Below, piece by piece: positions 1 to 64,000 of a stretch of 64,000 nucleotides of DNA. A program made the position numbers and the translations under genes. Within the stretch, counting starts at the first letter, position 1. Every line of letters begins with the position of its first letter. The notes beneath the pieces are model-generated. The model was given only the letters and a program-made list of their open reading frames with translations. It was not told where the DNA came from and made no database searches. Location: positions 800,001 to 864,000 of the forward strand of contig OY761611.1 in assembly GCA_963664875.1 (NCBI GenBank). The letters are read 5' to 3'. The stretch comes from Candidatus Kapaibacterium sp. Lineage in GTDB: Bacteria; Bacteroidota; Ignavibacteria; Kapaibacteriales; UBA2268.

Positions 1-3000
1 ATTTAACGCGTAAGTTCTGTGGATTTGTTCCTACAAATGCGTAATCTGTCATGAATTTTGAATATACTGAGTATTTGTCTGCTCCTGCCCATGCTTGCCA
101 TTGTGCCAATGTTTTGTATTCATTGATTGCTGCATCTGACAATTTGTTGCCGGCTGCATCTGTTTCTATCCAACGGTAAACTGATGATGCTGAGTTTTCT
201 GTCCAATATACGTTGCGGTCAGAAATTACGCCTGCCTCTTCCATTGAAGGTCCTTGGTAGAACACGCATGCTGATACAGGGCAAGTTGCTGCATAGTCGT
301 TATCCATTGTTGCGATTGCGTTGTTTTTGAGTACTGTACCCATTACGTTTTGAAGACCTACGCCCATTACTGCACGTGTGTTCATTACGCCGTCATCGCC
401 GTTTACTATGATTGTATTATTTACGATTGCGTCATTTCTTGAGAAGTAATCTGACTGCAATGGTGAGTCAAAACTGTTGCGTTGTGTGAATACGTAAATA
501 CCTGCTCTTGCTGTATTTGCGTCGTTTGGCAACAATTCCCATACGATGTTACCTGCGATTACCATTGATTCAGGATTTACCGGGAATGTTGTAAGCAAGC
601 TACCTTCGATTAGCTGTTGTGGTGATTGCTCTACGCGAATACCACTTACCATGCCTGTACCGCTGATGCTGCTGATTTCGTTGTTCAATATGTTTACCAT
701 ACGGTTGTTGTAGCCGAAATAGCCACGTGCTGACTGACCGCCTGCCATGATACCTGCTGCGTCAAGGCCTGTGCAACCGCCTTCGATGTCATATATTCTG
801 TTACCGCTGATTTCTGTGTGTTTTTCATGACCTACAAAAACGCCTGCGCGGCCTACATTATGAATTACGTTGTTGCTGATTACGTTGTTTTCGTTGAAAT
901 GCTCTACGTTATGGCCTAAACCTTGTACGAGCAACTGACCGATACCCATAGAAGCAACACCATAAGCGAATCCGCTGATTTCGTTGTTCATGATTACGTT
1001 GTTTGCATTTACAAGGGTATCAAGACCGTCTGTGTTTGCATTGAATTTTTCGTTAATCGGTGCTTTACTGCGCATCACGATACCGGCTGTGTAAGCCAAT
1101 GTATTTGAGCGTTTGTCTGCTTCGTATTTGAAGCCGCCCTGTGCTGCTGAATATACTGTCAATGGCAATGAGCATTTGAAGCTGCCTGCATCTGTACCTT
1201 CGATTATACAATTTTTGATTGTATTGTTTGATGCACCGTTACCCAAATAGAACACTGCTTTGAATGGTTCGTCTGTGTCTAATGTGAATTTGATTGATTT
1301 CTGGCTGCCACCATCAAATGTGATGTAACCCGGTGAATTTGCATAGTCACGTTTCAATGTTGCTCTTACTACATTAATTGCTGCTGCTGCATTGCTGTGC
1401 TCTGCTGCCTGGGCAATGAACACACCAATACCGTTACCGCTTTTCATGTTAATTGTAATTGAACCTTTGCTCACTGCACGGCTTTGTGATGGTTTGAACA
1501 CGATTGGGTGATCTTCGCCGCCGCCGATGATGTGTGATGACAAGTCCATTGCAGGATTTTGGCCAATTTTGCTACCTACTGTGTATGATGCATCTGTCAA
1601 TTCAAATGTTACAGGACCGTAAACACCTGATTCATATATCATATCCAATGCATCTTGGATTGTAGCAAAGTTACGTGTGCTTGATGAGTTTGTTGTACCG
1701 ATTGTGTATGTACCTGACAAGGAGTTAATAACTGTGAATGTTGTTTCATACATATCATTAGCTTTATTGTCATCTGTTGTTAGTGATGTATATACTTTGG
1801 CTGTATATGTGCCTGCCATTGCAGGGATAAATTCTACAGGCAAGTATTCTTTCATTGTGTTGTATAAGCCTGATGGTACTACTTCTACTTCGAAGTCTTC
1901 ATCATAAACTACTGCGCCGTTTGGTGCTTTGATTTGCAATTTTGTCGGTACGTTAGATAAGTCAAGAATACCGTTGTTTTTTAATTCGATTCTTGGGATT
2001 ATCGGACGACCTACATAGTTATTTGAGCCTACAGGTGCGATTACTGCTATTGGCTGTGCATCGCGTTGGTATGCTACTTCAAATACGTGTGCAGCCTGGC
2101 CAACTTTTGGATATACGTTGTTTGCAGGTGCTTCGTCAAATGCACTTATCAATTCCACTTCAAATTCGATGCGGAAATTACCAACACCGTCTTTGGCTCT
2201 GTATGGATCTAATTCCATTACTGTCAAATCGCCTGTTGATAGTGGTGCTGATGTATTTTTCCAGCGTTCTGACGTTTCGAATACAGGATTTGTTCCGTTT
2301 TCAGGATATACTTTTGCTGTGATTTCAAATTCGCTTACATCATAAAGACCTACGTTTGTTACTGTTGCTGTGATTGGAACAGGAACGTTTTTGCCATATT
2401 TCATTTTTGGCATTTTGATTGGTTTTCTTACTGATGTAATTGCAATATCATTGTCGATTGCGATTACAAAATCTTTATATTTTGTAAGTGTCATAGGCTG
2501 ACCTTCAAAGGTGAAGCTTAGCTCAGCTATTGCACGGTATGAACCACCTTCGATTTGCAACTGATTTGTCTGTAAATCAAACACACCTGTGTTGTCAGGA
2601 TTTGCTGTGCCACCTACGTTGTCAGGGTTGTTTGCATCATATTCTGCTGCCAAACCTGTTGCATGAGTTACTGTCATTCTTGCAACTTCGCCTAATGGCT
2701 GCGGGTTTGGTGTAATTAAGTTAGATGCTACATTGCCTTCTACTTTTGCTTCATAAACTACTGTTTCTAATGGCAAAGGGCCAATTACTTTGTATTTATA
2801 AGATATGTTTGGCATGCCATCTACGCGTTTTACGTCAACCCATGGTTGTCCCATTTTGTAGCCACGTGAAAATACGGCTACGCCATCTTCGGGATTCTCT
2901 GGGAAGAGATCAACGATATCCGGTGTCTTTGGTTTTACAATTAGGGTATAGTCAAGTGCTTGCCCATATCCATATGTACCGCAACCAGTGTTTAAGAAAG

Positions 3001-3475
3001 TATTATCATAGCTGTATTCTGTATTAAGGAGTCTCATTCTGTACTCACCACCATCTACATCTTGTGGTATTTGGATGGTAACTTGATGCAAACTTGCGTA
3101 ATTAGGAGATTTCCAAATCATTTCATTTTCATCTTCAAAATCTCCATCATAGTTGAAATCAACGAGAATAGAAACTCCGTTTTGATATTCATAAGTGTCG
3201 TAAGTCAACCAATAAAAACCGGTACACTCGAAATCCACCATGTCCCCGGCAGTAACAGTTAGTGTAGGATGAGATGCTGTCAAGTCTGCATAGCCTATAT
3301 TTATAAATTCAGCATCGGAGTTCAAAAAATCTTCTCCGTTGAATTTGATTGTAATGAAACAATCGGGGCTTGTTCCATATGCAGTACAAGCAGCAGGTGG
3401 AGTTGCCCAAACCTGCAGAGTAGTAACTATGGCGATAGCCACTACTGCGAAAATACTTTGTAGGAATCTTTTCAT
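1..3475 (-). CDS. Large secreted/surface protein, partial (runs off the left end): signal peptide, GEVED-like domain, Ig/CARDB-like domains, right-handed beta-helix region
   Basis: Absent from the ORF track because it has no stop in the window. Manual translation from ATG 3475 gives MKRFLQSIFAVVAIAIVTTLQVWATPP..., a GEVED-like stretch (VDFNYDGDFEDENE...EYRMR...YGQALDYTLIV) and beta-helix-like repeats (NNVISNNVIHNVG, EISGNRIYDI, NILNNEISSI). Confidence 0.85.
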   Translation of the reverse strand, partial: MKRFLQSIFAVVAIAIVTTLQVWATPPAACTAYGTSPDCFITIKFNGEDFLNSDAEFINIGYADLTASHPTLTVTAGDMVDFECTGFYWLTYDTYEYQNGVSILVDFNYDGDFEDENEMIWKSPNYASLHQVTIQIPQDVDGGEYRMRLLNTEYSYDNTFLNTGCGTYGYGQALDYTLIVKPKTPDIVDLFPENPEDGVAVFSRGYKMGQPWVDVKRVDGMPNISYKYKVIGPLPLETVVYEAKVEGNVASNLITPNPQPLGEVARMTVTHATGLAAEYDANNPDNVGGTANPDNTGVFDLQTNQLQIEGGSYRAIAELSFTFEGQPMTLTKYKDFVIAIDNDIAITSVRKPIKMPKMKYGKNVPVPITATVTNVGLYDVSEFEITAKVYPENGTNPVFETSERWKNTSAPLSTGDLTVMELDPYRAKDGVGNFRIEFEVELISAFDEAPANNVYPKVGQAAHVFEVAYQRDAQPIAVIAPVGSNNYVGRPIIPRIELKNNGILDLSNVPTKLQIKAPNGAVVYDEDFEVEVVPSGLYNTMKEYLPVEFIPAMAGTYTAKVYTSLTTDDNKANDMYETTFTVINSLSGTYTIGTTNSSSTRNFATIQDALDMIYESGVYGPVTFELTDASYTVGSKIGQNPAMDLSSHIIGGGEDHPIVFKPSQSRAVSKGSITINMKSGNGIGVFIAQAAEHSNAAAAINVVRATLKRDYANSPGYITFDGGSQKSIKFTLDTDEPFKAVFYLGNGASNNTIKNCIIEGTDAGSFKCSLPLTVYSAAQGGFKYEADKRSNTLAYTAGIVMRSKAPINEKFNANTDGLDTLVNANNVIMNNEISGFAYGVASMGIGQLLVQGLGHNVEHFNENNVISNNVIHNVGRAGVFVGHEKHTEISGNRIYDIEGGCTGLDAAGIMAGGQSARGYFGYNNRMVNILNNEISSISGTGMVSGIRVEQSPQQLIEGSLLTTFPVNPESMVIAGNIVWELLPNDANTARAGIYVFTQRNSFDSPLQSDYFSRNDAIVNNTIIVNGDDGVMNTRAVMGVGLQNVMGTVLKNNAIATMDNDYAATCPVSACVFYQGPSMEEAGVISDRNVYWTENSASSVYRWIETDAAGNKLSDAAINEYKTLAQWQAWAGADKYSVYSKFMTDYAFVGTNPQNLRVK

Positions 3476-3809
3476 AAGACTCACCTATTAGTTTAACAAA
3501 CAAGAATATATTCTGTCATGTAATATATTTAGAATGCAATATATATAAACCATAACACAATCTCAACCGCTTTGTTACAGTGTTTTTATTCTTTTTTCAA
3601 CACCCAAACACTTTGCATTGCATTATAACTTCAGAAACAATTACTTCCGCAACTTTTACAGACTTATTTTGATTTGTATAACTTCATAGCAATATATTTT
3701 ATAAGACTATTTGGAATGCTTTATCTGTTTGTATGTAATCTATTTTGTCTTTTTTTTTATTGTTTTTTGTTTGTAGTTTGTTTGCACTTAGTATTTAAAA
3801 GGTATTGTT

Positions 3810-4937
3810 ATGAAAATGGATATATACAAAATTGGCGGGATTGTTTTTAGAACGCCTCAGGGCTTTGAAAGCCTTAAGGAAGTTCTCAATAATCAGAATC
3901 AAAATACTTTTATTGTTGTGTCAGCCATAGGGAAAACATCTCGTAACTTGCGAAGCTGCATAAACTTTGCTGCTGCAGGGAAGTTTGAAGAATCGATTGA
4001 TATGGTTGACTCTATTATAGACTTACATGAATCATTGGCAGATTCGATTCTTTCTGAAATAAATCGAAAAGCTTACGACTCCTTTTTGAATAATAGGAAA
4101 AATTTATTAGCCGAAAAACTAAAAGGACTTAGCTTGATTAAGGATATTAGTCCCTCAATTTCTGATTATATTTTGGCTGAAGGCGAGAATTTAGCTTTAC
4201 AACTCATTTATTTATTTATTGAAGAACACTTTTCTTCTATTACAAAACTCTCTTCGGAACAACATATTGTTACAAATAATAACTATGGGAAAGCAATACC
4301 TCAACGAGAAATTTGTATTGATTTGATTCAAAATTCTATCAAAATTTTTCCCACAAAATTTTATATGATGCAGGGTTTTTCTGGCATTTCTTTAGAAAAA
4401 AAATTATCAACAATGGGTTTTGAAAGTTCAAACCTTACCGCATGTATTGTAGCGGCTGCAGCTGATGCAAAAGAACTGGTAATATGGAGCGATGTTGACG
4501 GAATTTTTGGAATAGATCCTAAGTTTGCTCCTTCTCGTCAGTTGGATCACTTGTCTCTTGAAGACGCTAAAAAATTGGCATTAGAAGGCTTGAAGTTGAT
4601 TTACTTACCAATGATAGAATATTCGAAAGAGTATGGATTTGATATTCGAATTAAAAACATATATAATCCTAATGCCCAAGGCACTCTAATTTCTTACGAT
4701 GTAAAAACGGATGATTTCCCTGTTATAGTCATGAAAGAGGATGGTGCAACAGATTTGGAATTATCTATAAATTTTATTGATTACACAAAAGCATTGTTCC
4801 TATTAAGTCAATTAACTAATAAACAAGTCTTTACTTCGGAATATAGGTATATGGACAAAAAACTTCAACTCCGATTCGATAACTCGACTATTTCCAATGT
4901 TGCATTATTAAAGGAAATTGGTAGTATTTTGTATTAA
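3810..4937 (+). CDS. Aspartate kinase family protein, divergent, no clear ACT domains
   Basis: KIGG, VVSAIGKT, AEGE, QGF, IWSDVDGIFGIDP motifs of the aspartokinase fold. Confidence 0.75.
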   Translation: MKMDIYKIGGIVFRTPQGFESLKEVLNNQNQNTFIVVSAIGKTSRNLRSCINFAAAGKFEESIDMVDSIIDLHESLADSILSEINRKAYDSFLNNRKNLLAEKLKGLSLIKDISPSISDYILAEGENLALQLIYLFIEEHFSSITKLSSEQHIVTNNNYGKAIPQREICIDLIQNSIKIFPTKFYMMQGFSGISLEKKLSTMGFESSNLTACIVAAAADAKELVIWSDVDGIFGIDPKFAPSRQLDHLSLEDAKKLALEGLKLIYLPMIEYSKEYGFDIRIKNIYNPNAQGTLISYDVKTDDFPVIVMKEDGATDLELSINFIDYTKALFLLSQLTNKQVFTSEYRYMDKKLQLRFDNSTISNVALLKEIGSILY

Positions 4938-4942
4938 TTTTG

Positions 4943-6370
4943 TTATGAGCGTGAGGAAAAATTCTTTATAAAAGCAAAGTTCTCGTAGTTAACCCTTATA
5001 GTCAGATAAATACCGAGAGCTAAAAGAAAGAAGCTGCCTCCCCACATCGACCAAAAAGGAGATACGATTCCTTCATCTCCGAGCTTTTCTCCACCAATCA
5101 GAAACACCCAATAAATAATATAAAATCCTAAAGATATCGCGGCACTGATTCCAAAGTTGCCTCCTTTGGTCATTACTCCGAGAGGGCAACCAACTAAAAC
5201 GAAAATCAGGCAGGACAGCGGCATCGAATATTTTTTGAAAATTTCTACCTGATATGCTGCAGCACGGCTTGTATAAGAATCAATTCTTGATTTGTTGGAG
5301 CTCAAAATGCCAAACATTGTTGTAAGCTGTTGAGAAATGCTCCTGAATGTAACAGATGAGTCATGAACCTGATTGACAGATAATAATCTATGTTCGGTTT
5401 TTGTGGTATTTGTATCTCTCAGAGCGGATATTACATTCTGGTTGCTAATATCACTATCAACTATTTTTTCTTTTTCTCTTTTACCAGTCAAAATATATGC
5501 GAGATGCGCATCTAACAACTTTTCACTTATATCTGCAAGCGAATCTGCGTTTCTGAGGTTCCCTTCTGATATTAGTTCCATAGCTTTAATCGGAAGCTCT
5601 CTTTCGCCTTTGCTAATATCACCTTCCTGCGTTCTTTCCAATTCGAAACCTTTGGCAGGTACTGAGATATTATACTCTTCGAAAGTTATTATTTTGTAGT
5701 CATGTGGCGATTCTTTTTTGAATCTGTGTATCTCGCCGTGATACAAATCAATACTCAGCTTTCCCCCACCGGGAGCAGATTTGATAACCCCAGAGTCAGC
5801 AGAAATAATATTTTCTTGTTTATATCCACCTGATTTGTCGTAAATAGTTACTGCATACAGATTGCCGTTTGAAGAATCTACCCTTTGCGGAAAAATCGTA
5901 AATCCATCTAAATCCGAAGATACTTTACCGGATTCTAAAGCAAATGTTGGTCGTAAGCGATGCAAATCCATAATCAGGGTTTTGAGTCTATGATTTGTAT
6001 CGGGCAACACATAATCATTGAACCAAAACATTGCACCTGAAATTACTATCCCAAAAAAAACCGGATACCTCATCATCCTAATCAGGCTGCCACCGCTTGC
6101 TTTGACAATTGTTACCTCACTTGTAGAAGAAAGATTACCAAATGTCATAAGACAGGAAAACAGAACACCCATGGGCACAGCTAAAACTAAAATCCAAGCT
6201 AAAGTTAGAGTCAATAACTCTCCAATCACCATTAGCTGAATACCTTTGCCTAAGAGATTGTCTAACTCTTTCATAATAAACTGCATAAGGAACAAAAACA
6301 TAACTGTTCCTACCCCAAACAAGAAAGGTGCTGTAAGGTGTTTGACTATATATCTATCTATAATTTTCAT
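4943..6370 (-). CDS. LptF/LptG family LPS export permease
   Basis: MKIIDRYI start, 3+3 TM layout, SEVTIVKASGGS and KKYSMPLSC...GCPLG motifs. Start moved to ATG 6370. Confidence 0.9.
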   Translation of the reverse strand: MKIIDRYIVKHLTAPFLFGVGTVMFLFLMQFIMKELDNLLGKGIQLMVIGELLTLTLAWILVLAVPMGVLFSCLMTFGNLSSTSEVTIVKASGGSLIRMMRYPVFFGIVISGAMFWFNDYVLPDTNHRLKTLIMDLHRLRPTFALESGKVSSDLDGFTIFPQRVDSSNGNLYAVTIYDKSGGYKQENIISADSGVIKSAPGGGKLSIDLYHGEIHRFKKESPHDYKIITFEEYNISVPAKGFELERTQEGDISKGERELPIKAMELISEGNLRNADSLADISEKLLDAHLAYILTGKREKEKIVDSDISNQNVISALRDTNTTKTEHRLLSVNQVHDSSVTFRSISQQLTTMFGILSSNKSRIDSYTSRAAAYQVEIFKKYSMPLSCLIFVLVGCPLGVMTKGGNFGISAAISLGFYIIYWVFLIGGEKLGDEGIVSPFWSMWGGSFFLLALGIYLTIRVNYENFAFIKNFSSRS

Positions 6371-6511
6371 TAGTAAACTCGTAGTTTTGTGCTTTTTCAA
6401 ATATATGATTTTCTCGAAACAAAATAATTCATATTATTTATTTGGAATATATTTTATTGTTTAATATCTTTGTATCTCAATATAGTATATAATCAAAGAA
6501 AAGGAAATACA

Positions 6512-6880
6512 ATGTACACGGTTTTGATGATTTTGACTCTATTAGCATCTGTGTTGCTAATTTTAGTTGTCTTGGTGCAACCAGGTAAAGGCGAAATGAT
6601 TTCAGGAATGAGCGGTCTTGGCGGTGCAATGAGTTCTGCTTTTGGCTCGACTCGAGCAGTAAAAGGCTTACAAAAACTTACTATATACCTCGCAGCAATC
6701 ATAGCAGGCTTAGTGCTTGTTATCAATTTATTCTTCGTAGGTCAGAGCGGTACATCAAACGCTCCTAAACCTGTAACAGAAGGTGCAGCAGTTCCTGTAA
6801 CTGAACAAACTACTCAAACTCCTGTTGCTAAACCTCAGGTTGAAAAAACTCAAGAAGCTCCGGTTGAAGAAGCAAAATAG
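6512..6880 (+). CDS. secG: Preprotein translocase subunit SecG
   Basis: VLVQPGKG...SAFG...LQKLT pattern, two TMs, AAGGA SD before ATG 6512. Confidence 0.92.
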   Translation: MYTVLMILTLLASVLLILVVLVQPGKGEMISGMSGLGGAMSSAFGSTRAVKGLQKLTIYLAAIIAGLVLVINLFFVGQSGTSNAPKPVTEGAAVPVTEQTTQTPVAKPQVEKTQEAPVEEAK

Positions 6881-6910
6881 TCTAATAAAATATATAAATA
6901 TTTTTGTTCG

Positions 6911-6945
6911 AGCTGTGTCTTTTTTAAAGATACAGCTTTTTTTTT
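6911..6945 (+). terminator. Intrinsic terminator after secG
   Basis: AGCTGTGTCTTT/AAAGATACAGCT stem followed by a T-run. Confidence 0.8.
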
Positions 6946-6952
6946 CTATTCC

Positions 6953-6978
6953 TGTGACAAAATGCTGCTTAAATTGTT
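6953..6978 (+). promoter_or_regulatory. Putative ECF-sigma autoregulatory promoter TGTGAC-N16-TGTT
   Basis: Directly upstream of the ECF gene. A near-identical TGTAAC-N16-TGTT lies at 3554-3579 on the minus strand. Confidence 0.4.
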
Positions 6979-7003
6979 TATATATAAAAGCGTATGAGGG
7001 GTA

Positions 7004-7582
7004 ATGCCGGACAATATGAAAAATATTACTGACGAAGTCTTATATTCTATGTTAGCTAATAAAGACGGAAGCGAAAAATCCGCCTTTGATGAGCTATATA
7101 GTCGCTATGCGTCAAAAATATATTCCTATTGTCTAAAAGTTATGGCAAGCGAAGAGACAGCCCAAGATATTTTTCAGGAAGCATTCACAAGAGTTTTTGA
7201 GAGTGCGAAAAAAAATACTTCGATGCAAAATTTTGCCGGATTTTTTATAAAAATCACTCGAAATCTATGCTTAAACGAAAAATCTAAAAAGCACCATAAG
7301 AATATTGAATTAGATGATTTCCAGTTTCCGGTTTACGATAAGTCATACGCACAAAAAGAATTGCTGGATTTGCTACAGATTACTGTAGATGAATTGCCGT
7401 TAGAATTCAAAGAAGCTTTTATACTCAAAGAATACATGAATATGAGCTACAAAGAAATAGCCGAAGAACTAAATTTGAGTGTTTCTACGGTTAGGATTAG
7501 AATATACCGAGCCAGATTGAAAATTAAAGAAATCATGGCTCCATATATAAGCGATATACAAAAAGGTGAAAACAATGTTTGA
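7004..7582 (+). CDS. ECF RNA polymerase sigma factor
   Basis: AFDELYSRY, AQDIFQEAF (region 2); LPLEFKEAFIL...SYKEIAEEL...TVRIRIYRAR (region 4). Confidence 0.95.
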   Translation: MPDNMKNITDEVLYSMLANKDGSEKSAFDELYSRYASKIYSYCLKVMASEETAQDIFQEAFTRVFESAKKNTSMQNFAGFFIKITRNLCLNEKSKKHHKNIELDDFQFPVYDKSYAQKELLDLLQITVDELPLEFKEAFILKEYMNMSYKEIAEELNLSVSTVRIRIYRARLKIKEIMAPYISDIQKGENNV

Positions 7583-8807
7583 AAAAGAATATCTTACTCC
7601 TTCTGAAAAGATTTCTGCTTTTTTGGATGGTGAGTTGCCGCAGGAAGATGTTCAATCGCTCTTTTATGAGATTGCTTCAGATTCTGAGCTTCAAGACGAA
7701 CTTAGAACTTTGGTATCTGTAAAAGAAATGACTAAAAGCAGCTTAATAATGCCTCCTCCGGCACTAAAAACCAACATAGATGCAGGTTTAGGACTAATTG
7801 ATAGTACTCCTACAGCAGTAGCGACAAATTCCGGCAGAGGCTTAGTTCCATTTCTAAATAACAAATTTTTCCTATCAGGAATGGCAGCACTGTTTTCTGC
7901 TCTTTTGACCTATTTTATAATGTTACCTGAAGAAAATATTGTAGCTAATTCTCAAATTGCCAAAACAGAGATTACTCAAAATACTGAAGCTAATTCAACT
8001 AAAAAAAATGCGGCTTTTCCGGTTATTAGCTCTTTTGAATCAAGTAAATCAACTGAAAACTCAAATAACTCCGGCAATAATGTAAATAATCGTATTGTTT
8101 ATATCAATACTCCTTTTAAATCAGACTCAGATATAATTACTGATAGTGATTTAGTTTTGACGGAAAAACAAACATCAGAAAGCGAATTAGATAATTCTTT
8201 ATCAGAAATTTATATTTCAAATCCTGTAAATTCAGATTTTAGCGTGGATTTTGAACTTCAAAATTCAAAGTATAAGTACAACAAGCCTTTGTCTAACAGG
8301 AAAGCTCCTCTTGAAATTCTTGAAAAATTTTATCTTGAAATGAAATATAATCAGGGCAGGTCTTATCCTGATTTGAATATACCGGTAGAAACTGAACCTA
8401 TTATCAACAATGTTGCTATCGGTTTGTTTTACAGGTACAACGAAAACAATTCTATCGGAATTGAATTCGGTCAGGAGAATTACTATCAACGTTATTTCTT
8501 TAAAGAAGGTGACTTAGTTAAAAGGTACGAACAAAACTGGATGGCGTTTTGGGGCGGCTTGACTTATAATTATGATTTTGGAAAAGTTGATTTTGTAGCA
8601 CCGCTTCATCCATATTACAGATTTATGATTGGTGGAACTCAGATTGGTCCTTTATTCAAATCATCAATCGGAGCTAAACTACCCGTTTCTGATAAGCTAT
8701 ACTTTGTATTGGCGGCAGAAGGTTCTTATCTTGTATATCATTTCCAGGGAAGAAGCTATTCTTCTTCGAGAGTTGGTTTATCTTTAGGTATGTCATTTGG
8801 ATTATAG
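7575..8807 (+). CDS. Anti-sigma factor with TM helix, long polar linker and C-terminal outer-membrane beta-barrel-like domain
   Basis: ISAFLDGEL anti-sigma N-terminus, overlap with the sigma gene, one TM, amphipathic beta-strands ending GLSLGMSFGL. Confidence 0.75.
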   Translation: MFEKEYLTPSEKISAFLDGELPQEDVQSLFYEIASDSELQDELRTLVSVKEMTKSSLIMPPPALKTNIDAGLGLIDSTPTAVATNSGRGLVPFLNNKFFLSGMAALFSALLTYFIMLPEENIVANSQIAKTEITQNTEANSTKKNAAFPVISSFESSKSTENSNNSGNNVNNRIVYINTPFKSDSDIITDSDLVLTEKQTSESELDNSLSEIYISNPVNSDFSVDFELQNSKYKYNKPLSNRKAPLEILEKFYLEMKYNQGRSYPDLNIPVETEPIINNVAIGLFYRYNENNSIGIEFGQENYYQRYFFKEGDLVKRYEQNWMAFWGGLTYNYDFGKVDFVAPLHPYYRFMIGGTQIGPLFKSSIGAKLPVSDKLYFVLAAEGSYLVYHFQGRSYSSSRVGLSLGMSFGL

Positions 8808-9563
8808 ATGAGAAAAACCATAAACATATTTCTGTCATTGATGATAATCGGATTTGTGGCTTGTACTTCTCCGCTTGATGTCCCTGCAAACCGAGAGGAA
8901 TATATTGACAATGCAAAAAGCAATTCTTTGCTTAATATAACTCCCACTACGCTCAATTTTGGCTATATCAATCTCTATGAAGAAGCTAAAATGCCATTTC
9001 AAATGACAAATATGAATACTTACGCTTACAAGCTGACTTCGCTGAACTTCGGGAAAAATACTAAGTTTTTTTTATATGATCTTGATTTGCCTATAGAAAT
9101 TGACAAAAAGGACACTCCAGGCTCAATCCAGCTGTTTCATGTAAGGTTTGCCCCTTTTTCTATTGGCGAGTTTTCTGACACTCTTGAAACAAATGGACTG
9201 ACAAATCCCAAGCTGATAGTACAGGCAATCGTTCCACATATTTTTGTTACAGACTTAAATTTTGGAACTATCTATGCCGGCGACAGCACAAGTAGAAATA
9301 TTATGGTTTATAATTACAGTGGCGAAAAAATTTCTGTAAAAGAGATTAAGTTTCATGACCAGGATGGTGTTTTTTACTGCAATTCCTATTTTGACACCGA
9401 AATAGATTTATTCGAAAAAACAGGAAAGCCGCTCGAAATCCCTATTACCTTTTATTCTACCAAAGAAAGCATCTTTAATGCCAGCTTAGAAATAATATTT
9501 GAACAAAGTCTAAGCGGAAAGCTGATTAAAAATACTGCAATTTTGGAAGCTGCTGCATTTTAA
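8808..9563 (+). CDS. Lipoprotein with two Ig-like (ASH/choice-of-anchor D-like) domains
   Basis: Lipobox FVAC; repeated LNFG...N...F.P pattern; abuts the anti-sigma stop. Confidence 0.65.
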   Translation: MRKTINIFLSLMIIGFVACTSPLDVPANREEYIDNAKSNSLLNITPTTLNFGYINLYEEAKMPFQMTNMNTYAYKLTSLNFGKNTKFFLYDLDLPIEIDKKDTPGSIQLFHVRFAPFSIGEFSDTLETNGLTNPKLIVQAIVPHIFVTDLNFGTIYAGDSTSRNIMVYNYSGEKISVKEIKFHDQDGVFYCNSYFDTEIDLFEKTGKPLEIPITFYSTKESIFNASLEIIFEQSLSGKLIKNTAILEAAAF

Positions 9564-12151
9564 AACGGGAAACCCCAGCTAAAATAGAAAGAGTTCACCT
9601 CCCCACCTAAGCTGTAATAAAACGACAGGACGTTCTCGTCATCTACAAAAGTGAAAAATGCACCAATACCATAGGCATCATAATAGTCCGAGGCTAAGCT
9701 GTCAAAATAGTATCTTCCACGGTCATAAAATGCAGTAACACCCAAGTTTCCGGGAACTATGAGTCTATATCTCAAAAGCTGCACTCTGGATTCTACATTG
9801 ACTCCAATTGCAGTATTGGAAGCAAATCTGTATTTATAATATCCACGGATAGAATTGAGGCCACCAAGAAAAGCTGCGTCAAAAAAAGGATAAGATCCAA
9901 TGTTGTGCGAACCGTATAATTTAATAGCAAATGTCTCTTTTTTGTGAAATTTTGTAGTATAAAAGGCTCTGAAGTCAAAAGCAAAATTGCCGTAATCGTA
10001 TTCATTATCGAGCAACTTACTTGTGTATCTGTCTTCAACTTTGGCATAAATGCCGGACTCGGGATATAAAGTATTATTGCGGTAATCAGCTTCAATACCA
10101 ACAACACCATCTAAAAGCCAGAGGTTTTTGCTACCGTAGATTTTGTTATCTGTTACATAAGTTTGAGAAACAGTATCCAAATCTGAAAACCTCAGATTTA
10201 CGCCGGCGTAAATCCTGACATTGTCGCTAAATTGCTCGATGAGTTTCAGATTCGAAAAAAACATAGTTTGATCTATCTTATAATAATTTTTTTCAAAATC
10301 ATCTATTGATTCTGACTGATTTGCATAGCCATAGAAATGAGATTGGTCTAATTCTGAGATATAGCTTCGAAATTCCAAATCTAATCCTAAAACACTACCG
10401 GGCAGAGACAAGCTATATTCTGCTTTGGCTCCATTTAGACCGAAAGAATAACCGGCAAAGAGATGTTGTCTGATTTGATATGGTTTTTTACCTAAATCAA
10501 ATTTATACAAAATAGGTCCGCCCCCCAAAAACAATCCATCATCGGAATTGAAGTCGAACCAAACTCCCTTTTTCCAATCATGCCCCCAATCTCTAACAGG
10601 TGGTTCGAAAAACTCTTCAGGATTATCAGATGTTTCAAGTTTTTTGTCTTTATATACCGATATGCCGGAGAGTTCTGTATCAGTTCTTTTCCCTTCATCC
10701 CAAAATTCAACAAGCTTTGAAGTATAACTAATCCCTAAAAAGTCATGTCGAATGTTTGAGATATCCTTGTAAGTATCCTTACCTTTCCCACCTAATATTC
10801 TGAACTTAATATTTGCACGACCTGTACCGTTAACAATGCACTTGTCATCGCCATCGAATAAAAATATCCTAACATCTTTTGTTTCCCTATCATTAAAGGA
10901 ACGATCAATAAAAGGTGTAGGATTGTCACTTTTTTCAAAATCTTTTGTTTTATATATCTTTACATTGACTATCGAATCATTAAGAAAATAGATAATACAC
11001 TTCTCTGATTTGTCAGAGCACCACAACTCAGGATATTTTGCTATTTCAAGGTAATATTCATTTGAAGCTGCAATAAGACTATCTCTTCGATGTTGCATAA
11101 TACCCAGCAACTCCTGCGATGATTGCTCAAACATTTGAGTCGGTAAAATAGAAAGAGATTCATGAAATACTGAATCTGTCAATCTACTATAAACAAATGC
11201 TGAAACTGAATCCCAGATATTTTTATCAATATTTGTCAAAAACTTTCTGTCTAAATATCTACCCGACCAGGTCAAATCAGACATTTTCGGATATAATTCG
11301 TCGCATGATTCGATTTGTGGTACAATTTCTCTGATACCAAAACCCACCAAACCATCGTATCTGCAAAACGCCTGATCTCTGTCGCGGGGAATAGGTTTTA
11401 TAAAGTTCTTTTTACCGCTTTTGTATAATGCCCATCTCCATTGATCAGTGTGTCTATCCCAATCACCCAGAAAAATATCTATTAGTCTGGCTTTCAAAAA
11501 CTCAATGTCATCAACTTGATTGTCATTATCTTCCATCAATTTTTCGAAAAGCTTATAAGTTCCAAATATTTTGTCAGCATCTCCAAATGATTCGATATTG
11601 GCTTGTTGCAAATCATCCGGGTGCAATTCGAGTGTGCCGAGCAGTCCCTGGAACTCTTCGTAGTATTCACCGAGAGCAATTGAATCGTCGGGCATTACAA
11701 AAACATAAGGCTTAGCTTGCAAAATATCAACTGCATTCACAATAGGAGTAGCCATTTTCGCAGATAATGGATGGGAAGCACTGAACATATCTTTTGTCAG
11801 AACTTCGATAATAGTGTTTAGTAATTCCTTGTCTAATATTTTATCTGTAAATTTTTCTATCGATCGAAATTTATAAACTTTTCCGTCATTGCCCTGCAAT
11901 CTTAAGGATTTTGTTTGCTGACCTCCCCCACGGACAATAGGAGTAAGTCCTCCCGCAAATGAGTTCAAATCCAGAATAGGAACTTTGATTTCAGTTGCCC
12001 ACGCTGAACGCCATGTGTCTCCAAAAACAAATCTATGATGAGCAGGTTTGTCAAAAATTTTACCGGGGACAACCGCTACACTATCTGTTTGAGCCTTAGC
12101 TGTAACACAAATGCAAAAAAGTATCAATAAGATTGTGTTTGTGTATTTCAT
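9560..12151 (-). CDS. Omp85 (BamA/TamA-like) barrel protein with N-terminal atypical kinase-like domain
   Basis: Signal peptide; GGGQQTKSLRL...YKFRS, DWDRHTDQW and PIPRDRDQAF motifs; Omp85 loop-6 LGG..SIRGY..YRF; C-terminal Phe. Confidence 0.8.
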   Translation of the reverse strand: MKYTNTILLILFCICVTAKAQTDSVAVVPGKIFDKPAHHRFVFGDTWRSAWATEIKVPILDLNSFAGGLTPIVRGGGQQTKSLRLQGNDGKVYKFRSIEKFTDKILDKELLNTIIEVLTKDMFSASHPLSAKMATPIVNAVDILQAKPYVFVMPDDSIALGEYYEEFQGLLGTLELHPDDLQQANIESFGDADKIFGTYKLFEKLMEDNDNQVDDIEFLKARLIDIFLGDWDRHTDQWRWALYKSGKKNFIKPIPRDRDQAFCRYDGLVGFGIREIVPQIESCDELYPKMSDLTWSGRYLDRKFLTNIDKNIWDSVSAFVYSRLTDSVFHESLSILPTQMFEQSSQELLGIMQHRRDSLIAASNEYYLEIAKYPELWCSDKSEKCIIYFLNDSIVNVKIYKTKDFEKSDNPTPFIDRSFNDRETKDVRIFLFDGDDKCIVNGTGRANIKFRILGGKGKDTYKDISNIRHDFLGISYTSKLVEFWDEGKRTDTELSGISVYKDKKLETSDNPEEFFEPPVRDWGHDWKKGVWFDFNSDDGLFLGGGPILYKFDLGKKPYQIRQHLFAGYSFGLNGAKAEYSLSLPGSVLGLDLEFRSYISELDQSHFYGYANQSESIDDFEKNYYKIDQTMFFSNLKLIEQFSDNVRIYAGVNLRFSDLDTVSQTYVTDNKIYGSKNLWLLDGVVGIEADYRNNTLYPESGIYAKVEDRYTSKLLDNEYDYGNFAFDFRAFYTTKFHKKETFAIKLYGSHNIGSYPFFDAAFLGGLNSIRGYYKYRFASNTAIGVNVESRVQLLRYRLIVPGNLGVTAFYDRGRYYFDSLASDYYDAYGIGAFFTFVDDENVLSFYYSLGGEVNSFYFSWGFPF

Positions 12152-12153
12152 GC

Positions 12154-12552
12154 TTATTTATTCTCAATATTGCTATTTATTGAAAAGATAGAGTTTAGGA
12201 TGCATTTGCGAACAACGATTGTAACTAATAAGTGCAAAAAAGCAATGGGTGTAACTACAAGAGATATAACTCTGTGCATATCTGCCGGCATTAGATAAAT
12301 GCTAATCGGCACAGTCATTGCAATCAACCCTCCTACTACATTCTTTCTTCCAAACACTAAACCCCAAGCTAAAGCAATAGTACCAAACAGTGATATTTGT
12401 AAAAGCAATATCCTGTGGTATGCATCATTCAAGCCTACTGCCGGTAAAGAAAAGACAAAAAGAATAATCAAAGCTAAAGAGGCAATTATTCTCGACTGTA
12501 AATCATTATGATCTAAGCCTACATTTCGCTCTTTCGGAATAAATCTATTCAT
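12154..12552 (-). CDS. Small membrane protein, DUF2892/YgaP-like
   Basis: RNVG...SRI N-terminus, KCILNSIFSINS C-terminus, about 4 TMs. ATG 12552 has a GGAG SD and overlaps the upstream stop. Confidence 0.55.
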   Translation of the reverse strand: MNRFIPKERNVGLDHNDLQSRIIASLALIILFVFSLPAVGLNDAYHRILLLQISLFGTIALAWGLVFGRKNVVGGLIAMTVPISIYLMPADMHRVISLVVTPIAFLHLLVTIVVRKCILNSIFSINSNIENK

Positions 12553-13516
12553 CGCTGCCCTCTCCGAAAGATAATTTGTTTTTAGAGCTCCTAATTCTTT
12601 GGAATTTCCATAACAAAATGGTATCAGATTTATCTTCAAGTTGCTTATAAAGTATCATATCTCCTTCTTTTTCGATTTCTTTGAACAAAACGATACTTTT
12701 ATATATGTTTTCGTAGCTATTTAACTTTTCGACACTATAAAATTCCCAATTATCGAGATATTTATCAAATTGCTTAGTAATGGAAGGTAAAAACTCCATA
12801 TCTCGAGATATGATTATCAAGGCACTTTTGAACTTTTTCCCAATATTATCTCTGTCTATGTTTAATCCCGCCATTTTAAGTGTAGTATTTATTTCTGCTT
12901 TTTCGTTTTCAGAGACGCCTTTTTTACTTGAAGTTACGACATCACCTACTTTCCATTTCCAAAGAAGCAGGTATATCATATTGATAAAGAGAGACATAAC
13001 TATTGCAATATGAGGAATATTCAGACCGTTGGAGACACCTATGGCAATAGAAAGAAAAATGTATGTTGCATCTTGAATATCTTTTACCGCAACGCGATAA
13101 CGAACCGCTGACAGTATAGCGACAAGTCCGAATGCACGAGCTAAACTATCCTGAACAACCATCATTACTCCGGTCACAATCACGGCAAGGAGAATAATCG
13201 CCTGCACATTTGATTCGTCAAATCCTTTCTCAGCTTTTGTTATTACATATACCCATGCAACAGGCAATACGTAAGTAAAAGTAGCTATCAAAGCAAGCAC
13301 AGTAACTATCACTTGATCAGTATGCGTCTTGATATTCATTCCTTTCATTACCAATTCGTAAAATTTTTCGAACTGACTAACCTGAAAAGAATCATAGTAT
13401 TCTATAGCCATTTGTCTGAAAATCAGTATCCCAATAGCTATCAGAATATAATAAGCTATCAACTTTGTTACGGACGATTCTCTGATTTTGCCCAACTGTT
13501 CTGATATTTTGAACAT
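12545..13516 (-). CDS. DUF4956 family membrane protein
   Basis: SLARAFGLVAILSAVRYR...KDIQDATYIFLSIAIG signature. Confidence 0.8.
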   Translation of the reverse strand: MFKISEQLGKIRESSVTKLIAYYILIAIGILIFRQMAIEYYDSFQVSQFEKFYELVMKGMNIKTHTDQVIVTVLALIATFTYVLPVAWVYVITKAEKGFDESNVQAIILLAVIVTGVMMVVQDSLARAFGLVAILSAVRYRVAVKDIQDATYIFLSIAIGVSNGLNIPHIAIVMSLFINMIYLLLWKWKVGDVVTSSKKGVSENEKAEINTTLKMAGLNIDRDNIGKKFKSALIIISRDMEFLPSITKQFDKYLDNWEFYSVEKLNSYENIYKSIVLFKEIEKEGDMILYKQLEDKSDTILLWKFQRIRSSKNKLSFGEGSDE

Positions 13517-13860
13517 TTTGCACTCTTAGTATATTTTAATTATTATGTTGTTTTTCATGTATATTGCTTTTATATTATTTATTTATAAACTACTTTATAG
13601 TAGTATAGCTTGAAATCTTGATTATAATAGGAGATTTAGCTCTTATTTAAATACCAATAAATTGTTTGAATTTCGGAGATTTTAATCATTTCTACATTTT
13701 TAAATTATCCGAACGACTGTTAGAATATATTTACACAAATATATAAAAAGACTTCTTTTTATATAGCACTTTTTTTTTTAATTTGTTTTTAGGATATGCT
13801 AAACAATTTACCTGTTAGGATAGTAATATCAGTATATATTACAAAATAGTATCAATCTTA

Positions 13861-14190
13861 TTGGCAATCAGTATATCACTGGTCTTCATTAACTTTTCTG
13901 TCAATGGTCACTACCATCGCACAGCTGAAGGGCAGCTGATTTTTCACTCGCACTTTTCCGATCAGGATACGGGAAATCATAATCCAATTGGAAATCATAA
14001 TCACACTCAAGAAGAGCTTCTGAGGTTTGATAAATTGACTCACCCTAACTTCCTTTTAGCTGTCATATTTCTTATCCTTTCAATCTTGACTCCTATAGTT
14101 AGATTTTATACGCATAAGATTATCAATATCTACAAATCTCCTGATTTTTATCTGTATTTCCATCTTCGGGCACCTCCTACTGCTTGTTAA
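13861..14190 (+). CDS. His-rich upstream ORF with C-terminal RAPP motif (putative metal-sensing leader/arrest peptide); start uncertain
   Basis: HYH...HSH...H...HNH cluster, hydrophobic segments, ends LRAPPTAC; 121 nt upstream of a TBDR. Confidence 0.7.
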   Translation: MAISISLVFINFSVNGHYHRTAEGQLIFHSHFSDQDTGNHNPIGNHNHTQEELLRFDKLTHPNFLLAVIFLILSILTPIVRFYTHKIINIYKSPDFYLYFHLRAPPTAC

Positions 14191-14311
14191 GCGCTTCATT
14201 CTAATATCTATTCCAACAATTTGAATTTAACATTTGGAGATGGTAATGACTTATTATCGACTCCTTATCTAATATTTGATTTTTATTATTCGTAATATAA
14301 AAGGATAAACT

Positions 14312-16705
14312 ATGTATATACGTAGCTTGGTAACTATCGTATGTTTAATGTTTGTATTTACGTCTGCATCTTTTGCAGCAAAAAACACAAAAAACAATAC
14401 TTCTGCAGCAGCTGTTTCGGCAGAGCTAAGAAACAAACTATACCGCATTCATGGTACTGTCTTAACTGAAGACGGCAAACCTGCAATCGGTGCTACTGTG
14501 ATTATCAAAAATACAACACTTGGATGCAAAGTTGATACTAAGGGGGAATTTTATCTGAAGAATGTCCCGTATGGAGTGCACACTCTGCAAATTACTTCTG
14601 TAGGCAAAGAAGCATTGGAACAGGAAGTTGTAGTAAACGATGCTCTTGCTGACGAAGTACATGCAAGTTTTACTATGAAAGAAACAGCTGTTCGTACAGG
14701 TAGTGTAGTAGTAACCGCTACAAGAACTGATAAAATTTATCAGGATGTCCCGGTCAAAGTTTCTGTTTTAGAGTCTCAGGTATTCGAAAACACACAATCG
14801 TCAAATATATTTGATGGTGTCAAATTTCAACCCGGCTTACGTGTTGAAAATATGTGTCAAAACTGTGGTTTTGCCGAAATTAAATTAAATGGTCTGCAAG
14901 GAAGATACTCACAGATTCTCATTGACAGTCGCCCAGTTTTTTCTGCTTTAAATGGTGTATATGGTTTAGAGCAAATACCTGCCAACATGATAGAAAGAGT
15001 TGAAGTTGTAAGAGGTGGTGGCTCTGCTCTTTACGGTGGCTCTGCTGTGGGAGGTGTTGTCAATATTATAACAAAAGACCCGGTAGAAAACACTATGAGT
15101 GCTATGATTACTCAGTCTTTTACAGATTTGAAAGTACCCGATTTTGTTGCACAAATGAATGCATCTGTGATAAACGCAAATCAGGATTTAGGTTTGTTTG
15201 TTTTTGGTCTTTATCGAGACAGAAAACATTGGGATGCAAATGGAGATAATTTCTCAGAGATTTGCGACCTGACTATGAACACGTTTGGCAGCCGTTTGTT
15301 TTATAAGCCTGATCATTTGAGCAAACTCTCTTTAGAATTTCATGCTATTAAAGACGACAGACGTGGTGGTGACAGATTCGATTTGCCACCTCATAGATCA
15401 AACATCACCGAAAGTGCGAGACACAATACTATATCAGGTGGCATTACCTATGACAAGTTTTTTGCAGGTACTTCTAACAAGGTGTCTTTATATACTTCAT
15501 TCCAGCAGACTACAAGAAATACATTTTATGGTGCAAAAGAAGAGATGGATTCAGACGAATTTGTAGATGCATACGGTTCCACAGAAAATGTAACTTATGT
15601 TACCGGAGTTCAATATACTCATACACTAATGCTTGCAGGAAGCCATGTATGGACAGTTGGATATGAATTGACTTATGATGATATCTTGGACAAAGCCCCT
15701 GCTTACGACAGGACTATCGACCAATTTGCAAGAGATCACGGTATTTATATTCAAGACGATTGGGCTATTACAGATGATTTTTCTTTCTTGTTTGGTTCAA
15801 GGTTCGATAAGCATAGTTTTATAGATGATATGGTGATAAGCCCAAGAGCTAATATCATGTACAAGTTGATGCAAGACATGAATTTGAGAGCTACATTTTC
15901 CACAGGCTTTCGCTCACCACAGACTTTCGACGAAGATTTACACATCACACAAGTTTCAGGCGAGGCACTAATTCACCTAAATTCTCCGGATTTGAAACCT
16001 GAATACTCTATGAGCTTCGGTACGTCTTTGGATTATACCTTTGAACTTGCTTCTATCCCAACATCAGTTTCGGTCGAGTATTTTAGAACACATCTCGATG
16101 ATGTTTTTGTCAATGTAGCACTGGAAGAAGAAAGCGATCAAGGCTTCATCATAGAAGAAAAACGTAATGGTGGAGGTGCAGTTGTCCAAGGTGCTACATT
16201 TGAGCTCCAGATGCAATTTGACGATGAGATGGATTTTAAAACCGGTTTTACTTTCCAGTCAAGTCAATACGATGATTTCGAAGAATGGAATGAAAATGAA
16301 GTGCTTGAAGGTCAATCTAATAAGACTAAAGATATGATGCGCTCTCCTGACTGGTATGGTTATTTCTCATATAACTGGTCACCTATTCACGAGATTGAGT
16401 TGAATCTATCAGGAATATTGACAGGACCAATGATCATACCTCACTACGCAGGCGGAATTGATGCAGACGGTTTTTTAAACAAGTACGATCAGTTGGAAAA
16501 ATCAAAAGAATTTTTTGAATTAAATGCTCAATTGTCTTTTGAAATTAGCCATGAAAATAACGCGAAAGTGTTTGTAGGTGTACAGAACATACTAAACAGT
16601 TTTCAAGATGATTTTGACAAAGGCTTGGGTAGAGATGCGGGATACATTTACGGACCTACAAGACCAATCACTGTATTTTGCGGTATCAAGACAAGCATTC
16701 AATAA
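14312..16705 (+). CDS. TonB-dependent receptor with carboxypeptidase-like N-domain and CQNC plug motif
   Basis: VVVTATRT TonB-box region, IERVEVVRGGGSALYG...GGVVNIITK plug signature, barrel. Confidence 0.95.
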   Translation: MYIRSLVTIVCLMFVFTSASFAAKNTKNNTSAAAVSAELRNKLYRIHGTVLTEDGKPAIGATVIIKNTTLGCKVDTKGEFYLKNVPYGVHTLQITSVGKEALEQEVVVNDALADEVHASFTMKETAVRTGSVVVTATRTDKIYQDVPVKVSVLESQVFENTQSSNIFDGVKFQPGLRVENMCQNCGFAEIKLNGLQGRYSQILIDSRPVFSALNGVYGLEQIPANMIERVEVVRGGGSALYGGSAVGGVVNIITKDPVENTMSAMITQSFTDLKVPDFVAQMNASVINANQDLGLFVFGLYRDRKHWDANGDNFSEICDLTMNTFGSRLFYKPDHLSKLSLEFHAIKDDRRGGDRFDLPPHRSNITESARHNTISGGITYDKFFAGTSNKVSLYTSFQQTTRNTFYGAKEEMDSDEFVDAYGSTENVTYVTGVQYTHTLMLAGSHVWTVGYELTYDDILDKAPAYDRTIDQFARDHGIYIQDDWAITDDFSFLFGSRFDKHSFIDDMVISPRANIMYKLMQDMNLRATFSTGFRSPQTFDEDLHITQVSGEALIHLNSPDLKPEYSMSFGTSLDYTFELASIPTSVSVEYFRTHLDDVFVNVALEEESDQGFIIEEKRNGGGAVVQGATFELQMQFDDEMDFKTGFTFQSSQYDDFEEWNENEVLEGQSNKTKDMMRSPDWYGYFSYNWSPIHEIELNLSGILTGPMIIPHYAGGIDADGFLNKYDQLEKSKEFFELNAQLSFEISHENNAKVFVGVQNILNSFQDDFDKGLGRDAGYIYGPTRPITVFCGIKTSIQ

Positions 16706-16751
16706 AAAAGCCGCTACACACTATAACTTATAAAGTTAGATTTTGAACAAG

Positions 16752-16788
16752 AAGCAGGAGCATTGAATAGTAGTGTTCCTGCTTTTTT
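16752..16788 (+). terminator. Intrinsic terminator after TBDR
   Basis: AAGCAGGAGCA/TGTTCCTGCTT stem plus T-run. Confidence 0.8.
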
Positions 16789-16955
16789 ATATTCTAGAAA
16801 ATGTAGGTCCTTGATTTGGCTTAAAAATCGTAGATTTATTGCATATGTATATATTATTATAACACACTGTCGCATTTTTGACGCGCAAGAGGCTGTCTCA
16901 GAAGTCAAAATGTGAATTATATTCTTGGTATTTGCAAGTTTTACCGACAGCTACA

Positions 16956-17036
16956 CTTCGACTCGCTGTGCTCGCTCAGTGACCTTATGCGGTTACACTT
17001 GTCTAACTCATTGCAACCGCCTGCTTTAGCTGGCGG
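16956..17036. repeat. REP-like / IS200-IS605-end-like GC-rich elements
   Basis: CTTCGACTCGCTGTGCTCGCTCAGTGAC and imperfect hairpin CCGCCTGCTTTAGCTGGCGG in AT-rich intergenic DNA. Confidence 0.45.
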
Positions 17037-17212
17037 CAAGAACAAGTTGGAATTTTTATATATCACAATATTTACAGATTTAAAATGTAAAAAGAGTACT
17101 TACAAGACTGCCCATTCAAACATTGAATATACACGTCATATATTCTACTTAGTCAATAAATTAAGTTACAAGAATTTTGAAGTTTCTATAGATGAATGGA
17201 GATTGAACACCA

Positions 17213-17259
17213 AAAAAAGGCAGCAGTTATAGTTTTATACTATGAACTGCTACCTTTTT
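17213..17259 (-). terminator. Intrinsic terminator for the 17287-18471 gene
   Basis: AAAAAAAGGCAGCAGTT...AACTGCTACCTTTTT inverted repeat. Confidence 0.7.
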
Positions 17260-17286
17260 GAGTGAGAGGTTATTAAGGCAAAAATT

Positions 17287-18471
17287 TTATGCTTTAGAAG
17301 ATGCTACTTCTCTGACACATTCAACGCTTCCAAGCTGTTTAATGCCTGAGCACGAAGTCTGTCTTCTGAGCAAGGTAAAATAAAGGGCTACTGAGCCGAG
17401 CATAGTCGAAATCAATACTGTCATCATGATAGGGTTAGGAGCAAATGCTTTATAGAAGAAACTTCCCAATACTGCATAAGCAACGAACGGACACACTAGC
17501 CCCCACTGACTTACATAGAACTCTTTTTTAAAGAAATGATTTTTGAAATAGTCCTTCAATAGTGCTAATCCAAACATCATGTACCAAGTTGAAAATGCAA
17601 ATGCTATAACAATTATTGCATTTGAGAATAAATGCATATCCGCACCATGCTGATGGCTGATATAATGACCTAATCTAAAACCGCTAATAGCAAATAGAGT
17701 GATATTTGGCAATACAATCAAAAGACTTGGCAAAAGCTGTTTAGCAGGCATTCCGTCAGCTGCAAGGTGGCTCTTAAACACAGAAACCATTTTCACTAAC
17801 AACAGAAATAATCCCATACCTCCTGACATCAAAGAAGCAAATGCTGCTACGTGGGCAACATTAGGATCTTTTGCCATTGCTGCGATACCTGTACCGGTAA
17901 CTGTAACCATACCCAAAGCAAACGGACGTAATAGCCATCCGAAAGATATTTTGTTTACATCGAAGCTCTGTTCAAAAGATATTTTAAGTAGCTTTATTTC
18001 CATTCTCATTGTCAAAGCCCAAATCCCCAACCAAACAATCAAAGCCGGAAGCATAAACAGCTGTAGATTCGCTGAAAAGGCAGGTATAAAAAATCTGATT
18101 GGACCTATAAAAACATTCATAGTCATTGCTGTCGCAACAAATGGAGCCATAATAGCAGAGTTTCTAATTGGGTCTTTGATAAATGATGAATACGAATCCG
18201 ATTTCATATATTTGAATAGTTTGCTATAAAGATTACCCATAAGGAAAAAATGGATAATTGCAAAAACTATCATAATTATTTCCATACTGTAAAAGAGAAT
18301 CTCTGTGCCTAAAGGATTTGTACCATGAGCCAAACCACTTAGAGTAACTAAACCTTTACCCTGATGAAATGTGTATTGCAAAAATGCGAATGGCATTACT
18401 GCTATACCACCGGCTCCTAAAGCAGCAAGAAAAACTAAAGGCGAGAAACTGTTTGTTTTGTTGTCCATCAT
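17287..18471 (-). CDS. Multi-pass (about 10 TM) membrane protein resembling TsoY-family/TDT-fold transporters; Cys (not Sec) form
   Basis: SPLVFLAALGAGG N-terminus and QWGLVCPFVA motif (TGT codon). Confidence 0.55.
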   Translation of the reverse strand: MMDNKTNSFSPLVFLAALGAGGIAVMPFAFLQYTFHQGKGLVTLSGLAHGTNPLGTEILFYSMEIIMIVFAIIHFFLMGNLYSKLFKYMKSDSYSSFIKDPIRNSAIMAPFVATAMTMNVFIGPIRFFIPAFSANLQLFMLPALIVWLGIWALTMRMEIKLLKISFEQSFDVNKISFGWLLRPFALGMVTVTGTGIAAMAKDPNVAHVAAFASLMSGGMGLFLLLVKMVSVFKSHLAADGMPAKQLLPSLLIVLPNITLFAISGFRLGHYISHQHGADMHLFSNAIIVIAFAFSTWYMMFGLALLKDYFKNHFFKKEFYVSQWGLVCPFVAYAVLGSFFYKAFAPNPIMMTVLISTMLGSVALYFTLLRRQTSCSGIKQLGSVECVREVASSKA

Positions 18472-18534
18472 CTAAATCTCCAAAATTTTTAAACAGATAT
18501 ATTTCTTATTAGCAATATACGAAATGTTTTTATC

Positions 18535-18556
18535 TATATTGCTATTTAGCAATATA
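18535..18556. promoter_or_regulatory. Perfect 10-2-10 palindrome TATATTGCTA-TT-TAGCAATATA (putative operator; second copy 18498-18519)
   Basis: Seen directly; imperfect copies lie upstream of several redox genes. Confidence 0.65.
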
Positions 18557-18767
18557 ATATTTTGGAGCATTAGATATGTGCAGATTTTTAGATTATCTTT
18601 TATTTACAATAATCTTTATTCCTTTCGGTTTATCAGGGGTCTCAGGTCAATTTGCATTTGAAAGTTGATTATTTTCATATAATATTATTTTTTTTAAATC
18701 TATAAAAAAAAGAGAACCGGGGTAAGTCGATTCTCTTTGTCATATCTTATATCTATTTTTTTATTGG

Positions 18768-20195
18768 TTAGTATCTATAGCTCAATCCAAGTCCAAAATA
18801 CATATTAGTATTGCTTACATCATAGCTGGTATAAGTTGCAGGACGGTCTTGAGAGCCGTATAAAACTCTTTCTTCGTCTCTGCTATCGGTCATAAAAGTT
18901 ATGTTTAGCATCACATCTTTACCTATCAAAACACCAAGCCCACCGGTAATTTTGCTAATGTCACTGTACAAATCTTTTTCTTTGTAAGGCGAACCAATAT
19001 GAGTATATCCGGCTCTAACAAAAAGGTTTGCTGCAGGTATAAAATATTCGAATGCAATGCCGTATTTTAGCTGCGAACCGAGGTCTTCCACAATATATCT
19101 GTTTACTTCCTCAATATAAGTATCTATTTCAGCAGTTGAAGAGCTAAATTCCATTTGAGAAGCATCTGAATACTCTATGCCAATGCTTGTGGTCAATCCG
19201 ACAATATTATACGAGAAACCTAAATTATAGACGAACGGAGTATAAATAGAATAACTATTGTAAAGATATTCTTTTTGTTTAGATTCTATAAAATCACCTG
19301 TATCAAATGTAGCATAGTAATCTGTGTAAAACTCCTCGTCCATACTGTATTTTGTAGGGAATTTAACACCTACGCTTATTCTTGAGTTTTCTGTTGGTTT
19401 AGCCAAAAAGCCAACGGTCCCTGAGATGCCTGAAATATCCTGTGTTACATGACTTTTAACCTGCAACTCATCTAAATCGCCATAGATTTCATCTGTGCTT
19501 GTCTTGTATTTGTTTTGAGTGTCTGTTTCTCTGAAATCTTTGCTATAAGAATATGAACCCCACTTCCCTACAATAGAGAAACCGATGCTTACCTGATCTG
19601 TCAATTCAAAACCGGCACCACCTATAACGTTATGAATTCCACCAGACTCATCTATATAAGCGGATTGAGTCAAATCATTCTGATATGGAGTAATGTTTCC
19701 GTTAGACAAGTACATATCATGTGCAAATCCGTTTGTTCCATTTAGCTCTGCGTCATTTCGAATGTATGTACTCGAATTATTAAATCCCTCAATTTTTACA
19801 GTATTGTCAAAACTTGATTCTCTGAAGTATCCCACAGCAATTACTGAATTCAATCCTGTATTAGAGCGTAAAGGAGAAGCCACACCAATATGAGAAATAA
19901 ACTCATCGTTCACATCTATTGAGTGAGTGTCCCACCTGAAATTGTTATCGTTATTGATATTTGAGATACCAAATCCGATTGAAAGTTCAGCTTTTGGTAT
20001 CAGACTCAATCCAGCAGGATTGTAGTATAAGGCACTGAAATCATCAGCAATTCCCGCAAATCCTATCCCCATTGAACCTGAACGTGAGGAAATCATCCCG
20101 TTATTATTTAATAAACGTACACCATCTTCCATAAATTGAGCTTTTGCTTCAAAGCTAACTAAAAACAATAGCATAATTGCCAATAACTTTTTCAT
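18768..20195 (-). CDS. FadL/OmpP1-type outer-membrane beta-barrel protein
   Basis: SSRSGSMG...ADDFSALYYNPAGL hatch motif; C-terminal GLSYRY. Confidence 0.8.
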   Translation of the reverse strand: MKKLLAIMLLFLVSFEAKAQFMEDGVRLLNNNGMISSRSGSMGIGFAGIADDFSALYYNPAGLSLIPKAELSIGFGISNINNDNNFRWDTHSIDVNDEFISHIGVASPLRSNTGLNSVIAVGYFRESSFDNTVKIEGFNNSSTYIRNDAELNGTNGFAHDMYLSNGNITPYQNDLTQSAYIDESGGIHNVIGGAGFELTDQVSIGFSIVGKWGSYSYSKDFRETDTQNKYKTSTDEIYGDLDELQVKSHVTQDISGISGTVGFLAKPTENSRISVGVKFPTKYSMDEEFYTDYYATFDTGDFIESKQKEYLYNSYSIYTPFVYNLGFSYNIVGLTTSIGIEYSDASQMEFSSSTAEIDTYIEEVNRYIVEDLGSQLKYGIAFEYFIPAANLFVRAGYTHIGSPYKEKDLYSDISKITGGLGVLIGKDVMLNITFMTDSRDEERVLYGSQDRPATYTSYDVSNTNMYFGLGLSYRY

Positions 20196-20236
20196 ATTTA
20201 TTTATCCTCAATGTCTGTCCTATATTATCCTAAACT

Positions 20237-21415
20237 TTATCTTGATCTTCTTGAAGAACCACCACTACTGCTTCCTGAACTGCTACTACCAGAACTCCTT
20301 GTGCTTCTGGAGCTTCCGCTGTTAGAGCTTGGAGTATAAGAGCTTCCCGAGCTACGGGAACCACTTGAACTTGGTGTGTAAGAACTTCCTGAGCTACGTG
20401 AACCGCTTGAACTTGGTGTATAAGAACTTCCTGAGCTGCGAGTGCCGCTTGAGCTCGGTGTATAAGAGCTTCCAGAGCTGCGAGTGCCGCTTGAGCTCGG
20501 TGTGTAAGAGCTTCCAGAGCTGCGGGAACTTCTTGACGAAGGAGTATAAGTATTTGAGTTTTCAGTACTTCTTGTATTTCTATATGTAGGAGTGTAAGTA
20601 TTTCTTCCTGAATTATTTGCATCGCTGCTTCTTACTGTGCGTGTTGAACCGGTTATATAAGATCTGGCTTCAGAATTTGACCTACTGCGTGAACTCACAG
20701 AAGAAGTATTATAAATTGCTCTCGAGCTTCGGCTGTCTCTTGTAGATTCCACAGAACTGCTTCTGGTAGAACGAGTACCATAACTGTTATACAAATCTCT
20801 GTGTCCTGTAGAGTAAGATCTGCTTGAATACGTTTTTCGGGAAGTACCAAAATCTCTATAAGAGTGTCTCATTGGTCGGGAATAGTAAGTATAAACAGGT
20901 TGGTGATACCATCTGAAATAGCCAGGATGGTAATGAGAATGCCAATAAGAACCGTAATAAGGATTATAGCTATACCAAGGAGAGTACCAGTCGTAACCCC
21001 AATAATAACCTACTCCAAAACTCACATGAAAACCGGAATTATAGGTGTAGAACGGATATGCTCCCCATCCGTAATAATTTCTCCACCAAGGCACTACAAC
21101 AGGTACATATAGTGGCTCTGCATAGTTGTAATTATTTACGACATAGACAGGGTCTGTGCCTGCAGAATAGACACCTTGTGCACTTTGATTATCTTCAGCA
21201 AGCGGATTGACCCATTCATCATCGGCTTGTTTCTGTGGCTTTTCGGTAGTATATTGTGCCGGAGCTGCTTGCACAGGTATATTATTTACCTGGACTTTTT
21301 CAGGTTCGACATTGTTATTATATCCATAATAATGAGAATGCTGATGAGTCGCACATGCACTTAGTGAAAATACTAATGCAACCGGCACAAATATTTTTAA
21401 AATTAGGTTTTTCAT
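20237..21415 (-). CDS. Lipoprotein with Tyr/Trp/Pro-rich core and Ser/Arg/Gly low-complexity tail
   Basis: Lipobox LSAC; AAGGAG SD; co-oriented with the FadL-like gene. Confidence 0.8.
   Translation of the reverse strand: MKNLILKIFVPVALVFSLSACATHQHSHYYGYNNNVEPEKVQVNNIPVQAAPAQYTTEKPQKQADDEWVNPLAEDNQSAQGVYSAGTDPVYVVNNYNYAEPLYVPVVVPWWRNYYGWGAYPFYTYNSGFHVSFGVGYYWGYDWYSPWYSYNPYYGSYWHSHYHPGYFRWYHQPVYTYYSRPMRHSYRDFGTSRKTYSSRSYSTGHRDLYNSYGTRSTRSSSVESTRDSRSSRAIYNTSSVSSRSRSNSEARSYITGSTRTVRSSDANNSGRNTYTPTYRNTRSTENSNTYTPSSRSSRSSGSSYTPSSSGTRSSGSSYTPSSSGTRSSGSSYTPSSSGSRSSGSSYTPSSSGSRSSGSSYTPSSNSGSSRSTRSSGSSSSGSSSGGSSRRSR
20325..20550 (-). repeat. Coding tandem repeat, about 5 x 42 bp (SSGSSYTPSSSG[T/S]R)
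   Basis: Repeat units visible directly, differing mostly at synonymous sites. Confidence 0.9.
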
Positions 21416-21477
21416 GACTGACTCCTTTACGCAAAGATGACGTAGATAAAATTGATATTTTTCGACTCTACTTATAT

Positions 21478-21501
21478 AACGTTACAAAACCAAAAAGGTT
21501 T
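21478..21501 (-). promoter_or_regulatory. Putative ECF-type promoter AAAC-N16-CGTT
   Basis: Matches the generic ECF AAC/CGT consensus about 60 nt upstream of ATG 21415. Confidence 0.45.
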
Positions 21502-21646
21502 ATTATTATAACGAAGTAAAGTTAAGATATGTAAAAAAAACCGAAAAAAATAAGGAAATCGGCTCTCTTACTAAAAAAATACTAAAAAAAAAACTTTTTT
21601 TTGATTCGCAAACTCAGTATTTTTGTATCAGTTCGATTGACAAAGG

Positions 21647-21731
21647 GCTCGGATGGCGGAAGTGGTAGACGCACAGGACTTAAAATCCTGTGACCTTTTT
21701 GGTCGTGTGGGTTCAAGTCCCACTCCGAGTA
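21647..21731 (+). tRNA. tRNA-Leu (anticodon TAA), CCA not encoded
   Basis: Acceptor stem GCTCGGA/TCCGAGT, D-arm GGTAGAC, anticodon arm CAGGA-CTTAAAA-TCCTG, long variable arm, GTTCAAGTC T-loop. Confidence 0.97.
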
Positions 21732-21738
21732 CTCGGAT

Positions 21739-21779
21739 AAAACCCTAATATCTTTTAAAACAAGGTGTTAGGGTTTTTT
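21739..21779 (+). terminator. Terminator after tRNA-Leu
   Basis: AAAACCCTAATA...TGTTAGGGTTTTTT. Confidence 0.8.
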
Positions 21780-21983
21780 GTTTTTAGCATCAACTCAATA
21801 ATCAATCCTCTCCAATCATTAACATCTAATATAAACACAATTACCTCTAAGCATAATTCCAATGCAAACACGCTACATTATAAATTAAATTGAGTGTATA
21901 ATTCATGTGCTAAGCACAAGCCATGAACTTATTTCATAAATTGCATTTTTTCATTCTTTACATTTTTATAAAGGCATATTGAA

Positions 21984-23690
21984 ATGCAATCACAGCGTAG
22001 GGAGGTTTTTAACATACCTTCTTTTTTTGATATCAAATCTAATTTAAGTTCGGGCATCACAGTCGGATTAGTAAATATTCCCCTGTCTCTTGCCTTGGGT
22101 ATAGCTTGCGGTGCGACTCCTCTGCAGGGCATAATAACGGCTATTTGGGCAGGTATCCTTTCATCTGTGTTAGGAGGTAGCAAGTTCAATATATTAGGCC
22201 CTACGGGTGCATTGTCCGGTATTCTTATGGGATTTGCTGTATTAAACGGAGCAGAAACTCTCCCCTTTATGGCTATTGCAGTTGGCTTGAGTATTCTATT
22301 GTGTTACTTCTTCAAGTGGTACAAGTATATTATTTTTATTCCGGTCAGTGCTATTCAGGGATTTACTTTAGGAGTTGCCCTACTGCTTGTGCTTTCTCAA
22401 TTTGATTTTCTATTTGGAACGGTCTTTATAGAAAATTCAGATAAACTCGCGAAGATAAGTGCTGCTTTTACTACTAATGCAGATATTTCAGTGCCTTCTA
22501 TGCTTTTATTTCTATTTTCTCTAACTTTTCTTCTTAGTGCAAAAAAAGTCATGCCAAAAATTCCTGCAGCTATATTGATTTCGGCAATAGGAATTTTGGT
22601 AGCTTATCTGTCTGAAATTGGAGTGATCTCTTTTAAAGTTTTGAGCTTGAATAATTTATATTCTGATTTTGAAGGCAATGTGTTCCAAAATATAATGCCG
22701 AACTTCAGCGGTGTTTCGTTTAATAAAGAGTTCTTCTCTGCAACTGCTGCTGTCAGCGTTGTTGCTATTTTGGAAACTCTGATTTCAGCAAGAATAGCAA
22801 CCGAAATGACCGGAATCAGATTCAACAGAAAAAAAGAGATAATTGGGCTCTCTATGGCTAATATCTTTTCAGGCATTATGGGTGGAATTCCTGCTACTGC
22901 AGCTTTAGCAAGAACTGCACTTAATATCAAAAGCGGAGCTACGCATTATGTTTCTGCATTTATCAGCTCTATTTGCGTAATTTTGGTTTCTTTGTTTTTA
23001 TTTGATTATTTCAGATTTATGCCGCTTGCAGTAATAGCTGCAATTTTGACCAATGTCGCTGTCAATATGGTAGAATTTGAACATATCAAAGGTATGTTCA
23101 AGTTGGACAAAGTTTCTTTTATTCTTTTGTTTGTGGTAGCTATCCTTACAGTTATAGAAGATCCGATTGTTGGTATATTGGTAGGCTCTATTATTTCTCT
23201 TTTAAGATTTGTTTCTACTATTTCAAAAAGCCATGCAGAGATTACCGTTGTATCTTTTGCTGAAGACAAACCATCTTACAGAACAAGCATCACAGATTAT
23301 ATTGAAGGTTCTCAAGAGGGCGATATCATTTGCTATAGATTTGCAGGTGAGATGACTTATATCACAGCACCTGTCCACTTAGATCATATCAGTAAAATAA
23401 AGGGCAATAAGATAGTGGTATTGTCATTTCGTAACTTATACTTTATGGATATTGAGGGTCTTCAGAATCTTGGCGAAATGATTTGCACTTTGGAGAGCAA
23501 TGGTCACAAAGTAGCACTTGCCTCTATAAGTGATAATCTAAAACCAAGTTTTGACAATAATGTTGATTTCAAAAGGTTAGAAACTATGGGTTTGCTATTT
23601 GCAAGCTCAACAAAAGCGGTACATTTTTACAAAGGTAATAATTTAGTAGAAGAAACAAGTAAACTCGATCAACCAATCACCAAAGAATAA
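21984..23690 (+). CDS. SulP family anion permease with STAS domain
   Basis: IPLSLALGIA, GPTGA and GGIPATAALART motifs; C-terminal STAS (YFMDIEG). Confidence 0.93.
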   Translation: MQSQRREVFNIPSFFDIKSNLSSGITVGLVNIPLSLALGIACGATPLQGIITAIWAGILSSVLGGSKFNILGPTGALSGILMGFAVLNGAETLPFMAIAVGLSILLCYFFKWYKYIIFIPVSAIQGFTLGVALLLVLSQFDFLFGTVFIENSDKLAKISAAFTTNADISVPSMLLFLFSLTFLLSAKKVMPKIPAAILISAIGILVAYLSEIGVISFKVLSLNNLYSDFEGNVFQNIMPNFSGVSFNKEFFSATAAVSVVAILETLISARIATEMTGIRFNRKKEIIGLSMANIFSGIMGGIPATAALARTALNIKSGATHYVSAFISSICVILVSLFLFDYFRFMPLAVIAAILTNVAVNMVEFEHIKGMFKLDKVSFILLFVVAILTVIEDPIVGILVGSIISLLRFVSTISKSHAEITVVSFAEDKPSYRTSITDYIEGSQEGDIICYRFAGEMTYITAPVHLDHISKIKGNKIVVLSFRNLYFMDIEGLQNLGEMICTLESNGHKVALASISDNLKPSFDNNVDFKRLETMGLLFASSTKAVHFYKGNNLVEETSKLDQPITKE

Positions 23691-23700
23691 AAAATAAAGC

Positions 23701-23737
23701 CAGAGATATTGCTGTTTTCAATTCAGCAATATCTCTG
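23701..23737. terminator. Bidirectional terminator between SulP and DUF523 genes
   Basis: CAGAGATATTGCTG/CAGCAATATCTCTG inverted repeat between convergent genes. Confidence 0.75.
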
Positions 23738-23759
23738 ACTTATCATAATATTATTTCTA

Positions 23760-24167
23760 CTACTCTATAGTCTCAATAGTAATACCATTGTTTAAAAGCA
23801 ACTCTGCAAATACTCCATTCCCTTCGATTATTTTGCCCGTAAAGGAGCCGTCATATATTTTGCCACAACCACAGGAAGGACTCCGTTGTTGCAATATTGC
23901 TTTGTTTACACCCAATATTTTTGCAATCTCAAGTGCCTTTTGTGCACCTAAAACAAACTGAGAAGTGTAATCATTGCCATCAGCCGTAACAACTCGTCCT
24001 TGGTTTATCTCGCAAGACTCGCGAGGAATTGGCATACCTCCCAAGACTTCAGGACATATAGGAAAAGCCTTCGTTTCGATTACCATTCTCATGATTTCTT
24101 CTATCTGTTTGCCATTCCCATCGTATCTGCATTTGCAACCTGCAAGGCAAGCACTCACCAAAACCAT
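23760..24167 (-). CDS. DUF523 (TudS-like thiouracil desulfidase family) Fe-S protein
   Basis: VSACLAGCKCRYDG, CPE, RSPSCG motifs. Confidence 0.9.
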   Translation of the reverse strand: MVLVSACLAGCKCRYDGNGKQIEEIMRMVIETKAFPICPEVLGGMPIPRESCEINQGRVVTADGNDYTSQFVLGAQKALEIAKILGVNKAILQQRSPSCGCGKIYDGSFTGKIIEGNGVFAELLLNNGITIETIE

Positions 24168-24168
24168 A

Positions 24169-25590
24169 TTACACCTGAAAGACTTTTAGAGTATTGTCCG
24201 GCATATCTGCATAAGGAGCCAATCCGGCAACAAATACAACGGTATCGCCTGTTTTAATATGCTTGAAGTTTTTGACGTAATTACCTAAATCTGTGAAAAT
24301 ATTATCTTTATCTTTGAATTCTTCAACTAATATCGGTTTTATTCCTCTTACAATGCAGAGAAATCTTAGAGTTTCTATATTGTTTGTCAGAGCAATGATA
24401 GGAATATCAGGTCTATACTTGGCAATGTTTCTGGCAGTAAAAGTTGAATTCGTAAATGGAATAATTGCTGCTGCTTCTATCTGATCGGCAATTACACAAG
24501 CCGCTTTTCCGAGTGCATCAGCAATATTGTCCATAACAGTATCGAGCCTTTGATAGCGATGAGCACCGGCATGATTGTTTTTTTCCATGCTTATAATTAT
24601 TTTGCTCATATACTCAACTGCATCTAAAGGATACTTCCCTACACTTGTTTCACCACTTAGCATTACGCAATCTGTACCATCGAGTACAGCGTTGGCAACA
24701 TCACTTGCTTCTGCACGGGTTGGTCGCGGGTTTTCTATCATAGATTCGAGCATTTGTGTAGCAGTGATTACAGGTTTACCGTGATAATTGCATCTTGCTA
24801 TGATATCTTTCTGAATTGCAGGTACTTCTTCGGCAGGCATTTCTAAGCCCAGATCACCTCGAGCTACCATAATCCCGTCAGCCTCGCGAATAATAGACTC
24901 TATAGAATTATACGCCTCTGCCCTTTCGATTTTGGCAACGACCGGCACTTGGCGTCTGAATATTTTCATCGCCATTCTCAAATCGTAAACATCCTTTTCG
25001 GATCTAACGAAAGACAAAGCTACCATATCGATACCATTTTCAAGACCAAATTTCAAATCATCAAGGTCTTTATCGCTCAGAGAAGGAGCTGAAATACAAC
25101 TTCCCGGGGCTATAATGCCTTTTCTGCTTTTAAGAGTACCACCTTTGATTACTTTTGTAATTATATCATTACCTTTGACTTCTTCAATCATCAAACTTAT
25201 GTATCCGTCGTCAAGTAAAAGTGGTTTGCCGGGTTGAACATCTTGGACTATCTGCGGAAAAGTAGTTGGTACTTTCTGTGAGTTCCCCTCAGTCATCTCG
25301 TCTGCTGTTATAATGAACTTTGCTCCGTCTTCCAAAAAACAAGCACCGCCCTCTATCTCGCCTACTCTGATTTTTGGACCTTGCAAGTCCTGCATTATCG
25401 CAACTTCTCTGCCGGTTATCTTAGCAGCTTCTCTGATATTTCGGATTGTCTGGATATGTTGTTCGTGTGAGCCGTGAGAAAAATTAAGTCTTGCAGCATC
25501 CATTCCGGTCTCAATTAGCCTGATGAGCATATCCAAATCAGAGGTCGAGGGACCGATAGTACAAACAATTTTTGTTTTTTTCGAATTCAT
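24169..25590 (-). CDS. pyk: Pyruvate kinase
   Basis: KTKIVCTIGP, RLNFSHG, DLQGPKIR, MVARGDLG, TQMLESM, MLSGET. Confidence 0.98.
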   Translation of the reverse strand: MNSKKTKIVCTIGPSTSDLDMLIRLIETGMDAARLNFSHGSHEQHIQTIRNIREAAKITGREVAIMQDLQGPKIRVGEIEGGACFLEDGAKFIITADEMTEGNSQKVPTTFPQIVQDVQPGKPLLLDDGYISLMIEEVKGNDIITKVIKGGTLKSRKGIIAPGSCISAPSLSDKDLDDLKFGLENGIDMVALSFVRSEKDVYDLRMAMKIFRRQVPVVAKIERAEAYNSIESIIREADGIMVARGDLGLEMPAEEVPAIQKDIIARCNYHGKPVITATQMLESMIENPRPTRAEASDVANAVLDGTDCVMLSGETSVGKYPLDAVEYMSKIIISMEKNNHAGAHRYQRLDTVMDNIADALGKAACVIADQIEAAAIIPFTNSTFTARNIAKYRPDIPIIALTNNIETLRFLCIVRGIKPILVEEFKDKDNIFTDLGNYVKNFKHIKTGDTVVFVAGLAPYADMPDNTLKVFQV

Positions 25591-26336
25591 ATCAAAACTC
25601 CAAAATATATATATAATAATATTCGAATTTTATCAACTAAAAGCCAAATAGAAACAGAAGCTAAGGAGCTTAAAATAAGATATATCAATATTTTCTTCCA
25701 TACTTTCTTTCCTTTGAACGGAAAGAATGGGCAGGCAAAAATGAAAGTTAGCAATCCAAAAACATCTATGAGTACTGAGAAATATTCTACTTCCTGGCGC
25801 GCAAGGGTTTTGTTGAAATCAGCCTGTCGCAAAATTATCTCGGCACCGGAATTTCCAAATGCAACTGCTTTGATGGTAGAATCTGTTGCGTTTTTGTCAG
25901 ACAAATTTTCTATAATAGTCTGCCTAATCGGAACAGAATAGTTCCCGATTTCGAGCTCTAAGGTTTCGCCGGAATCTAAAGCAGTGATATAATTGTATGA
26001 TAGTGCAGCTCGGTATGATGCAGGAATCCAGAATTGAGAAGTATCTAATTTTTGTTTGAATAGATAATGCTGTTTTTCAGACGAAAAGTTTGAAAGGCTT
26101 ATCTTTTGAAAGTTTTCACTTTGGAAACCATACTCAGAGATATACTGATTGATTGCAAGATTAGGATATATGATAAAAGCCAAGGCATAGATAAGATATA
26201 AAGATATAAAGGTGTTTTTTGACAAGTCCTTTAATCTTATATAGCTGTCAGTCTTTATTTTTTTGATTTTTCTGACAAAGAGAATCAAAAAAAACAAAAT
26301 CGCTACTATATTTATGGATAGATGTATAATCTGCAT
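25587..26336 (-). CDS. Hypothetical membrane protein (about 4 TM)
   Basis: 249-aa ORF overlapping the pyk start by 4 nt; hydrophobic ends. Confidence 0.7.
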   Translation of the reverse strand: MQIIHLSINIVAILFFLILFVRKIKKIKTDSYIRLKDLSKNTFISLYLIYALAFIIYPNLAINQYISEYGFQSENFQKISLSNFSSEKQHYLFKQKLDTSQFWIPASYRAALSYNYITALDSGETLELEIGNYSVPIRQTIIENLSDKNATDSTIKAVAFGNSGAEIILRQADFNKTLARQEVEYFSVLIDVFGLLTFIFACPFFPFKGKKVWKKILIYLILSSLASVSIWLLVDKIRILLYIYFGVLI

Positions 26337-26347
26337 ATTAAGCGAAA

Positions 26348-26863
26348 TTAGTAAAACAAATCGCTGCTATCTATAAGACTTTCGGTATTATATCTAATTT
26401 CCTTTACATCAGAATATTTCGATTTCAGCTCAGAAGTCTGCGGAAGAGTGCCTTCTCTCATTTCGATATATTCCAAATAGCTGGAGAACTCCCAATCTTC
26501 GGGTTTATCGGTGTATCCGGCTTTGACCGGACAAAAATGTATAGCATTAATAGTTTTTTCAATATCACATTCTGATTTCAACTCAATAGCTTTGATTTCG
26601 TTGATATTCAGAGTTTTTCGGTACTTCATAAATATTTTATTTCTAAGTTTTTGCAGCTGCTGTAAAGAGTCTTGGTTGCTATCCTTAATTTCTATCAAAA
26701 AATCAAATTTATCAGGCAACATACAGTATGCAATTACTTCTGAAAAATCTCCGACATAGACTCTATATTTATTCAAAAAGAAATAGTAATGTTCGTAATT
26801 ATCAAATAATTTACCTTTGTGATCATATACCAAGTGATAAAAAGATCCGACAGTAAAATCCAT
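26348..26863 (-). CDS. RAYT/Y1 (HUH) transposase-like protein with degenerate catalytic residues
   Basis: FYHL..., AYCMLPDKFDFL (normally YCLMPNHxHLL), AIHFCPVKAG...PEDWEFSSY (normally YIHxNPVKAG...W.WSSY). Confidence 0.7.
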   Translation of the reverse strand: MDFTVGSFYHLVYDHKGKLFDNYEHYYFFLNKYRVYVGDFSEVIAYCMLPDKFDFLIEIKDSNQDSLQQLQKLRNKIFMKYRKTLNINEIKAIELKSECDIEKTINAIHFCPVKAGYTDKPEDWEFSSYLEYIEMREGTLPQTSELKSKYSDVKEIRYNTESLIDSSDLFY

Positions 26864-26984
26864 AAGGTTCTCTCCAATTTACAATTATTCAAAGATATTG
26901 AATAAAAAGAAGCCAAACAATGATAATACTTAAAAGTGCAAAAAAAAAGGTTGTCTGATAAAACCCAAACAACCTCATGCTTTT

Positions 26985-27491
26985 TTAAATTTCTAACTCG
27001 GTTAGTACTTCTTTTTCCGAAGTGCTCAAAATTCTTTCCAAATCTAACAGTATCAGCAGCCTATCCTCTAATTTCCCGATAGCAGTTATGTATTCTGCAT
27101 CGATACCTGCAACCATCGCAGGCGGAGCTTCTGTAATGCTCTTATTTATTCGAAGTACTTCATTTACAGCATCAACAATAAAACCGATAATTTTGGATTC
27201 TAACTCAACAACAACTATTCTGGTATCTTTATCAGCTTCCTTCTGCACCATATTCAATCGGTGACGAAGATCAATAATTGGTATTACCTTGCCTCTCAGG
27301 TTGATAACACCTTCTACATAGTCAGGTGCATTTGGCACTCTGGTGATGTCCACCATCCTGTTGATTTCCTGCACCTTAAGGATATCAACTCCAAATTCTT
27401 CTTCACCAATATTAAAGCTAACCAGTTGCAGAAGCTCGTCACTCATTACAACACTGTCAACTTTTTGGGCATCATTTTTTTGTACTTTCAT
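26985..27491 (-). CDS. cheW: Chemotaxis protein CheW (no other che genes in the window)
   Basis: QLVSF...EEFGVDILKVQEI...VEGVINLRGKVIPIIDL; GGAGG SD before ATG 27491. Confidence 0.95.
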   Translation of the reverse strand: MKVQKNDAQKVDSVVMSDELLQLVSFNIGEEEFGVDILKVQEINRMVDITRVPNAPDYVEGVINLRGKVIPIIDLRHRLNMVQKEADKDTRIVVVELESKIIGFIVDAVNEVLRINKSITEAPPAMVAGIDAEYITAIGKLEDRLLILLDLERILSTSEKEVLTELEI

Positions 27492-27604
27492 TGTGCCTCC
27501 ACAGTTTTGTATTTCAGAACCATATAAAGATATATTTTGTAAACGCAATATACAAATAAATATTTAACAATGCTTAAGAAATACCTATTATTAGCTACTT
27601 ATAA

Positions 27605-30600
27605 CTACTTACTTCCGCCAAATCTCAGCTTAAATTCAAATTTCTTTCTTTCCTGCAACTGGTTTCTTTCTCCGCTTGACTGAGAAATAGAGACCTGGCC
27701 AGAGATATTAGGCAAAATACTATTATCAAATAGTTTAAAGAAAGGTATATTTATTATAATCTGATTATCACCCATATTACCAACGGTTGAACCGAGTTGA
27801 TAGTTTAATCCCAACATCTCACCCGAAAATTTCATCTTTGATTCGCTGAATTCGTCTGAGTTTACTTCAATATCCACACTGCTGACCAAGCCGGTTTTCA
27901 TAAGTATATCAGTTAAATATTTAGATGCCTGCCCTGATAGCAATGCTTTCAAATTGTCCACATCAGAAGCTCCGGTAGCATTGTTATCTGCACCTTTAAG
28001 TCTTCCGAAGACTAATAGATACAAAGCATCTTCTTCAATCTTTTTAGGATCCCCTGTGGCTTCCTCGCCGTTAATTGTGTAAATAAATCTGGTTTTTGGA
28101 AGTTCTTTTGTGCCGCTAACTAATATTTTTACTGTATAATTTTTCTGAACAGGCTTTTCGTATATAATCCCTGTGTATTCGGCTGTCAAATCTAAAGTCG
28201 GGTTTTGCAGGTCACCTGTTGGGAAAGTTATCTCTCCATAGGTATTAAACATCTTAGCAAAATTTAGCACTGATGATTCCAATAATTGCAAAGAGCCTAT
28301 TAGCTGAGCATCTTGCTGGTCTCTTAGCTTTTTGTACAATAGAGGTTGGTTTTTGTCTTTGATGGTAACATCTGCAGACAACTGCCCAAGAAATCCCATA
28401 TCCATCTGAACACTTAATTTGTCTAAAATCTTAATTTTAAGATCGTAATTCATTAGCTCAGCAATATCATCACTTGCTTTAAAGCCTTGACTAATCTGCT
28501 CGGGCATTTCAAGTTTCGCATTGTCTATTGCAATTGTTAAAGTCTCATCTTTATTAATTTTATACTTTAATTTTGAATACTGGAGTTTGCCGGTAACCAT
28601 GTCAGGCATCTTAAGAGAAGCATAGACAACATTAACATCACCCTCAAGATTTGGTTTAAGCAATGTACCCCAAAAATGTAAAGGTCTTTTATCGGTAGAA
28701 ATAACGAAATCGCCATACATATCGGGCATACTTTTTACTGTTGAATTATTCATCACCTGAAATTGATTTGCTTTTATAGTCAAATCAATATAATCCGGCA
28801 AAAAATCTTTTAGAGTAACTATACCCTCTACCTGTGCATTTCCTTTGTATTTTTCTTCCTTTACGTTGCTTAGGTTTATCTTCGTAATATTAATTGTGTC
28901 TTTATTTATCTGTATTTTACCTGATGCATTATACATCAGATTAGTTGCATCCAATCTCATTTGTGATTTTAGCAAATCAACATAGCCTTTCCACGTTATA
29001 TCTTTGTTTTCTTCTCCTGAAATATCCAAATATGCGTCTGCTTCTCCCCTTATATTGCTTACATTAGGAACAAATGGCTCTATAAGTAATAGCGGAAACT
29101 TTTCAGCTCGAGCCATGACTCTGAGCTTTGATTTGTGAAGTGTAGTATCAGAAGATATATTTAAAGGAAACGCAAACACATCTGCATATAGTCTTTTGAA
29201 AACTGTTCCGTTTATATTCGACTCTAATCTTGTATAGCCCGAAAGGTTGTTATCTTTGAGTATCATATCTCCATAGTAATATCCAACCGGATTACTATTT
29301 ACAACAATATCGGCAACGTGAAACTTCATTTTGGCTGATGGATTATCTGTTTGTCCATACACTATTACATTTAGTGAATCTACTTTACCCTGCAACTCTT
29401 CTATATACTCAGTTGCGGCTTCCGGCAATACAGGCATCAGATGATTTAGATTGAAATCAGATAGGCTAATTTGAAGATTGTGAATTTCTTTACTATCGAT
29501 ACTGCCATCAATACTAAATTTTTCAAACTTGTCTCTTTGCATTTCAAAATTATTGATATTAAGACCATATCCAGTGAAATCCAAGTTGATATCACCATTA
29601 TTTTGCCATGTCAATTGGTTCAAATAGGTCAACTTCAAATCAGAAAAAGTTAAGTCCAAACCTACGTCTTTAAGCAAAATAGATCCCTTGTTGTTGATTT
29701 TGAAATCGGAATTGAATTTTGAATCAATTTTATATTCGAATTCTTTTCCGTCAAAATTCCATCGAGTGTGCAAACTGTCTATCAAAAAATCATTAAAAAA
29801 CAAGGGGGCATCATTATCAAATGCAAACTTTATCTCCGAAAATTTCGGCAAAGAGTCTTGCAAGGATAAAGCCAATAATCCATTAAACTGTAGGGAATCA
29901 GTCTGAATATATACATCGTCTGTAGCAAATTTGAGATAGCGAATATCGCACTTGCTAAGCGAAAAATTGCTGCGATTTTGGCTTGCAGAGTAATTGAAAT
30001 CTATATCTGCAACCATATCAAAATCTATATCGCCCATTACACTTCTGACTAATGAAGTGTTTTTTACCTTTGCATTAAAAGATAAATCCTGCTCTACAAA
30101 GCTCCCCTGCTTTTCGTAAATAGTAGAATCTATAGGATTGAACTGCATAGCCGAATCAGGCAGCATAGCATTTATCTTACTTTGGATGAAGTCTGTTAAG
30201 TATCCGGACTGATTGCTCAAGGCGTCAATCAAATCAGAATAATTAAACTTGCCTTCGAGATTCAAATCGAGAAAATCAGATTTGACATTAAAATATCTTT
30301 TATTCTCATCGTAATTGTTTTTTATTGCTAATGCAAACGGCATAAGGTATTTATCTGAAAGCAACATTTCAGAAACGTCAGCTTCCAAGCTCGCTTTAAT
30401 TGTATTTATATCGAAATTTTCTCCGTTTATCTTCAAATCAGCAGATAGAACTGATGGCATCACAGAGTTATTAAGCATCCTTGCAAGATTGATTTTATCT
30501 AAGTTTAAGTCAAAAGAATATTTTGCACCATCCGGATTATTCATATTCAGAATGCCCGAAATTAGAAGTTTGGATTTAGAGTAAGGATCGAAATCTTTTG

Positions 30601-32086
30601 ATAAAGAATCATTCGGAAAAACCATAGATAAAGTATCAATCGAGAAGACTCCTCGTTCCAAGGTTTTTAGAGCAACACTCAAACTCTCATATTTAACATC
30701 AGCAATATTACCCTTACTAGCTTTTACTTTTGCATCAATAAGCATTTTTTCAGGGCTCACTCCCTCGCCTTTGATATCTACAGAACCTGTAAAATCAGAT
30801 GAGAAAGAATTTGATTTTAATATCTTTGCGAAGTTTAATTGCTTAAGATTGACTTTAGCACTGTATTTCAAGTCGTCTTGCAGATTCACGCCCAAATCAC
30901 CTTCAAAGCTTCCGGCTTGGCTCTTGAATGAAGCTTGTGCAGAAACTGTGTCAAGATTCCCTTGAGCATTGAGATAAGAAATTGAAGTTTTACCGATGTC
31001 AGGGATATTTTCCCAAGGGATACCAATTATTTTGTCTGCAAGGGATTTGAAATCTACATAAGATGATTTGATTTTTGTATCAAATGAGAAATCATCAGGG
31101 TTTAACAAGTTCTTCAAATTTCCACTGAGAAATATTTTATCAGCAGCAGAAAGATACTCTAACTCTTCTATGTTGAAGTCATTTAATCTGCCGTTTGCTT
31201 TGATTCTAACATCTTGAATGCCTTTATATTTTATAGGCATTTCGACAAAAACATCGGCAATTTCAGGTTTGAAATTCTCAGTTTCAGCTTCAATCTTAAA
31301 CACAGCTTTTTCGAGATTTGCATCATCGAATACATTATATTCAGTCATAGAGACATCACAACTGATTGTCTCATTGTCTCTTTCAATCAAAGCATTTGTA
31401 GCATAGATTCCTTCAGGTGAAAGTTTCAAATCACCGGAATAATTAGTTATTTTAAGACCGCAGTTTCTCTCTTTAGCACTAAGCCTATCTACCGAAAGCT
31501 CGTAATTGTTTGTAAAAAGATTGGCATGGGCACTTACATCAAGATCCAAGTTATCAAAAATCATATCAGAGTAATTGATTTGCTTTCTGTTATCTGTCAG
31601 TTGCAAAGAGTCTATGAGTTCGAAGCGTCCCTTTTTTATTCTAATTCTATCTACAAAAATTTTGAGATTCGTATTTTCAGTGCTTGCTAAAGTGTCTTCA
31701 GAAGGATAAGCAATATGCTCTACATTCATAGTAGAATCTTTGCTTCGCAATATTTTAATTACCGGGGAATTCAGTTCGATACTTTGGAGAGAAATTGTAT
31801 TATCAATCATAGGAAATGCACTTAATTTGATAAATGCTTCCGGCACGTAAGCCACTGTATCGCATCCGGCAATTAGAGATGCGTTGGTAAGCTTGATGCC
31901 ATTAAAGTTAACAAAATCTATGTCTTCTGCGTAGATTTTGCCTTTCAAACTGCTATTGACGGCATCCAGAGCATATTGCAGTAAATACTGTCTGGTAGCC
32001 GGAATTTTTAAAACAACCAATATACCTACAATCAAAAGCAAAAGTAGATATATCAGATATTTCAGTATTTTGAGAAATCTTTTCAT
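27605..32086 (-). CDS. tamB: TamB/AsmA-like translocation and assembly module protein
   Basis: N-terminal signal anchor, 1493 aa beta-rich, C-terminal DUF490-like GEITF...NPTLDLTA...VSGT. Confidence 0.75.
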   Translation of the reverse strand: MKRFLKILKYLIYLLLLLIVGILVVLKIPATRQYLLQYALDAVNSSLKGKIYAEDIDFVNFNGIKLTNASLIAGCDTVAYVPEAFIKLSAFPMIDNTISLQSIELNSPVIKILRSKDSTMNVEHIAYPSEDTLASTENTNLKIFVDRIRIKKGRFELIDSLQLTDNRKQINYSDMIFDNLDLDVSAHANLFTNNYELSVDRLSAKERNCGLKITNYSGDLKLSPEGIYATNALIERDNETISCDVSMTEYNVFDDANLEKAVFKIEAETENFKPEIADVFVEMPIKYKGIQDVRIKANGRLNDFNIEELEYLSAADKIFLSGNLKNLLNPDDFSFDTKIKSSYVDFKSLADKIIGIPWENIPDIGKTSISYLNAQGNLDTVSAQASFKSQAGSFEGDLGVNLQDDLKYSAKVNLKQLNFAKILKSNSFSSDFTGSVDIKGEGVSPEKMLIDAKVKASKGNIADVKYESLSVALKTLERGVFSIDTLSMVFPNDSLSKDFDPYSKSKLLISGILNMNNPDGAKYSFDLNLDKINLARMLNNSVMPSVLSADLKINGENFDINTIKASLEADVSEMLLSDKYLMPFALAIKNNYDENKRYFNVKSDFLDLNLEGKFNYSDLIDALSNQSGYLTDFIQSKINAMLPDSAMQFNPIDSTIYEKQGSFVEQDLSFNAKVKNTSLVRSVMGDIDFDMVADIDFNYSASQNRSNFSLSKCDIRYLKFATDDVYIQTDSLQFNGLLALSLQDSLPKFSEIKFAFDNDAPLFFNDFLIDSLHTRWNFDGKEFEYKIDSKFNSDFKINNKGSILLKDVGLDLTFSDLKLTYLNQLTWQNNGDINLDFTGYGLNINNFEMQRDKFEKFSIDGSIDSKEIHNLQISLSDFNLNHLMPVLPEAATEYIEELQGKVDSLNVIVYGQTDNPSAKMKFHVADIVVNSNPVGYYYGDMILKDNNLSGYTRLESNINGTVFKRLYADVFAFPLNISSDTTLHKSKLRVMARAEKFPLLLIEPFVPNVSNIRGEADAYLDISGEENKDITWKGYVDLLKSQMRLDATNLMYNASGKIQINKDTINITKINLSNVKEEKYKGNAQVEGIVTLKDFLPDYIDLTIKANQFQVMNNSTVKSMPDMYGDFVISTDKRPLHFWGTLLKPNLEGDVNVVYASLKMPDMVTGKLQYSKLKYKINKDETLTIAIDNAKLEMPEQISQGFKASDDIAELMNYDLKIKILDKLSVQMDMGFLGQLSADVTIKDKNQPLLYKKLRDQQDAQLIGSLQLLESSVLNFAKMFNTYGEITFPTGDLQNPTLDLTAEYTGIIYEKPVQKNYTVKILVSGTKELPKTRFIYTINGEEATGDPKKIEEDALYLLVFGRLKGADNNATGASDVDNLKALLSGQASKYLTDILMKTGLVSSVDIEVNSDEFSESKMKFSGEMLGLNYQLGSTVGNMGDNQIIINIPFFKLFDNSILPNISGQVSISQSSGERNQLQERKKFEFKLRFGGSK

Positions 32087-32232
32087 ATAGACAGTTTAAA
32101 TGGAAACAAGCAAGACTAAAATTAGTCAAAAACTGTACCATTAGTTGAAATAATAGTACGTTTATTCGTTAAATGATACGTTTTATTTTGACGAATGTTG
32201 AGTTTGATTTGATTGTCAAATCCTATTAAAGT

Positions 32233-33261
32233 TTAATCGCTGAGAGATTCGTATAAGTATATATAACTTTCGTATCTATCGTAATCTATTTCTCCATTTT
32301 CCACTGCTTCTGCTACAGCACAGTTTGGCTCATGAGTATGCGAACAAGGCTTGTACTTGCAATTAAGCATAAAATCGTCAAATTCGTGGAAATAAAGAGG
32401 TAAATTTTGTTTATCGACCCCGGCAAGTGCAAACTCTCTTATGCCCGGAGTATCAATAACAGTCCCACCAAAAGGGAGGTCAAACTCAGCGACAAAACTT
32501 GTAGTATGCCTTCCCTTATTACTTTTGTCACTGATTTCGCTTACTACTTGTACCTGTTCACCTAAAAGACTGTTTACCAAAGTAGATTTGCCTGCGCCAG
32601 ACTGACCGGAAAAGACTGATGTTTTGTCTTTTAAATGTTCTTCAAGAGGTTTGATCCCTTCACCATAAAGAGCAGACATATACAAGATAGTTATGCCTAA
32701 ATCATGATAAGGCTGCAGAATATCCTGAACATTCATACCCTGTACCAAATCGATTTTATTAACAGCAATGATGGGTTTAATTTTACCAATTTCAGCGGCA
32801 ACTAAGTACCTGTCAATAAGTCTTCTATTCAAATCCGGAGAAAGCAAAGGTGCCATAATAACAAGATTGTCAATATTAGCTGCAATAACATGTTCGGTGT
32901 GCCCCCCATGGATAGCCACTCTGGAGAGCATCGATTTTCTGAGACCTACTTCGACTATAGAGGCACCGGGAAAATCTGAGGCTTCGTCGTAGTTAAGATC
33001 AGGTAAAATATGGACATTATCCCCTACTGCAATTATAGTTTGTCTGAGATTAGGAGAAATAATTTTACCTGCCGGCAAACATTCGTACTTCTCACCTGAC
33101 TGGTCTAAAGCATAAAAAAATCTGCCCTGAGCGGCAATGATTCGTGCTTTAATAGCACCTTCAGGTAATTTGCCTGATTCGCGAATAAGAATTCGTTTTG
33201 GAGCAGAGTTTTTCCTGATAGGAGTTTGTTTTGTTTCTTTGTTTTGATTTCTTTTTTTCAT
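32233..33261 (-). CDS. rsgA: Ribosome small subunit-dependent GTPase A
   Basis: NKID, GQSGAGKS, GRHTT, DTPG (circularly permuted GTPase); CKYKPCSHTHEPNC zinc site. Confidence 0.96.
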   Translation of the reverse strand: MKKRNQNKETKQTPIRKNSAPKRILIRESGKLPEGAIKARIIAAQGRFFYALDQSGEKYECLPAGKIISPNLRQTIIAVGDNVHILPDLNYDEASDFPGASIVEVGLRKSMLSRVAIHGGHTEHVIAANIDNLVIMAPLLSPDLNRRLIDRYLVAAEIGKIKPIIAVNKIDLVQGMNVQDILQPYHDLGITILYMSALYGEGIKPLEEHLKDKTSVFSGQSGAGKSTLVNSLLGEQVQVVSEISDKSNKGRHTTSFVAEFDLPFGGTVIDTPGIREFALAGVDKQNLPLYFHEFDDFMLNCKYKPCSHTHEPNCAVAEAVENGEIDYDRYESYIYLYESLSD

Positions 33262-33393
33262 TCGTTTTATTACGCTAATATTAGATTCTCTTTAATTTAC
33301 ACAAAGTGTGGAAAATAATTTACACAAATCTGTTTGAAAAGGTAAACAAAATTCGTAAGTTGCCTCTAATTAAAAAATAACACAGGATTCTAG

Positions 33394-35106
33394 TTGAATT
33401 ACCGTTGGACATTCAAGAAGCAAGAAGGTAATGAAGAGCATATCCCAAATTTAGCAAGATTATTAAAAATACCCAAAAGTCTTTCTACAGTTTTAGCCTC
33501 AAGGGGCATAAAAAATGAGAAAGAAGCTCAGGTATTTTTTGAACCCAAGTTAGAAGACTTGCACGATCCGTTCCTAATGGATGGAATGGATTTGGCTGTA
33601 AATAGAGTCTTGCAAGCAATCAACTCGGGTGAAAAAATCTGGATACACGGTGACTACGACGTGGATGGCACTTCAAGTACTTCTATGGTCTGCCAGTTCC
33701 TGAAAGAAATAGGCGGAACGGTGGACTATTATATACCCGACAGATTTGATGACGGGTACGGGCTTTCGCGTAAAAGCGTTGATTTAGGACAGGATTTCGG
33801 AGCATCTTTGCTGATAACCGTGGACGTCGGCATTACATCATTTGAAGCATTAGAATATGCCAAATCGCTCGGAATGGAAATCCTGATTTGTGATCACCAT
33901 GAGCCCGGTGATTATCTCCCTGAAGTAACTGCAATTTTAGACCCTATTAAACCCGGTTGTAACTACCCTTTCAAACATTTAGCAGCATGTGGAGTCGCAT
34001 TTAAGTTTGTTCAAGCAATTGCAAAATTTATTGGTGAACCTGACAGAGCTCTCCAATATTTAGATTTTGTTGCTTTGGCTTCTGCGGCTGACATGGTGCC
34101 TTTGATTGGCGAAAACAGAACTTTGGTTTACTACGGATTAGAGCAATTGAATAAACACCCGAGACCAGGCATAAAAGGCTTAGTCTATTGCACAGGGCTA
34201 CGATTAGGCAATATAACCGCATCCAACATTGTATATGCGATTGCTCCGCTTATCAATGCTGCAGGAAGATTAGGAGATGCACGACGCTCTGTTGAGATGA
34301 TGTCTCAGCAAGATGAGAATGCTGCTTTCAGAATTGCTCAGCAGCTCGAAGACGAAAACAGAAAAAGAAGATTCTTTGACCAAAAAACTTTTGAAGATAC
34401 TTTGCCTATCGCCGATAAAATACTTGAAGATCCTGAAAAAAGATCTCTTGTACTTCATGGCGATAATTGGCATGCCGGTGTAATCGGAATTGTTGCTTCA
34501 AGATTGGTGGATAAATATCATCTACCAACTGTGTTGCTTACAACTATTGAAGGCACTGCAAAGGGCTCTGCAAGAAGTATCAATGAATTTGACATACATA
34601 CAGCTTTGAAGCAATGCGAACACTTACTTATTGAATTTGGTGGCCATAAGCACGCTGCAGGACTTTCTATTCCGATAGACAAAATACCTGAATTTAGCAT
34701 TGAATTTAACAAAATTGCATCTTCGCAAATAACTCGTGAAATGCTAATACCTGAAATAGAAATAGATTCAGAACTAATGCTAAATGAGCTATCCCCTAAG
34801 TTTCTCAATATGTTAAGCAAGTTTGCTCCTTATGGTTTTGCAAATTATAAACCTATTTTTTATTCCCATAACGTTAAATCCGTTAACGGAGTAAAAATTG
34901 TAGGTACTAATAATGTTAGATTCAGAGCATTTCAAAATAATTTTGTGATTGATGCCATCGGTATCAACCTGGCATCTAAAATTGATATTATTGCCGGCGG
35001 AAGACCGTTCGATATGGTTTATAATTTAGAAGCCAACAATTTCAACGGTCAAAAATCTCCGCAGTTAACTGTAAAAGATATAAGACCATCGAAAAATGCA
35101 AAATAA
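33394..35106 (+). CDS. recJ: Single-stranded-DNA-specific exonuclease RecJ
   Basis: GDYDVDG, TVDVG, DHH, NAAGRL, GSARS, GGHKHAAG; TTG start. Confidence 0.97.
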   Translation: MNYRWTFKKQEGNEEHIPNLARLLKIPKSLSTVLASRGIKNEKEAQVFFEPKLEDLHDPFLMDGMDLAVNRVLQAINSGEKIWIHGDYDVDGTSSTSMVCQFLKEIGGTVDYYIPDRFDDGYGLSRKSVDLGQDFGASLLITVDVGITSFEALEYAKSLGMEILICDHHEPGDYLPEVTAILDPIKPGCNYPFKHLAACGVAFKFVQAIAKFIGEPDRALQYLDFVALASAADMVPLIGENRTLVYYGLEQLNKHPRPGIKGLVYCTGLRLGNITASNIVYAIAPLINAAGRLGDARRSVEMMSQQDENAAFRIAQQLEDENRKRRFFDQKTFEDTLPIADKILEDPEKRSLVLHGDNWHAGVIGIVASRLVDKYHLPTVLLTTIEGTAKGSARSINEFDIHTALKQCEHLLIEFGGHKHAAGLSIPIDKIPEFSIEFNKIASSQITREMLIPEIEIDSELMLNELSPKFLNMLSKFAPYGFANYKPIFYSHNVKSVNGVKIVGTNNVRFRAFQNNFVIDAIGINLASKIDIIAGGRPFDMVYNLEANNFNGQKSPQLTVKDIRPSKNAK

Positions 35107-38100
35107 TCAGATTGCTCATTACTTTTACGATAGATTAAGAGAACTGACTAATATGAGAAACCTTTCTGCTAAAGAAAGGTTTCTTTTCGTATTCTCTATT
35201 ATCAAAGAAATTTTTGCGAAACTGACCGAAGAAGATTCGAGATACTTCTCTTCCTTTTTTGCTCGTTCTGTATTTATTTTCGACAGACTCAATTTCTCCT
35301 CCGAGCTTAGAAAACAAATCGGCAAAGTCCGCTATTTAGCTTCTGAATTACATAAAAACCCAAATCTTTACTGCACAGAAGATAACTATCTTGCTTCCTT
35401 GCAGATATGTATAAATACACTGAAACATATTTCAGATATAGAAACGCCGGACTTTCTGACAGAGATTTTCCCGGTAAGTGTCGATCTTGATTATTCTTTT
35501 ATCAAAAGTAAATCTGAAAACAAAGATTATTATGACTTCAAAGGAGTAGTCATTGATAAAAGCAATACTCCATTCCTATCCGTAACAATTGAAACAGAGA
35601 GTGCAGAGCATATTACTCTCAGACTTTCTGAAAGTTGGAAAGAGTTATTCGCTCAAGTTTGGAAAGGTGTCGAGCTTAATATCATGGATTGTGAGTTACG
35701 CGATGAAGAAACATCACTCTATGGCTGCACATCACAAACAATCATTGTCCTTTTGCCGGATTATTTGTTCGATGTTACTGATCTTTCCGAGTGCTTCCAG
35801 CAGAAAGGAGCCAATATATTACTTTATTTTTTGAAGAAATTTGTGCCGCATCAAACCGGCTTACCACTATTAGTAGGTAATATCATAAATTCGATGTTAG
35901 ATGAATTGTTATATGATAAAGAAACAGATTTCGACGAACTCCTTGTTAACTCATTGAAATACAAACCACTTCAACTCTTTGCTTTGGCATCAAAGCATCC
36001 GGAAGCTATTAATAGAATAAGAACTATATGTGCTAATCATTTCAATGCTTTACAAAAAACAATTGAGCTTCTTGATTTTGACAATTTTTTTGTTGAGCCA
36101 TCTTTTATGAGCCCTGTCTATGGTTTGCAGGGACGTTTAGATGTGCTTTTGGAATACGACTCAGAGCCAAATAGAAAAAATGTAATCGAATTAAAATCAG
36201 GCTCTGCTCCTGCTACAGATATTGCTTTCAAAATTGATGAAAATCGCTCGGTTAGGGCGGGTATATGGCATAATCATTTCGCTCAGATTACTTGCTATAA
36301 TATGCTTTTAGATTCTACTTATCCCAATCGCAGTGGTAACTCTCAGATACTTTATTCTTCAGCGACAGAGTTCCCTCTGAGAGATGCACCTAATGTACTT
36401 CAAAAAAAGCAAGATATAATAAAAAATCGAAACAGAGCTGTAGCTATAGAATATGCTCTGACACAGAAACAATATTCAGTATTCAAATCACTTAATCCAA
36501 ATGATTTCGGAGACTATCCCCCATATTTATTAGGACAATTAAAATCTTTCGCTTCAATCTATAACGGTTGTGAAGAACATGAAAGAGATTATTTCCATGC
36601 TGCTGTTACTTTCATATTGAATGAACTATTCTTCGAGAAAACCGGATCTGAAGATCATAAACAGCGAAAAGGATTTTCAGCATTATGGAAAGATGGTTAC
36701 GAAGATAAATTGTCAAATATGTCAATAATTAGCAACCTAAATATTGATTTCGATAATTCTGATATGGACAAACTTCATCTTCGCTTTTTAAGAAATGAAG
36801 GAAGTACTAACTCTCAACCTTTCCGTAAAGGAGATATGGTAATACTTTATCCTCTAACGGATAGTACCAAACAAAATCCACTTTCAGGTCAGATAATCAA
36901 AGGCACTTTGAAAGAAATCAATCACGAATATCTATTAGTTAGTATCCGCAATAAATTATTCAAAACAGACTTTTTTACTCAAAATCCAATTTGGGCATTA
37001 GAACATGACCACCTTGATACAAACACTAAAAATTTGTTTAAACAAGTCTATAGCCTTCTTAGCTCTGATAAGCGTAAACGTGATCTGTTTTTCTGCATAG
37101 AAAATCCTCAGACTGATAATCTGAATCTTAACTTTGATGAATTAGACAGTAAGCAGAATAAAATCATTTCAGAGGCTGTAGCAGCAAAAGATTATTATTT
37201 GATACAAGGTCCACCCGGTACAGGAAAAACCTCTTATATCTTACGATATTTGGTAAAATACATATTTGAAAACACCACAGACAAAATTTTGCTTGTCGCT
37301 TATACTAATCGTGCGGTCGATGAGATTGGAAATGCGTTGAAGAAAATCCAACCGGATTTCCCTTTCATCCGATTAGGCAGTAAAGAATCTTCGGTTCATG
37401 AGGAACATATTATAGCTAATCTATCAGACAAGATGCGTCTTAGAGATTTGCAGAAAGTAGTTAAAAATACAAGGGTTTATATAAGCACCGTATCTTCTCT
37501 TAATTCCAATCCCGAACTATTTGAGATACATAATTTTGATGTTGCAATTATAGATGAGGCAGCCCAAATATTGGAACCTCAGCTATTGGGGATAATTTCT
37601 CAGGTCAAAAAGTTTATCATGATTGGAGACGAAAAACAGCTCCCCGCAGTAGTCTCACAAAACAAAGTCACTTTAACAACATCATATAACAGCTTAGTAA
37701 ATTTAGGCTTTACATCATTTTCTGAATCACTTTTTGAACGTCTTTTAAAAAATTCAATTTGCAAAAATCTCGATGGAGTCTTTGGACTTCTTGACAAACA
37801 AGGAAGAATGCATAGTGATATAATGTACTATGCTAATCAACTTATTTACAACAACCAACTAAGCTGTATAGACAGCCTTGAATGGCAACACTCTACTGAT
37901 AATATTTTTACACAAAATGCTTCAGAATTGAGCAAAATTTTGTCAGAAAAACGGGTTGTTTTTATAAACACTCCTAGAGAAAACCTCAGCAAACGTAATA
38001 TCACGGAATCAAAACTCGCTGCAAAAATAATTGAAGAAATCTATTTAATAACTCAAGATGATTTTACAGAAAATACTGTAGGTGTGATTTCTCCTTTCAG

Positions 38101-38437
38101 GATGCAATGTGCAGAGATAACAACATACATTAATAAAGACTTACAACATTTAGTTACCATTGATACAGTTGAAAGATTCCAAGGTTCCGAAAGGGATATA
38201 ATAATATTGTCTTACGCAATAAATTCCCAAACTCAAATAGATAACGCTGTTGCCGAATCCATGATTTCAGATCAACTTATTGACAGAAAGCTAAATGTGG
38301 CAATTACCAGAGCCTCAAAGAATCTAATTATTCTTGGCAATGCATCTGCACTAAGCACCAAGCCCTATTTTGCAAAATTTATTGATTTGATAAAAGAAAA
38401 AGGTAAGTATATTGATTATCAGCAGCTCAAATCTTAG
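35096..38437 (+). CDS. Dna2/Nam7-like SF1B helicase with N-terminal RecB/PD-(D/E)xK nuclease domain
   Basis: GLQGRLD...ELKSG...QITCY nuclease motifs; GPPGTGKT, DEAAQ, GDEKQL, TVERFQGSERD, NVAITRA helicase motifs. Confidence 0.88.
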   Translation: MQNNQIAHYFYDRLRELTNMRNLSAKERFLFVFSIIKEIFAKLTEEDSRYFSSFFARSVFIFDRLNFSSELRKQIGKVRYLASELHKNPNLYCTEDNYLASLQICINTLKHISDIETPDFLTEIFPVSVDLDYSFIKSKSENKDYYDFKGVVIDKSNTPFLSVTIETESAEHITLRLSESWKELFAQVWKGVELNIMDCELRDEETSLYGCTSQTIIVLLPDYLFDVTDLSECFQQKGANILLYFLKKFVPHQTGLPLLVGNIINSMLDELLYDKETDFDELLVNSLKYKPLQLFALASKHPEAINRIRTICANHFNALQKTIELLDFDNFFVEPSFMSPVYGLQGRLDVLLEYDSEPNRKNVIELKSGSAPATDIAFKIDENRSVRAGIWHNHFAQITCYNMLLDSTYPNRSGNSQILYSSATEFPLRDAPNVLQKKQDIIKNRNRAVAIEYALTQKQYSVFKSLNPNDFGDYPPYLLGQLKSFASIYNGCEEHERDYFHAAVTFILNELFFEKTGSEDHKQRKGFSALWKDGYEDKLSNMSIISNLNIDFDNSDMDKLHLRFLRNEGSTNSQPFRKGDMVILYPLTDSTKQNPLSGQIIKGTLKEINHEYLLVSIRNKLFKTDFFTQNPIWALEHDHLDTNTKNLFKQVYSLLSSDKRKRDLFFCIENPQTDNLNLNFDELDSKQNKIISEAVAAKDYYLIQGPPGTGKTSYILRYLVKYIFENTTDKILLVAYTNRAVDEIGNALKKIQPDFPFIRLGSKESSVHEEHIIANLSDKMRLRDLQKVVKNTRVYISTVSSLNSNPELFEIHNFDVAIIDEAAQILEPQLLGIISQVKKFIMIGDEKQLPAVVSQNKVTLTTSYNSLVNLGFTSFSESLFERLLKNSICKNLDGVFGLLDKQGRMHSDIMYYANQLIYNNQLSCIDSLEWQHSTDNIFTQNASELSKILSEKRVVFINTPRENLSKRNITESKLAAKIIEEIYLITQDDFTENTVGVISPFRMQCAEITTYINKDLQHLVTIDTVERFQGSERDIIILSYAINSQTQIDNAVAESMISDQLIDRKLNVAITRASKNLIILGNASALSTKPYFAKFIDLIKEKGKYIDYQQLKS

Positions 38438-38537
38438 TACTTTACTATTATACTGAATTTTATTATATTTAGGTTTGCGGAAAAACCCTTTCAGACAACA
38501 AATTTTATATGTTAAATATATTTGAAGTGTAAGCGAC

Positions 38538-39290
38538 ATGGCTGGACATAGTAAGTGGGCTAACATAAAGCACAGAAAAGGCAGACAGGATGCCAAAAAA
38601 GGAAAAGTATTTACTCGCATCGCGAAAGAAATAACTATCTCAGCTAAAGAAGGTGGTGGCGATCCGGATGCTAACCCTCGTTTAAGATTAGCTATCCAGA
38701 ATGGTAGATCTCAAAATATGCCTAATGATAATATCATAAGAGCTATCAAAAAAGGTACAGGCGAAATTGAAGGTGTTACTTACGAAGAAATTACTTATGA
38801 AGGCTATGCTCCGAGCGGCGTTGCCGTAATCATTGAAACTGTAACTGACAATCGCAACAGAACTGTAGCTGAAATTCGTTCGACTATGAGTAAATTAGGT
38901 GGTAATTTAGGCGAATCAGGCTCAGTTGCCTGGAATTTCGAACGTAAGGGTGTTATTACAATCAACACTAACGGCAAAGCTGAAGATGAGCTTTTAGAAC
39001 TCGTTTTAGAATCCGGTGCAGATGACCTTGAATATGGAGAAGAATCTTGCCGAATTATATCTTCTATGGAAAATTTCTCTACTGCAAATAAATATTTTGG
39101 TAGTGCTTCCGGCATAGAAGTTACTGAAGCTAAACTTGAATATATTCCTAAAGATATGGCGAAAGTAACTGATCCTAAAATCGCGGAGAAAGTTATCAAG
39201 TTTATTGATACTTTAGAAGACCATGATGATGTTCAAAATCTATTTTCAAATATGGAAATCGACGAGAGTATCATTGATCAGCTCGACTAA
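38538..39290 (+). CDS. yebC: YebC/PmpR/TACO1 family protein
   Basis: MAGHSKWANIKHRK, YEGYAP, TDNRNRT, LEDHDDVQN. Confidence 0.96.
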   Translation: MAGHSKWANIKHRKGRQDAKKGKVFTRIAKEITISAKEGGGDPDANPRLRLAIQNGRSQNMPNDNIIRAIKKGTGEIEGVTYEEITYEGYAPSGVAVIIETVTDNRNRTVAEIRSTMSKLGGNLGESGSVAWNFERKGVITINTNGKAEDELLELVLESGADDLEYGEESCRIISSMENFSTANKYFGSASGIEVTEAKLEYIPKDMAKVTDPKIAEKVIKFIDTLEDHDDVQNLFSNMEIDESIIDQLD

Positions 39291-39493
39291 TTCACATAAA
39301 GACTTTATATTCCAACAAGTTCTTAGATATACCTAAGAACTTTTTTTATACATATTTTGATTTTTTTACTTTTCAAAATTAGTTCCTTCAATTAAGACTA
39401 GGGCGCTGCAAAAAAAATCAAACAAATAAATTTCTTATCTTACTCTTTCTTTTTTAAATTGCTTTATTGAAATATTTATAATTTGAGTTAGAC

Positions 39494-40471
39494 ATGAAAG
39501 AAATTAAGATTGCGGTTATAGGAACAGGGCATCTCGGCTCTATACATACAAAACTGTGGAAAAATATCGCAGGTGCGAAGCTTGAAGGCATTTATGATGT
39601 AAATCAAGAAAGAGTAAATGAGCTGGCTTCCGAACACGGTTGCACTCCGTTTAAAACTGTAGATGAAGCTATTGATGCAGTAGATGCTGTTACTATTGCG
39701 GCTCCTACTTCTTTGCACTATGAAATTGCCTGCAAAGCTATTAGAGCAGGAAAACATTGTTTTATTGAAAAACCTATCACAGCGACTAACGAAGAAGCTA
39801 CTAATTTGATAGAACTTGCAGAGAAGAATAATGTACTTATTCAGGTTGGTCATGTAGAAAGATTTAATCCGGCACTTGCTGCGATTAAAGATTATAAGGT
39901 TACGCCTCTTTTTATGGAAGCTCACAGATTAAGTCAATTTAGACCGAGAGCAATAGACGTTTCCGTTATTCATGATTTGATGATACATGATATAGATATT
40001 ATGCTTTCTATGGCAAAATCAAAAGTTACAAGCATAGATGCTAACGGCGTTGCAGTACTTACAGATACAACTGATATAGCCAACGCTCGCATAAAATTTG
40101 AAAACGGCTGTGTAGCAAACTTAACTGCTTCAAGAATATCAGCAAGTCCTATGCGTAAGATGCGTATTTTCGGCAAAGACGCTTATTTTTCTATTGATTT
40201 CGGGAAACCTGATGTTGATGTTTATCGCCTTTTAGAAGACACAGAAACACCTATGGAAGGTTCTCTCGCTACAATGCTTGGAACTATCGAAGCAGGACTG
40301 AAAAATAAAAATATTGTTTTTGAAAAACCTGAAGTGCCGCAATTGAATGCTATTGCTGAAGAGCAAAAAGCCTTTGTTGAAGCCATCAGCCAAGGCAAGC
40401 CTATAGCAGTAAATGCAAGAGACGCTGCCGAAGCTCTAAGAATAGCAGAAGCTATTGCTAAAATGGTATAG
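39494..40471 (+). CDS. Gfo/Idh/MocA family oxidoreductase (GnnA-like)
   Basis: GTGHLG, EKP, VGHVERFNPA, DLMIHDID, NLTASR. Confidence 0.9.
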   Translation: MKEIKIAVIGTGHLGSIHTKLWKNIAGAKLEGIYDVNQERVNELASEHGCTPFKTVDEAIDAVDAVTIAAPTSLHYEIACKAIRAGKHCFIEKPITATNEEATNLIELAEKNNVLIQVGHVERFNPALAAIKDYKVTPLFMEAHRLSQFRPRAIDVSVIHDLMIHDIDIMLSMAKSKVTSIDANGVAVLTDTTDIANARIKFENGCVANLTASRISASPMRKMRIFGKDAYFSIDFGKPDVDVYRLLEDTETPMEGSLATMLGTIEAGLKNKNIVFEKPEVPQLNAIAEEQKAFVEAISQGKPIAVNARDAAEALRIAEAIAKMV

Positions 40472-40485
40472 TCATTAGTTAAGAA

Positions 40486-40514
40486 AAAACTCCCTTTTCC
40501 GTAAGGGAGTTTTA
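40486..40514. terminator. Bidirectional terminator
   Basis: AAAACTCCCTT/AAGGGAGTTTT inverted repeat between convergent genes. Confidence 0.8.
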
Positions 40515-40519
40515 TTCTT

Positions 40520-41674
40520 CTAATAGTAGTGCATCAATATCTGTTTGCCGTCTGATTTGCATTTTGCTGCAATGAGAGGTATAATTTTTGCTCGAGTCAG
40601 AAGACCTTTCTGCTTGAACTTAATATCTTTTGTAGCAGGATTTTGAGAAGTACCAATCATAAAGCGAATTTTATCAGCAAATTGTAAAGCATCTAATAGC
40701 TTTACAGCTGAATTGTTATCGTCCATCAGCACTCTGTCTTCGTCCCAAATATTATAGACCTGATTCAAAGTAATAGCCCCCTCCGTTACTAAGTCGATAC
40801 CCTCGATTTTACTAATGGGTGGAGTAAGCTCATCATGCAAATCACCTTCGAGTTCAATAGATTTTCCTGTTACCTGAGATACAATTTTTGCAGTCGAAGC
40901 TCCACATACAATCTTGGTACCGTCAAAAGCGAGAAATTTTTCTATAACTTCTCTATCCAAACTTTTATTCGAAGGCGGCCCTGATAAAATATTTACTGTA
41001 GTTCCTTCTCGTCCCCAAGCAATGAGGGCAGTGGTGTCGTCGTCGTAGTTGCCTTTACATAGTTCATGTGCTTTCTGATTGATAGCAGAAGGCAATTCCA
41101 TGTAGTGCATTCTTTCATTGAGTCGTTCATTGATAAATCGATTTAAACCGGCAGACTCCCACCCCATACGAAGACCTCTTCCGAGACCTGCCTGAGTGAT
41201 ACCGTCACTGACAATTACTAAGGCTTCCCGGGGCTTCATAAAACAATTGGACTCCCCAATTATGGCATTTTCAACGGTATAAGTCCTTTGAGGCAGCACA
41301 TTTGAGTATGAGGGTGTCATAAAAATTGGTGCAGGCATATCGTAGGTCAACACAGTTGTTCCGCCGTCTTTCATTATGCGTGCAACAGTAAAAACTGCAT
41401 AAGGCAGCCCGTTTTTTGCAGCATGATTCATAGTTTTAACCAAGCTGGTGAAAGCTCTACGCAGTGAAAACTCAGTCGCCATAAGCTCTTTTAGTCTTGC
41501 TACACACATAGTAGCAGCAATATTGGCTTTGATGCCGTGCCCTAAGCCATCGCTGACTATAATATATGTATTTTCGTTTCGCCTTTCCCAATGCATCACA
41601 TCGCCACATGGTTTGTTTGGATGTTTAGAATTTTGGATAGCTTCTATTTCGATATGTAAGTATCCCATAGCCAC
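40520..41674 (-). CDS. SpoIIE/PP2C-type Ser/Thr phosphatase (HfsC-like)
   Basis: CGD, SDGLGHG, SDGITQAG, DDTT; C-terminal GPP...KIVCG...DLVTEG domain. Confidence 0.9.
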   Translation of the reverse strand: MAMGYLHIEIEAIQNSKHPNKPCGDVMHWERRNENTYIIVSDGLGHGIKANIAATMCVARLKELMATEFSLRRAFTSLVKTMNHAAKNGLPYAVFTVARIMKDGGTTVLTYDMPAPIFMTPSYSNVLPQRTYTVENAIIGESNCFMKPREALVIVSDGITQAGLGRGLRMGWESAGLNRFINERLNERMHYMELPSAINQKAHELCKGNYDDDTTALIAWGREGTTVNILSGPPSNKSLDREVIEKFLAFDGTKIVCGASTAKIVSQVTGKSIELEGDLHDELTPPISKIEGIDLVTEGAITLNQVYNIWDEDRVLMDDNNSAVKLLDALQFADKIRFMIGTSQNPATKDIKFKQKGLLTRAKIIPLIAAKCKSDGKQILMHYY

Positions 41675-43434
41675 TTATCATCTTTTTTGTTTTCAACTTT
41701 TTCTTCATCTTCTGTGAGTTTCATGAGGTTTTCTACAAGTTCTTCGCCTCTTGCAGTACTTTCTCCCAGTAACTTAGCAATGTTTTGTGCCATTGTTACC
41801 TGATGGTCAAACAATTCCTGAGCCTGCATGATAGTTTTGCGTTTCATGGAACTCAATTTTACTTTATCAGCCAGACTGTTGGTAATATTTACAAAGATAC
41901 CAACATATTGCTTTTCTTCTTTCAATTTATAGATAATCTGGTGGCAAGTGATACCATATCTTTCGTGTTTTACTGTTAGCTCCATTTTGTCAGTATCCCC
42001 TGAAGCTACTTTTTGGAAAGGCTCCGGATCCATAAGGTATGAAATGTGTTTACCATTTACAGAATGAGTTGCCTGGAAAAACTTTCTGAATGCATTATTG
42101 GTATGGATAATATTCAATCGCAAATCAAGTATCACAATACCGTTTGGTGATGTTTCAATAATCCTATCTGTCCTTTGTTCAGCAATTTTTCTGACATAAG
42201 GAAGACACATATTGAGTTCTGCCATGCCCATTAGCACAGCAATTGCTTTTTCACGGCAAGTGTCATAGCCGCAGGATCCACAATTCAGATGATCTTCTTC
42301 TTTAGTTTTTCCCGTTTTTTCGAGAACTGAATTTATTTCATCTTCACTAAAGTTTGGTACGCAAACAGGTCTTTCTTCTGTGTAAGAAGAACAAAGCTGA
42401 AGGCTATCGTACAAATCTTCCGCATTAGTTACAGAATCATAAGTAATTCTGTTCTTTGCGTAATTTAGAATTCTTCTTTTCCTCTCAAAGATGTTTTCTT
42501 TCAATTCCACACCGGGACCATTGATGCACCCCTGAGAACAAAAAAGAGGCTCTATAACTAAAGTACCTGCAGTTTGCTTTGCCAATGCCAGCGACTCTTC
42601 TATTTCATCAAATCCTGATACAGAAAATATATCTGCAGAGAGTAAATCTGTATCCATTTCACCTGTGCGACTGCTACCTCCCATCAATGGAAAAAGCCTC
42701 GAATCACCAAGAGGCAGCTCGTCAAACTCACTTTCTTCGAATGTTTTTAAATCTATTTTTTCCTCAGCAAACCAATCATTCAACTCATCGAAAGTAAGTA
42801 CAACATCTATAAGGTTATCGTATTCATTTCTTTGAGCTTCAGCCTTTTTGGCAACACATGGACCTACAAAAACTATTTTGACATCATCTCCAAGTTTTGC
42901 TTTTAGGTGTTTAGCATGAGCAGCCATAGGAGAAATCACAGGAACAATATTATCAACCAAATTTGGCTGGTATTTTTCAATATAAGACACAACAGCAGGA
43001 CATGCCGAGCCTATATGAGCTTTGCCTTTGTTTGATTCTATATATTCTTTAGTTTTTTTTGCGACATAATATGCACCCACTGCTGTCTCAGAAATATGGA
43101 AAAATCTCATTGAACGCAATGCAGCAACTAATCTTTTTCTTTGCCATGTTTGATAGAAAGCGGCGTAAGAAGGAGCAATGGAAATAGCTACTTTGTTGTA
43201 ATCTGACAGAAATTTTTTGACTTTATCGGCATCTTTCCGATAAGTTTTAGCTTTCTGAGGGCACTCTCTGATGCAAGTCCCACAGGATATGCACATATCA
43301 TTATCAACATAAGCCTGCCCGTCGTACATTCTTATTGCTTTTACAGGGCAATGCCTTATACATCTGTAACAATCATGGCATTTGGCTTCGTTGGTGAAGA
43401 CAATCTGCCCCTGGACGCGTGGTACAAACTCCAT
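41644..43434 (-). CDS. Group C sensory [FeFe]-hydrogenase with PAS domain (HydS/HfsB-like)
   Basis: Two ferredoxin motifs; H-cluster motifs GSACP, GPCVAKKAE, EPLFCSQGCINGPG; CGSCGYDTC FeS domain; PAS (IIETSPNGIVILD). Confidence 0.9.
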   Translation of the reverse strand: MEFVPRVQGQIVFTNEAKCHDCYRCIRHCPVKAIRMYDGQAYVDNDMCISCGTCIRECPQKAKTYRKDADKVKKFLSDYNKVAISIAPSYAAFYQTWQRKRLVAALRSMRFFHISETAVGAYYVAKKTKEYIESNKGKAHIGSACPAVVSYIEKYQPNLVDNIVPVISPMAAHAKHLKAKLGDDVKIVFVGPCVAKKAEAQRNEYDNLIDVVLTFDELNDWFAEEKIDLKTFEESEFDELPLGDSRLFPLMGGSSRTGEMDTDLLSADIFSVSGFDEIEESLALAKQTAGTLVIEPLFCSQGCINGPGVELKENIFERKRRILNYAKNRITYDSVTNAEDLYDSLQLCSSYTEERPVCVPNFSEDEINSVLEKTGKTKEEDHLNCGSCGYDTCREKAIAVLMGMAELNMCLPYVRKIAEQRTDRIIETSPNGIVILDLRLNIIHTNNAFRKFFQATHSVNGKHISYLMDPEPFQKVASGDTDKMELTVKHERYGITCHQIIYKLKEEKQYVGIFVNITNSLADKVKLSSMKRKTIMQAQELFDHQVTMAQNIAKLLGESTARGEELVENLMKLTEDEEKVENKKDDKWLWDTYISK

Positions 43435-43624
43435 TTCGTAGCCTTAGTATGTATATTGTATAATCAAACAATGTAATGTAAACAGAAGGTAGTAAACAAG
43501 CAAGGTATTTGGAGTTAACTCTTTTAAAGTTAGGTTGGATTTTATATATGAAATTTTGATAAAAAACAAGAGGCTACCTGAAACAAGCAACCTCTTTTGT
43601 TTATATATATATGAGGAGAAGAAA

Positions 43625-44932
43625 TTACAATTTGACAACTGTACGGAAATACATCATTGCACCAAGATCTTCACGATATTTCACTTCTGTTCCTTCAGTA
43701 TAGGCATAAATGTCTTTCATGTATTCGCCTTGCATAAAGAAACCACTTCCCCATTCGAAGAATACACCTTTTGTTACATTGTATTTGATATTCAAGTCGA
43801 TTTCCTGACCATAATCAGATTTATCGCTTACTGTTTTAGCATTAGTTGTAAACATGTGAGCGGCAACTGTAAATACCCAATCAGATTTAGCTCCACCGTA
43901 AGCCAGTGCTAAATAGAAATCATTAACTCCGGCATTTTTATAAGGTGCCATAGATACGAAATAATCCATGTTACCCATAAATTTGTGTTTAGCCGCTAAT
44001 TTGTTGCTGTAAGTATTGTATTTTTCTGTTTCGTCATAAGCAGTACCGGAAAGCATATCTAAACCTACGGACAGCTTAAGAGGATTGAAGTTATAAGATA
44101 CGTCAACTGCAGCTGTATAAGCAGCAATGTCTTTACCACCGTTATCCCCAAACTGGTAAGCACCTTCGATTGTAGTACCTAAATCACCATACTTGCCAAA
44201 ATAACTCATAGCTAAAGTAAATCTTTCTAAGGCATCTTGAGTTTCACCATCAACTACTATGTCTTTTGCATCATTTTCCGCAAAAATTGTAAAATCGAGG
44301 TCTGACTTATCAGTAAGATTGATACGTGAATAGATACCTGTAATGCAAAGTGCGTCAAAATCTGAGGCTTCATCAACCGGCCAATTACTTGGAACAGCTG
44401 CTACTTGCTGACCTGTGATTGCACCGATTTTTCTTTCATTCAATCGGAATAAATCGATCATCCATTTTTCTTGTTTTAAACCAAACCTAACACCGTCAAA
44501 TGATCTTTCAGTATAGCTCCAAAATGAGTTGGAAATAAACCTACCGGTGCCATAATTCATTTGAAAACGACCAACCTGAGCACTTAGAGGTACGTTAAAA
44601 ATATTATCAAATTTGACATACCCTTGTATCATCTCCAAGCTGCTGTTATCGCTTGTCAAGCTTGGCTCCTGTCCCCAAATGCGCGAATCCTGCATTTCCA
44701 TATTAAAGCCCACATACTTATTCAGCCATTTTTCAACACCTACTCGTGTTTTCATGCTTGAATATGTCTGCATATAAGTAGAGTTGTCAAAATCACGACC
44801 ATCTACATAAGGAATAATTTGTGACATACCGGAAATTTTCCATCCATCGTACAAATCAGTTTTGATTTCCTTTTGAGAATAAGCAGGAATAGATAACGCC
44901 ACTAATAAAATCATAGCAAGTAGCTTTTTCAT
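43625..44932 (-). CDS. Alginate-export (AlgE-like) outer-membrane porin
   Basis: QDSRIWG, GRFQMNYG..R......W....RSFDG, EGAYQFG, HKFMGNMDYF, GQEIDL motifs. Confidence 0.8.
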   Translation of the reverse strand: MKKLLAMILLVALSIPAYSQKEIKTDLYDGWKISGMSQIIPYVDGRDFDNSTYMQTYSSMKTRVGVEKWLNKYVGFNMEMQDSRIWGQEPSLTSDNSSLEMIQGYVKFDNIFNVPLSAQVGRFQMNYGTGRFISNSFWSYTERSFDGVRFGLKQEKWMIDLFRLNERKIGAITGQQVAAVPSNWPVDEASDFDALCITGIYSRINLTDKSDLDFTIFAENDAKDIVVDGETQDALERFTLAMSYFGKYGDLGTTIEGAYQFGDNGGKDIAAYTAAVDVSYNFNPLKLSVGLDMLSGTAYDETEKYNTYSNKLAAKHKFMGNMDYFVSMAPYKNAGVNDFYLALAYGGAKSDWVFTVAAHMFTTNAKTVSDKSDYGQEIDLNIKYNVTKGVFFEWGSGFFMQGEYMKDIYAYTEGTEVKYREDLGAMMYFRTVVKL

Positions 44933-45148
44933 ATTGTTTTACCCATAATTATACAATACTTCGTAAATACATTTCTACGCAGCAATATTATATTTATTGT
45001 TACTTTTAAATTCAAATAAACATATTCATATTAAAGATTATATGCTTTAATTATTGTATAGGTATTTAGGCAAGGCATAAAAAAAGACTGCCCCAAGGCA
45101 GCCTCAATTTATTTCTTATTCTGATTTCTTATTTGTTATTGCAAACAG

Positions 45149-45931
45149 CTATTTTACATTTAGACTAATGCAGTTGTCCTGATAGCCATCAACAGGCAAG
45201 GAAAGAGCACTCAATGTTACTTTTTGAGATGGGAATACATTTTTAAGCAATCCTATCCCTTCTGCATAATAGAAGTTACCAACTAAATCAAAACTTACAG
45301 GAATTGCAGTAGGAATGCCTTCAATCGTAGCATTACCGGATACATTGTATTTAATTTCTATTCTTCTTACGTTGTAGTCTTTATCACTTACTGTCAAAGT
45401 AGATTCCTCTTTCAAAGTACCTGTTATTTTCAAAGTGCCTGTGAGCACAGCTTTGACAGCCTCATAATTGATAGGCAAATTAGTCAAATTAAGAGAATAT
45501 ATCTCCCAAGAATTTTGAGTCAAATCTGCAATTGTTACCCATGACTGAGGTACAGGCAATTCAAATGGTAGAGACACCGGCAAAATATCAGAAACAAGAC
45601 TTTCTAATTTTTTACCGTTTGGAATAAAATGTTTATCTCTATTGTAACCGTCGCCGTCGAATTTGTAAATATAAGCATCTCTTGCTTGTATTGTTTCTTT
45701 ACCTGTTATAGTTACAGAATATTCTATGCGAGAGCTTTGGTCGATTTCGCCTGTAGATTCAGGTATATCAAAGGATTCGTATGTCCAAGTATCACCGACA
45801 GTTGCTGTGAAGAAATTTTCACCGACTGTAGGTGGATTAATCGGATTAGAATCATCATCATCGCTACAAGAGTTGATAAACACCATACCTGCAAAAAGCA
45901 AGATGATAGCAGCTAATTTAGTTTTTAGCAT
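45149..45931 (-). CDS. Lipoprotein, probably surface-exposed (paralog of neighbour)
   Basis: Lipobox INSC followed by SDDDDS; GDTWTY and YYAEGIGLL. Confidence 0.8.
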   Translation of the reverse strand: MLKTKLAAIILLFAGMVFINSCSDDDDSNPINPPTVGENFFTATVGDTWTYESFDIPESTGEIDQSSRIEYSVTITGKETIQARDAYIYKFDGDGYNRDKHFIPNGKKLESLVSDILPVSLPFELPVPQSWVTIADLTQNSWEIYSLNLTNLPINYEAVKAVLTGTLKITGTLKEESTLTVSDKDYNVRRIEIKYNVSGNATIEGIPTAIPVSFDLVGNFYYAEGIGLLKNVFPSQKVTLSALSLPVDGYQDNCISLNVK

Positions 45932-45939
45932 AAATTCTC

Positions 45940-46701
45940 CTATTTTATATTATATCTTAAAAGTTTTCTTACCATTCCCGGCATTTGCTGTGAGCCTAAC
46001 ATAGGAATTTCGATTTCAAAAGGATTTTGCTTTTGTTGTACCATACCAATTCCTTTTGCAAAGGAAACTTCCTGATTCAAGTCAATGCTAAATGACATGC
46101 CCAACAACTTTAATTTTACATCTACCGACATGTCAATAGAATAGTTTTGGCAAAGTATATTCTGTCCGGCAACTTCGATCATTGAGTCATCTAACCTTGC
46201 TCCGTCAGCTTCTATCTGAACTTCAACTTCGAACTGTTGGCCTCCCATATCAATGGTACGGGTTTCTTTATCAGTCTTGATTATTTTCCAATCCGCGTCA
46301 GCAGAATCCACAACCTGCAACCATTGCTCCTCGAAAAGCTCATCAGTTGGAAATCCATCCATACTAACTGAAGCAAGATAGTTACTAAAAGTAAAAATTT
46401 TAGAGCCATCTACACTATAATACACTTCATTGGTCTCATTGGTTGCAGCGTTCACAGAAATAAATATTTTACCTGTTTTATCTAATTTTGTTATAGTACC
46501 TTTCACGTATGTAGAATCAGTTTCTTCCTCGGTTGAGCCTTCAATTTCATAGACAGTATTATATATCCAATAGCTACCTTCTGTCATTGGGAACAAATCA
46601 CTTGATTTGACTGAAGGATTTGGCGAAACCGGCGAGTCTTTATCATCAGAACAGGCAAATGCAATAAATGCCATGAACAGAAGCAATAGATATTTTTTCA
46701 T
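45940..46701 (-). CDS. Lipoprotein, probably surface-exposed (paralog of neighbour)
   Basis: Lipobox AFAC followed by SDDKDS; GSYWIY and FAKGIGMV. Start moved to MKKYLL. Confidence 0.8.
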   Translation of the reverse strand: MKKYLLLLFMAFIAFACSDDKDSPVSPNPSVKSSDLFPMTEGSYWIYNTVYEIEGSTEEETDSTYVKGTITKLDKTGKIFISVNAATNETNEVYYSVDGSKIFTFSNYLASVSMDGFPTDELFEEQWLQVVDSADADWKIIKTDKETRTIDMGGQQFEVEVQIEADGARLDDSMIEVAGQNILCQNYSIDMSVDVKLKLLGMSFSIDLNQEVSFAKGIGMVQQKQNPFEIEIPMLGSQQMPGMVRKLLRYNIK

Positions 46702-46765
46702 TATATTATTCCTAAGAGTAAATTTATACACATTATAAAGTCAATTTAAGATATTTTTAGCTAAT

Positions 46766-46797
46766 AAAAAAGGCTAACCTTTGTCAAGGTTAGCCTT
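46766..46797 (-). terminator. Terminator after the T9SS-CTD cytochrome gene
   Basis: AAGGCTAACCTT/AAGGTTAGCCTT stem with an A-run (U-run on minus strand). Confidence 0.8.
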
Positions 46798-46823
46798 CAG
46801 TTTATATTCTAATTTGATAAGCT

Positions 46824-48206
46824 CTATTTTGTAAGTAGCATTCTCATCGTTGCTGAATATTCTCCTGCTGTAAGCTTGTAAATATAGGTACCTTGTGGTT
46901 CTGAGCTCAAATCCACAGAAGGGGCGTATTCATTTGCATTCATTTCATTCTCAATAACTGTTCTAATAAGTGCACCCTTCAGATCATATACTTTGAGACT
47001 AACAAAAGCTTTCTTATGAAGTCTAAATTTAATCTGCGTTTGAGATGATAAAGGATTAGGATAGTTTTGATACAAACTAAACATTTGGTTTTCGCGTTCG
47101 ATTACACTATTGGGATCACGGGTAAATCCAAGCTTTTTCATTTCATCAGCAGTTAAAGGTTCTGCATAGAACAAATGTGCATTATTTATTTGATTGCCAA
47201 GATAAGACCATTTAGTCATATCAGTAGCAGCAGTCGGGTCACCATCGTAGTCAACAAAATCAAACTTTAATGTTTTGTCCCAATCCAATGGAAGAGGAAT
47301 GACACCTTTCATATTATCTAATTTGTGAGTTTCTTCATTATAGGTCAACATCTGAATAACACCGGTATCGTTGTATGATTTTATAGCAACATTGGTACCA
47401 CCCATATTGTAATGACAATCGCTACAGGATTTTCCGTCTTCAACAATCAAATGACCTGTCAGAGGTGCTATTATTACATTTGTTTTTCCATTATAAACAT
47501 GAGTCATAAATGAGCCTGAAGTGTATTTACCTCTGCGTTTCACTAACATTTGAAAATCTTTAGTTTGTGTGTTTGCTCTTTTTATGTGTCCATCTATAAC
47601 AGATTCCATGTGACAATTTTGACACTGTACAACAGCTTTGACATGGCAAGCCTGGCATTCAAATTTTCCTGATTTTGCATGCATATTGTGTGCAGAATTC
47701 GAAGGTAAGTTTTCCTCTTTATGGCAATTAGTACATTTGGCTTTAATTGCACCCTCCGCCAACATTGAAGCATGCTGAACACCATCATCACCATGCAATT
47801 CTGAAGGTAGGTGACAACTCCAACATTTCATGCCGTGCTCAGAATGTGGATTCTCATGATCAGGATACATATTTGTCTCAGCCGTTTTTCGACTGTGGCA
47901 TGTAAGGCAAGTAGATTCAGAAATTGAATAGTTGTCAGCTGTATTATGACAATCTCTACAAGAAGGTTTATACGTGGCATTATCAACAACCTCACCGTCA
48001 GGATATTGGGTTGCATGGCAATTCTTGCAAGGCAACTTATCAATTTCTATTCCAATAAGAAGCTCCATCCCACCATTTTCTTTTTTATAAGCAGTGGCTT
48101 TGCCCTCTCTTGTGCTGTGAAGACTAGTGCTAAAATTTGCCTGTGACCAAATAATAATCGGCATGGAAATAATAGCAAGCATAATGAGTAAAAATCGCCA
48201 TTTCAT
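46824..48206 (-). CDS. Octaheme c-type cytochrome with C-terminal T9SS type A sorting domain
   Basis: Signal peptide; 8 CxxCH (CKNCH, CRDCH, CLTCH, CWSCH, CTNCH, CQACH, CQNCH, CSDCH); FSLYQNYPNP...LKVYDLKG...GTYIYKL...MRMLLTK. Confidence 0.9.
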   Translation of the reverse strand: MKWRFLLIMLAIISMPIIIWSQANFSTSLHSTREGKATAYKKENGGMELLIGIEIDKLPCKNCHATQYPDGEVVDNATYKPSCRDCHNTADNYSISESTCLTCHSRKTAETNMYPDHENPHSEHGMKCWSCHLPSELHGDDGVQHASMLAEGAIKAKCTNCHKEENLPSNSAHNMHAKSGKFECQACHVKAVVQCQNCHMESVIDGHIKRANTQTKDFQMLVKRRGKYTSGSFMTHVYNGKTNVIIAPLTGHLIVEDGKSCSDCHYNMGGTNVAIKSYNDTGVIQMLTYNEETHKLDNMKGVIPLPLDWDKTLKFDFVDYDGDPTAATDMTKWSYLGNQINNAHLFYAEPLTADEMKKLGFTRDPNSVIERENQMFSLYQNYPNPLSSQTQIKFRLHKKAFVSLKVYDLKGALIRTVIENEMNANEYAPSVDLSSEPQGTYIYKLTAGEYSATMRMLLTK

Positions 48207-48315
48207 AACAAGCTCCTATTTTGAAAGATATTTCAATACTAAAATACTTGTTAGCAATATAAATGAAATTGGAATGTTTGTCAATTATTATTATTATGTA
48301 ACCATTGTGTTGGAA

Positions 48316-49671
48316 CTATAAATTAACTTTGTCGATTTTTTGCATTTTCCCGTAGAAAATATCTTCTCCTTTTAATGATAATTTCCGTGCTATGTGTGAG
48401 TTTTTTATCCCAAAACGCACTAAATCATGTACAATTGACTTTGGATGAGAAAAAGGACAGACTTTCATGCAAAGTCCGCAATCAGTTCCTATATGACGCC
48501 AGTATAACAAGCATTTTTCTGGGTTCATCTGCCATTTTTCTACTCCTCTGATTATGGATTTATCATTTGACGGAATAGCTCCAGAAGGACAATTATTGGC
48601 GCATTTTTTACATAATTCGCAAAACTCCTGCACACCAAACTTAATTGGTTCACTCTGTAATAATGGCAATTCAGTAGTTACAACTCCAAGTCTAATGCGT
48701 GCCCCATATTGAGGTGAAATAAGATATCCCAATCTTCCAAGTTCACCCAAACCGGCATCGTGAGCAATTGCCGGCAAAATTACTTCATAGTTAGAGCCCG
48801 GTATATGTGCTTTTGCATCATATCCCATATTTTTGATAAATAGTTCTAATGCCATAGATATTTTCTGAGTATCCATATACTTTAGAGCGGTTTCTTCGGT
48901 TATGCAAATATTGGGAGCTTCATCTACTTTGAAATAATCCATTTCTACAGAATAAACCAAAGCATAATTATGGGTTAGATTTATCTCTTCTCCCCAAATT
49001 CCTGGTCCTCTGCCTCTGTGAGAATATACCCATCTATGATTGATTAATGTTGTACCTACTTCTGCTGCCCCAAGATGAATTGCTTTCTCTTTAAGGATTG
49101 ATGTGAACTCTTCTATAGTTTTATCAATTTTCTTACTATTTGTTGTTTGTGTTTGTAAGTAGCAGTTATTGTGCTGTATTTGAAAGAGCGAAGCAATATA
49201 TTTCGATTTAACCTCATCGTAATACTTAGTACCTTCCGACAATAACTCTGGTTTACGGCGAATTTTTTCGTCTATATTTAGGTTTTGCGGACGTAATTTG
49301 TAATATTCAACATGCTTAGAAGTACCATTTGCATACTCTTCTCTTGAAAACATACCGTCACGCTCATCAAATCTCTCATTTGATTCAAGAATTTTTAAGA
49401 AACTAGTGTTGCCTAATGGAATAAAATATAAAATTATAACACACAAAACTGCAACAGCTATATAGAAGACAAGGATTTGACTTAGTAAAAAACTAAAGGG
49501 AACAAAAAGCGCAACAAGAATCGCTATTGTCGTAGCAATTTTGAAAGCTCTTACTTTTTTCTCTTTGTTTGCCTTAAATGCAAAAGTAAACAACACAGTA
49601 CTTAAAGTGCTGAAAAACGCGCAGTTTAAGAGTCCTAAAACAGAAATCAAATCACTCTCCAATATCTTCAT
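48316..49671 (-). CDS. Reductive dehalogenase-like (cobalamin/2x[4Fe-4S]) protein with N-terminal TM helices
   Basis: LGAAEVG, WVYS, AHDAGLGELGRLG..I.PQYGARIRL, FCELCKKCANNCP, CGLCMKVCP; no Tat RR motif. Confidence 0.82.
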   Translation of the reverse strand: MKILESDLISVLGLLNCAFFSTLSTVLFTFAFKANKEKKVRAFKIATTIAILVALFVPFSFLLSQILVFYIAVAVLCVIILYFIPLGNTSFLKILESNERFDERDGMFSREEYANGTSKHVEYYKLRPQNLNIDEKIRRKPELLSEGTKYYDEVKSKYIASLFQIQHNNCYLQTQTTNSKKIDKTIEEFTSILKEKAIHLGAAEVGTTLINHRWVYSHRGRGPGIWGEEINLTHNYALVYSVEMDYFKVDEAPNICITEETALKYMDTQKISMALELFIKNMGYDAKAHIPGSNYEVILPAIAHDAGLGELGRLGYLISPQYGARIRLGVVTTELPLLQSEPIKFGVQEFCELCKKCANNCPSGAIPSNDKSIIRGVEKWQMNPEKCLLYWRHIGTDCGLCMKVCPFSHPKSIVHDLVRFGIKNSHIARKLSLKGEDIFYGKMQKIDKVNL

Positions 49672-50089
49672 TCCAAAGTTCCGGTTTTTCTATCATAAAC
49701 TTTTTCATTAGCTCTTTACTTTCTGTATCATCAAGGACTTCTATTTCAACACCACGTGATTTTAGAAGTTCTTCTTCTCCCATGAAACTAACATTTTCGC
49801 CTATTATTACTTTAGGAATCCCATAAAGCAAAACTGCACCCGAACACATTGGGCATGGTGACAGAGTTGTATATAATACAGATTCTCTATAAACTTTAGC
49901 AGGCAACCTTCCTGCATTTTCTAATGCATCCATCTCACCATGAAGTATAGCACTGCCATTTTGTACACGTCGATTATGTCCGCGCCCAATAATTTCACCG
50001 TTATAAACAAGCACTGAACCGATAGGAATGCCTCCTTCTTCATAGCCTTTTTTTGCCTCTTCTAAAGCTGCCTGATAGAACTTATCCAT
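49652..50089 (-). CDS. Zn-dependent nucleoside/cytosine deaminase
   Basis: GGIPIGSVL, HGE, TTLSPCPMC. Confidence 0.9.
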   Translation of the reverse strand: MDKFYQAALEEAKKGYEEGGIPIGSVLVYNGEIIGRGHNRRVQNGSAILHGEMDALENAGRLPAKVYRESVLYTTLSPCPMCSGAVLLYGIPKVIIGENVSFMGEEELLKSRGVEIEVLDDTESKELMKKFMIEKPELWNEDIGE

Positions 50090-50180
50090 AATTGCCACCA
50101 AATAATAAAAAACTATCTGAATAATTGAAAATATACGAGTATTCAGATAGTTTACAAAATCTTATTTATATCTTATTTTT

Positions 50181-52496
50181 TTAGATGGCTGTACTTACCC
50201 CAAGGGAGAAAGTTCTTGGGCGAACCGGTCCATATATATATCCGGAATCTCTATGCGCTCCCAAATCAAAGTCGTCCTGGAAGCTATTAAACATATTGTA
50301 AACGGAAAATGTTAGTTTAATCTCCGGCTCAATATCAATAAGCGTATAGGTAACTTTACTGTTAAATTCTACAAAACTTGGAGTTTCTACTAATTCATCT
50401 TCGGTAATTGCACCTTCAAATTCTGCACCTGCATAATGAGGTGTGAACATAGAGCCGGTAAACACTGCTGTTAAATCTAATTGCAATCTTTAATGCAGGG
50501 TCATAAATGCAGTCATGTAGCCGTACAAATCAGGAGTTCTTAGCATATTGTCAGTAGTTTTTGGTGCTATACCTTCGCTTGGAGTCCCTTCAGACCATCT
50601 CACAGGAGTGTCGTACTTGCTTGTTTGGTAAGTCAGTGCCGCCTGAAATTGGTAATCTCTCGAAAGTGAGACTTGTGCCTCGAATGTTAGTCCATTGACG
50701 TTTGCACCATCTCCGTTTGTTTTCAAAAAAACAGTATTTCCGGATCCGTCTTCGCCGATTTCTTCATTTACAAAAACATCTACTAAATTAATATTAAAGT
50801 ATTCTACTGAAAAAGAGACAGGCATACCAAATATTTCGTCACCATAATCTACAGAACCAGAGTATCCCCATGATCTTTCTTCTTTCAGATTTTCATCTAA
50901 TTTGATAATCTGTCTCACACCACCTCTAAGCTCTGCATGTAAATCATTGTCGTATGCCTGAGGAGCTCTGTAACCAGAAGTAAAACTTCCTCTAAGAGAG
51001 ATTTTGTCATTTAGTTTGAACATAGAGGTAACTCTCGGAGTGAGAATAACATTATCAACAAAGTTGTGCTTATCGGCTCTTAAACCAAAAAGCAAACTCA
51101 AATCTTCAGTAAAAAGCCAATCATTTTGGAAATAAAGTCCTAAGAGTCGGGTAGTTTGATTAAGACTAGCATTATAGCCTGTCGCTACATTTTCCACATC
51201 TTCATATTGAAAATCAACACCAGCTGAGAAAAAAGAACTACCGAACATGAACTCATCAAATGTATGTGTATATTGAGTACCTCCCACAGCTACAAGATTA
51301 TTTGTATAACCATAACCATTAGGATCTTTTTGTACACCGGTGTAGTTATCTCTATCTGTATGATTGAGAGAAGTAAATAGAGAGATTTGGTCTTTTCCGC
51401 CATTAAAAAAATGATTAAGAGTTAGATTACCCCCACTGACCTGATGCGTCAAATCTTCAGCCATAAGTGCAAGATGTGGCGGCAAATCTATATTATCACC
51501 ACCTCTTCTGTATTCGTTGAGACTATGGAGAGAGAGTGAGATCTTTGTAAAAGCATCAAAATTGTAGTATGCTTTTAGTCCTAAAGAATTTTCACGAATG
51601 TATGATGCTTCGGAAAAACCGTCACCATTTGCATCCCAAGCATCCCGTTCTCTGAAATTACCAAAAAGATAAACACCTGATTTATAATTATCACTAATCA
51701 TTGAGCTGTTTAACTGCAAGGTTTTGTCGGCAGAAGTTTCGTCTATTACACTATGCACATATTTTCCGGAAAATTGGTTTTTATTAGGCTCTTTAGTAAT
51801 AATATTAACTACACCACCTATTGCATTTCCTCCATATAATGCTGAACCGCCACCTCTTACAACTTCTACCCTTTCAACCATATTTGCCGGGATTTGATCT
51901 AAACCATATAATCCGTTTAATGCACTAAAAATGGGTCGGCTGTCAATTAGTATCTGTGTATATTGGCCATCTAAGCCATTCAGTCTGACTTGAGAAAAAC
52001 CACAATTCTGGCAGTTTGCTTCTACTCTTAGTCCGGGCTGGAATCTAATGCCATCTTTCAAAGATGCGGACTCGGTAGCTTCAAACACCTGAGAAGCTAC
52101 AAACGACATTTTGATTGGCACATCTTCGTACAGTTTTTCTGATTTAGTAGCAGTAACTACCACAGTGCCTGATTTTGAGGCTTTTTCCTTTAGAGAAAGG
52201 TTAATGTCAAATTTGTCGCCGTCTTCATGTTCAATCTTAACTGTGTAATAAAATGTTTCAAAGCCAACGGCTGTTATTCTTATCTTGTGTTCTCCGTCAG
52301 GCACATGTTTAAGTACAAATTCACCGTTTTTATTGGCAACAGCACCAATCATTGTGTTTTCAATCCTTACAGTCGCTCCCGGAATACCTTTTCCATCACT
52401 ATCGCTTACTTTGCCCCTAAGTATCCTGTCGTGAGCATATAAATGGTTTGTAATAACTACTAAGAATAAAAGAATAAAGACTATCGAATTACGCAT
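50181..52496 (-). pseudogene. TonB-dependent receptor interrupted by an in-frame TAA (50490-50492)
   Basis: ORFs 50490..52559 and 50181..50486 share a frame (...CAT TAA AGA TTG...) and align without gaps across the stop to the 14312 paralog. Confidence 0.85.
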
Positions 52497-52902
52497 TTTG
52501 TGAAACCTTATCATTAGTTGTAACTGAATTATTATGTACTGTCGCGATTCGCGAAACATACATATATTAGTTACGACTATATTTGATTTTAGTTACACAT
52601 AATACAGAGGATTTAATATCTAGAGTTTAACTTTTATAAAAATAAATGGGAAGCAGATATAAAGCTACTCAGAAACACTTTTTTTACCATTGCTCTCTAC
52701 CCTAATTCAAATCATGTCTCTAACATGACTACTAAATCGAAATAGATTACAAATGAATTTTAGATATTTTGCATATAGTATTTTATATTATATTACATTA
52801 TTATATTCTTTACAAGCAATATATGCTTGATTTTCAGCGTTTTTTTGTATTGTTTTGTATAGTTGTTAGTTTATCAAGTTATATGTTTAAGGAGTATATA
52901 AC

Positions 52903-53361
52903 ATGGCTTTATCACAAGTATCAGTATGTTGCGAAATGAAACAAGGTTTTCGCACTGAAGTTACAGCATCTCATAATTTCATTATAGATCAGCCTAAGAC
53001 TTTAGGCGGCACTGACGAAGGAGCAAATCCTTTAGAAGTGTTTTTAAGCTCGCTGGGTGGTTGTGTCTGTGCTATTGGCAGAATCATAGCAATGCAAAGA
53101 AAAATGGACGTTAGAGCAATCACTTGCAAAGTGGAAGGCGATATTGACAAAAGTGTGCTAATGGGCAAAAGCAAAGATGGTCGTGCAGGTTTTACAGAAA
53201 TCAGAACTTATGTAAATATCGATGCAGATATGACATTGGAAGAGAAACAATCATACCTCGAAGAAATCGAATCGCGTTGCCCGATTGCTGATAATATTTT
53301 GCACCTATCTACAATCAAACCTATAGTTGTTAATGCTGAGGAATTAGCAGTAAACAACTAA
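52903..53361 (+). CDS. OsmC/Ohr family protein
   Basis: DQPKTLGGTDEGANPLE...LGGC...RCP; AAGGAG SD. Confidence 0.92.
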   Translation: MALSQVSVCCEMKQGFRTEVTASHNFIIDQPKTLGGTDEGANPLEVFLSSLGGCVCAIGRIIAMQRKMDVRAITCKVEGDIDKSVLMGKSKDGRAGFTEIRTYVNIDADMTLEEKQSYLEEIESRCPIADNILHLSTIKPIVVNAEELAVNN

Positions 53362-53394
53362 ACTATGATCTCCGATATATTGTAGAAGAAACAG

Positions 53395-53428
53395 AAACAC
53401 TCGCTTTAATCAAGCGGGTGTTTTTTTT
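53395..53428 (+). terminator. Terminator after the OsmC-like gene
   Basis: AAACACTCGCTT/AAGCGGGTGTTT plus T-run. Confidence 0.8.
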
Positions 53429-53656
53429 AGATGCCTCACAAAAAGATTATATTGCTGAACAGTATTTTTTTACTATATTGCTACGGAGTATTTATAATAC
53501 TATTCTTAGACATACTTCTCTTTTGATATATATATTACAGATATTATATAATATTCTAAGAATTATTCGGGAAAGTAGCTTTTTCTTTAGCTGCATATAG
53601 TTCTTAAAGAGCTTACATATATATTTGTTATAGGGATTTTACAACAGGAGCATTTT

Positions 53657-55072
53657 ATGAAACTAAAACTTTTTGTGTCTGCATCTTTATTATTAGCAGG
53701 CATCATTGGGCTTTTTACTATTATTCAAAGTAAAGAAGCCACAAAAGAAAAGCACAATCATGCTGAGTACTTTGAAACAGCTTTTGCAACTCCTCAGGAC
53801 GTAACGAGAGCTTGCATTGAGTGCCATGAAGAAGAAGCTACAAATTTTCTTCATACACGCCATTGGAATTGGCTTGGTGATGAGTTTGAAAAAGAAGGTC
53901 ACGGCAAAGTAAGACTTGGGAAAAAAAATATTATCAATAACTTTTGCATCGCTGTTTCCTCAAATGAACCAAGATGCACCAGCTGCCATCCGGGATACGG
54001 TTGGAAAGATAATACTTTTGATTTTACAAATAAAGAAAATATAGACTGTCTTGTTTGCCACGATCAGACGGGCACTTACAAGAAAGTACCAACTGAAGCC
54101 GGCATGCCGGATCCGAAGGTTGATTTATTAGCAGTTGCAAAATCTGTTGGAAAATCTTCTGTAAATACATGCGGAAGCTGTCACTTTAACGGTGGCGGAG
54201 GTGCCTCAGTAAAACATGGAGATTTAGATCCTTCATTGCTCCAAAAAGACAAAAATATTGATGTCCACATGGGCGGTCAAGGTATGAGTTGCTCAGATTG
54301 CCACACTGCTTCTGATCACAAAATAAGTGGTGCAAGCCATGCTTCTATGACAGAAGGTAAAAACCACATTTCCTGCCAAAACTGCCATGAAGGTGCAAAA
54401 ATTCATAAAAATGAAAAAATCAACACCCACATGGAATCTTTAGCTTGTGAAACGTGTCACATCCCTGCTATTGGTAGAAACAATGCTACAAAAACATGGT
54501 GGGACTGGTCAACTGCAGGTACAAGAGAAGATGAAAAAGGACCTGACGGACATGATGTTTATGCTAAGAAAAAAGGCGATTTCAAATGGGAAAGCAACGT
54601 AATCCCTACTTACAAATGGACAAACGGCAAAGTTGACTATTACCTTGCAGGCGATAAAGTTGATGACACAAAAGTGCTCGAATTAAACATTTTAAAAGGC
54701 GATATTTCTGATCCAAACTCAAAAATTGCTCCTTTCAAAGTAATGCGAGGAAAGCAACCTTACGACCCTGTAAATAAATATCTGATTATTCCGAAGTTGT
54801 TTGGCAAAGACGGCTATTGGAAAACTTTTGATTGGGTGAAAGCATCTGAAATAGGTATGAAAAGCGTAGGGCTCGAATTTTCCGGCAAAGTAGATTTTAT
54901 CGAAACTGCCATGTATTGGTCTCAAAACCATGGTGTTACTCCAAAAGAAAAAGCACTCAAATGTACAGATTGTCACGGTACTAAAGCTACAAGAATTGAC
55001 TGGGCATCGCTTGGTTATGCCGCTGATCCTATGAAAAAAGGTGGCAGAAAGAAAAACAATCTTGTAAAATAA
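53657..55072 (+). CDS. otr: Octaheme tetrathionate reductase (OTR) family cytochrome c
   Basis: 8 CxxCH; HWNW...GKKNIINNFC...RCTSCHPGYGW, DCLVCHD, VKHGDLD motifs typical of OTR. Confidence 0.88.
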   Translation: MKLKLFVSASLLLAGIIGLFTIIQSKEATKEKHNHAEYFETAFATPQDVTRACIECHEEEATNFLHTRHWNWLGDEFEKEGHGKVRLGKKNIINNFCIAVSSNEPRCTSCHPGYGWKDNTFDFTNKENIDCLVCHDQTGTYKKVPTEAGMPDPKVDLLAVAKSVGKSSVNTCGSCHFNGGGGASVKHGDLDPSLLQKDKNIDVHMGGQGMSCSDCHTASDHKISGASHASMTEGKNHISCQNCHEGAKIHKNEKINTHMESLACETCHIPAIGRNNATKTWWDWSTAGTREDEKGPDGHDVYAKKKGDFKWESNVIPTYKWTNGKVDYYLAGDKVDDTKVLELNILKGDISDPNSKIAPFKVMRGKQPYDPVNKYLIIPKLFGKDGYWKTFDWVKASEIGMKSVGLEFSGKVDFIETAMYWSQNHGVTPKEKALKCTDCHGTKATRIDWASLGYAADPMKKGGRKKNNLVK

Positions 55073-55127
55073 TACTTTTTTTGTATCGGTTGTTTTTATA
55101 TAGTTGCTGACATCTAAAATACTAAAG

Positions 55128-55186
55128 AAAAAACAGGACATTGATTTTGTGGATTATTCAATCCCGAACAATGTCCTGTTTTTTTT
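55128..55186. terminator. Bidirectional terminator
   Basis: AAAAAACAGGACATTG/CAATGTCCTGTTTTTT. Confidence 0.75.
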
Positions 55187-55224
55187 ATATTCAACAAAGT
55201 ACTAACAAACTATTGTAGTTTTGA

Positions 55225-56421
55225 CTATAAATTCTCTTTCAAGATTTTAGAGAGATTTTTATCTAATTCCTTGTCGTAGCCTGAATGTTGGTACAATAAT
55301 TTGCCGTCTTTTCCAATAACATACAATGTCGGATAGCCCTGCACATTTAGTAGTTGAGCAACTTTATCTCCATCAACAAGAGTAGGGTATGATACTTTTT
55401 TCTCTTTCAAAAATTCTTTTGGATTAGCTCCTTCAGGTTCTCTGCAGCTTATTCCGTAGATGTGTATTTTATCTCCGAACTCTTGATATACTTCTTCAAT
55501 TTTCGGCATGGCTACAACACACCATATACACCAAGTACCCCAAAAATCGAGAATTACCGGCTTTCCTCTTAAGCTAGAAAGAGAGATTTCTTTTCCGTCT
55601 GCATCTTTTAGAGTCCAATCAGGCACTAAATCACCTTCTTTCATTTCGACCGGAGTGATAGTTTCGGCAGCCTTTTCCATTTCTTTTTGATTTTGAGCAG
55701 TTACATATTCTTCGTAGGTCATATAACCTGCTGGAACTTGCAAATCAAATTCTTTGTCTTCTATATCATTAACTACTTCAACTTTATTGATGAGCATATT
55801 GTCAACCTGGATGAGGTGATCTCCATTTTTTACAACGGATAGTATAGCCGTAGGGAAACCTGATTTTTTAGAAATTAACTGGTTTGAGTAAAAATCTAAA
55901 CCAAGTCTTTCGTCGAAAGATTTATTAGAAATATGGTAAGAATCTTCCGAATTAACAACAGTATCTGCTTCCCAAACAAAATCTTTGAACTGCGAGCTTG
56001 AATCTATTCCCTGTGCATATTCTTCATATTTTAGAAACGGCAAGAAGTTTTCTATTACTCTTGCTTTGCGTTGTAAGTCCTGAGCAAATTCCTGAGGATT
56101 TTCAGTACTGAAGAACCATTTGTCTTTGTTATTTATAACGGTAAGACGTTTGCCATTAAAAGCCACCTGATTATCGCCGTTGACTGAGTAGAATTTGAAG
56201 TCTTTGCCGTTTTCTGCAAATTCAGCTATTAGGGATTCTTTCTCGTTTTTGAGAGTAGCTTCAGAAAATCCGGTTTGATAACTGAGGTCAGCTCTGAAAG
56301 CCTGCACTGTTGTGCGTTTTTTGAATGATTCTTTGAATAAATCTTTTATGTCTTTCGGGCGTTGCTCCGAGCAAGCCAATAAAGCGCAGCACATAAGAAT
56401 AGAAGCCGCAATTTTTTTCAT
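55225..56421 (-). CDS. Lipoprotein with C-terminal TlpA/ResA thioredoxin domain
   Basis: Lipobox LLAC; LDFWGTWCIWC; YPT. Start moved to MKKIAA. Confidence 0.85.
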   Translation of the reverse strand: MKKIAASILMCCALLACSEQRPKDIKDLFKESFKKRTTVQAFRADLSYQTGFSEATLKNEKESLIAEFAENGKDFKFYSVNGDNQVAFNGKRLTVINNKDKWFFSTENPQEFAQDLQRKARVIENFLPFLKYEEYAQGIDSSSQFKDFVWEADTVVNSEDSYHISNKSFDERLGLDFYSNQLISKKSGFPTAILSVVKNGDHLIQVDNMLINKVEVVNDIEDKEFDLQVPAGYMTYEEYVTAQNQKEMEKAAETITPVEMKEGDLVPDWTLKDADGKEISLSSLRGKPVILDFWGTWCIWCVVAMPKIEEVYQEFGDKIHIYGISCREPEGANPKEFLKEKKVSYPTLVDGDKVAQLLNVQGYPTLYVIGKDGKLLYQHSGYDKELDKNLSKILKENL

Positions 56422-56449
56422 TTTGAACTCGATATAAATAGATAAACAG

Positions 56450-57781
56450 TTATTTATTTTTGTTTGTTTTTGTTTGTTTTTCTCTCTTTTCAATTTCTTT
56501 CAGATATTCCTTTGTCTTCTCTTTGTTTCCGGCAAAATCATAAACAGCGGCAATATTTCTGAGAGTTTTTAATGCCATATCTGAGTTAGGCCCGTCATTT
56601 TTTTCAAAAATATCGAGAGCTTTTTCTAAATATGTCAGTGCATAGTCGTATTTATAAGTATTAGCCAGAATTGTAGCAAGGTTATTCATCAGATATGCAA
56701 TTTCATTATGATTGTTGCCGAGATATTTCTGTTTAGTTTCAAGTACTTTCAGATAAATCCTTTCTGCTGAAGCCAAATCTCCCTTTTCTTGATAAACAGC
56801 CGCGAGATTGTTAAATACAGTTGCAATTTTTATCTCGTTTGTGTCGCTTAGTTGCTGCAACTTTTCGGCAGCTTTGATGAAATATTCCTCCGCTTTCTCG
56901 AAATTTTGCTTTTGTCGATAAAAATCACCCAAATTGTTATAAAGAATGGCTATTGGTTCGTATTTTTCACCTTTGTTTTCTTTATAGATTTTGGCTACAG
57001 AAAGCATTACACTTTCAAATTTTTGGAGACTATCCATTTTTGCATATATACCTGCAACCTGATGCAAATCATCGACACTCGCCATTGAGTATTGGCCGTA
57101 GTTTTTGACTTTGATATCTATATTCTTTTCGATCAGAGCTTTTGCTGCCTCGAGGGAATCCTGTTGCAAATAAATATTTGCGAGGTATCCTATCGGGGTT
57201 ATTAAAGATTGGTGCTCACCTCCATAATTCATACCGCGGACTCTAACACAATAGAACAGCAGCATCTTTGCCTTTTCTTCATTTCCGAGCTCCATATTGA
57301 GCATAGCATAGTTAAAATAAGTATCTGAAATGGACATATCAGATTCTCCGAGCAAAGACTTTTTCAAATCAATTGATTTTTTAAAAAGCTTTTCTGCATC
57401 TTTATATTTTCCCAAACCGGTTTTTGTTTTTGCAAGGTTATCGATTGCAACTGCAGTCTCTTTTGTTGAATCTTTTTTGTTGTACTCAAATATTTTCAAA
57501 GCTGTTTCGAAATGCTGCTCAGCATCTTTTAGCTCCTGCAAATTCAGAAATGCAACACCAGCCATATTATGAGAGCTTCCCGCTCTGAGACTCATCAAAC
57601 CGTATTCGTTTTCAGCAAATTTTGCTGCTTTTATAGCATTCTCTGACGCAGTAACATAATCCTGCTTTCTGAGAGATTCTAAAGTATTATTCATCTGCAT
57701 TTCCCAAGGGTCATCTTGGGAATAAAGCTCAGTTGCAAAAATAAGCGATATAGCAGCCAAAAAAACAATCAATTTATTCAT
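56450..57781 (-). CDS. Secreted tetratricopeptide repeat protein
   Basis: Signal peptide; repeated NNLA.Y...G....AE..Y.KAL TPRs. Confidence 0.9.
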   Translation of the reverse strand: MNKLIVFLAAISLIFATELYSQDDPWEMQMNNTLESLRKQDYVTASENAIKAAKFAENEYGLMSLRAGSSHNMAGVAFLNLQELKDAEQHFETALKIFEYNKKDSTKETAVAIDNLAKTKTGLGKYKDAEKLFKKSIDLKKSLLGESDMSISDTYFNYAMLNMELGNEEKAKMLLFYCVRVRGMNYGGEHQSLITPIGYLANIYLQQDSLEAAKALIEKNIDIKVKNYGQYSMASVDDLHQVAGIYAKMDSLQKFESVMLSVAKIYKENKGEKYEPIAILYNNLGDFYRQKQNFEKAEEYFIKAAEKLQQLSDTNEIKIATVFNNLAAVYQEKGDLASAERIYLKVLETKQKYLGNNHNEIAYLMNNLATILANTYKYDYALTYLEKALDIFEKNDGPNSDMALKTLRNIAAVYDFAGNKEKTKEYLKEIEKREKQTKTNKNK

Positions 57782-57898
57782 ATTTTATCCGTTCCTACGT
57801 TAAATTTACCTAAGTTGTGTTCAAATTATTTGTTAATGTACCATTTTTTTTATTATATTATAGCATATTACTACTAAACAATATAAAGGGCATTTTTG

Positions 57899-58294
57899 AT
57901 GAAAGCAAAATACATCATTACGGCAATAATAGCAATAGCTTTTATAACTCTTGCATATTCTGCTTTTGATAGTAGCAAAATAGAATATACTGATTTTAGC
58001 TACGCAAAAAAAACCGGCAACAAAGTGCAGGTAACCGGCTCATGGGACAAATCGCAAAACTACACGTATGATGCAGAATCAAATACATTTACTTTTGTTA
58101 TGAAAGATGAAGCACAAAAAACATCCAAAGTAGTATATAAAGGTGCAAAACCAAACAACTTTGATATTGCCCCTATGGTAGTAATCAAAGGACAATTCGA
58201 AGGAGACACTTTTATTGCATCAGAAATTTTGACAAAATGTCCTTCTAAATATGAAGCAGATTTTGAAGAAATTAAAAAGAACACTAAAGTTTAA
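57899..58294 (+). CDS. ccmE: Cytochrome c maturation heme chaperone CcmE (CxxxY variant)
   Basis: N-terminal TM, V.Y.GAKPNNF...G, ILTKCPSKY. Confidence 0.92.
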   Translation: MKAKYIITAIIAIAFITLAYSAFDSSKIEYTDFSYAKKTGNKVQVTGSWDKSQNYTYDAESNTFTFVMKDEAQKTSKVVYKGAKPNNFDIAPMVVIKGQFEGDTFIASEILTKCPSKYEADFEEIKKNTKV

Positions 58295-58321
58295 ACTCTC
58301 AACTACTAATACTCGAAAGGA

Positions 58322-60694
58322 ATGCCTATGTTTGGCTCAATAATTATAAATGGACTTTTGATACTGTCCATCATTACAACTATTCTATACTATCTTTCCT
58401 TTAAAAAGGAAAACTTGCTGAAAACGGCTAGATCTTTTTACCATGTCATTACTTTAGGCATGATAGTAGCCTCTGCATATTTGATGTATAATGTGATGAC
58501 TCACAACTTCTCATTTACCTATATTTGGAGATATTCCTCTACAGAGCTGCCAAAATTTCTTTTGGCAACAACCTTTTATGCAGGACAAGAAGGCTCCTTT
58601 GCCTTATGGGCATTGATGCTATCTGTAATAGGTAGCTTGCTGATACCTTATGTAAAAAAACATAATTATGAAGCACCAGTGATGACAATATATTCTCTAA
58701 TTCTGGTATTTATCTTCTTAATTATGATAAACAAAAGTCCTTTTGAATATATTTGGGATTCGTTTCCGGATCAGAATATAGAGGCCGGATTTATGCCGGC
58801 TAATGGTAATGGGCTTAATCCTATTTTGCAGAACTACTGGAACGTGATACATCCACCGATATTATTTTTGGGCTTTTCCGCTATGTCTGTTCCTTTTGCA
58901 TTTGCATTTGCAGGCCTCATCAAAAGAGAATACCATAACTGGATAAAAGTATCTATGCCATGGACATTGTTTGCGACAGGTCTGCTCTCTCTCGGCATCA
59001 TGCTTGGAGGTTTCTGGGCTTACGAAACACTTGGTTGGGGTGGATTTTGGGGTTGGGATCCGGTAGAGAACGCTTCTCTGATTCCGCTGCTTACTGCTAT
59101 AGCACTTGTCCATACTATGCTTGTGCAAAAGAAGACCGGAGGTTTAATTCGTACTAATTTTGTTTTAGCGATTATAAGTTTTGTACTGGTAATATATTCT
59201 ACATTTTTAACAAGAAGCGGAATATTGGGTGATTCTTCTGTCCATTCATTCGGTGATCCGGGTAAACTGACTTATACATTATTGTTGGCATTTTTATCAT
59301 TTTTCACTTTAATTGGTATAATTGCTCTATTTGCAAGATTCAAAGACATAAGTAGAGTTGCCGGTAAATTAGAATTTCAGATGAGCTCTCGCGAATTTAT
59401 GCTATCACTCGGCTCTTTAGTTATCCTTGCTATAGCGGGCTTTGTTCTTGTTGGTACCAGCTGGCCTATTATACAGGAAGTTTTGGGACAGGCAAAAACA
59501 GGAGTTCAAATTTCCATCTACGATGCAGGCTCTCTCCCACTTACAGCTGTTGGATTAATTTTGATGGTATTTTCGGTATTTCTGAATTGGAAGATGACAC
59601 CTGCCGAATTATTAGTAAAAAAGATGTGGTTAGGTGTGCTTCTTGCTGCTATATTTACTAATGTTTTTATCTTTTTAGGCTATAACGAGTTTAAACATAT
59701 TGCTTTGGGATTTGCAGCATTTTTTGCTTTATTCTCAAATTTGGAATATTTAATCAAGACCGCAAGAAAGTACCCGAAATTGATTGGGGCTTACCTATCA
59801 CATTTTGGATTTGCTCTTCTTATTCTTGGGGTTATTGCTAGTGGTGGATATTCAGAATCTCAACAAATGACTTTAAAAGTCGGCCAGACTAAAGAGTTCA
59901 ACGGATATACATTCAAGTTTGTCGGTAAAAACCAAATAGAAAAGGAATTTAAAGACAGAGAAAAATTCCAGTATCTGGTCGAAGTAACTCATGACGGCAA
60001 AACAGATGTAGCTAAACCAATAATTTACTACAGTGACTTTAATCAACGCCAGCAACCATTTTTGGAACCGGGAATTTTGGAATCATTTTCTAGTGATATT
60101 TACCTGTCTCCAAACGTAGCAGACTACAAATATGATATTCCTATCATTTCCCTAGGAAAAGGCGACAAAATTGATGTACCTTTGGCTTCCGGTCTTGCTA
60201 TGACTGTAACAGGTTTTGACATGCAGTCTATGATGGGCGGAGATACAAACAACGGCACTCTTCCTTTTGGTGCGATAGTAGAGTTTTCCGATTCTGAAAG
60301 TACTTTTGTTGATACACTCTACTCCAATTTGGATCCACAATCATTTGTAGGCGAACCTAATTGGTTTACTTTAGAAAAGTACAATACAGACATTTCCTTT
60401 GTGCAGTTTATGCCTGATATGCAGGATATGGGCAAGTCAAAAGTTGCCTTTATTTTGAAAGAAGCAGGCAATGAGATGCCGGCACCGGTTGAATACTTTA
60501 GCTTCGAAGCATCTGTCAAACCACTGATTAATTTAGTTTGGGCAGGAACTATAGCCATAGTTGCCGGTTTCTTTATTGCTATCGGAAAATACACTAAATC
60601 GAAAGAAGCAGGCAATAATTTAGAAGATAATTCGGACAAAACAAAAACTGACAGCAATATTTTAGAAGAAAAACCGTATATTGCTAATAAGTAA
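58322..60694 (+). CDS. ccmF: Cytochrome c biogenesis protein CcmF
   Basis: GQEGS, GLNPILQ..W..IHPP, WAYETLGWGGFWGWDPVEN, TRSG...SVHSF, KPLINLVW. Confidence 0.95.
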   Translation: MPMFGSIIINGLLILSIITTILYYLSFKKENLLKTARSFYHVITLGMIVASAYLMYNVMTHNFSFTYIWRYSSTELPKFLLATTFYAGQEGSFALWALMLSVIGSLLIPYVKKHNYEAPVMTIYSLILVFIFLIMINKSPFEYIWDSFPDQNIEAGFMPANGNGLNPILQNYWNVIHPPILFLGFSAMSVPFAFAFAGLIKREYHNWIKVSMPWTLFATGLLSLGIMLGGFWAYETLGWGGFWGWDPVENASLIPLLTAIALVHTMLVQKKTGGLIRTNFVLAIISFVLVIYSTFLTRSGILGDSSVHSFGDPGKLTYTLLLAFLSFFTLIGIIALFARFKDISRVAGKLEFQMSSREFMLSLGSLVILAIAGFVLVGTSWPIIQEVLGQAKTGVQISIYDAGSLPLTAVGLILMVFSVFLNWKMTPAELLVKKMWLGVLLAAIFTNVFIFLGYNEFKHIALGFAAFFALFSNLEYLIKTARKYPKLIGAYLSHFGFALLILGVIASGGYSESQQMTLKVGQTKEFNGYTFKFVGKNQIEKEFKDREKFQYLVEVTHDGKTDVAKPIIYYSDFNQRQQPFLEPGILESFSSDIYLSPNVADYKYDIPIISLGKGDKIDVPLASGLAMTVTGFDMQSMMGGDTNNGTLPFGAIVEFSDSESTFVDTLYSNLDPQSFVGEPNWFTLEKYNTDISFVQFMPDMQDMGKSKVAFILKEAGNEMPAPVEYFSFEASVKPLINLVWAGTIAIVAGFFIAIGKYTKSKEAGNNLEDNSDKTKTDSNILEEKPYIANK

Positions 60695-60719
60695 TATACT
60701 ACATTTTTTAGGAGATCCT

Positions 60720-61325
60720 ATGTTTTTCAAAAAATTATCAACTTTAGCTTTAGTTCTTAGCGTAGCTTTTTCAACTGCTTGTAGCAGTGATGCAGACAAA
60801 GTTCAAACAAAAGATGTTGCATCAGCAACATTAAGTGCAGAAGCTCCTGCAAAAGAAAAATCTGTTTTTGAAATCAAAACAGTAAACCTAGGAGATCAGG
60901 TTTTACCTGATTTTACATGGGAACAAAACGGCAAAACAATCAAATTCTCTGACTATATAAAAGACAAAGTTGTATTTATAAACTTCTGGGGCACTTGGTG
61001 TCCTCCATGTAGAGCAGAAATACCTTATATCGTACAATTACAGAAAGAATATAAAGATAAAGATTTCGTAGTTGTTGGCTTTGCTTTAGAAAGAAATCCG
61101 GGCACAGAAGGTGTACAAAAATTTGTAGATGCTCAGGGTATTAACTATATAAACTTCATATCTTCGAGAACTGACCAAAATGCAATGCAAATTGTAAGTC
61201 ACTTTGGTCAAATCAATGCAGTACCTACTACAATGATTTTCAACAAAAAAGGTGAAAAGGTCGAAACAATCGTAGGTGGCAGAGATTACAAATCCTTCAA
61301 GGCTTCGATAGACAAAGCGATGTGA
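60720..61325 (+). CDS. TlpA/ResA/CcmG-like thiol-disulfide oxidoreductase lipoprotein
   Basis: AGGAG SD, lipobox STAC, NFWGTWCPPC, VPTT; follows ccmF. Confidence 0.88.
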   Translation: MFFKKLSTLALVLSVAFSTACSSDADKVQTKDVASATLSAEAPAKEKSVFEIKTVNLGDQVLPDFTWEQNGKTIKFSDYIKDKVVFINFWGTWCPPCRAEIPYIVQLQKEYKDKDFVVVGFALERNPGTEGVQKFVDAQGINYINFISSRTDQNAMQIVSHFGQINAVPTTMIFNKKGEKVETIVGGRDYKSFKASIDKAM

Positions 61326-61347
61326 AATCGCATCTTATAAAATATAT

Positions 61348-61418
61348 AAAAAAAACTCCGACTTTTTTTTATATCCTCTAAACTGTGGGATAGACAAGAA
61401 AAAGTCGGAGTTTTTTTT
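61348..61418. terminator. Bidirectional terminator
   Basis: AAAAAAAACTCCGACTTTTT...AAAAAGTCGGAGTTTTTTT. Confidence 0.8.
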
Positions 61419-61466
61419 AACTATTATATATTTGAAAACTCAATCAAATAATCATACGAACAAAGC

Positions 61467-62585
61467 TTATATTTTTATTTGCATAGAAAGTTTAAGCATA
61501 GTTTTGTCGGTAGATTCTTTGTCATTGTTAGTGGTTTCTAAATCAAGTACAAGCATATTTATATCATCAAACAAATACGCTACTCCCGCTATCATTCTTC
61601 TTTGGATATCGTTATCGATATCAATATTTAAATCAAGATAATCATATCTACCCATCAAACTAAACGACTCTGAAATCTTGTATTCGGCAAAAACAGAAGC
61701 TCCTTCGAACTCACCTGTCTGGAAATCAGTAATCTTATCATCGGTATATAAAGGCATATAATTATCACCTTCCATATTACCTTTTCCAAAAAGATATTGC
61801 CCAATAAGGGTAACGGATGATGATTCGTAAGTAGTCATAACATAATGATTTTGCCAATCAGCAAATTCTTCTTCTTTTTCTATATCAAATTCAATTGGTG
61901 AGTTACCTTCACCCAATACTGTAGAATAACTGAATTGAAGCCCCGGAATAATTGCCGGCATAGGACGGAAAGTTACTCGTCCATGAGCGGCAACAGAATT
62001 ATTTTCATTTATACCATTATAACCCGCACCGTTATAGACACCTAAGGCATAAGAACCATACTGTCCTGCATATTTTTTATTTTTGACCTTTTCTGTATAT
62101 TCTTTGGACATTTGACCACCAAAGTTACCAAACCAAACAATCCCTAAGTCTGCAGATTTTGTCAGTTTAGCACGTTCGGCAAACATTTTGCCCTGAACTC
62201 TATATCTGTTGATAGATTGTTCAAAATCTATATATGGAGTTTGTACCATACCGAATTCAAATTCGTTTTTGGTAAAAACTGACCAGTCTCCAACATCTAA
62301 AAGCCCGTAGAAATATTTAAAGCGCAATTCCAAACCATCATCATCTTCGTAGGTATCTACTGTCATTCTCATGGATAGATTGCCGTAAGCCTGCTTTTTT
62401 AAGGTAAGATATGCTCTGTCCATCTTTATGCCGGTGTGTGTAAGTTCTCCATTATCAATTTCTGATTCGGCAGAAATAAATCCAAGTAAGCTGATTTTTA
62501 ATTTGTCTTCCTCTTGTTTTTTTGCTTCCTCAGCATTAGCAAATACGCAAAGGAATAGACTGAATAGAAGAATATATTTCTTCAT
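61467..62585 (-). CDS. Outer-membrane porin, possibly phosphate-selective (OprO/P-like)
   Basis: Signal peptide; DRAYLT, RFKYFY, SADLG, GVYNGAG, RYDY; beta-strand pattern. Confidence 0.6.
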   Translation of the reverse strand: MKKYILLFSLFLCVFANAEEAKKQEEDKLKISLLGFISAESEIDNGELTHTGIKMDRAYLTLKKQAYGNLSMRMTVDTYEDDDGLELRFKYFYGLLDVGDWSVFTKNEFEFGMVQTPYIDFEQSINRYRVQGKMFAERAKLTKSADLGIVWFGNFGGQMSKEYTEKVKNKKYAGQYGSYALGVYNGAGYNGINENNSVAAHGRVTFRPMPAIIPGLQFSYSTVLGEGNSPIEFDIEKEEEFADWQNHYVMTTYESSSVTLIGQYLFGKGNMEGDNYMPLYTDDKITDFQTGEFEGASVFAEYKISESFSLMGRYDYLDLNIDIDNDIQRRMIAGVAYLFDDINMLVLDLETTNNDKESTDKTMLKLSMQIKI

Positions 62586-62632
62586 TCCGTTCTCCAAATA
62601 ATTAAATAAGAATTACCAATAACAACAACGTG

Positions 62633-62686
62633 CAAAAGTAGTTCTTGATTGTTAAGAAATTATAAAGATTTGAAGAAGTTTGTTAA
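62633..62686 (-). promoter_or_regulatory. TAnnTTTG -7 element preceded by TTAACA-like direct repeats (Pho-box-like)
   Basis: Minus strand reads TTAACA, TCTTCA, TTTATA, TTAACA at 10-11 bp spacing, then TACTTTTG. Confidence 0.4.
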
Positions 62687-62820
62687 GATGTAATAAATTT
62701 AATCAATTTTCCTTGATTTTCCTTAGCTCATTCTTAGCTATTGAAACAAATAATATATTTTCTCAATTATCAGGATTATGCTAAATTGCTTGATTGTATT
62801 GCAACTACATTTGAAATGAC

Positions 62821-64000
62821 ATGAGTGAAATTATCAATAAAAGTATAAAAATCAGCAGAGCAAGTCTCCACAACCTCAAGGATGTTGATGTAGAGATACC
62901 TCACAACAGACTAACAGTTATAACAGGCGTCAGCGGATCAGGCAAATCTACCCTTGCATTTGATACTCTTTACGCTGAGGGGCAAAGACGTTTTGTTGAG
63001 TCTCTTTCCTCTTATGCAAGACAATTTTTGGAAAGAATGGGAAAACCTGATGTCGAGTCTATTACCGGGCTCCCACCTGCAATAGCTATAGAGCAGAGAC
63101 CTCATTCGAGGAATCCACGTTCCACAGTCGGCACAAGCACCGAGCTTTATGACTATCTGCGTTTATTATTTGGTAGAATCGGAAAAACCAAATGCAAAAA
63201 ATGTGGAAGTGAAGTCAAAAAAGATACACCTGCGTCCGTCGTAAAATCTCTTATGAACTTGGAGGAATCTGATAGGCTATTCGTTTGTTTTGAGCCTAAA
63301 ATCAACGGAAGTAAATCAGTTGAAATTGTTGATAAATATAAAACTCTTGGCTTTTTCAGAGTCGTTAAAGCCGGGACAACTAATCTAATAGATCTTGAAG
63401 GTGAAGGAATTCCTGAAGATTTTCTAAGCTCTAAATATTACTTTTTAGTTGATAGAATTGTCTTTCGCAAAGATGATGAGAGTATTTCAAGACTAACAGA
63501 ATCTATAGAATCAGCTTTCCATTATGGAGAAGGAAGAATCTGTATAATCAATATCACAAATCAGTCAGAATATACTTTTAGCTCTGTTTATGAGTGCCCT
63601 GACTGCGATATTGTTTACTTAGAACCTGAACCTAAACTGTTTTCTTTCAATAATCCTTATGGTGCCTGCCCCTCTTGTCAGGGTTTTGGCAGAACAATCG
63701 GAATTGATGCAGATTTGGTGGTACCCGATAAATCACTTTCTTTGAAAAAGCATGCAATCCACCCTTTCAAAGGCGAAAAATTTGCAAAACATGAGACTGC
63801 ACTATTAAAGATTGCAAAAAAATATGATATACCTGTCAATGTACCTATCGTAAAAGTTCCAAAAGACAAAATGGAAATTATTTGGAACGGTGCAGATGAC
63901 TACATCGGGCTCAAGGCATTTTTCAAATATTTAGAGTCTAAAAGCTACAAAATGCACTATAGAGTGATGCTTAGCAAATACAGAGGCTACACTGAATGTG
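62821..64000 (+). CDS. uvrA: Excinuclease ABC subunit A, partial (runs off the right end)
   Basis: Manual translation: HNLKDVDVEIP...VITGVSGSGKSTLAFDTLYAEGQRRFVESLSSYARQF; FSFNNPYGACPSCQG. Confidence 0.96.
   Translation, partial: MSEIINKSIKISRASLHNLKDVDVEIPHNRLTVITGVSGSGKSTLAFDTLYAEGQRRFVESLSSYARQFLERMGKPDVESITGLPPAIAIEQRPHSRNPRSTVGTSTELYDYLRLLFGRIGKTKCKKCGSEVKKDTPASVVKSLMNLEESDRLFVCFEPKINGSKSVEIVDKYKTLGFFRVVKAGTTNLIDLEGEGIPEDFLSSKYYFLVDRIVFRKDDESISRLTESIESAFHYGEGRICIINITNQSEYTFSSVYECPDCDIVYLEPEPKLFSFNNPYGACPSCQGFGRTIGIDADLVVPDKSLSLKKHAIHPFKGEKFAKHETALLKIAKKYDIPVNVPIVKVPKDKMEIIWNGADDYIGLKAFFKYLESKSYKMHYRVMLSKYRGYTEC

Follow-up and report, generated by a model that had tools for sequence, protein, structure and literature searches.

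The window, by which we mean the whole stretch of 64,000 nucleotides analysed here from a Candidatus Kapaibacterium contig, carries on its reverse strand a gene for a protein of 460 amino acids (aa) in which an octaheme c-type cytochrome is joined to a type IX secretion system (T9SS) C-terminal sorting domain (CTD). The features of this gene, of its flanks and of the heme-maturation genes found nearby are listed below in window positions.

46824..48206, reverse strand: open reading frame (ORF) of the octaheme c-type cytochrome with T9SS CTD, 460 aa; stop codon at 46824-46826
48144..48206, reverse strand: predicted signal peptide, aa 1-21, with cleavage expected between IWS and QANF leaving an N-terminal Gln
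48051..48143, reverse strand: conserved N-terminal segment before heme 1, aa 22-52 (invariant alignment columns)
47412..48050, reverse strand: heme-binding core with eight CxxCH motifs, aa 53-265 (alignments, and hhalign to the octaheme tetrathionate reductase, OTR, of the window)
47112..47411, reverse strand: alpha/beta subdomain at the C-terminal end of the core, aa 266-365 (secondary structure, alignment A3)
47064..47111, reverse strand: linker, aa 366-381, between the end of the core homology and the first residue matched by the CTD HMMs
46827..47063, reverse strand: T9SS type A C-terminal sorting domain, aa 382-460 (PF18962, TIGR04183, VIA, Foldseek)
48256..48284, reverse strand: sigma-70-like promoter match TTGACA-17-TATATT (11/12), in the 109-bp gap upstream; consensus match only
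48213-48217, reverse strand: AGGAG ribosome-binding site in the same gap
46769..46798, reverse strand: intrinsic-terminator-like hairpin, a 13-bp stem followed by a T run, 26 nt past the stop codon
57896..61325, forward strand: System I genes ccmE and ccmF and a thioredoxin-like ccmG-type gene (HMM matches)

The eight CxxCH motifs (at aa 60, 83, 100, 128, 158, 184, 195, and 261) take up all 16 Cys of the protein, against a chance expectation of 0.0006 CxxCH per 460 aa calculated from the genome's own amino-acid composition, and at least three such motifs were found in 15 of the 2584 genome ORFs of at least 150 aa. The predicted signal peptide (MKWRFLLIMLAIISMPIIIWS, followed by QANF) has a typical n/h/c pattern, as judged by eye and from alignment, and conservation in alignments A1 and A3 begins at NFSTSLH, just past the predicted cleavage site; the eight motifs described in the first-pass annotation were recovered, and a Sec signal like the one it described is predicted. 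The segment preceding heme 1 is invariant at S28, H30, G35, Y40, and G46 in alignment A3 and at R33 in alignment A1, while the heme-binding core holds conserved distal His at positions 121, 138, 173, 176, and 252; altogether, only six conserved non-motif (distal) His are available for eight hemes. Relatives without a CTD stop near the end of the alpha/beta subdomain (aa ~365), and the octaheme core as a whole comprises ~345 aa (aa 23-365) with a mass of 39.5 kDa. The lipobox Cys of the MtrC/OmcA type is absent, there being no Cys before aa 60.

Judged from its flanks, the gene looks monocistronic. The number of promoter-like sites was 48 vs. 32.1 expected in shuffles and that of terminator-like sites 10 vs. 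3.7 expected, the 13-bp stem being one of the two longest. The cytochrome gene is followed downstream by genes for two lipoproteins and an AlgE-type porin and preceded by an RDH-like gene, an arrangement retained in only four relatives at 78-80% identity (L003-L006); none of these neighbours was found by BLASTP in the other 38 loci. An operon with them was rejected on the grounds of the promoter-like site, the 13-bp-stem terminator and the restriction of synteny to close relatives, and for this last reason no electron donor can be linked to the cytochrome gene. Likewise, no conserved porin or quinol-dehydrogenase partner adjoins the gene in the 42 loci compared. Visual inspection of the upstream sequence showed no sigma-54 promoter, although sigma-54 activators adjoin the homologues of loci L009, L012, L013, and L018. 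A split TonB receptor gene was also noted; selenocysteine was rejected as an explanation for it because its stop codon is TAA.

The heme core and its relation to OTR

In the AlphaFold model of the octaheme protein (pLDDT 90.3), the core superposes on OTR of Shewanella oneidensis (SO4144, PDB 1SP3; TIGR04315 / PF11783), which also carries eight CxxCH hemes, with a Z of 9.6 and an rmsd of 4.4 over 231-241 aligned residues (1sp3_A, VIA); this match extends to model residue 343-365, and the next structural match has a Z of 3.0. The family profile matches 1sp3 at E 4.4e-8, and the OTR encoded in the window itself (53657-55072; 576.1 bits on TIGR04315) aligns with the core in hhalign with a probability of 98% and E 1.5e-13, hemes 1-6 pairing with OTR hemes 2-7. 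The core thus appears to be a distant relative of OTR, the only clear structural relative that it has, with which it shares the fold of the whole core, six consecutive aligned heme motifs and a beta-rich C-terminal part. It differs in lacking an equivalent of OTR heme 1, in having one heme (C195) inserted, in being ~90 aa shorter, and in carrying a T9SS CTD, whereas OTR is periplasmic. The active-site heme of OTR is reportedly lysine-ligated and five-coordinate (Mowat et al. 2004), and the counterpart of this ligand in the octaheme core is putative. The candidate position, K36, is part of an R-x-G-K motif located 24 aa ahead of the heme motif aligned with OTR heme 2 and is K in 115 of the 131 motif instances, and hhalign to the OTR of the window leaves the K36 segment outside the aligned region.

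Other cytochromes are more remote. OcwA and OmhA of the Gram-positive Thermincola and Carboxydothermus (PDB 6I5B, 6QVM) share one concept with the octaheme protein as proposed here (PMC9250108, PMC6703420), in that a multiheme cytochrome of an enzyme class (NrfA/OTR-related) serves at the cell surface as a terminal reductase. They hold 9 and 11 hemes instead of 8, their anchorage is to the wall or S-layer of a monoderm cell without use of the T9SS, and the match of the core to OcwA (6i5b_B) is weak (Z 3.0, rmsd 5.5, 173 aligned, VIA). None of the OmcS/E/Z nanowire and MtrC structures scored above Z 3 against the core in the structure comparison, a result that is still compatible with a relation. 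The porin-cytochrome conduits (MtrCAB, Pcc OmaB-OmbB-OmcB, ExtABCD) have the same task that is proposed here, moving electrons out of a diderm cell, but the octaheme protein is unlike them in having no lipobox, no co-transcribed porin or periplasmic partner, and a different predicted export route.

The kinship with OTR bears directly on function. If it extends to catalysis, the protein could be an enzyme, secreted or kept at the surface, that converts small soluble compounds (tetrathionate or polysulfide, nitrite, hydroxylamine, and the like) at a five-coordinate heme, as in OTR, and provides no conduit to solids. This would agree with OTR being the sole clear structural neighbour, with the profile and hhalign matches to OTR, with the shortage of conserved distal His, and with the R-x-G-K motif ahead of the heme that aligns with OTR heme 2, the active-site heme of OTR being reportedly lysine-ligated; moreover, homologues adjoin rhodanese, DsrE-like, and HdrD-like genes, and genes for OTR and OsmC lie 5-7 kb from the cytochrome gene in the window. 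We nevertheless regard such an enzyme as unlikely. Soluble substrates have access to the periplasm, which would make export needless, and an enzyme that had been exported would still need electrons. In addition, the OTR HMMs TIGR04315 and PF11783 gave no match to the octaheme protein at E 0.01 or better, and 16 of the 131 instances have F, M, or L at the K36 position. With 4.9-5.6 kDa per heme the core lies below OTR (6.1) and close to the electron-transfer class of PMC7096707, and the tandem 16- and 24-heme members of the family resemble wires more than enzymes.

The sorting domain, its distribution and the export machinery

The C-terminal domain passed the curated cut-offs of both models against which it was scanned, PF18962 with 39.2 bits over aa 382-453 (cut-off 27) and TIGR04183 with 37.8 bits over aa 382-456 of 460, at the extreme C terminus (cut-off 23). 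Its modelled fold is that of a CTD: aa 373-460 of the model superpose on PorU (6za2_B: Z 10.4, rmsd 2.3, 86 aligned), and the CTD matches those of mirolase (8qb1_A: Z 9.7) and NucA (8glk_D: Z 9.5, 75/75 residues aligned; TMt 0.73 in Foldseek) as well as PorZ (5m11_A: Z 9.0), all Z values being from VIA and unspecific in that many unrelated Ig-like domains reach similar values. Foldseek with the full model returned Ig-like and CTD matches only, the heme core having been matched by VIA-align instead. The type A assignment made in the first-pass annotation therefore holds.

As in the known type A cargo of Bacteroidota (gingipains, mirolase, NucA, ChiA), a Sec signal is combined with a C-terminal beta-sandwich CTD, but here the passenger is a redox protein predicted to be covalently loaded with heme. 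To our knowledge, T9SS cargo consists so far of hydrolases, adhesins, and S-layer proteins, and no cytochrome as T9SS cargo, nor any T9SS export of multiheme cytochromes, was found in the literature searched, in line with the earlier remark that no experimentally characterised example was known.

The octaheme protein has 917 homologues (in addition to a 100% self-match). Among the best 120 of them, 113 have the PF18962 CTD and 109 contain exactly eight CxxCH motifs, while four are tandem 15/16-heme forms with one CTD at the very end; a tandem 24-heme form also keeps a single CTD at the very end. A locus search with 14 closer sequences gave 42 genome loci, in 20 of which the core extends into a CTD. 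The labels of 17 of these 20 are of the FCB type (Kapabacteria, Ignavibacteria, KSB1, Calditrichota, Kryptonia, Cytophagia, Zhuqueibacter, and Chlorobiota), and the other three are labelled 'uncultured bacterium', plain 'bacterium', and Deferribacteres MAG. The CTD thus appears to follow the type of cell envelope and to be confined to FCB-type lineages, as far as 17 of 20 loci are so labelled. Those relatives examined from outside the FCB-type lineages end at the core or bear some other extension, and they are anchored differently: Chloroflexota use a lipobox and a Pro/Thr linker, an Archaeoglobaceae relative has a lipobox, and those of Bipolaricaulota and Fraserbacteria are held by a membrane anchor at the N terminus. 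Five Acidobacteriota-type sequences, which have another kind of C-terminal extension, 270 aa long, nest among CTD-bearing sequences when the core is placed in a maximum-likelihood tree (100/100 support), which indicates that the tail was swapped.

Components of the T9SS were found above cut-off in the genome, namely the translocon SprA (786.3 + 205.2 bits), the sortase PorU (864.7 bits), and the shuttle PorV (256.8 bits summed), along with at least 150 CTD matches; SprA was found in 41 of the 41 class genomes searched. The first-pass annotation had also called for sprA and porKLMN/gldKLMN to be confirmed, and whereas SprA was found, none of the latter was detected. GldK scored no higher than 64 bits (FGE-sulfatase plus TIG lipoproteins), its cut-off being 350, and HMM searches of the genome gave no match for GldL, GldM, or GldN, of which divergent homologues are possible. 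The GldM model did find matches in 20 of the 81 phylum genomes searched, though in 0 of 19 from the class; the searches for GldL and GldN had no positive control. With GldK, L, M, and N not detected, the energising part of the T9SS was not recognised in this genome.

An incomplete T9SS in the class would leave the protein as a periplasmic cytochrome, its CTD being a vestigial tag or a periplasmic docking domain. Apart from the absence of detected GldK/L/M/N, and of GldM in the 19 class genomes searched, the evidence makes this improbable. The CTD is well conserved among the best 120 homologues and in Acidobacteriota it was replaced and not merely lost; SprA, PorU, PorV and the numerous CTD matches would hardly have been maintained if they served no function, and the GldL and GldN results lack the control mentioned above. 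Export to the surface, the reading that we prefer, is likely from these sequence data.

The means for loading the heme are encoded close by. The genes ccmE and ccmF lie 10 kb from the cytochrome gene, inside the window, with scores of 57.8 bits for PF03100 (CcmE), 107.1 for PF16327 (CcmF_C), 94.5 for PF01578, and 74.7 for Redoxin, and their products could attach the hemes of the octaheme protein. Maturation by System II was rejected, as ResB was not found in the genome and System I genes were found instead. The presence of eight CxxCH motifs, CTD, ccmE/ccmF, SprA, PorU, and PorV agrees with the earlier description of a Ccm-matured multiheme cytochrome with a T9SS CTD.

Proposed function and wider meaning

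We propose, with a probability of roughly 0.6, that the gene encodes a secreted redox protein in which an OTR-related octaheme core, to which a T9SS CTD was added in the FCB group, acts as a terminal oxidoreductase on the cell surface. Drawing on the domain architecture, the fold relation, the machinery present and the lineage pattern of the tail, we infer actual export, anchoring, electron source, and substrate as follows. An old and widespread module of ~345 aa, distantly related to OTR, would have acquired the type A CTD in FCB-group bacteria. The protein would pass the inner membrane by Sec with cleavage of the signal peptide, receive eight covalently attached hemes in the periplasm from the Ccm system encoded nearby, and, once folded, be recognised at its CTD by PorV and SprA for passage across the outer membrane. 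PorU would then remove the CTD, presumably within the linker (aa 366-381), the region where this cleavage is expected, and the protein would be either released or attached to a surface glycolipid. The 39.5-kDa core, with ~5 kDa of protein per heme, could there exchange electrons with substrates unable to enter the cell (metal oxides, humics, or sulfur species), perhaps at an OTR-like reactive heme, which is conceivable because only six conserved distal His serve eight hemes. A separate porin-cytochrome-like (Pcc-like) island elsewhere in the genome could carry the electrons across the outer membrane.

Several observations argue against this proposal: the closest relative known acts enzymatically on soluble substrates, the core was found in only 10 of 61 class genomes, the gene looks monocistronic and has no linked electron donor, GldK, GldL, GldM, and GldN were not detected, and a search for RNA runs covering the locus found none. 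Extracellular electron transfer, the role put forward in the first-pass annotation, is only one reading, given that the core resembles the enzyme OTR and not the Mtr, Omc, or nanowire cytochromes, and the protein may be either conduit or enzyme. The reverse direction, with electrons taken up at the surface from Fe(II) or reduced humics outside the cell, from a partner cell, or from a cathode, seems very improbable: multiheme chains work in both directions, none of our results fixes the direction, and PAS/sigma-54 regulators adjoining homologues suggest redox-responsive control, but its neighbours were seen to include no iron-oxidation gene of the Cyc2 or MtoA type and the islands of relatives hold reductase-type partners (NrfA-like, NapC-type). 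Around the CTD-less relatives these are respiratory cytochrome islands; they include a NapC fusion with 18 hemes, a protein with 9 hemes, cytochrome b with Rieske, NrfA-like genes, and ResB/CcsA.

More tentatively, and with somewhat less than even confidence, the T9SS may constitute a third and so far undescribed route for the export of assembled multiheme cytochromes from diderm bacteria, besides porin-cytochrome complexes and the T2SS/pilus-linked nanowires. An ancient OTR-like module would be targeted by whichever device suits the envelope (FCB bacteria using the T9SS CTD, Chloroflexota and archaea a lipobox and linker, Acidobacteriota another tail), the concatenated 16- and 24-heme forms would be surface wires, and the T9SS involved would operate without a recognisable GldLM motor. 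A family of more than 900 members would then represent a natural experiment in which one redox module was re-targeted across differing cell envelopes, and would point to a variant of the T9SS in which GldLMN is not detectable. If a respiratory protein loaded with heme were among its cargo, the known T9SS repertoire would grow, and the capacity for extracellular respiration would be widespread among Ignavibacteria, Kapabacteria, KSB1, and Calditrichota. Electroactivity and the reduction of iron, which have been reported repeatedly for bacteria of the Ignavibacteria type (PMC7399161), would gain in this protein a concrete and testable mechanism.

Heme motifs, sorting tail and secretion machinery

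The first-pass annotation had read one gene of the window as an octaheme cytochrome with a type IX secretion (T9SS) signal and, on that basis, as a candidate exported protein of extracellular electron transfer (EET):

46824-48206, minus strand: ORF of 460 aa, the T9SS cytochrome

The description as an octaheme protein with a T9SS tail was borne out. All 16 cysteines belong to eight CxxCH motifs, which begin at aa 60, 83, 100, 128, 158, 184, 195 and 261, and the C terminus (aa 382-456) scored above the cut-offs of two models of the type A C-terminal sorting domain (CTD), PF18962 (39.2 bits, cut-off 27) and TIGR04183, the scan proposed in the annotation (37.8 bits, cut-off 23). Given the genome's own amino-acid composition, 0.0006 CxxCH would be expected by chance in 460 aa, and at least three were present in 15 of the 2584 genome ORFs of at least 150 aa. 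The N terminus (MKWRFLLIMLAIISMPIIIWS/QANF) resembles a Sec signal peptide; conservation within the family begins directly behind this putative signal. In the genome-wide TIGR04183 search the protein reached 41.5 bits and was, among the CTD matches listed, the sole one of the 15 multiheme ORFs; another ORF (608 aa, 5 hemes) has an ending that resembles a CTD, and PF18962 did not match it at E ≤ 1e-5.

The surrounding genome is complete (3.83 Mb, 36% GC), and the nearest relatives of the cytochrome (78-80% identity) come from MAGs titled Candidatus Kapaibacterium, Kapabacteria or Chlorobiota. SprA (786 + 205 bits), PorU (864.7 bits) and PorV (256.8 bits summed) all exceeded their cut-offs, and at least 150 TIGR04183 matches were obtained (150 of 202 candidates were scored, 150/150 above the cut-off). 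The machinery that the annotation had wanted confirmed was thus recovered for sprA and not for gldKLMN/porKLMN: GldK gave a weak match (64 bits vs. a cut-off of 350) to two proteins, both lipoproteins that combine FGE-sulfatase with TIG and have no L/M/N-like genes among their neighbours, GldM was not found in the genome with TIGR03517 or PF12081, and neither were GldL and GldN, using models without a positive control. The GldM model was positive in 20/81 sampled genomes of the phylum and in 0/19 of the host's class, and SprA was present in 41/41 genomes of the class, which therefore combines a large set of CTD proteins and a conserved translocon with no recognisable motor and may possess a T9SS variant whose motor is not recognised. 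The observation itself is real, and the cytochrome is well supported as a predicted T9SS cargo.

The genome-wide CTD list also contained tandem arrays of paralogous ORFs (~440-500 aa, a few shorter), every ORF ending in a T9SS CTD. Examples on contig C1 of the home genome (G000) are:

925083-931161: CTD-tailed paralogue array
1109253-1116040: CTD-tailed paralogue array
1823036-1827665: CTD-tailed paralogue array
2200500-2206020: CTD-tailed paralogue array
2593257-2598147: CTD-tailed paralogue array

Among genes for attaching the hemes, the genome search gave no ResB (System II), and the window contains:

57896-58294: ccmE
58322-60694: ccmF
60681-61325: thioredoxin-like gene

Family members and their tails

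The T9SS cytochrome is a member of a large family that is so far unstudied (917 homologues at E ≤ 0.001), and its core gene was found in 10/61 genomes of the class. PF18962 was present in 113 of the 120 best homologues, the other seven being 620-637 aa long; within the same 120, exactly eight CxxCH were counted in 109, seven plus one variant motif in 7, and 15 or 16 in 4. Both repeats keep the N-terminal TSLHxTRxGK motif in 2/4 of these 15/16-heme homologues. Tandem double and triple octaheme modules (16 and 24 CxxCH, 786-1163 aa) end in a single terminal CTD, including a 24-heme form of 1163 aa from a Melioribacteraceae locus (CTD 41.4 bits):

L008:6960-9347: tandem octaheme modules
L013:5904-9395: tandem octaheme modules
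L015:6930-9290: tandem octaheme modules
L017:953-4390: tandem octaheme modules

The CTD was reached in 20/42 species-genome loci, titled Kapabacteria, Chlorobiota, Ignavibacteria, Melioribacter, KSB1, Calditrichota, Kryptonia, Cytophagia and Zhuqueibacter, together with one 'Deferribacteres' MAG and two unclassified ones. The remaining 22 (Bipolaricaulota, Fraserbacteria, Thermotogae, Acidobacteriota, Chloroflexota, Zixibacteria, Desulfurobacteriaceae, Archaeoglobaceae) have the core only, a different extension, or are fragments. CTD-less forms have other anchoring features: those of Chloroflexota carry a lipobox and, behind it, a linker rich in Pro and Thr, that of the archaeal Archaeoglobaceae carries a lipobox, and those of Bipolaricaulota and Fraserbacteria carry a hydrophobic N-terminal anchor. 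In Acidobacteriota-type homologues the CTD is replaced by a ~270-aa extension:

P0078, P0081, P0085, P0091, P0100, P0104, P0105 (individual proteins) and L022:7989-9833: extension ending LTAFPVIPGRAD

The extension is unrelated to the CTD and gave no Pfam match; it may be another sorting or anchoring signal. On a maximum-likelihood tree of the core (51 rows), the five Acidobacteriota-type sequences form one clade (99/96 support) nested in a 100/100 clade whose remaining members and sister groups bear CTDs, and the CTD/no-CTD label changes three times. Judging from this nesting and the lineage pattern, the tail tracks the host envelope and was swapped at least once. This pattern is the best comparative evidence for a working targeting device and for a module acting at the cell surface.

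The heme core as a distant relative of octaheme tetrathionate reductase

AlphaFold models were confident for the full-length protein (pLDDT 90.3, pTM 0.88) and for the core alone (aa 23-368; pLDDT 92.3, pTM 0.90). Foldseek matched the CTD only, and VIA-align of the core against 48,161 chains, eight of which reached Z ≥ 2, yielded a single clear match, the octaheme tetrathionate reductase (OTR) of Shewanella (1sp3_A; Z 9.6, rmsd 4.4, 231 residues aligned, spanning core model residues 1-343), followed by OcwA (6i5b_B, Z 3.0); the full-length model had the same outcome. The profile of 63 family members also matched 1sp3 (E 4.4e-8), and hhalign aligned the family with an OTR-family protein of the window (probability 98%, E 1.5e-13):

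53657-55072, plus strand: OTR-family octaheme cytochrome (TIGR04315 576.1 bits)
52903-53361, plus strand: adjoining OsmC-like gene

In L012, too, an OsmC homologue (45% identity) is located close to the T9SS cytochrome homologue. In the hhalign alignment hemes 1-6 of the T9SS cytochrome correspond to OTR hemes 2-7, whereas its heme 7 (C195) and OTR heme 1 lack counterparts, and the OTR family models TIGR04315 and PF11783 did not match it. The protein is therefore a distant relative of OTR outside the OTR family.

In an alignment of 51 sequences from many phyla, H30, H121, H176 and H252 were invariant and H138 and H173 conserved at ≥ 90%. The eight hemes thus share six conserved distal histidines, and one or two of them may be ligated differently or have an open site. 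K36 belongs to an R-x-G-K motif 24 residues ahead of the heme aligned with OTR heme 2; of 131 instances of the motif, 115 have K at this position, 10 F, 5 M and 1 L. Mowat et al. in 2004 reportedly found that the OTR active-site heme has as its ligand a lysine shortly before the heme's own motif. K36 is a candidate for an OTR-like lysine ligand, as a lead only, since its segment lies outside the hhalign alignment. PMC9250108 places the five-coordinate heme of OTR in the N-terminal module. The core minus the CTD has a computed mass of 39.5 kDa, or 4.9-5.6 kDa per heme, between the ranges that PMC7096707 gives for electron-transfer (< 5) and catalytic (> 7) types; OTR has 6.1 in that scheme.

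The EET role put forward in the annotation is plausible and not established, and a surface OTR-like reductase, for which the OTR-like core speaks, is a serious alternative. T9SS export of multiheme cytochromes was not found in the searchable full-text literature (papers other than subscription-only ones); the listed papers that mention both T9SS and cytochromes did so incidentally or, judging by their titles, dealt with other subjects. Secreted multiheme cytochromes have been predicted in Bacteroidota MAGs in a text in which 'T9SS' and 'type IX' are absent (PMC11495043), and Ignavibacteria with porin-cytochrome genes were reported on anodes, in a paper free of the words 'secretion' and 'sorting' (PMC7399161). 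The T9SS cytochrome is a new combination of known parts.

Gene neighbourhood and a distant cytochrome island

The cytochrome gene is preceded by a 109-bp gap and followed by a terminator-like structure:

109-bp upstream gap: promoter-like TTGACA-17-TATATT (11/12 match, from a noisy scan with 48 sites vs. 32 expected) and an AGGAG site
26 nt past the stop codon: start of a hairpin (13-bp stem) with a T run

The block order (deaminase, reductive-dehalogenase (RDH)-like gene, cytochrome, two lipoproteins, AlgE-type porin, HydS-like gene, SpoIIE) is kept in four close relatives only and not in the other 38 loci. Given these sites and the limited synteny, we regarded the gene as a transcription unit of its own, for which no partner could be demonstrated. 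Its neighbours are:

48316-49671, minus strand: RDH family protein (TIGR02486 182.4 bits, cut-off 160.35), directly upstream
43625-46731, minus strand: two lipoproteins, then an AlgE-type (Alginate_exp) outer-membrane barrel
40520-43434, minus strand: two overlapping genes, one for a PAS-containing, HydS-like sensory [FeFe]-hydrogenase homologue, the other for a SpoIIE/PP2C phosphatase

The RDH-like protein has a hydrophobic N-terminal region in place of a TAT signal and 66-68% identity across the four relatives. The two paralogue-like lipoproteins match no Pfam or NCBIfam model and evolve faster than any other gene of the block (45-54% identity where the cytochrome has 78-80%); the HydS-like and SpoIIE/PP2C genes are the most conserved (90-94%). 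A terminator-like hairpin closes each unit within 43625-46731.

In distant FCB relatives the cytochrome gene is accompanied by PAS/sigma-54 activators (L009, L012, L013, L018), by CcdA and thioredoxin genes, by a second CTD protein with a C_GCAxxG_C_C domain and, in L013, by an ExtKL-like 10-heme lipoprotein and rhodanese lipoproteins; in Bipolaricaulota-type genomes the core gene sits within respiratory cytochrome islands. The second CTD protein, 1-2 kb off the cytochrome homologue, has a putative C_GCAxxG_C_C redox domain, two CxxCH and a TAT-like N terminus:

L009:11447-12571: second T9SS-CTD protein
L012:10401-11540: second T9SS-CTD protein

The home genome has a cytochrome island of its own:

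G000:C1:1256961-1266241: island L062, 410 kb from the T9SS cytochrome

It encodes a rhodanese lipoprotein, a 10-heme lipoprotein, a 702-aa fusion of cytochrome b561 with a six-heme part, 13-, 4-, 6- and 12-heme proteins, and a 404-aa barrel-like protein (P0121) flanked by two cytochromes in a porin-cytochrome-like arrangement. The island is a candidate trans-outer-membrane conduit and might be functionally linked to the T9SS cytochrome.

One further gene of the window is interrupted:

50181-52559, minus strand: TonB-dependent receptor, split by an in-frame TAA (50490-50492) into ORFs of 689 aa and 101 aa

Selenocysteine is ruled out by the stop being TAA; the orthologue in L006 is one intact 771-aa ORF, and the split receptor is a pseudogene or a sequencing error.
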